A DNA stretch of 17,319 nucleotides, from the IMG/VR virus record IMGVR_UViG_2547132281_000005; one strand, 5' to 3'. The stretch comes from a virus. Lineage: Duplodnaviria; Heunggongvirae; Uroviricota; Caudoviricetes. A model generated the notes under the pieces. That model saw nothing but the letters and a program-made list of their open reading frames with translations, was not told the origin of the DNA and ran no database searches. Position numbers and translations under genes: made by a program. Below, in pieces: positions 1 through 17,319 of the stretch; within the stretch, counting starts at the first letter, position 1, and each line of letters starts with the position of its first letter.

Positions 1-558
1 ATGAATACAGCTATAACTTTTTCTAACGAGTCACCAAAAGTCTTTTTCAAAGATGGTCGCCTGGTTACCACCTCTCAAGCTGTTGCCGACTACTTCGATA
101 AACAACATAAACACGTTTTAGCTAAGATTGACACACTCGACTGCTCTCCCGAATTTACATCAGCCAACTTTTCGGCCGATGTTCAGACTGTCGAAATTGG
201 CAACGGCGCAGAACGTGAATCACGATGCTACCTGATCACAAAAGACGGCTTCATGTTCCTCGTAATGGGATTTACTGGCAAAAAAGCAGCCAGACTAAAA
301 GAAGCTTACATTGAAAAATTTAACGCAATGGAAGAAGAACTCCACAAACGTCCTCCTGCAGCACAAAACTCCCCCGCCCCAAATAATGGATGCGCATTAC
401 TGATCCACTTCGATAAACACGGTCAGGTCGAGTTCACAGAAAAAGTCCCCGCCGATGCGATGGTATGCACGCTGGAACGGTTTAAATTTTATCTGGAGCA
501 ACATGGGTGGATCGTTGCCCGTAAAGAACAATTGGTGGAAAGGTTGATGCGGTTTTAA
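1..558 (+). CDS. Rha family phage regulatory protein (antirepressor-like)
   Basis: 185-aa ORF with stop TAA at 556-558; N-terminus (VFFKDGRLVTTSQAVADYFDKQHKHVLAKID) matches the Rha-domain pattern as I recall it. The start coincides with the window edge, so upstream context is unseen. Confidence 0.75.
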   Translation: MNTAITFSNESPKVFFKDGRLVTTSQAVADYFDKQHKHVLAKIDTLDCSPEFTSANFSADVQTVEIGNGAERESRCYLITKDGFMFLVMGFTGKKAARLKEAYIEKFNAMEEELHKRPPAAQNSPAPNNGCALLIHFDKHGQVEFTEKVPADAMVCTLERFKFYLEQHGWIVARKEQLVERLMRF

Positions 559-565
559 TGAATGC

Positions 566-598
566 AAAACCCCGGATGATCACCGGGGTTAATTTTAT
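566..598 (+). terminator. Rho-independent terminator after the Rha gene
   Basis: GC stem CCCCGG (570-575) / CCGGGG (583-588) with 7-nt loop, followed by TTAATTTTAT. Confidence 0.6.
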
Positions 599-684
599 CG
601 AGCGTGATTGCCGCTAATCGCCATCGCTCTGATTGAGCGTAAATCATTCAGGTTATTCAGTTCTTCCTTCTGCTCTCGCTGACG

Positions 685-864
685 TCAATAAATCCCATCA
701 TTGCGATCAACCTCATCCTTAACCATTGATGCGAGCAGTTCTTCCAGTTTCTGCGCTGACAGCTTTACCTGGTGATCTTCAGCATCTTCCCGGGCTATTG
801 TGGTTCGCGCAGTGGCTGATTTTGCTGACATCACCACAGGGGGCAGACGGACCATTGAACCATG
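685..864 (-). CDS. Hypothetical small protein (about 56 aa from ATG at 864)
   Basis: Track ORF 685-966 starts at a TTG inside the repeat hairpin. The internal ATG at 864 (MVRLPPVVMSAKS...) has a GGAGG 10 nt upstream, and another ATG lies at 840. No recognisable family. Confidence 0.2.
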   Translation of the reverse strand, partial: HGSMVRLPPVVMSAKSATARTTIAREDAEDHQVKLSAQKLEELLASMVKDEVDRNDGIY

Positions 865-918
865 GCCTCCGGAACAAATAAGGGCAAAAATAACAACCAC
901 TATCGAAAGCTCACAAAC

Positions 919-1135
919 TAACCGCAGCACGTTCCTGCATACGACGTGTCTGCGGCATAATCCCAATGATTACTCCCTGACAGGATTTGCAGGCCACTCA
1001 ATATCAGGTGCAGTTGATGTATCAACACGATTCAACAATACCCGATATTTATTCCATGCCTCCAGCAACGATCTTTCTTCCTCCGTTGCGATTTCCAGAT
1101 CTACAGCATCCTGCAGTGGCGCAATATACTCACTG
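919..1135. repeat. Direct repeat copy A (tfa 3' end plus downstream hairpin)
   Basis: About 217 bp, roughly 85-90% identical by eye to 1969-2185 (constant offset 1050 bp), same orientation. Contains hairpin 922-955 about 15 nt after the tfa-like stop. Confidence 0.7.
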
Positions 1136-1239
1136 AATTCCTGGATGTAGAACTGTGTGGTGACGGTCTTCCAGCCATTCGGCTCCTGCTGTATCGAAGC
1201 ATACCAGGCTATTTCAATATCGCTATGCTGCGGCAGCAT
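970..1239 (-). CDS. Short chimeric tail fibre assembly (Tfa)-like protein, 89 aa
   Basis: C-terminal 52 aa ([52 protein letters not shown]) differ at only 5 positions from the Tfa C-terminus at 2019-2603. N-terminal 36 aa are unrelated. ATG at 1239 is preceded by AAGGGG with a 4-nt spacer. Confidence 0.5.
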
Positions 1240-1295
1240 TTAACCCCTTGTAATTCATCGCCATAATTGATTTAATTCACAAATAAAACTATAAC

Positions 1296-1964
1296 ATGGT
1301 GAAATCAATGAAAAAAAACACAGATGATGGGGCTAAAATTTACACACCACTTACCCTAAAGCTTTATGACTGGTGGGTTTTGGGAGTATCAAATCGGCTT
1401 GCATGGGGATGTCCTACAAAGGAACACCTTCTTCCACACTTTCTGGAACATGTAGGTAACAACCATCTGGATATTGGTGTTGGAACTGGGTTTTACCTTA
1501 CTCACGTACCTGAGAGTAGTCTGATATCTTTAATGGATTTGAACGAAGCTAGCCTGAACGCGGCATCTACAAGGGCTGGGGAATCAAAAATTAAACATAA
1601 AATTAGCCATGATGTTTTTGAACCTTATCCCGCGGCGTTACATGGTCAATTTGATTCCATTTCCATGTTTTACCTTCTTCACTGCCTGCCTGGAAATATA
1701 TCTACAAAAAGCTGTGTAATACGCAATGCGGCGCAGGCCTTAACTGACGATGGAACTCTATACGGAGCCACAATTCTTGGCGATGGAGTTGTGCACAATA
1801 GCTTCGGTCAAAAACTGATGCGCATTTACAATCAGAAAGGCATCTTTTCAAACACAAAAGATTCCGAAGAAGGCTTAACACATATACTCTCAGAGCATTT
1901 CGAGAATGTTAAAACCAAGGTTCAAGGTACTGTAGTAATGTTTTCCGCTTCAGGGAAAAAATAG
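1296..1964 (+). CDS. Class I SAM-dependent methyltransferase (about 220 aa)
   Basis: Motif I LDIGVGTGFYL, acidic residue after beta-2 (MDLN), and later FDSISMFYLLHCLP and LTDDGTLYGATI blocks typical of the Rossmann-fold methyltransferase layout. Alternative start ATG at 1308 has GGTGA 5 nt upstream. Stop TAG at 1962-1964. Confidence 0.7.
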   Translation: MVKSMKKNTDDGAKIYTPLTLKLYDWWVLGVSNRLAWGCPTKEHLLPHFLEHVGNNHLDIGVGTGFYLTHVPESSLISLMDLNEASLNAASTRAGESKIKHKISHDVFEPYPAALHGQFDSISMFYLLHCLPGNISTKSCVIRNAAQALTDDGTLYGATILGDGVVHNSFGQKLMRIYNQKGIFSNTKDSEEGLTHILSEHFENVKTKVQGTVVMFSASGKK

Positions 1965-1968
1965 CATC

Positions 1969-2185
1969 CAACCGCAGCACGTTCTTGCTTAAGACGAGCT
2001 GCGGCATAATCCCAATGATTACTCCCTGACAGGGTTCGTAGGCCACTCAATATCAGGTGCAGTTGATGTATCAACACGGTTCAGCAACACCCGATACTTT
2101 TTCCAGGCTTCCAGCAATGAGGTTTCTTCCTCCGTTGCAATTTCCAGATCTGCAGCATCCTGAAGCGGCGCAATATGCTCACTGG
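1969..2185. repeat. Direct repeat copy B (tfa 3' end plus downstream hairpin)
   Basis: Partner of 919-1135; contains hairpin 1972-2004 immediately after the convergent stops of the methyltransferase and tfa. Confidence 0.7.
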
Positions 2186-2603
2186 CTACCTGCATCAGGT
2201 TGTTTTTTGTTTCTTCCGCCTCCCGGATCCGGAACAGTTTTTCTGCTTCCGTATCCTTCACCCAGGCTGTGCCGTTCCACTTCTGAAACTCCCCTTCCGG
2301 CGATAACCAGGTAACATTTTCCGGTAACGGACCGAGTTCAGAAATAAATAACTCGTCCCCTGACGCTACGTCATAAACCGTTTTACCCCGATGGTCTTCA
2401 ACGAGATGCCACGATGCCTCATCACTGTTGAAAACAGCCACAAAGCCAGCAGGAATATCTGGTGGTGCAATATCGGTACTGTTTGCTGGCAGACCTGTAT
2501 GAGGCGGAATATATGCGTCACCTTCACCAATAAATTCATTAGTTCCGGCCAGCAGATTATAAATTTTTATGGTCCGTGCTTGTTCACTCATTCTGAATGC
2601 CAT
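2019..2603 (-). CDS. tfa: Tail fibre assembly protein Tfa (194 aa)
   Basis: Same length as lambda Tfa (194 aa) and conserved Tfa C-terminal block. Its ATG (2603-2601) overlaps the stop of the upstream fibre ORF in a TAATG arrangement, as in the lambda stf-tfa pair. Confidence 0.85.
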
Positions 2604-3550
2604 TATGCAAGCCTCACAATATAGTTAAATGCGATGTTTTTGACGGTGTTTTCCGCGTTACCCGCAGCGTTAACGGTGATGGTGTGTCCATGTGAACCAA
2701 TCGCAACGGAGTGCGTATGCGCACCAATACCTACAGTATGTGCATGTGCGCCAGAACTTGCTGCAGTACCAGACAGCGAGTGGGTATGAGCACCTGCTGA
2801 CTGTGTCTGAATACGTTGATAATACGATCTATAGGAAGAAGTCTCCGGGCTTACTTGATACTGTGAATTCTGGACATAAGTGAACCCACCGCCATCATAA
2901 AATGCTAACGCAGAACCGCCGCCTCCTGGCCAACGAATACCATTACCATGAGTATGAACACCGGCAGACCCCGTAGAGCCACTCAGACTGTGCGTATGCG
3001 CCCCGGTGTTATTCGTGGATTTAGTGCCGTAATCAAACGACGATGTGGTTTTCGTCCCCAAATCCGTACTGGATGCGCTGGCGCTGTGGGTGTGCGATTT
3101 AATGCCGTCCTGTTCCTGAGACAATACGGCCCGGCCACTGGCGGGTTTGCCCTTGATTGTCCAGCCGCGCATATCTGGAATAACACCTGAAGGATAGGCA
3201 ATAGCCAGTTTCGGATATGCTGCCTTATCAAACGTCTGCCCCTGCATGATTGCATAACCTGCAGGTGGTGTATCTGATGGCCACGGCAGCGGAACACCTG
3301 GCGGAAACGCTTCAATATTTGCCGAGCCGTCAAATTTTACGCCGTTAATTGTCCTTGCAGTTTGCAATTTGGTTGCTGTGCTTGCATTAGTCGAGGCTAA
3401 GGGCTTTTTTAACCTCGCATCCGCGCCTGCGGTAACACTGAATGAGCCATTCGGCCTGTTCTTCAGTGCATGGGGGGTGCTGGTACCAGTCTGACTTAAA
3501 TGCATGAGAATACCGCTCGTGCGTGTGGGCAAGAACGGTCGAATTATCAT
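2603..3550 (-). CDS. stf: Side tail fibre protein, C-terminal fragment (lambda orf-314-like), N-terminally truncated
   Basis: 315-aa ORF rich in G/S/T/A with repeated GAHTHS / HxH motifs and a [13 protein letters not shown] block typical of Stf C-terminal regions. The frame hits a stop at 3602-3604 just upstream and the ATG at 3550 has no RBS, so the N-terminal shaft portion is missing. Confidence 0.6.
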
Positions 3551-3578
3551 GATTGTAATATTTTGCGTTGCGTGCCAT
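3387..3578 (-). CDS. Hypothetical 63-aa protein overlapping the stf fragment in another frame
   Basis: ATG at 3578 preceded by GGAGA with a 6-nt spacer; sequence is not fibre-like ([23 protein letters not shown]...). Could instead be a chance ORF. Confidence 0.35.
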
Positions 3579-3644
3579 CGGTTTTCTCCGGTGGCACGGT
3601 GTTACTCAGCGGGAGTTCAGCCCCGCGCAAGATTGTAGATGAGT

Positions 3645-3896
3645 TTATTCTTCTGAAAAAGCAGAAAAGCCAGCTTTTATTCCGATCTCTTTCAATGCCT
3701 GTAATGAAGTGACAAACTCACCGTCGCGCAAGATAAATCCGTCCGTCACTCGGGCATCCACAAAATTAATTAACGCAGCCCCATTTTTTTGCAAACACAC
3801 AATGCGGTAATGACTAACAATATTTCCATTTTCAACGCACACAGCATAGAGGCCATCTTCACAAAAAATTTTACGCAGTTCTTCGATGTTCATCAT
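3645..3896 (-). CDS. Hypothetical 83-aa protein
   Basis: Tandem ATG ATG at 3896-3891 preceded by GGAAGGA with a 5-nt spacer. No recognisable family. Confidence 0.5.
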   Translation of the reverse strand: MMNIEELRKIFCEDGLYAVCVENGNIVSHYRIVCLQKNGAALINFVDARVTDGFILRDGEFVTSLQALKEIGIKAGFSAFSEE

Positions 3897-4011
3897 CAGA
3901 ATCCTTCCGGATAATTAGCTCTCCCCTTTAAGGGACCATCCCTCTTATCCCTGCGCGCTACTTAAGTATTTTTGATTCTATTCCGGCACCGTCCAGAACT
4001 TCAAACGCGTT

Positions 4012-4043
4012 GAAAATAAAAACAAAAACCCGCCGAAGCGGGT
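4012..4043 (-). terminator. Rho-independent terminator of the hok transcript
   Basis: On the minus strand: stem ACCCGC / GCGGGT (4028-4043) with 4-nt loop, followed by TTTTTGTTTTTATTTT (complement of 4012-4027). Confidence 0.55.
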
Positions 4044-4112
4044 TAAGTGCGGGTGCGTTGAGGATGCCTGCCACATCAGAGGTGGCGAGGGATTTCTCCC
4101 TCGCCGGGTCTC

Positions 4113-4268
4113 TTACTCCTCAGGTTCGTAAGCTGTGAAGACAGCGACCTCCGTCTGGCCGGTTCGGATTCGTACCTCGCAGAGGTCTTTCCTCGTTACC
4201 AGTGCCGTCACTATGACGGTTAAACAGATGACGATCAGGGCGATTAGCATCGCCTTTTGCTGCTTCAT
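4113..4268 (-). CDS. hok: Hok/Gef family type I toxin (51 aa)
   Basis: MKQQKAMLIALIVICLTVIVTALVTRKDLCEVRIRTGQTEVAVFTAYEPEE closely matches the Hok/Gef family as I recall it. ATG at 4268 preceded by GGAGA; stop TAA at 4113-4115. Confidence 0.85.
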   Translation of the reverse strand: MKQQKAMLIALIVICLTVIVTALVTRKDLCEVRIRTGQTEVAVFTAYEPEE

Positions 4269-4325
4269 AGCCTGCTTCTCCTTGCCTTTCGGCACGTAAG
4301 AGGCTAACCTACGTGTGTAGAGCAT
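4113..4325 (-). CDS. mok: Mok (modulator of killing) reading frame, in-frame N-terminal extension of hok
   Basis: 70-aa ORF sharing the stop and frame with hok, as in chromosomal mokC/hokC. Confidence 0.55.
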   Translation of the reverse strand: MLYTRRLASYVPKGKEKQAMKQQKAMLIALIVICLTVIVTALVTRKDLCEVRIRTGQTEVAVFTAYEPEE

Positions 4326-4370
4326 AGGTATGGCCTCAGATTAATGTTAAGCGTCTTGCCGGACGCGTAA
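4295..4370 (+). ncRNA. sok: Putative Sok-like antisense RNA (position inferred, boundaries approximate)
   Basis: Inferred from hok/sok organisation: the antisense RNA should overlap the mok initiation region. A plus-strand hairpin GCGTC-ttgccg-GACGC lies at 4351-4366 but lacks a clean U-run, so the end is uncertain. Confidence 0.25.
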
Positions 4371-4443
4371 TGTTAACTGGGGCTTTTCTCTATCTGCCTT
4401 TGGTGTTGATGCCCGAGGCAGATAGCCTCAAGCACCCGCAGCA

Positions 4444-4472
4444 ATTCTACTTAACTACCGTTACCTCGCCAA
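4444..4472 (-). promoter_or_regulatory. Candidate sigma-70 promoter for the hok/mok mRNA
   Basis: Minus strand reads TTGGCG (complement of 4467-4472), 17-nt spacer, TAGAAT (complement of 4444-4449). A 9-bp stem 4390-4398 / 4417-4425 sits in the predicted 5' leader. Confidence 0.4.
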
Positions 4473-4479
4473 TATGAAA

Positions 4480-4569
4480 TCAATCAGAAAGGTGATCCAT
4501 AAGAACAACAGCAAGACAATAAATTGCCATTACAGCAGCAATAGCCAGCGCACATTTGAGAACCAGCAC
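4480..4569 (-). CDS. Candidate small hydrophobic peptide (29-30 aa, type I toxin-like)
   Basis: AGGAGG (complement of 4575-4580), 5-nt spacer, GTG at 4569; encodes VLVLKCALAIAAVMAIYCLAVVLMDHLSD, then TGA (4482-4480). The DNA here is TGY-repetitive and open in several frames, so this may be chance. Confidence 0.25.
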   Translation of the reverse strand: MLVLKCALAIAAVMAIYCLAVVLMDHLSD

Positions 4570-4947
4570 CACAACCTCCTGTATTGGACGTACACCAGTC
4601 CTGATAAATATGAGGCTGTCTCGTCAGTGATTCAATACAACTACTGGGTATAGTTTCTATGATTTTGTTCTGTGGAAATGGAAAACAGCAACCAGTCACC
4701 ACCAGCACTTCTTTAAACATGCCAAGTCACACGCAAGCCAACATTATAGTTCCCTTTGAGCGAGCAGATGAAGCTAGCAAAAATATTGATCACTTAGGAT
4801 GCATTACTAACGTTGCTATGTGTTAACGAACAGGGAGTGGGTCATCAGCATAAATATTTATGCAGTAGGTTTCTTTTAGGACTAGATTAATCAAAAACAT
4901 TTAGATAAAATTATAAAATCAAGAAATTGGTGGCAATTAATCTTTAA

Positions 4948-4976
4948 TTGTGCCAGCTGAATTTCGTTATTATAGA
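4948..4976 (+). promoter_or_regulatory. Candidate promoter for the membrane-protein/methyltransferase operon
   Basis: TTGTGC (4948-4953), 17-nt spacer, TATAGA (4971-4976) in an AT-rich region upstream of the GGAGAG SD and ATG at 5011. Confidence 0.3.
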
Positions 4977-5326
4977 AGATTAGCTTTTTTTTGAATGTTT
5001 GGAGAGTAAAATGTTAGAACCACCAAAGAGTTATAATGAAATGTTGCCTATGCTCCATAAGGCGACTTTTATTACTACATTTATATTTTACCTATCATTA
5101 GTCATTTATGGCTACATGCCATTGGTTGGCATTAATGCCAAGTATATCCCCCCCGTTAAAGACTACGAGGAATTTATTAAATGGATATTAACCTTTGGCA
5201 TATTACCAATTGCATCTTCAGTTTTTTGGTCAGTAATTAGTGGAGCTTTAGATCTACATAATAATGTAGCAAAAATTATTGGAATAAGGAAGATGTGGGA
5301 TAGTCATTTAATTATTAAACCATTAG

Positions 5327-6521
<1,195 letters not shown>

Positions 6522-6911
6522 TTAGCAAAAATTGCAGGCGTTACGAGAAAATTAACTACTGATGAATCTCACAAGGTAATGAGTAAACTGTATTACCCAG
6601 AAGTTAAAGAGTTAAAAGACAAACATTACGTTGAACTTTTCTGGAACAAAGTTTATTACTTTTGGGTTTTCTTTGAACATACAGTAATCGCATTTGTTAC
6701 TATTTTAATAATAAGTATCGCCAAATTAACAAATATATTCTCTGTTACTGGCTCTTTAATTAATCTTTGGTTGTGGATTATTTCTCTTGTCGCATTTGAC
6801 TTCCTTATTTTCATAGCATCAGTTAAACCAAGAACAGAAAGCCAAGTAAGACAAATACCTGATAGCAAAATAAAAGAATTCTTTAACAATAACAATATTT
6901 TTTAAACGAGG

Positions 6912-7571
6912 TTGATTTTGAATTACAAAATAAATGGAATAAACATACGTTCAGAAAATGCAGCGAAACCGCACACTATGCCATCTAACTATCTCTGTAA
7001 ACAGATTGAAAGCACTAATAAAAATGGCAATGCCCTTGATTTTGGATGTGGAAAACTTAGATATTCAGAACAATTAGTAAATAAATTTGAAACTGTGACA
7101 TTTTTAGATTCCAGAAGACAACTAGAAAGAGTGCAAATTATCAGAGGTGTACAAACCACGATTCCAGATTACGTGATAAATAACTATAAGAATGCTAATA
7201 TTGTTTCTTATGAAAATATAGATAAAATAACAAATCATTATGATTTCATACTTTGCGCAAACGTGCTTTCCGCAATTCCATGTGAATCCACAATTCACAA
7301 AGTCCTCAGTGCGATTAGAGAATTATTAAAGAGTGATGGTGAAGCACTGATTGTCAATCAATACAAAAGTTCTTATTTCAAGAGGTACGAGAGCGGTATT
7401 AAACATTTGCATGGGTATATATACCAAAACTCTCGTAATGCTTTCTACTATGGTTTATTAGATGTGGATACTGTAAGTAAAATATGCTCAGATAATAATT
7501 TAGAAATAATAAAATCATGGAGCAAAGCAGGTAGTTCATATGTGGTTGTTGGTAAACATATACATATTTAG
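6912..7571 (+). CDS. TehB-like class I SAM-dependent methyltransferase (about 217-219 aa)
   Basis: Motif I ALDFGCGKL, acidic LDSR, YDFILCANVLSAIP and LKSDGEALIV blocks resemble TehB-type methyltransferases. Likely start is TTG 6918 (GAGG 6908-6911, 6-nt spacer) or TTG 6912; begins 7 nt after the membrane-protein stop. Confidence 0.7.
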   Translation: MILNYKINGINIRSENAAKPHTMPSNYLCKQIESTNKNGNALDFGCGKLRYSEQLVNKFETVTFLDSRRQLERVQIIRGVQTTIPDYVINNYKNANIVSYENIDKITNHYDFILCANVLSAIPCESTIHKVLSAIRELLKSDGEALIVNQYKSSYFKRYESGIKHLHGYIYQNSRNAFYYGLLDVDTVSKICSDNNLEIIKSWSKAGSSYVVVGKHIHI

Positions 7572-7885
7572 TTTATTTCAACAAATTATTAGAAAGAGTG
7601 ATTTGCTTGTTAATTATTAGCTCGGCAGTGCCGGATCAACATGACCCTGCCACTTAGGCCATTGCCGGTTTACCTACTTTTGTAAGGTTCAGCATGAAGT
7701 TTTTATATACTCTTCCTAATATCAATAGTGATGCTCGCTTATGTTAGCTGCTTCTTGTACATAGTAGCCTTCTCCGACAGTACTGCAATGAGCGGAGAGT
7801 AAAAGTCGATAAACAATAAGGAGGTTCACAATAAATATTTCTCGGTGAAACTTTCAAAGCATTCTCTGTTTTGCTAAATCGACAA

Positions 7886-8785
7886 TTATAAATCAACAAC
7901 ATTTAGTGTTATATCAATATTATTTAGCCTTGCAATCTCTGATGAATCACTTGCTATTTTAGCTTTTAATTTATCAATATTAATCATATCTTCATGGCTT
8001 ATATAAACCATATCACCTTGGTTAACTTTAGATTTGTTCACTATGGCTTGAATAACAGACAAATCATCCATTACACCTCTCATAAATTTCACCATGCTTT
8101 GATCTTTGAAGTCAGATATCGATTTTGAGCGTTGCTTACGTTGAATTGTTCCTTTTGTAATTACTTCATTAATTTCTTTTAAACCAGTGAGCATATCAGA
8201 CAGACTGCCTTCGCAACTCATCCGATGTTTTATTGCATTGCGATTAATAATATTGAGTATAATTTCGAGTGAATCTTTATCACTCCATGGATGTAATGAT
8301 GTATAATCATGATGGCGTCGAATGGCGTCAATCATATCCTGGACCATATCTTCATCTGCTTTATCGCAAAGTTCATTCACGAAATAGCTGGGGTCGATTA
8401 TTTTACAATAACTTGGAGTTAGGTATCTTGAGGCTTTACAAAAACCAAAAATATATAAAGTAGAGTATTTATCTTTCAGACTCTCTCCTATTTCATTTGT
8501 TTCCTCAAAAGATTCGATAGTTTTTTTAATTTTTGCTGGACTTGCATTCGTAGTAACTTGAACTGCTATCATGTTTTTATTATCAGCTAAATCAATGGCG
8601 GGAAAATTAACTTTAATCTGATTCATGTTTACCAGTTCACCCATTTTCAGCGCGCGAAACATAAAGATGGTCAATGACTCAATTATTCTTTCCATGTCAT
8701 GAAAGCCTGCCTGTTTGCGTTGCGCGATATAAAGCTGGAGTAGTGCAATATCACTCTGTAAGTTTCTAATAAGTGGATCAATCAT
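7886..8785 (-). CDS. Hypothetical 299-aa protein, AT-rich orphan (candidate defence/abortive-infection gene)
   Basis: ATG at 8785 with AGGA upstream; long uninterrupted ORF, convergent with the methyltransferase. No recognisable catalytic motif (no HExxH, no Walker A, no TM segments). Confidence 0.7.
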   Translation of the reverse strand: MIDPLIRNLQSDIALLQLYIAQRKQAGFHDMERIIESLTIFMFRALKMGELVNMNQIKVNFPAIDLADNKNMIAVQVTTNASPAKIKKTIESFEETNEIGESLKDKYSTLYIFGFCKASRYLTPSYCKIIDPSYFVNELCDKADEDMVQDMIDAIRRHHDYTSLHPWSDKDSLEIILNIINRNAIKHRMSCEGSLSDMLTGLKEINEVITKGTIQRKQRSKSISDFKDQSMVKFMRGVMDDLSVIQAIVNKSKVNQGDMVYISHEDMINIDKLKAKIASDSSEIARLNNIDITLNVVDL

Positions 8786-9037
8786 AGCTAATAATCCTTT
8801 TCAATGAAGCTGGAGGTGTGTTTAACTATTAGTTAAATTTCTATTTTTATAGAAACAAGCTTTACAACTTCATCAAAGTTTCTCAAATCCTAATCCACTT
8901 TGCAAATCCACTAACCATGCTGAATGCTTTCTGTTGTTAAACATATCCGCTGCTGGCACCAAGCAGACAAACACACTAACTCTACCCTACTCCACAAAAG
9001 AGCCAATCAATATCTGAACTAATAAACTTTAATCTCA

Positions 9038-9460
9038 TCACTTCAATAAATATCGAGCATTTCCCTGATAGAATGCTAGTATGCGCTGCATAACTTCACT
9101 CTTCCGGCACTCGCGACAGATTATGTTCTGACGCCTGTCGTAGCGACGTATTTCTCCGTCAGGTAATGACCAGATAAGGTCCGGATCAACCGCAGATGGT
9201 TCCTTCAGCTTTGCCCTTGAGAGCTTTTTACGGGCATTTTGCCAGTCCTTACGCGCCTGTTCAGACGGGAATAACCCGTAACCAGAGTTGTATACATCGC
9301 CGCTGGCAACCAGCTCTCTTGCGAGAACGCTCATCAGATATCTTGTCGCACCTGTCTTGACTTCCAGTTGCCGTAACGTCTCACGACCGCTCTGGCGCAC
9401 GAGTTCCACCACCTGCCCTTTAATTTTTTCCCGCTCTTCTTGTGTAAAAACTTTTGCCAC
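9038..9460 (-). CDS. Hypothetical 140-aa protein (possible DNA-binding protein)
   Basis: GTG start at 9460 preceded by AAGGGGG with a 4-nt spacer. N-terminal helical region (ETLRQLEVKTGATRYLMSVLARELV) and basic C-terminus. Confidence 0.55.
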   Translation of the reverse strand: MAKVFTQEEREKIKGQVVELVRQSGRETLRQLEVKTGATRYLMSVLARELVASGDVYNSGYGLFPSEQARKDWQNARKKLSRAKLKEPSAVDPDLIWSLPDGEIRRYDRRQNIICRECRKSEVMQRILAFYQGNARYLLK

Positions 9461-9500
9461 AAGTCCCCCTTAAAATTACCTCATGACCTGAAATCAAAAC

Positions 9501-10520
9501 TTATCCTCTGAAACCAGGCGGAATTTCTGTATCCGGTTCAGAAATATGATTAACACAACGCTGTACAGGTGAACGCCCCAGGCGGATGACCAGTTCGTCC
9601 CATTTTTCGCGGAGCTTTGACGGGCTCATGATGTTTTTTACCCAGAACGGATCCCGCTGTACCCGACCAAACATTTCACAAATTTGTCTGTGGCTTCTGC
9701 CATCCAGCATCCGCATTGTGCGCACATCATTGGCCCAGACAGTCCAGTTAGGCTCTTTTGGTCGCATGATCTCGCCATCATCACTGGCGGCCTGTTCGTA
9801 GAGACCCACGATCCGCCCCCATATCCACTGCGCACACGCCAGATCCTCCTGGCTACCCCACTGGCGTTTTTTCGCACTAAACACAACTGCGCCAGGGTGC
9901 CGGATTAAAAAATCCTGTTCAGCCGTCTGCGGGTCCGGTTGCGAAGCTTCCGGACGAAAAGTGTTTTTATTCTCTGTAGTAATCTCTGTTGTATTCTCTG
10001 TAGGATCATCGGGCCATTTTGACCCGATGACATTGGGTCGTTTTGAACCAATGGAGCGTTTCATTTTGACCTCTTCCATCGTGTCATTTTGACCTGATGG
10101 AGCGGCGCATTTTGAACCGATGGATTCGCTCAATTTGCCATCATCTAAAAGCTCGCTCCCATAGTTAATCGTGTAGAAATTGGTCATATCGCGCTTTGAT
10201 TTATTGAGCTTTTCACAACGCAAGAGCCCCAGCGTTTTCAGACTTGCAAACGCGCGCTTTAACGTTGACTCTGACCAGAATGGGAACTGTTCCAGCCATT
10301 GTTCCGTTGTGTTGTAAATCCAGCGAACACCATCACATTCCATGCCGGAATTGGTATCTCTCAACCAGTAATGCAACTGCTGCAACACAATGGCTTCATT
10401 TAAGCCAATCTTCATCGCAAGCTGTGTGTTTATAACCAGTGGGCGTTCAGCAAAAAGAAGGCTCATAATTCCATCCAGCTTTTTGTTGGTATTGCTGTCG
10501 ATACGCAAGTTTGAAAGCAA
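9501..10520 (-). CDS. Phage replication initiation protein (replisome organiser, O-like) with internal origin iterons
   Basis: N-terminal region (LNEAIVLQQLHYWL...WIYNTTEQWLEQFPFWSESTLKRAFASLKTLGLL) resembles phage replisome-organiser N-domains; repetitive middle encoded by the iterons. Real start may be ATG 10466 (MSLLFAERP...), which shortens the overlap with the upstream gene to 20 nt. Confidence 0.7.
   Translation of the reverse strand: MLSNLRIDSNTNKKLDGIMSLLFAERPLVINTQLAMKIGLNEAIVLQQLHYWLRDTNSGMECDGVRWIYNTTEQWLEQFPFWSESTLKRAFASLKTLGLLRCEKLNKSKRDMTNFYTINYGSELLDDGKLSESIGSKCAAPSGQNDTMEEVKMKRSIGSKRPNVIGSKWPDDPTENTTEITTENKNTFRPEASQPDPQTAEQDFLIRHPGAVVFSAKKRQWGSQEDLACAQWIWGRIVGLYEQAASDDGEIMRPKEPNWTVWANDVRTMRMLDGRSHRQICEMFGRVQRDPFWVKNIMSPSKLREKWDELVIRLGRSPVQRCVNHISEPDTEIPPGFRG
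10015..10123. repeat. Iteron array (candidate replication origin) inside the replication gene
   Basis: Five copies of CATTTTGA(C/A)C-N-GATGG at 10015, 10039, 10062, 10085 and 10108 (23-24 bp spacing; third copy degenerate), preceded by three TCTCTGT(A/T)G repeats at 9971-10004. Confidence 0.6.
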
Positions 10521-10968
10521 TTGCTTTTTCTATAAGTTCGTCAGTTTCACGATCCACTACGGCAGGATCAGCAAAAAGCAGTCCGGACTCCACCACATCG
10601 CCATATTCTTTGTTTAACCCGGCGATCATGTACGTGATGCTTTTTCCGTCACTAATTTCACGATACAACCTGAAATCATTAATCCGGATAGCCTCCATAA
10701 TTGCAGGCACTAGCGCCGTGAACTTTTCACGCTTATCCCTGGTGTCGATAGCCTTCCAGCGTTCGAATATCTTCACTCGATTAACGCCAAGCGCTCGCTG
10801 ATCAACCGCGCCACCTTCATCTGTGACACGCTGAACATCGATGTTCGGGCGCTCTTTCAAAGCCCAGAATGCTTCAGTGATTAATATCGTCGCCTGCTCC
10901 TGTGTCATTCCTGGTCGACATATCCAGGCATCCAGAGCCTCACGAGCCTGTTCAGGAGTGATTTTCAT
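10447..10968 (-). CDS. Hypothetical 173-aa protein in the cII / YdaT position
   Basis: Lies between the Cro-like gene and the replication gene on the same strand and overlaps the Cro-like stop by 17 nt. Family assignment is positional only. Confidence 0.55.
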   Translation of the reverse strand: MKITPEQAREALDAWICRPGMTQEQATILITEAFWALKERPNIDVQRVTDEGGAVDQRALGVNRVKIFERWKAIDTRDKREKFTALVPAIMEAIRINDFRLYREISDGKSITYMIAGLNKEYGDVVESGLLFADPAVVDRETDELIEKAIAFKLAYRQQYQQKAGWNYEPSFC

Positions 10969-11179
10969 TGTTCAACCGCCCCGCCCGCTTCGTCTTACGA
11001 TATTCGTCATAAACCTTGGGATCATACAGAAGCTCGCCGCCAGATGCCTCCTGTAGACGCATCGCGCGACCTTCAGGAACTAGCTCTTGCCATTGAGAAA
11101 CAGCAGATGGGTCAACGCCAGCAGCTTTCGCTACTTTGGCTTTCGTACCGTAAAAATTAATTACGTCTGATTTAAACAT
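10952..11179 (-). CDS. Cro-like / YdaS-like HTH regulator (about 75 aa)
   Basis: ATG at 11179 preceded by GGAGG (complement of 11184-11188) with a 4-nt spacer; HTH segment TKAKVAKAAGVDPSAVSQW; divergent from the repressor gene. Confidence 0.65.
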   Translation of the reverse strand: MFKSDVINFYGTKAKVAKAAGVDPSAVSQWQELVPEGRAMRLQEASGGELLYDPKVYDEYRKTKRAGRLNNENHS

Positions 11180-11191
11180 CGCACCTCCAAT

Positions 11192-11207
11192 ATTGAGTTT
11201 TCTCAAT
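11192..11207. promoter_or_regulatory. Palindromic operator candidate in the divergent repressor/cro promoter region
   Basis: Perfect 16-bp palindrome ATTGAGTTTTCTCAAT; the same TTGAGTTTTCTCA core recurs twice at 11729-11778. Confidence 0.45.
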
Positions 11208-11664
11208 GCTAATCACTCAAGGAATCTCAAGTCAAGGATTATTAAGATATCTAAATATGAACGAGAAAACTTTAGGTCAACGCATTAGAGAAAGACGTAA
11301 GCAGGTAGGCTTAAGTCAAAACGGTTTAAGCAAAGCTGCTGGCGTATCTGGCTCATCAATTTCATTATGGGAAAGTGACCATACAGCCCCGCGCGGGCAA
11401 AATTTGCATCGCCTCGCCGAGGTATTGCAATGTTCACCAACCTGGATACTGTTTGGCGACGAGGACAAAACACCAGCTCCCCCTGTTTCACTCGATAGTA
11501 CCCTAGACTTATCGGAAGATGAGTTAGAGATGCTGCGTTTGTATCGCGCACTTCCTAAATCAGAGCAACAAGCACAACTCAGCGAACTCCGCGCCCGCGT
11601 TGAGAATTTTAATCGCCTGTTCACCGAGCTATTAGAGGCTCGCAAACGCAACAAGCATCAATAA
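11206..11664 (+). CDS. cI/C2-like prophage repressor, N-terminal HTH (XRE family), no S24 peptidase domain
   Basis: From the internal ATG 11257 the protein starts MNEKTLGQRIRERRKQVGLSQNGLSKAAGVSGSSISLWE, like the P22 C2 / RacR-type N-terminus as I recall it. Either 11206 or 11257 may be the start; both lack a strong SD (possibly leaderless). Confidence 0.8.
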   Translation: MLITQGISSQGLLRYLNMNEKTLGQRIRERRKQVGLSQNGLSKAAGVSGSSISLWESDHTAPRGQNLHRLAEVLQCSPTWILFGDEDKTPAPPVSLDSTLDLSEDELEMLRLYRALPKSEQQAQLSELRARVENFNRLFTELLEARKRNKHQ

Positions 11665-11728
11665 TCATCCCTTCACAAAATTTTAAAGCCTTACATTTCA
11701 ATGTATTGGCTTTATCTTGCGCCAACAC

Positions 11729-11780
11729 TTGAGTTTTCTCATCAAAAAACCTTGACGAAAAATAATGAGAAAACTAAATT
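11729..11780 (+). promoter_or_regulatory. Candidate early-left promoter flanked by operator half-sites
   Basis: TTGACG (11752-11757), 17-nt spacer, TAAATT (11775-11780), bracketed by the inverted repeat TTGAGTTTTCTCAT (11729-11742) / ATGAGAAAACT (11765-11775). Confidence 0.4.
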
Positions 11781-11856
11781 ACCTCCATCAACACACCGCA
11801 CGGTGTTCTCCGCAAACAGTTCCGCTACCCCGGCGTTAAGGGGAAATGAGGTCAGC

Positions 11857-12012
11857 ATGGATACTATCGATCTTGGCAACAACGAATCTCTGGTGTACGG
11901 CGTGTTTCCAAACCAGGACGGCACGTTCACCGCAATGACGTATACCAAAAGCAAAACGTTTAAAACCGAAAATGGTGCCCGTCGCTGGCTGGAAAGAAAC
12001 TCAGGTGAGTGA
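11857..12012 (+). CDS. Hypothetical 51-aa protein (YdaF-like position and size)
   Basis: ATG 11857 with GAGG 5 nt upstream; MDTIDLGNNESLVYGVFPNQDGTFTAMTYTKSKTFKTENGARRWLERNSGE; stop TGA 12010-12012. Confidence 0.55.
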   Translation: MDTIDLGNNESLVYGVFPNQDGTFTAMTYTKSKTFKTENGARRWLERNSGE

Positions 12013-12013
12013 T

Positions 12014-12142
12014 ATGGATTTCGACACAATCATGGAAAAGGCTTACGAAGAATACTTCGAAGGCCTTGCCGAAGGCGAAGAAGCTCTCAGCTTCAGTGAG
12101 TTTAAACAGGCGCTTTCCAGCTCGGCAAAATCTAACGGCTGA
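12014..12142 (+). CDS. Hypothetical 42-aa acidic protein (YdaG-like position and size)
   Basis: ATG 12014 two nt after the upstream stop, with AGGTGA 5 nt upstream; MDFDTIMEKAYEEYFEGLAEGEEALSFSEFKQALSSSAKSNG. Not in the ORF track because it is under 60 aa. Confidence 0.4.
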   Translation: MDFDTIMEKAYEEYFEGLAEGEEALSFSEFKQALSSSAKSNG

Positions 12143-12171
12143 TAAGCGAAGCAGCACCGCGAGGAATCAGT

Positions 12172-12390
12172 ATGCAGAAACGAGAACCCGTCATCATCGC
12201 GCCAGACTATACCGATGATGAACTTTATGAGTGGATGCACCAGAAAATTAATGCAGCGCAGGATCTGAAATGGGCCAATGAAGCCAGGGCTAAGCAGGCT
12301 GAAAATCTGTCCGCTCTGGAGCAGGATATCACTAATCTGGAAAAAGCAGCGGCATTAAGCATTGCCAGAATGATTACATACCCGCGTTAA
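12172..12390 (+). CDS. Hypothetical 72-aa protein
   Basis: ATG 12172 with GAGGAA 5 nt upstream; stop TAA 12388-12390. Confidence 0.6.
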   Translation: MQKREPVIIAPDYTDDELYEWMHQKINAAQDLKWANEARAKQAENLSALEQDITNLEKAAALSIARMITYPR

Positions 12391-12393
12391 TAG

Positions 12394-12791
12394 CTAACCA
12401 ACGAAGCTAAGGTTGGTAATTAAGGAGTTCTCCACGGATGAGGTGGAGTGCGTGCGCCGGACACGGGTGAGCATCCGGCACAGACAGTTTACTGAAAGGA
12501 TATTTCCCTGAAAGGTCAGACCATAACGCGAAAGCGCACGGCGAGGTAGCTGGTTCATAGATAGCCTGTCGTTAAATTTTCGTCGACCGTGCGCTTCCGG
12601 TTGTGGCAATCCGCGAAATGGCGCGGCGGTGAGTATGGCGGGGTTATTCCTTCCCCGTTGAGGACACCGGGTTGTCAGGTTGACCATACGCTTAAGTGAC
12701 AACCCCGCTGCAACGCCCTCTGTTATCAATTTTCTGGTGACGTTTGGCGGTATCAGTTTTACTCCGTGACTGCTCTGCCGCCCTTTTTAAA
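12394..12791 (+). ncRNA. GC-rich structured non-coding region (candidate ncRNA or structured leader), strand assumed from the flanking operon
   Basis: No plausible ORF on either strand. Consecutive perfect stems: ACCAAC/GTTGGT (12397-12417), CTCCAC/GTGGAG (12430-12448), GCCGGA/TCCGGC (12456-12479), CGC-GAAA-GCG (12527-12536), GCGCACGG/CCGTGCGC (12534-12594), CCGCG/CGCGG (12611-12626), CGGGG/CCCCG (12639-12657), GGGTTGTCA/TGACAACCC (12669-12705), and GGCGG...CCGCC followed by CTTTTT (12746-12788). Confidence 0.3.
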
Positions 12792-12795
12792 GTGA

Positions 12796-12937
12796 ATTTT
12801 GTGATGCGGTGAATGCGGCTGAGCGCACGCGGAACAGTTAAAACCAAAAACAGTGTTATGGGTGGATTCTCTGTATCCGGCGTTAATTGTTAACTGGTTA
12901 ACGTCACCTGGAAGCACCAGGCACCGCATCACAAAAT
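12796..12937. repeat. Perfect 16-bp inverted repeat pair bracketing about 110 bp
   Basis: ATTTTGTGATGCGGTG (12796-12811) and its exact reverse complement CACCGCATCACAAAAT (12922-12937); interior carries GTTAAC-tg-GTTAAC palindromic sites. Confidence 0.5.
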
Positions 12938-12957
12938 TCATTGTTGAGGACGCGATA

Positions 12958-13146
12958 ATGGAAACGTTATTACCAAACGTTAATACGTCTGAAGGTTGTT
13001 TTGAAATTGGTGTCACTATCAGTAACCCTGTATTTACTGAAGATGCCATTAACAAGAGAAAACACGAACGGGAGCTATTAAATAAAATATGCATTCTTTC
13101 AATGTTGGCCCGTTTACGTCCGATACAAAAAGGATGCTGGCAATGA
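12958..13146 (+). CDS. Hypothetical 62-aa protein
   Basis: ATG 12958 with GAGGA 7 nt upstream; its stop TGA (13144-13146) overlaps the next ATG in an ATGA arrangement. Confidence 0.45.
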   Translation: METLLPNVNTSEGCFEIGVTISNPVFTEDAINKRKHERELLNKICILSMLARLRPIQKGCWQ

Positions 13147-13334
13147 ATACAGCATTTGCACTTGTTCTGACAGTTTTTCTTGTTTCCGGAGAGCCAGTTG
13201 ATATTGCAGTCAGTGTTCACAGGACAATGCAGGAGTGTGTGACTGCAGCAACCGAACAGAAAATTCCCGGTAACTGTTACCCGGTCGATAAAGTTATTCA
13301 CCAGGATAATAACGAAATCCCGGCAGGTCTTTAA
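13143..13334 (+). CDS. Small exported protein candidate (63 aa, N-terminal hydrophobic signal-like segment, two Cys)
   Basis: ATG 13143 with AAAGGA 8 nt upstream; MNTAFALVLTVFLVSGEPVDIAVSVHRTMQECVTAATEQKIPGNCYPVDKVIHQDNNEIPAGL. Confidence 0.5.
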   Translation: MNTAFALVLTVFLVSGEPVDIAVSVHRTMQECVTAATEQKIPGNCYPVDKVIHQDNNEIPAGL

Positions 13335-13426
13335 AACAGTTCCGTAATAAACATCCGATTTCATTCTTATATGCCAGCAATGGCAGGGATTTGTTCACCC
13401 TTAAATCTGTAATGAGGTAAAACAAA

Positions 13427-15898
13427 ATGAGTAAAGTCTTTATTTGCGCCGCCATTCCGGACGAACAGGCAATAAAGGAAGAAGGTGCCGTCGCTGTAGC
13501 CACTGCCATTGAAGCCGGTGATGAACGTCGCGCCCGCGCAAAATTTCACTGGCAATTCCTGGAACATTATCCGGCTGCTCAGGACTGCGCTTATAAATTT
13601 CTTGTTTGCGAGGATAAACCCGGTATACCCCGCCCTGCCCTCGATTCCTGGGATGCTGAATATATGCAGGAAAACCGCTGGGATGAGGCGTCTGCTTCCT
13701 TTGTCCCGGTCGAGACTGAATCCGATCCGATGAACGTCACTTTTGACAACCTAGCCCCTGAAGTACAGAACGCTGTCATGGTTAAGTTCCACACATGTGA
13801 AAAAATCACTGTTGATATGGTGATTAGCGCACAGGAATTGTTGCAGGAAGACATGGCAACATTCGACGGCCATATCGTTGAAGCGTTGATGAAAATGCCA
13901 GAAGTTAACGCTATGTATCCGGAGCTTAAGCTGCATGCCATCGGGTGGGTTAAGCATAAATGTAAGCCTGGTGCCAAATGGCCCGAAATTCAGGCAGAGA
14001 TGCGCATCTGGAAAAAACGTCGCGAAGGTGAACGCAAGGAAGCCGGAAAATACACGTCTGTTGTTGATCTCGCCCGCGCCAGAGTCAATCAACAGCACAC
14101 TGAAAATTCAACAGGAAAAATCAACCCGGTCATTGCTGCCATTCATCGCGAATACAAGCAGACATGGAAAACACTGGATGACGAACTGGCCTACGCTCTC
14201 TGGCCTGGTGATGTGGATGCCGGAAACATTGACGGCAGCATCCATCGCTGGGCAAAAAATGAAGTTATCGACAACGACCGCGAAGACTGGAAGCGTATCT
14301 CGGCATCAATGCGCAAACAGCCTGATGCCCTTCGCTACGACCGCCAGACTATTTTTGGCCTTGTCCGTGAACGTCCGATCGACATTCACAAAGACCCTGT
14401 GGCACTGAACAAATACATTACTGAATACCTGACTACAAAGGGCGTGTTTGAAGATGAAGGAAGAAATCAGAGCGCAACTGATACTCTCTCGTCGCCAGTA
14501 CCAGAAACTGATGCAGTGGAAACGGCAATTCCGGACAACGAAAAAACCGAATGCAAAGTGGAAGTCGAACCATCTGTAGAGCGTGAGGGGCCGTTCTACT
14601 TCCTCTTCACCGACAAGGATGGCGAAAAATACGGTCGCGCAAACAAACTTTCTGGTCTGGATAAGGCGCTGGCTGCCGGGGCAACTGAAATCACGAAAGA
14701 AGAATATTTTGCCCGCAAAAACGGCACATACACAGGTTCACAACAAAATACTGATGCATCTGACACGACCGCACAACCAGACCTGGTAAAAGTTACCGCT
14801 GACGAAGTAAACAAAATTATGCAGGCAGCCAGTATCAGCCAGCCTGACGCTAATAAGTTGCTCGCTGCATCACGTGGTGAATTTGTTGAAGGGATTAGCG
14901 ACCCGAATGATCCGAAATGGGTGAAGGGGATTGAAACCCGCGATTCTGTGCACCAGAACCAGTCAGAAACGGAACAGTACGACCAAAAAGCGGAACAAAA
15001 CAGCCAAAATGCGTTACAAAACGAGCCAGAAACGAAACAACCTGAACCAGTCGTGCAACAGGAAGAGGAAAAAGTTTGTACCGCATGCAATCAGACTGGT
15101 GGTGGTAACTGCCCTGATTGTGGCGCAGTGATGGGTGACGCAACCTACCAGGAGACATTCAACGAAGAAAGCCAGGATGAAGCCCGGGAAAAAGATCCAG
15201 AGGAAATAGAAAATGCCGGACTCCCGAACAAGGAGTGCACCGAAGGCGATCAACATGCCAATGACAATAATGAAATAGGCGAGACAGCAAATCCCTTAAT
15301 TAAGGTGAACAGTCATCGTAAAAGCACATCCACCAGCAGGTTGTGGCACCATCTGATGATTGACCTTGAAACCATGGGAAAAAATCCTGATGCCCCGATT
15401 ATCTCAATAGATGCAATATTTTTCGATCCGCAAACCGGAGATATGGGACCGGAATTTAGTAAGACTATCGATCTGGAAACTGCTGGCGGAGTCATTGATC
15501 GTGACGTCATTAAAAGGTGGCTGAAGCAATCACGTGAAGCGCAGTCTGCCATTATGACCGATGAAATCCCGTTAGATGATGCACTGTTACAATTGCGGGA
15601 ATTTATCGACGAAAACTCCGGTGAATTTTTTGTTCAGGTCTGGGGAAATGGAGCCAACTTCGAAAACACGATTTTGCGCCGTTCATACGAACGGCAGGGG
15701 ATCCCCTGCCCATGGCGTTACTACAACGATCGCGATGTACGCACAATCGTTGAGCTGGGGAAAGCCATAGACTTCGATGCCAGAACGGCTATTCCATTCG
15801 AAGGTGAGCGCCATAATGCACTTGATGACGCCCGTTACCAGGCAAAATACGTTTCAGTTATCTGGCAAAAACTGATCCCGAATCAGGCTGATTTTTAA
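13427..15898 (+). CDS. Large multidomain protein (823 aa) with C-terminal DnaQ/Orn-like DEDDh 3'-5' exonuclease domain
   Basis: ATG 13427 with GAGG upstream. Central acidic/Gln-rich linker and CxxC-x9-CxxC zinc-ribbon-like motif (CTACNQTGGGNCPDCG, about 15076-15123). C-terminal about 185 aa (15341-15895) carry MIDLETMG (Exo I), VWGNGANFENTIL (Exo II-like) and HNALDDARYQAKY (Exo III). Confidence 0.85.
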   Translation: MSKVFICAAIPDEQAIKEEGAVAVATAIEAGDERRARAKFHWQFLEHYPAAQDCAYKFLVCEDKPGIPRPALDSWDAEYMQENRWDEASASFVPVETESDPMNVTFDNLAPEVQNAVMVKFHTCEKITVDMVISAQELLQEDMATFDGHIVEALMKMPEVNAMYPELKLHAIGWVKHKCKPGAKWPEIQAEMRIWKKRREGERKEAGKYTSVVDLARARVNQQHTENSTGKINPVIAAIHREYKQTWKTLDDELAYALWPGDVDAGNIDGSIHRWAKNEVIDNDREDWKRISASMRKQPDALRYDRQTIFGLVRERPIDIHKDPVALNKYITEYLTTKGVFEDEGRNQSATDTLSSPVPETDAVETAIPDNEKTECKVEVEPSVEREGPFYFLFTDKDGEKYGRANKLSGLDKALAAGATEITKEEYFARKNGTYTGSQQNTDASDTTAQPDLVKVTADEVNKIMQAASISQPDANKLLAASRGEFVEGISDPNDPKWVKGIETRDSVHQNQSETEQYDQKAEQNSQNALQNEPETKQPEPVVQQEEEKVCTACNQTGGGNCPDCGAVMGDATYQETFNEESQDEAREKDPEEIENAGLPNKECTEGDQHANDNNEIGETANPLIKVNSHRKSTSTSRLWHHLMIDLETMGKNPDAPIISIDAIFFDPQTGDMGPEFSKTIDLETAGGVIDRDVIKRWLKQSREAQSAIMTDEIPLDDALLQLREFIDENSGEFFVQVWGNGANFENTILRRSYERQGIPCPWRYYNDRDVRTIVELGKAIDFDARTAIPFEGERHNALDDARYQAKYVSVIWQKLIPNQADF

Positions 15899-15962
15899 TG
15901 TTCAACCCCGGTCGTTGCCCACCAGCTATAGTGGCGGCGACCATGATTAGCGAACGACGCTC

Positions 15963-16211
15963 ATGGCAAGACTTATTCTGCTCACTGAGTGGGCAAAAGA
16001 GGAATTCAGTGAACCGGTCCCAACTCCGAGTACGTTAAGTAAATACGCTAAAGCCGGAATGATATTTCCTCTCCCCAAAAAAGTTGGAAGACGCTGGCGA
16101 GTGGATCCGCAAGCTCGCTTTGTCGGAATGGTAAACAAGCCGGAGGTGATCGCCACAGATCACCCTGCTTTGAAGAGGATACTGGAAGATGGCGCGCCCG
16201 CGAAAATATAA
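15963..16211 (+). CDS. xis: Excisionase (Xis)-like protein, 82 aa
   Basis: Small basic protein immediately upstream of and overlapping the integrase start; KYAKAGMIFPLPKKVGRRWRV resembles excisionase-type DNA-binding motifs. Confidence 0.7.
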   Translation: MARLILLTEWAKEEFSEPVPTPSTLSKYAKAGMIFPLPKKVGRRWRVDPQARFVGMVNKPEVIATDHPALKRILEDGAPAKI

Positions 16212-17319
16212 AACCAATGTTCCGGGATTATCTCCTTATTTTGACAAAAGAAATAACAAAGTTTACTGGCGTTACAGGCATCCCATAACAGGCAAAAATC
16301 ACGGTCTCGGCAGTATTGACCAGAAACTGGCAGAAACTATTGCAGCAGAAGCGAACAGCCGTCTTGCCCGGCAGCAAATGGAACAAATGCTCAGTCTGCA
16401 GGAGAAAATTATTAGTGATACCGGCGGTTCATCAACCGTTACCATTTTTCTGAATAATTACAGAAAAATTCAACAGGAAAGATATGAAAACGGCGAGATC
16501 AAACTCAACACGCTGAAACAGAAAGCGGCCCCTCTCAGGGTATTTGATGAACGTTTTGGCACCAGACCGTTAGATGCCATAACCGTAAAAGATGTGGTAT
16601 CAGTACTGGAAGAGTACAAGGCCAGAGGACATAACAGAATGGGACAAATTTTCAGGAAGGTACTGATCGATGTTTTCCGGGAAGCTCAGCAAACGGGCGA
16701 TGTCCCGCCAGGCTTTAACCCTGCAGAATCGGCAAAAAAACCGCAGGTGCGGATATCAAGACAGCGACTGACTTTTGATGAGTGGATGATGATTTATAAC
16801 GCAGCGGAAAAGGATGGTTACTTTTTACAGCGCGGTATGCTGCTGGCACTGATGACAGGCCAGCGCCTTTCAGATATTTGCAAAATGCAATTTTCGGATA
16901 TCCGGGATGGTTATCTTCATGTCGAACAGCAAAAAACAGGAACCCGGATTGCCATCCCTCTGGCTCTGCGTTGCGATAAATTAAATCTCACCCTGGATGA
17001 TGTAGTGTCATCCTGCCGCGATTGTGTTCTTAGTCCGTGGCTATTGCACCACCATCACGCGAAAGGGACAGCTAAGCGCGGCGGGATGGTTAAGCCAGCA
17101 ACATTAACCGTTGCATTTAAAAAAGCCCGGGATTCTGTGGATTACAACTGGCGTGCTAATGGCACCCCACCCTCTTTCCATGAGCAGAGATCTTTATCAG
17201 AGCGATTGTTCAGAGAGCTGGGGGTTGATACCAAAATTTTGCTAGGCCATTCGAATCAAAAAATGACCGATATTTACAACGATGTACGCGGTAAGGAGTG
17301 GAAAAAACTGGTCATTTGA
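16189..17319 (+). CDS. int: Lambda-family tyrosine integrase (376 aa)
   Basis: N-terminal arm-binding motif LSPYFDKRNNKVYWRYRHPITGKNHGLG parallels lambda Int (LPPNLYIRNNGYYCYRDPRTGKEFGLG); C-terminus LLGHSNQKMTDIYNDV carries the catalytic Tyr region. Stop TGA is the last codon of the window. Confidence 0.9.
   Translation: MARPRKYKTNVPGLSPYFDKRNNKVYWRYRHPITGKNHGLGSIDQKLAETIAAEANSRLARQQMEQMLSLQEKIISDTGGSSTVTIFLNNYRKIQQERYENGEIKLNTLKQKAAPLRVFDERFGTRPLDAITVKDVVSVLEEYKARGHNRMGQIFRKVLIDVFREAQQTGDVPPGFNPAESAKKPQVRISRQRLTFDEWMMIYNAAEKDGYFLQRGMLLALMTGQRLSDICKMQFSDIRDGYLHVEQQKTGTRIAIPLALRCDKLNLTLDDVVSSCRDCVLSPWLLHHHHAKGTAKRGGMVKPATLTVAFKKARDSVDYNWRANGTPPSFHEQRSLSERLFRELGVDTKILLGHSNQKMTDIYNDVRGKEWKKLVI

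What the first reader, a model, noticed from the sequence alone, without database searches (positions are those of the whole stretch)
13427..15898. 823-aa protein in the recE position fuses a large N-terminal region and a zinc ribbon to an Orn/RNase T-like 3'-5' exonuclease, with no recT-like partner
In Rac-type prophages the large gene between the immunity region and xis-int is recE (5'-3' exonuclease, PD-(D/E)xK fold) with recT beside it. Here the large ORF ends in a domain with DEDDh-type motifs (MIDLETMG, GNGANFENTIL, HNALDDARYQA), which implies the opposite polarity, and no annealing-protein gene is present. Upstream of the nuclease are an acidic/Gln-rich linker and a CxxC-x9-CxxC motif. 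The fusion could be a recombination or repair function with unusual chemistry, an anti-defence nuclease, or an exclusion/defence effector. The Exo II aspartate appears to be replaced (NFE rather than FD), so activity is not assured.
Basis: partly seen in the sequence, partly recalled or inferred. Interest (0 to 1): 0.7.

Follow-up and report, generated by a model that had tools for sequence, protein, structure and literature searches.

The report
RecE-scaffold prophage 3'-5' exonuclease (intact YdfE)
The 823-residue gene is real: it is the intact form of E. coli K-12's broken ydfE, a common, already-annotated but untested prophage protein that joins a RecE-like front part to a T4 DexA-type 3'-5' exonuclease, with no annealing partner.

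Summary
The ORF at 13427-15898 (+) is confirmed. It lies in a cryptic Qin/DicB-type prophage next to ompW in E. coli, in the order dicA-like repressor, ydfABC, DicF, dicB, ydfD, this gene, xis, int.

Its last 183 residues are a confident DEDDh exonuclease of Pfam PF16473 (E 1e-60). The closest solved fold is T4 DexA. Residues 262-625, including the zinc ribbon and acidic linker, are homologous to the non-nuclease part of RecE. Residues 1-257 are 95% identical to the K-12 ydfE pseudogene product. The window holds no RecT and no RecE nuclease domain.

The protein is not rare. This DEDDh domain occurs in 4089 of 5426 complete E. coli genomes, against 1736 for the true RecE nuclease. RefSeq names it "3'-5' exonuclease" and PHROG 2082 covers its full length.

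The family is mosaic. Two N-terminal modules combine with a DEDDh nuclease, a PD-(D/E)XK nuclease, a probable Rad52-like annealase, or no recognised effector.

The Exo II Asp-to-Glu change (E746) is peculiar to this allele lineage. Nearly all relatives keep Asp.

No experiment on the fusion was found. The nearest tested relatives are T4 DexA and the E. coli anti-T4 exonuclease EcD (2025). I read it as a new variant of known kinds, of moderate interest.

The parts
13414..13417 (+). Shine-Dalgarno GAGG, 9 nt upstream of the ATG
   Evidence: Read directly from the sequence.
13427..15898 (+). 823-aa CDS: the intact ydfE-type gene, identical to WP_000048463.1 ('exonuclease' / '3'-5' exonuclease')
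   Evidence: PHROG 2082 matches 1-823 of 823.
13427..14209 (+). N-terminal module, aa 1-261 (the start of the region that precomputed Pfam labels YdfE_N/YdfE_C, PF27430/PF27432). It is 95% identical to the K-12 YdfE pseudogene product over aa 1-257. Fold and function unknown.
   Evidence: dN/dS is 0.12 against the phage Tritos allele. The AF2 model is poor here.
14210..14566 (+). aa 262-380, a segment shared with RecE aa 278-~400
   Evidence: BLASTP against K-12 RecE, alignment A1 and module BLAST.
14567..14746 (+). aa 381-440, a small beta-beta-alpha-beta-alpha domain (GPFYFLF...GRANK...EITKEEY). It is absent from RecE and accompanies the YdfE-type N module in relatives.
   Evidence: pLDDT 81-86. 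dN/dS 0.05. Module BLAST. Invariant residues in alignment A3.
14858..15076 (+). aa 478-550, the hub shared with RecE (LLAASRGEFVEGISDPNDPKWVKGI) followed by a Glu/Gln-rich stretch
15077..15160 (+). aa 551-578, zinc ribbon CTACNQTGGGNCPDCGAVMGDATYQETF (CxxC-x7-CxxC), nearly identical to RecE 518-545
   Evidence: The same motif sits on a Dam-like methylase in L017.
15161..15346 (+). aa 579-640, acidic linker predicted to be disordered. The homology to RecE ends at ~aa 625.
   Evidence: pLDDT 25-33, composition, alignment A1.
15347..15895 (+). aa 641-823, DEDDh 3'-5' exonuclease domain (PF16473; the DexA/EcD/Rv2179c family). Catalytic positions are D646, E648, E746, H796 and D801.
15662..15664 (+). 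GAA codon for E746, at the Exo II position where the family has Asp. This is a lineage-specific allele.
12732..12783 (+). DicF sRNA, upstream in the same DicA-repressed operon (context)
   Evidence: Rfam RF00039, 76.7 bits.
12958..13334 (+). dicB (12958-13146) and ydfD (13143-13334), immediately upstream (context)
   Evidence: RefSeq annotation of the identical locus. Pfam DUF1482 for ydfD and precomputed Pfam DicB.
15963..17319 (+). Excisionase (15963-16211) and integrase (16189-17319), immediately downstream. No gene lies between the exonuclease and xis.

Best explanation
What it is (shown):
This is the intact version of the gene that survives in K-12 only as the IS2-truncated pseudogene ydfE. 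It is a mosaic early-left-operon protein of Qin/DicB-type lambdoid (pro)phages and has three parts:
1. A YdfE-type N-terminal module (aa 1-~440), function unknown.
2. A hub inherited from the RecE lineage: a conserved peptide, a CxxC-x7-CxxC zinc ribbon and a disordered acidic linker (aa ~478-640).
3. A DexA/EcD/Rv2179c-family DEDDh exonuclease domain (aa 641-823) in place of RecE's PD-(D/E)XK nuclease.

How it most likely works (inferred):
- The gene lies in the position of K-12 ydfE at the end of the DicA-repressed dicBF-type operon, so I infer it is mostly silent in the lysogen and made when DicA repression is lifted or during lytic growth.
- The C-terminal domain then removes nucleotides from 3' ends by two-metal DEDDh chemistry, most likely on DNA, as its nearest structural relative T4 DexA does.
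- The N-terminal platform and zinc-ribbon hub supply targeting or assembly.
- It has the opposite polarity to RecE and no annealase, so it cannot carry out RecET-type single-strand annealing.
- I take it to be a DNA-end trimming or degrading enzyme. It would remove 3' tails or degrade linear host or foreign DNA, in the manner of DexA.

This allele: it carries D746E at the Exo II metal ligand and W697R. It is probably attenuated.
For: Identity and context:
- The window is 100% identical to two RefSeq E. coli chromosomes, with the order dicA-like HTH, ydfA/B/C, DicF, dicB, ydfD, this gene, xis, int, ompW.
- Residues 1-257 are 95% identical to K-12 YdfE, which is cut by IS2.

Domains:
- PF16473 matches with E 1e-60.
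- The AF2 model is confident over the domain and the top PDB fold is T4 DexA at E 3.7e-11.
- The catalytic residues align with DexA D7, E9, D119, H186 and D191.
- Residues 262-625 align with RecE 278-591, and the match is near-identical across the hub and zinc ribbon.

No annealase and no PD-(D/E)XK remnant. Functional phages show the same arrangement (Tritos, vB_EcoS-640R1).

Module swapping:
- RecE-type N-terminus with DEDDh: L005, P0244, P0252, P0256.
- YdfE-type N-terminus with PD-(D/E)XK: P0258.
- YdfE-type N-terminus with a probable Rad52-like domain: P0255, P0259, P0266, P0288, P0327.
- YdfE-type N-terminus with no recognised effector: P0386, in the same kilR-X-xis-int slot.

Selection: dN/dS is 0.12 for the N module, 0.05 for the small domain and 0.21 for the DEDDh domain, against 0.3-0.8 for the linkers.

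Regulation: PMC10448788 lists ydfA-E as members of the DicA-repressed dicBF operon.

Allele: E746 and R697 are the only departures from positions that are at least 90% conserved among 158 homologues.
Against: - No biochemical or genetic data exist for this fusion. PMC10448788 names YdfD as the only characterised dicBF operon product besides DicF and DicB.
- Substrate is not settled by sequence. The founding family member Rv2179c is, from my own knowledge of the literature, a 3' exoribonuclease, whereas DexA and EcD act on DNA.
- In K-12, no transcript extending into ydfE was detected, so co-transcription of the intact gene is inferred, not shown.
- The N-terminal module could not be modelled (mean pLDDT 49, no fold match). 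Its targeting role is pure inference from its modular distribution.
- E746 may leave this copy weak or inactive.
Confidence: 0.6

Rival explanations
1. Superinfection-exclusion or defence nuclease of the EcD/HREX type. On this reading the DEDDh domain selectively degrades incoming modified (5hmC-type) phage DNA and spares host DNA, protecting the lysogen from T-even phages.
For: - PMC12153337 reports that the E. coli DexA homologue EcD degrades T4 DNA but not unmodified DNA, and protects against T4.
- From the paper's primers and a viral-contig scan, EcD is very probably a 189-aa stand-alone PF16473 protein. It begins MIDTETLGNG and has Ala at position 78, as the paper describes.
- The window's domain is 36% identical to that protein over its whole length, E 1e-33.
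- The gene is prophage-borne and sits beside dicB, which itself blocks some phages (PMC6832061, listed).
Against: - DexA W152, reported as needed for 5hmC recognition, aligns to Tyr766 here and to Cys, Thr or Val in close relatives.
- The Asp-to-Ala change said to make EcD dimer-only is absent here (D718).
- The gene lies in a repressor-controlled early operon and is kept by functional phages.
- There is no PADLOC match, although that database predates EcD.
- The 640-aa RecE-like scaffold has no counterpart in EcD.
- My identification of EcD rests on primers, and the reverse primer differs from the recovered sequences by one base.
Confidence: 0.2
2. 3' exoribonuclease. On this reading the domain trims RNA 3' ends, as Rv2179c does, for example host or phage transcripts or the DicF precursor made from the same operon.
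For: - The Pfam family is named for the Mycobacterium exoribonuclease Rv2179c.
- Fold neighbours after DexA are RNase T, Orn, REXO2 and ERI.
- DicF is matured from the same polycistronic transcript.
Against: - The nearest solved fold and the nearest tested enterobacterial relative (DexA, EcD) are DNA exonucleases.
- The domain replaces a DNA exonuclease on a RecE scaffold, in a slot otherwise filled by DNA recombination proteins.
- DicF maturation is already explained by RNase E and RNase III.
Confidence: 0.1
3. In this window the gene is a decaying passenger. The prophage is a remnant, and this allele's nuclease has been crippled by D746E and W697R, so nothing functional remains beyond an open reading frame.
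For: - The prophage is defective. An IS5 transposase lies at 5473-6489, tail-fibre fragments lie at ~2019-3550 within about 1.5 kb of a Rha gene, and no head or tail genes are present.
- E746 and R697 fall at the two most conserved positions where this allele departs from 158 homologues.
Against: - The frame is intact over 2472 nt, and the same GAA allele is carried by 365 complete-genome records.
- Glu retains the carboxylate.
- dN/dS for the domain against the Tritos allele is 0.21.
- The rest of the family is clearly under selection and is present in viable phages.
Confidence: 0.1

Closest known systems
RecE (exonuclease VIII) of the Rac prophage, E. coli K-12
   Same: - Same genomic slot, between the immunity/kil region and xis-int.
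- Residues 262-625 are homologous to RecE 278-591. This covers the LLAASRGEF...KWVKGI hub, the CxxC-x7-CxxC zinc ribbon and the acidic linker.
- The RecE N-terminal region is likewise of unknown function (PMC11611040).
   Different: - There is no PD-(D/E)XK nuclease domain, and the NCBIfam RecE model scores far below its cut-off.
- The predicted polarity is the opposite, 3'-5'.
- No recT overlaps or follows the gene.
- The first ~260 residues belong to a different module (YdfE type rather than PF06630).
T4 DexA (exonuclease A; PDB 8KEL/8KEN)
   Same: - Same Pfam family, PF16473.
- Best structural match.
- The DEDDh catalytic positions align.
- It is also a phage-encoded 3'-5' DNA exonuclease.
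   Different: - DexA is a 227-aa stand-alone protein with extra loops.
- Identity is only ~19-24%.
- DexA W152 is Tyr here.
- DexA belongs to a virulent phage with modified DNA.
EcD / 'HREX' (E. coli DexA homologue, GenBank HAK9828821.1; PMC12153337)
   Same: - Same Pfam family and the same compact version of the fold.
- 36% identity over the whole domain to the probable EcD sequence.
- It is carried on a mobile element with an integrase.
   Different: - EcD is a ~189-aa stand-alone protein and is rare, found in 31 of 5426 complete E. coli genomes against 4089 for this domain.
- The Trp and Ala features stressed for EcD are not shared.
- No phenotype is known for the fusion.
YdfE (b1577) of the Qin prophage, E. 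coli K-12
   Same: 95% identical over aa 1-257, in the same operon position after dicB-ydfD.
   Different: K-12 ydfE is a pseudogene cut by IS2 and has lost everything after aa ~257, including the nuclease. K-12 therefore gave no hint of the full architecture.
Rv2179c (Mycobacterium tuberculosis) and RNase T / oligoribonuclease
   Same: DEDDh fold and motifs. Rv2179c is the namesake of the Pfam family.
   Different: These are stand-alone cellular RNA exonucleases. None has a RecE-like scaffold or a prophage context.

Membership tests
PF16473 Rv2179c-like / DexA-type DEDDh exonucleases | Profile match above the curated threshold | tested here: met
   204.9 bits against a cut-off of 27, E 1e-60, aa 641-813 covering profile positions 1-177 of 177.
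PF16473 Rv2179c-like / DexA-type DEDDh exonucleases | Exo I motif D-x-E | tested here: met
   D646 and E648 align with DexA D7 and E9.
PF16473 Rv2179c-like / DexA-type DEDDh exonucleases | Exo II catalytic Asp | tested here: not met
   This allele has E746 (GAA). The family has Asp in 110 of 113 clusters, and 1 of 157 homologues has Glu. The carboxylate is retained. The failure applies to this allele, not to the gene family.
PF16473 Rv2179c-like / DexA-type DEDDh exonucleases | Exo III motif H-x4-D | tested here: met
   H796 and D801 align with DexA H186 and D191.
PF16473 Rv2179c-like / DexA-type DEDDh exonucleases | DnaQ-like fold | tested here: met
   AF2 pLDDT is 82-95 over the domain. Foldseek's top hits are DexA 8KEL (E 3.7e-11, TM 0.67-0.74 on the target), then RNase T and Orn.
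PF16473 Rv2179c-like / DexA-type DEDDh exonucleases | Mg-dependent 3'-5' exonuclease activity | not testable with these tools
   Needs a biochemical assay.
RecE / exonuclease VIII (NCBIfam NF007259) | Full-length equivalog match | tested here: not met
   252.9 bits against a cut-off of 1269. Only aa 245-625 match model positions 270-602.
RecE / exonuclease VIII (NCBIfam NF007259) | C-terminal PD-(D/E)XK 5'-3' nuclease domain | tested here: not met
   BLASTP and tblastn with RecE aa 592-866 find nothing in the protein or the window.
RecE / exonuclease VIII (NCBIfam NF007259) | Adjacent or overlapping recT annealase gene | tested here: not met
   xis follows directly, and there is no RecT-like sequence in the window. 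By contrast, recT appears under the match in each of the listed top RecE-nuclease hits.
RecE / exonuclease VIII (NCBIfam NF007259) | Homologous non-nuclease region (hub and zinc ribbon) | tested here: met
   38% identity over 370 columns, E 3e-56, near-identical from aa 478 to 625.
YdfE (Pfam YdfE_N PF27430 / YdfE_C PF27432) | Match to the YdfE domains and to K-12 YdfE | tested here: met
   Precomputed Pfam hits are listed for this exact protein. It is 95% identical to K-12 YdfE over aa 1-257. These two models are not in the local Pfam copy, so I could not rescore them.
HREX / EcD anti-phage exonuclease (PMC12153337) | DexA-family domain with intact catalytic residues | tested here: inconclusive
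   Same family, 36% identity to the probable EcD, but Exo II is Glu in this allele.
HREX / EcD anti-phage exonuclease (PMC12153337) | Trp equivalent to DexA W152 (reported 5hmC recognition), and loss of the D90 tetramer contact | tested here: not met
   W152 aligns with Y766, and D90 aligns with D718, which is retained. The D169 equivalent could not be aligned reliably.
HREX / EcD anti-phage exonuclease (PMC12153337) | Protection against T4 and selective cleavage of 5hmC DNA | not testable with these tools
   Needs plaque and nuclease assays.

The most novel reading that the evidence does not exclude
The YdfE/RecE N-terminal platform and its zinc-ribbon hub may be a targeting module that does not care about nuclease polarity. 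Lambdoid prophages would use it to deliver interchangeable effectors (a 5'-3' PD-(D/E)XK exonuclease, a 3'-5' DEDDh exonuclease, a Rad52-like annealase, or none) to one cellular target such as DNA ends or the replisome. On this reading the DEDDh form, present in about three quarters of E. coli genomes, defines an annealase-independent DNA-end pathway or a widespread latent anti-phage nuclease. K-12 genetics would have missed it because K-12 ydfE is truncated.
Probability: 0.25. Interest if true: 0.7.

Novelty: new variant of a known kind. Interest (0 to 1): 0.35.

Why it matters
The standard picture of the lambdoid "recombination slot" comes from lambda Red and K-12 RecET, which pair a 5'-3' exonuclease with an annealase. 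In E. coli at large, the commoner occupant of that slot is this protein. It keeps RecE's still-unexplained front part but carries a nuclease of opposite polarity and has no annealase.

K-12 hides this because its copy (ydfE) is cut by IS2.

The module shuffling offers a way to study what the dispensable 600-residue N-terminal part of RecE does. The 2025 EcD result raises the question of whether most E. coli strains carry a latent DexA-type nuclease that is active against phage DNA.

For genome annotation, many phage records still call this gene "exodeoxyribonuclease VIII", which is wrong for the nuclease domain.

Tried and rejected
- **Structure of aa 1-460.** AF2 gave mean pLDDT 49. The alignment was shallow because the protein search returned almost only close E. 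coli relatives. Foldseek on that model gave no hit below E 1. The N-terminal fold stays unknown.
- **PADLOC scan.** No defence-system model matches the protein.
- **PDB sequence search, full length.** Only T4 DexA matched, weakly at E 0.0045.
- **Rad52-like C-termini of relatives.** A PDB profile search gave nothing.
- **Literature searches.** Searches for ydfE, Rv2179c, PF16473/DUF5051, "exodeoxyribonuclease VIII + DEDD" and full-length RecE found no study of this fusion. The Gifsy-1/RtcR paper was read and is unrelated.
- **Promoter and terminator scan of 11000-17319.** Counts were no higher than in shuffled sequence, so no private promoter can be claimed.
- **Rejected: a frameshifted or fused annotation artefact.** The same 823-aa frame recurs in viable phages and in thousands of genomes.
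- **Rejected: a diverged PD-(D/E)XK domain.** The Pfam match, the predicted fold and the motifs all say DEDDh.
Full report
**1.

The window has a single 823-codon ATG ORF at 13427-15898 on the + strand. A GAGG ribosome-binding site sits 9 nt upstream.

The three quoted motifs are at aa 644 (MIDLETMG), 740 (GNGANFENTIL) and 796 (HNALDDARYQA). The cysteine motif is at aa 551-565. Its spacing is CxxC-x7-CxxC, not x9.

The stretch before the nuclease is Glu/Gln-rich: aa 500-550 are 19.6% E and 19.6% Q. The stretch after the ribbon is acidic: aa 566-640 are 16% E.

**2. Where the window comes from**

The gene is 100% identical to loci in two RefSeq E. coli chromosomes. There it is WP_000048463.1, named "exonuclease" or "3'-5' exonuclease".

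The gene order is:
- DicC-like Cro and a DicA-like HTH repressor
- ydfA, ydfB, ydfC
- DicF sRNA (Rfam, 12732-12783)
- dicB, then ydfD
- this gene
- xis, then int
- host ompW

This is a Qin/DicB-type lambdoid prophage. In this window it is clearly a remnant. It has an IS5 transposase, tail-fibre fragments within about 1.5 kb of a Rha gene, and hok/sok.

In K-12 the same operon ends in ydfE, a pseudogene cut by IS2. Its product is 95% identical to aa 1-257 of this protein. The window therefore holds the intact form of ydfE.

A 2023 study lists ydfA-E as members of the DicA-repressed dicBF operon. It states that, apart from DicF and DicB, only YdfD has been characterised (PMC10448788).

**3. Domain anatomy**

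*C-terminal nuclease.* Pfam PF16473 (Rv2179c-like 3'-5' exoribonuclease domain) matches aa 641-813 at E 1e-60. A model built on a 35-sequence alignment has pLDDT 82-95 over the domain. Its best PDB matches are T4 DexA (8KEL/8KEN, E 3.7e-11), then RNase T, a DnaQ domain, REXO2 and oligoribonuclease. Alignment with DexA places D646, E648, E746, H796 and D801 on DexA's D7, E9, D119, H186 and D191.

*RecE-derived centre.* The NCBIfam RecE model matches only aa 245-625 and scores far below its cut-off. BLASTP against K-12 RecE aligns aa 262-625 with RecE 278-591 (E 3e-56). The match is almost identical from LLAASRGEF through the zinc ribbon and the acidic linker, and it ends just where RecE's nuclease domain starts. 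The zinc ribbon and linker are therefore RecE heritage and not a new addition.

*N-terminal region.* Precomputed Pfam labels call it YdfE_N and YdfE_C (PF27430, PF27432). Its structure could not be modelled, apart from a small domain at aa 385-435.

**4. No partner**

Pfam on all other sizeable ORFs finds no RecT, Erf or Rad52 domain. tblastn with K-12 RecT and with the RecE nuclease domain finds nothing in the window.

The same arrangement, with the exonuclease followed directly by xis and int, occurs in the phage records Tritos and vB_EcoS-640R1.

In Rac, by contrast, recE overlaps recT. In the listed top matches to the RecE nuclease domain in E. coli, recT appears under the match each time.

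**5. It is common and already catalogued**

| Query | Complete E. coli genomes with a match (of 5426) |
|---|---|
| Whole gene, at least 80% covered | 3533 |
| DEDDh domain alone | 4089 (up to 7 copies per genome) |
| True RecE nuclease domain | 1736 |

PHROG 2082 ("exonuclease") is an 823-position profile that this protein matches from end to end. Many phage records still label the gene "exodeoxyribonuclease VIII", which is wrong for the catalytic domain.

**6. A mosaic family**

A search of 1.8 billion representative proteins, followed by module-by-module BLAST and Pfam, shows every combination:

| N-terminal module | C-terminal part | Examples |
|---|---|---|
| RecE type (PF06630) | DEDDh | P0244, P0252, P0256; phage 640R1, |
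| YdfE type | DEDDh | this protein |
| YdfE type | PD-(D/E)XK (DUF3799) | P0258 |
| YdfE type | ~270-aa domain I believe is a Rad52-like annealase | P0255, P0259, P0266, P0288, P0327 |
| YdfE type | no recognised effector | P0386 (Enterobacter), same kilR-X-xis-int slot, |

The Rad52-like assignment rests on sub-threshold Pfam Rad52_Rad22 hits in 5 of 5 members (best E 0.0024). It also rests on a collinear hhalign match at E 0.013 to a human RAD52 sequence that I recalled from memory.

Pectobacterium phage ZF40 gp07 is annotated "exonuclease". It has that Rad52-like C-terminus, and a Gam-like gene follows it.

The platform is thus shared among DNA-recombination effectors of different chemistry. 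This ties it to DNA-end transactions but does not say what it does.

Between this allele and the Tritos allele the folded modules are under purifying selection. dN/dS is 0.12, 0.05 and 0.21 for the folded modules, while the linkers are relaxed.

**7. The Exo II substitution**

E746 is encoded by GAA at 15662-15664.
- Among 113 homologue clusters showing the motif, 110 have FD, 2 have FE and 1 has FN.
- Among 158 full-domain homologues, this allele departs from at-least-90%-conserved residues only at D746E and W697R.
- The exact 63-mer carrying GAA is in 365 of 3959 matching records, always in the ompW prophage where checked.

So the family is canonical DEDDh. This lineage carries a conservative change at a metal ligand and is probably attenuated, though I could not test that.

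**8. What is known about relatives**

A 2025 paper (PMC12153337) solved the T4 DexA structure. It reports that an E. coli homologue, EcD, degrades 5hmC-containing T4 DNA but not unmodified DNA, and protects cells from T4.

I identified a probable EcD sequence from the paper's cloning primers and a scan of viral contigs. It is a 189-aa stand-alone PF16473 protein. It starts MIDTETLGNG and has Ala78, as the paper describes. The reverse primer differs from the recovered sequences by one base.

The window's domain is 36% identical to it. That stand-alone gene is rare, in 31 of 5426 genomes.

The Trp that the paper links to 5hmC recognition (DexA W152) is Tyr766 here and varies in close relatives. 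The Asp-to-Ala change stressed for EcD is absent. A defence role is therefore possible but not indicated by those residues. PADLOC has no model for it.

**9. Most likely mechanism**

*Shown:* the domain composition, the DEDDh motifs and fold, the operon position, the absence of an annealase, and the selection on the modules.

*Inferred:*
- The protein is made when DicA repression is lifted.
- The C-terminal domain removes nucleotides from DNA 3' ends, as DexA does.
- The N-terminal platform and hub target or assemble it.
- With the wrong polarity and no annealase, it does not perform RecET-type annealing recombination. It acts instead as a DNA-end trimming or degrading enzyme.

Rivals are an EcD-like exclusion nuclease (0.2), an RNA 3' exonuclease (0.1), and, for this allele only, a crippled passenger (0.1).

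**10. Verdict**

The thing is neither rare nor unannotated.

Its interest lies in three points. It is the majority occupant of the "recE slot". It shows that RecE's enigmatic N-terminal part is a portable platform. And its function is untested, while a 2025 precedent links the nuclease family to anti-phage activity.

I rate it a new variant of known kinds, interest 0.35.

Noticed in passing
L017 5187-6991 (IMGVR_UViG_2671181127_000013): The probable EcD gene (6401-6991, minus strand) lies next to a 326-aa Dam-like methylase ORF. That ORF's C-terminal tail carries [24 protein letters not shown], the same zinc-ribbon motif as RecE and as aa 551-574 of the window protein. The ribbon therefore looks like a portable module attached to three different DNA enzymes.
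   Followed up: partly
P0255, P0259, P0266, P0288, P0327; L043 2714-4879 (Pectobacterium phage ZF40 gp07): Relatives with the YdfE-type N-terminus end in a ~270-aa domain with Rad52-like motifs (FGP.G..WG and KKSLTDA.KKALS.LGF). PHROG 2489 and the phage records call these proteins 'exonuclease', which is probably a mis-annotation of an annealase fusion. In ZF40 the next gene is Gam-like.
   Followed up: partly
window 15515-15517 (aa 697): There is a second lineage-specific change in the nuclease domain, W697R. The position is Trp in 92% of 158 homologues.
   Followed up: partly
window 7886-8785 (-) and 6912-7571 (+): A 299-aa SMEK-domain protein matches a PADLOC Argonaute-associated N-terminal domain model (E 1e-20). 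It sits beside a class I SAM methyltransferase in the prophage's replication-side region. This may be a defence cargo.
   Followed up: no
window 1-6489: The left part of the window shows a prophage remnant: a Rha regulator (1-558), a methyltransferase (1296-1964), tail-fibre assembly and tail-fibre fragments (2019-3550, minus strand) with an Rfam IS009 RNA match at 2062-2260, hok/sok (4113-4437), and an IS5-family transposase (5473-6489).
   Followed up: no
E. coli complete genomes: Prevalence ranking of nuclease domains: the DEDDh domain of this gene is in 4089 genomes, the RecE PD-(D/E)XK domain in 1736, and the stand-alone EcD-like gene in 31, out of 5426. K-12 is atypical in having RecET and only a broken ydfE.
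   Followed up: yes
window 12759-13364 (-): A 201-aa antisense ORF overlaps dicB and ydfD. It is Cys-rich and of low complexity, and RefSeq does not annotate it there. It is most likely spurious.
   Followed up: no
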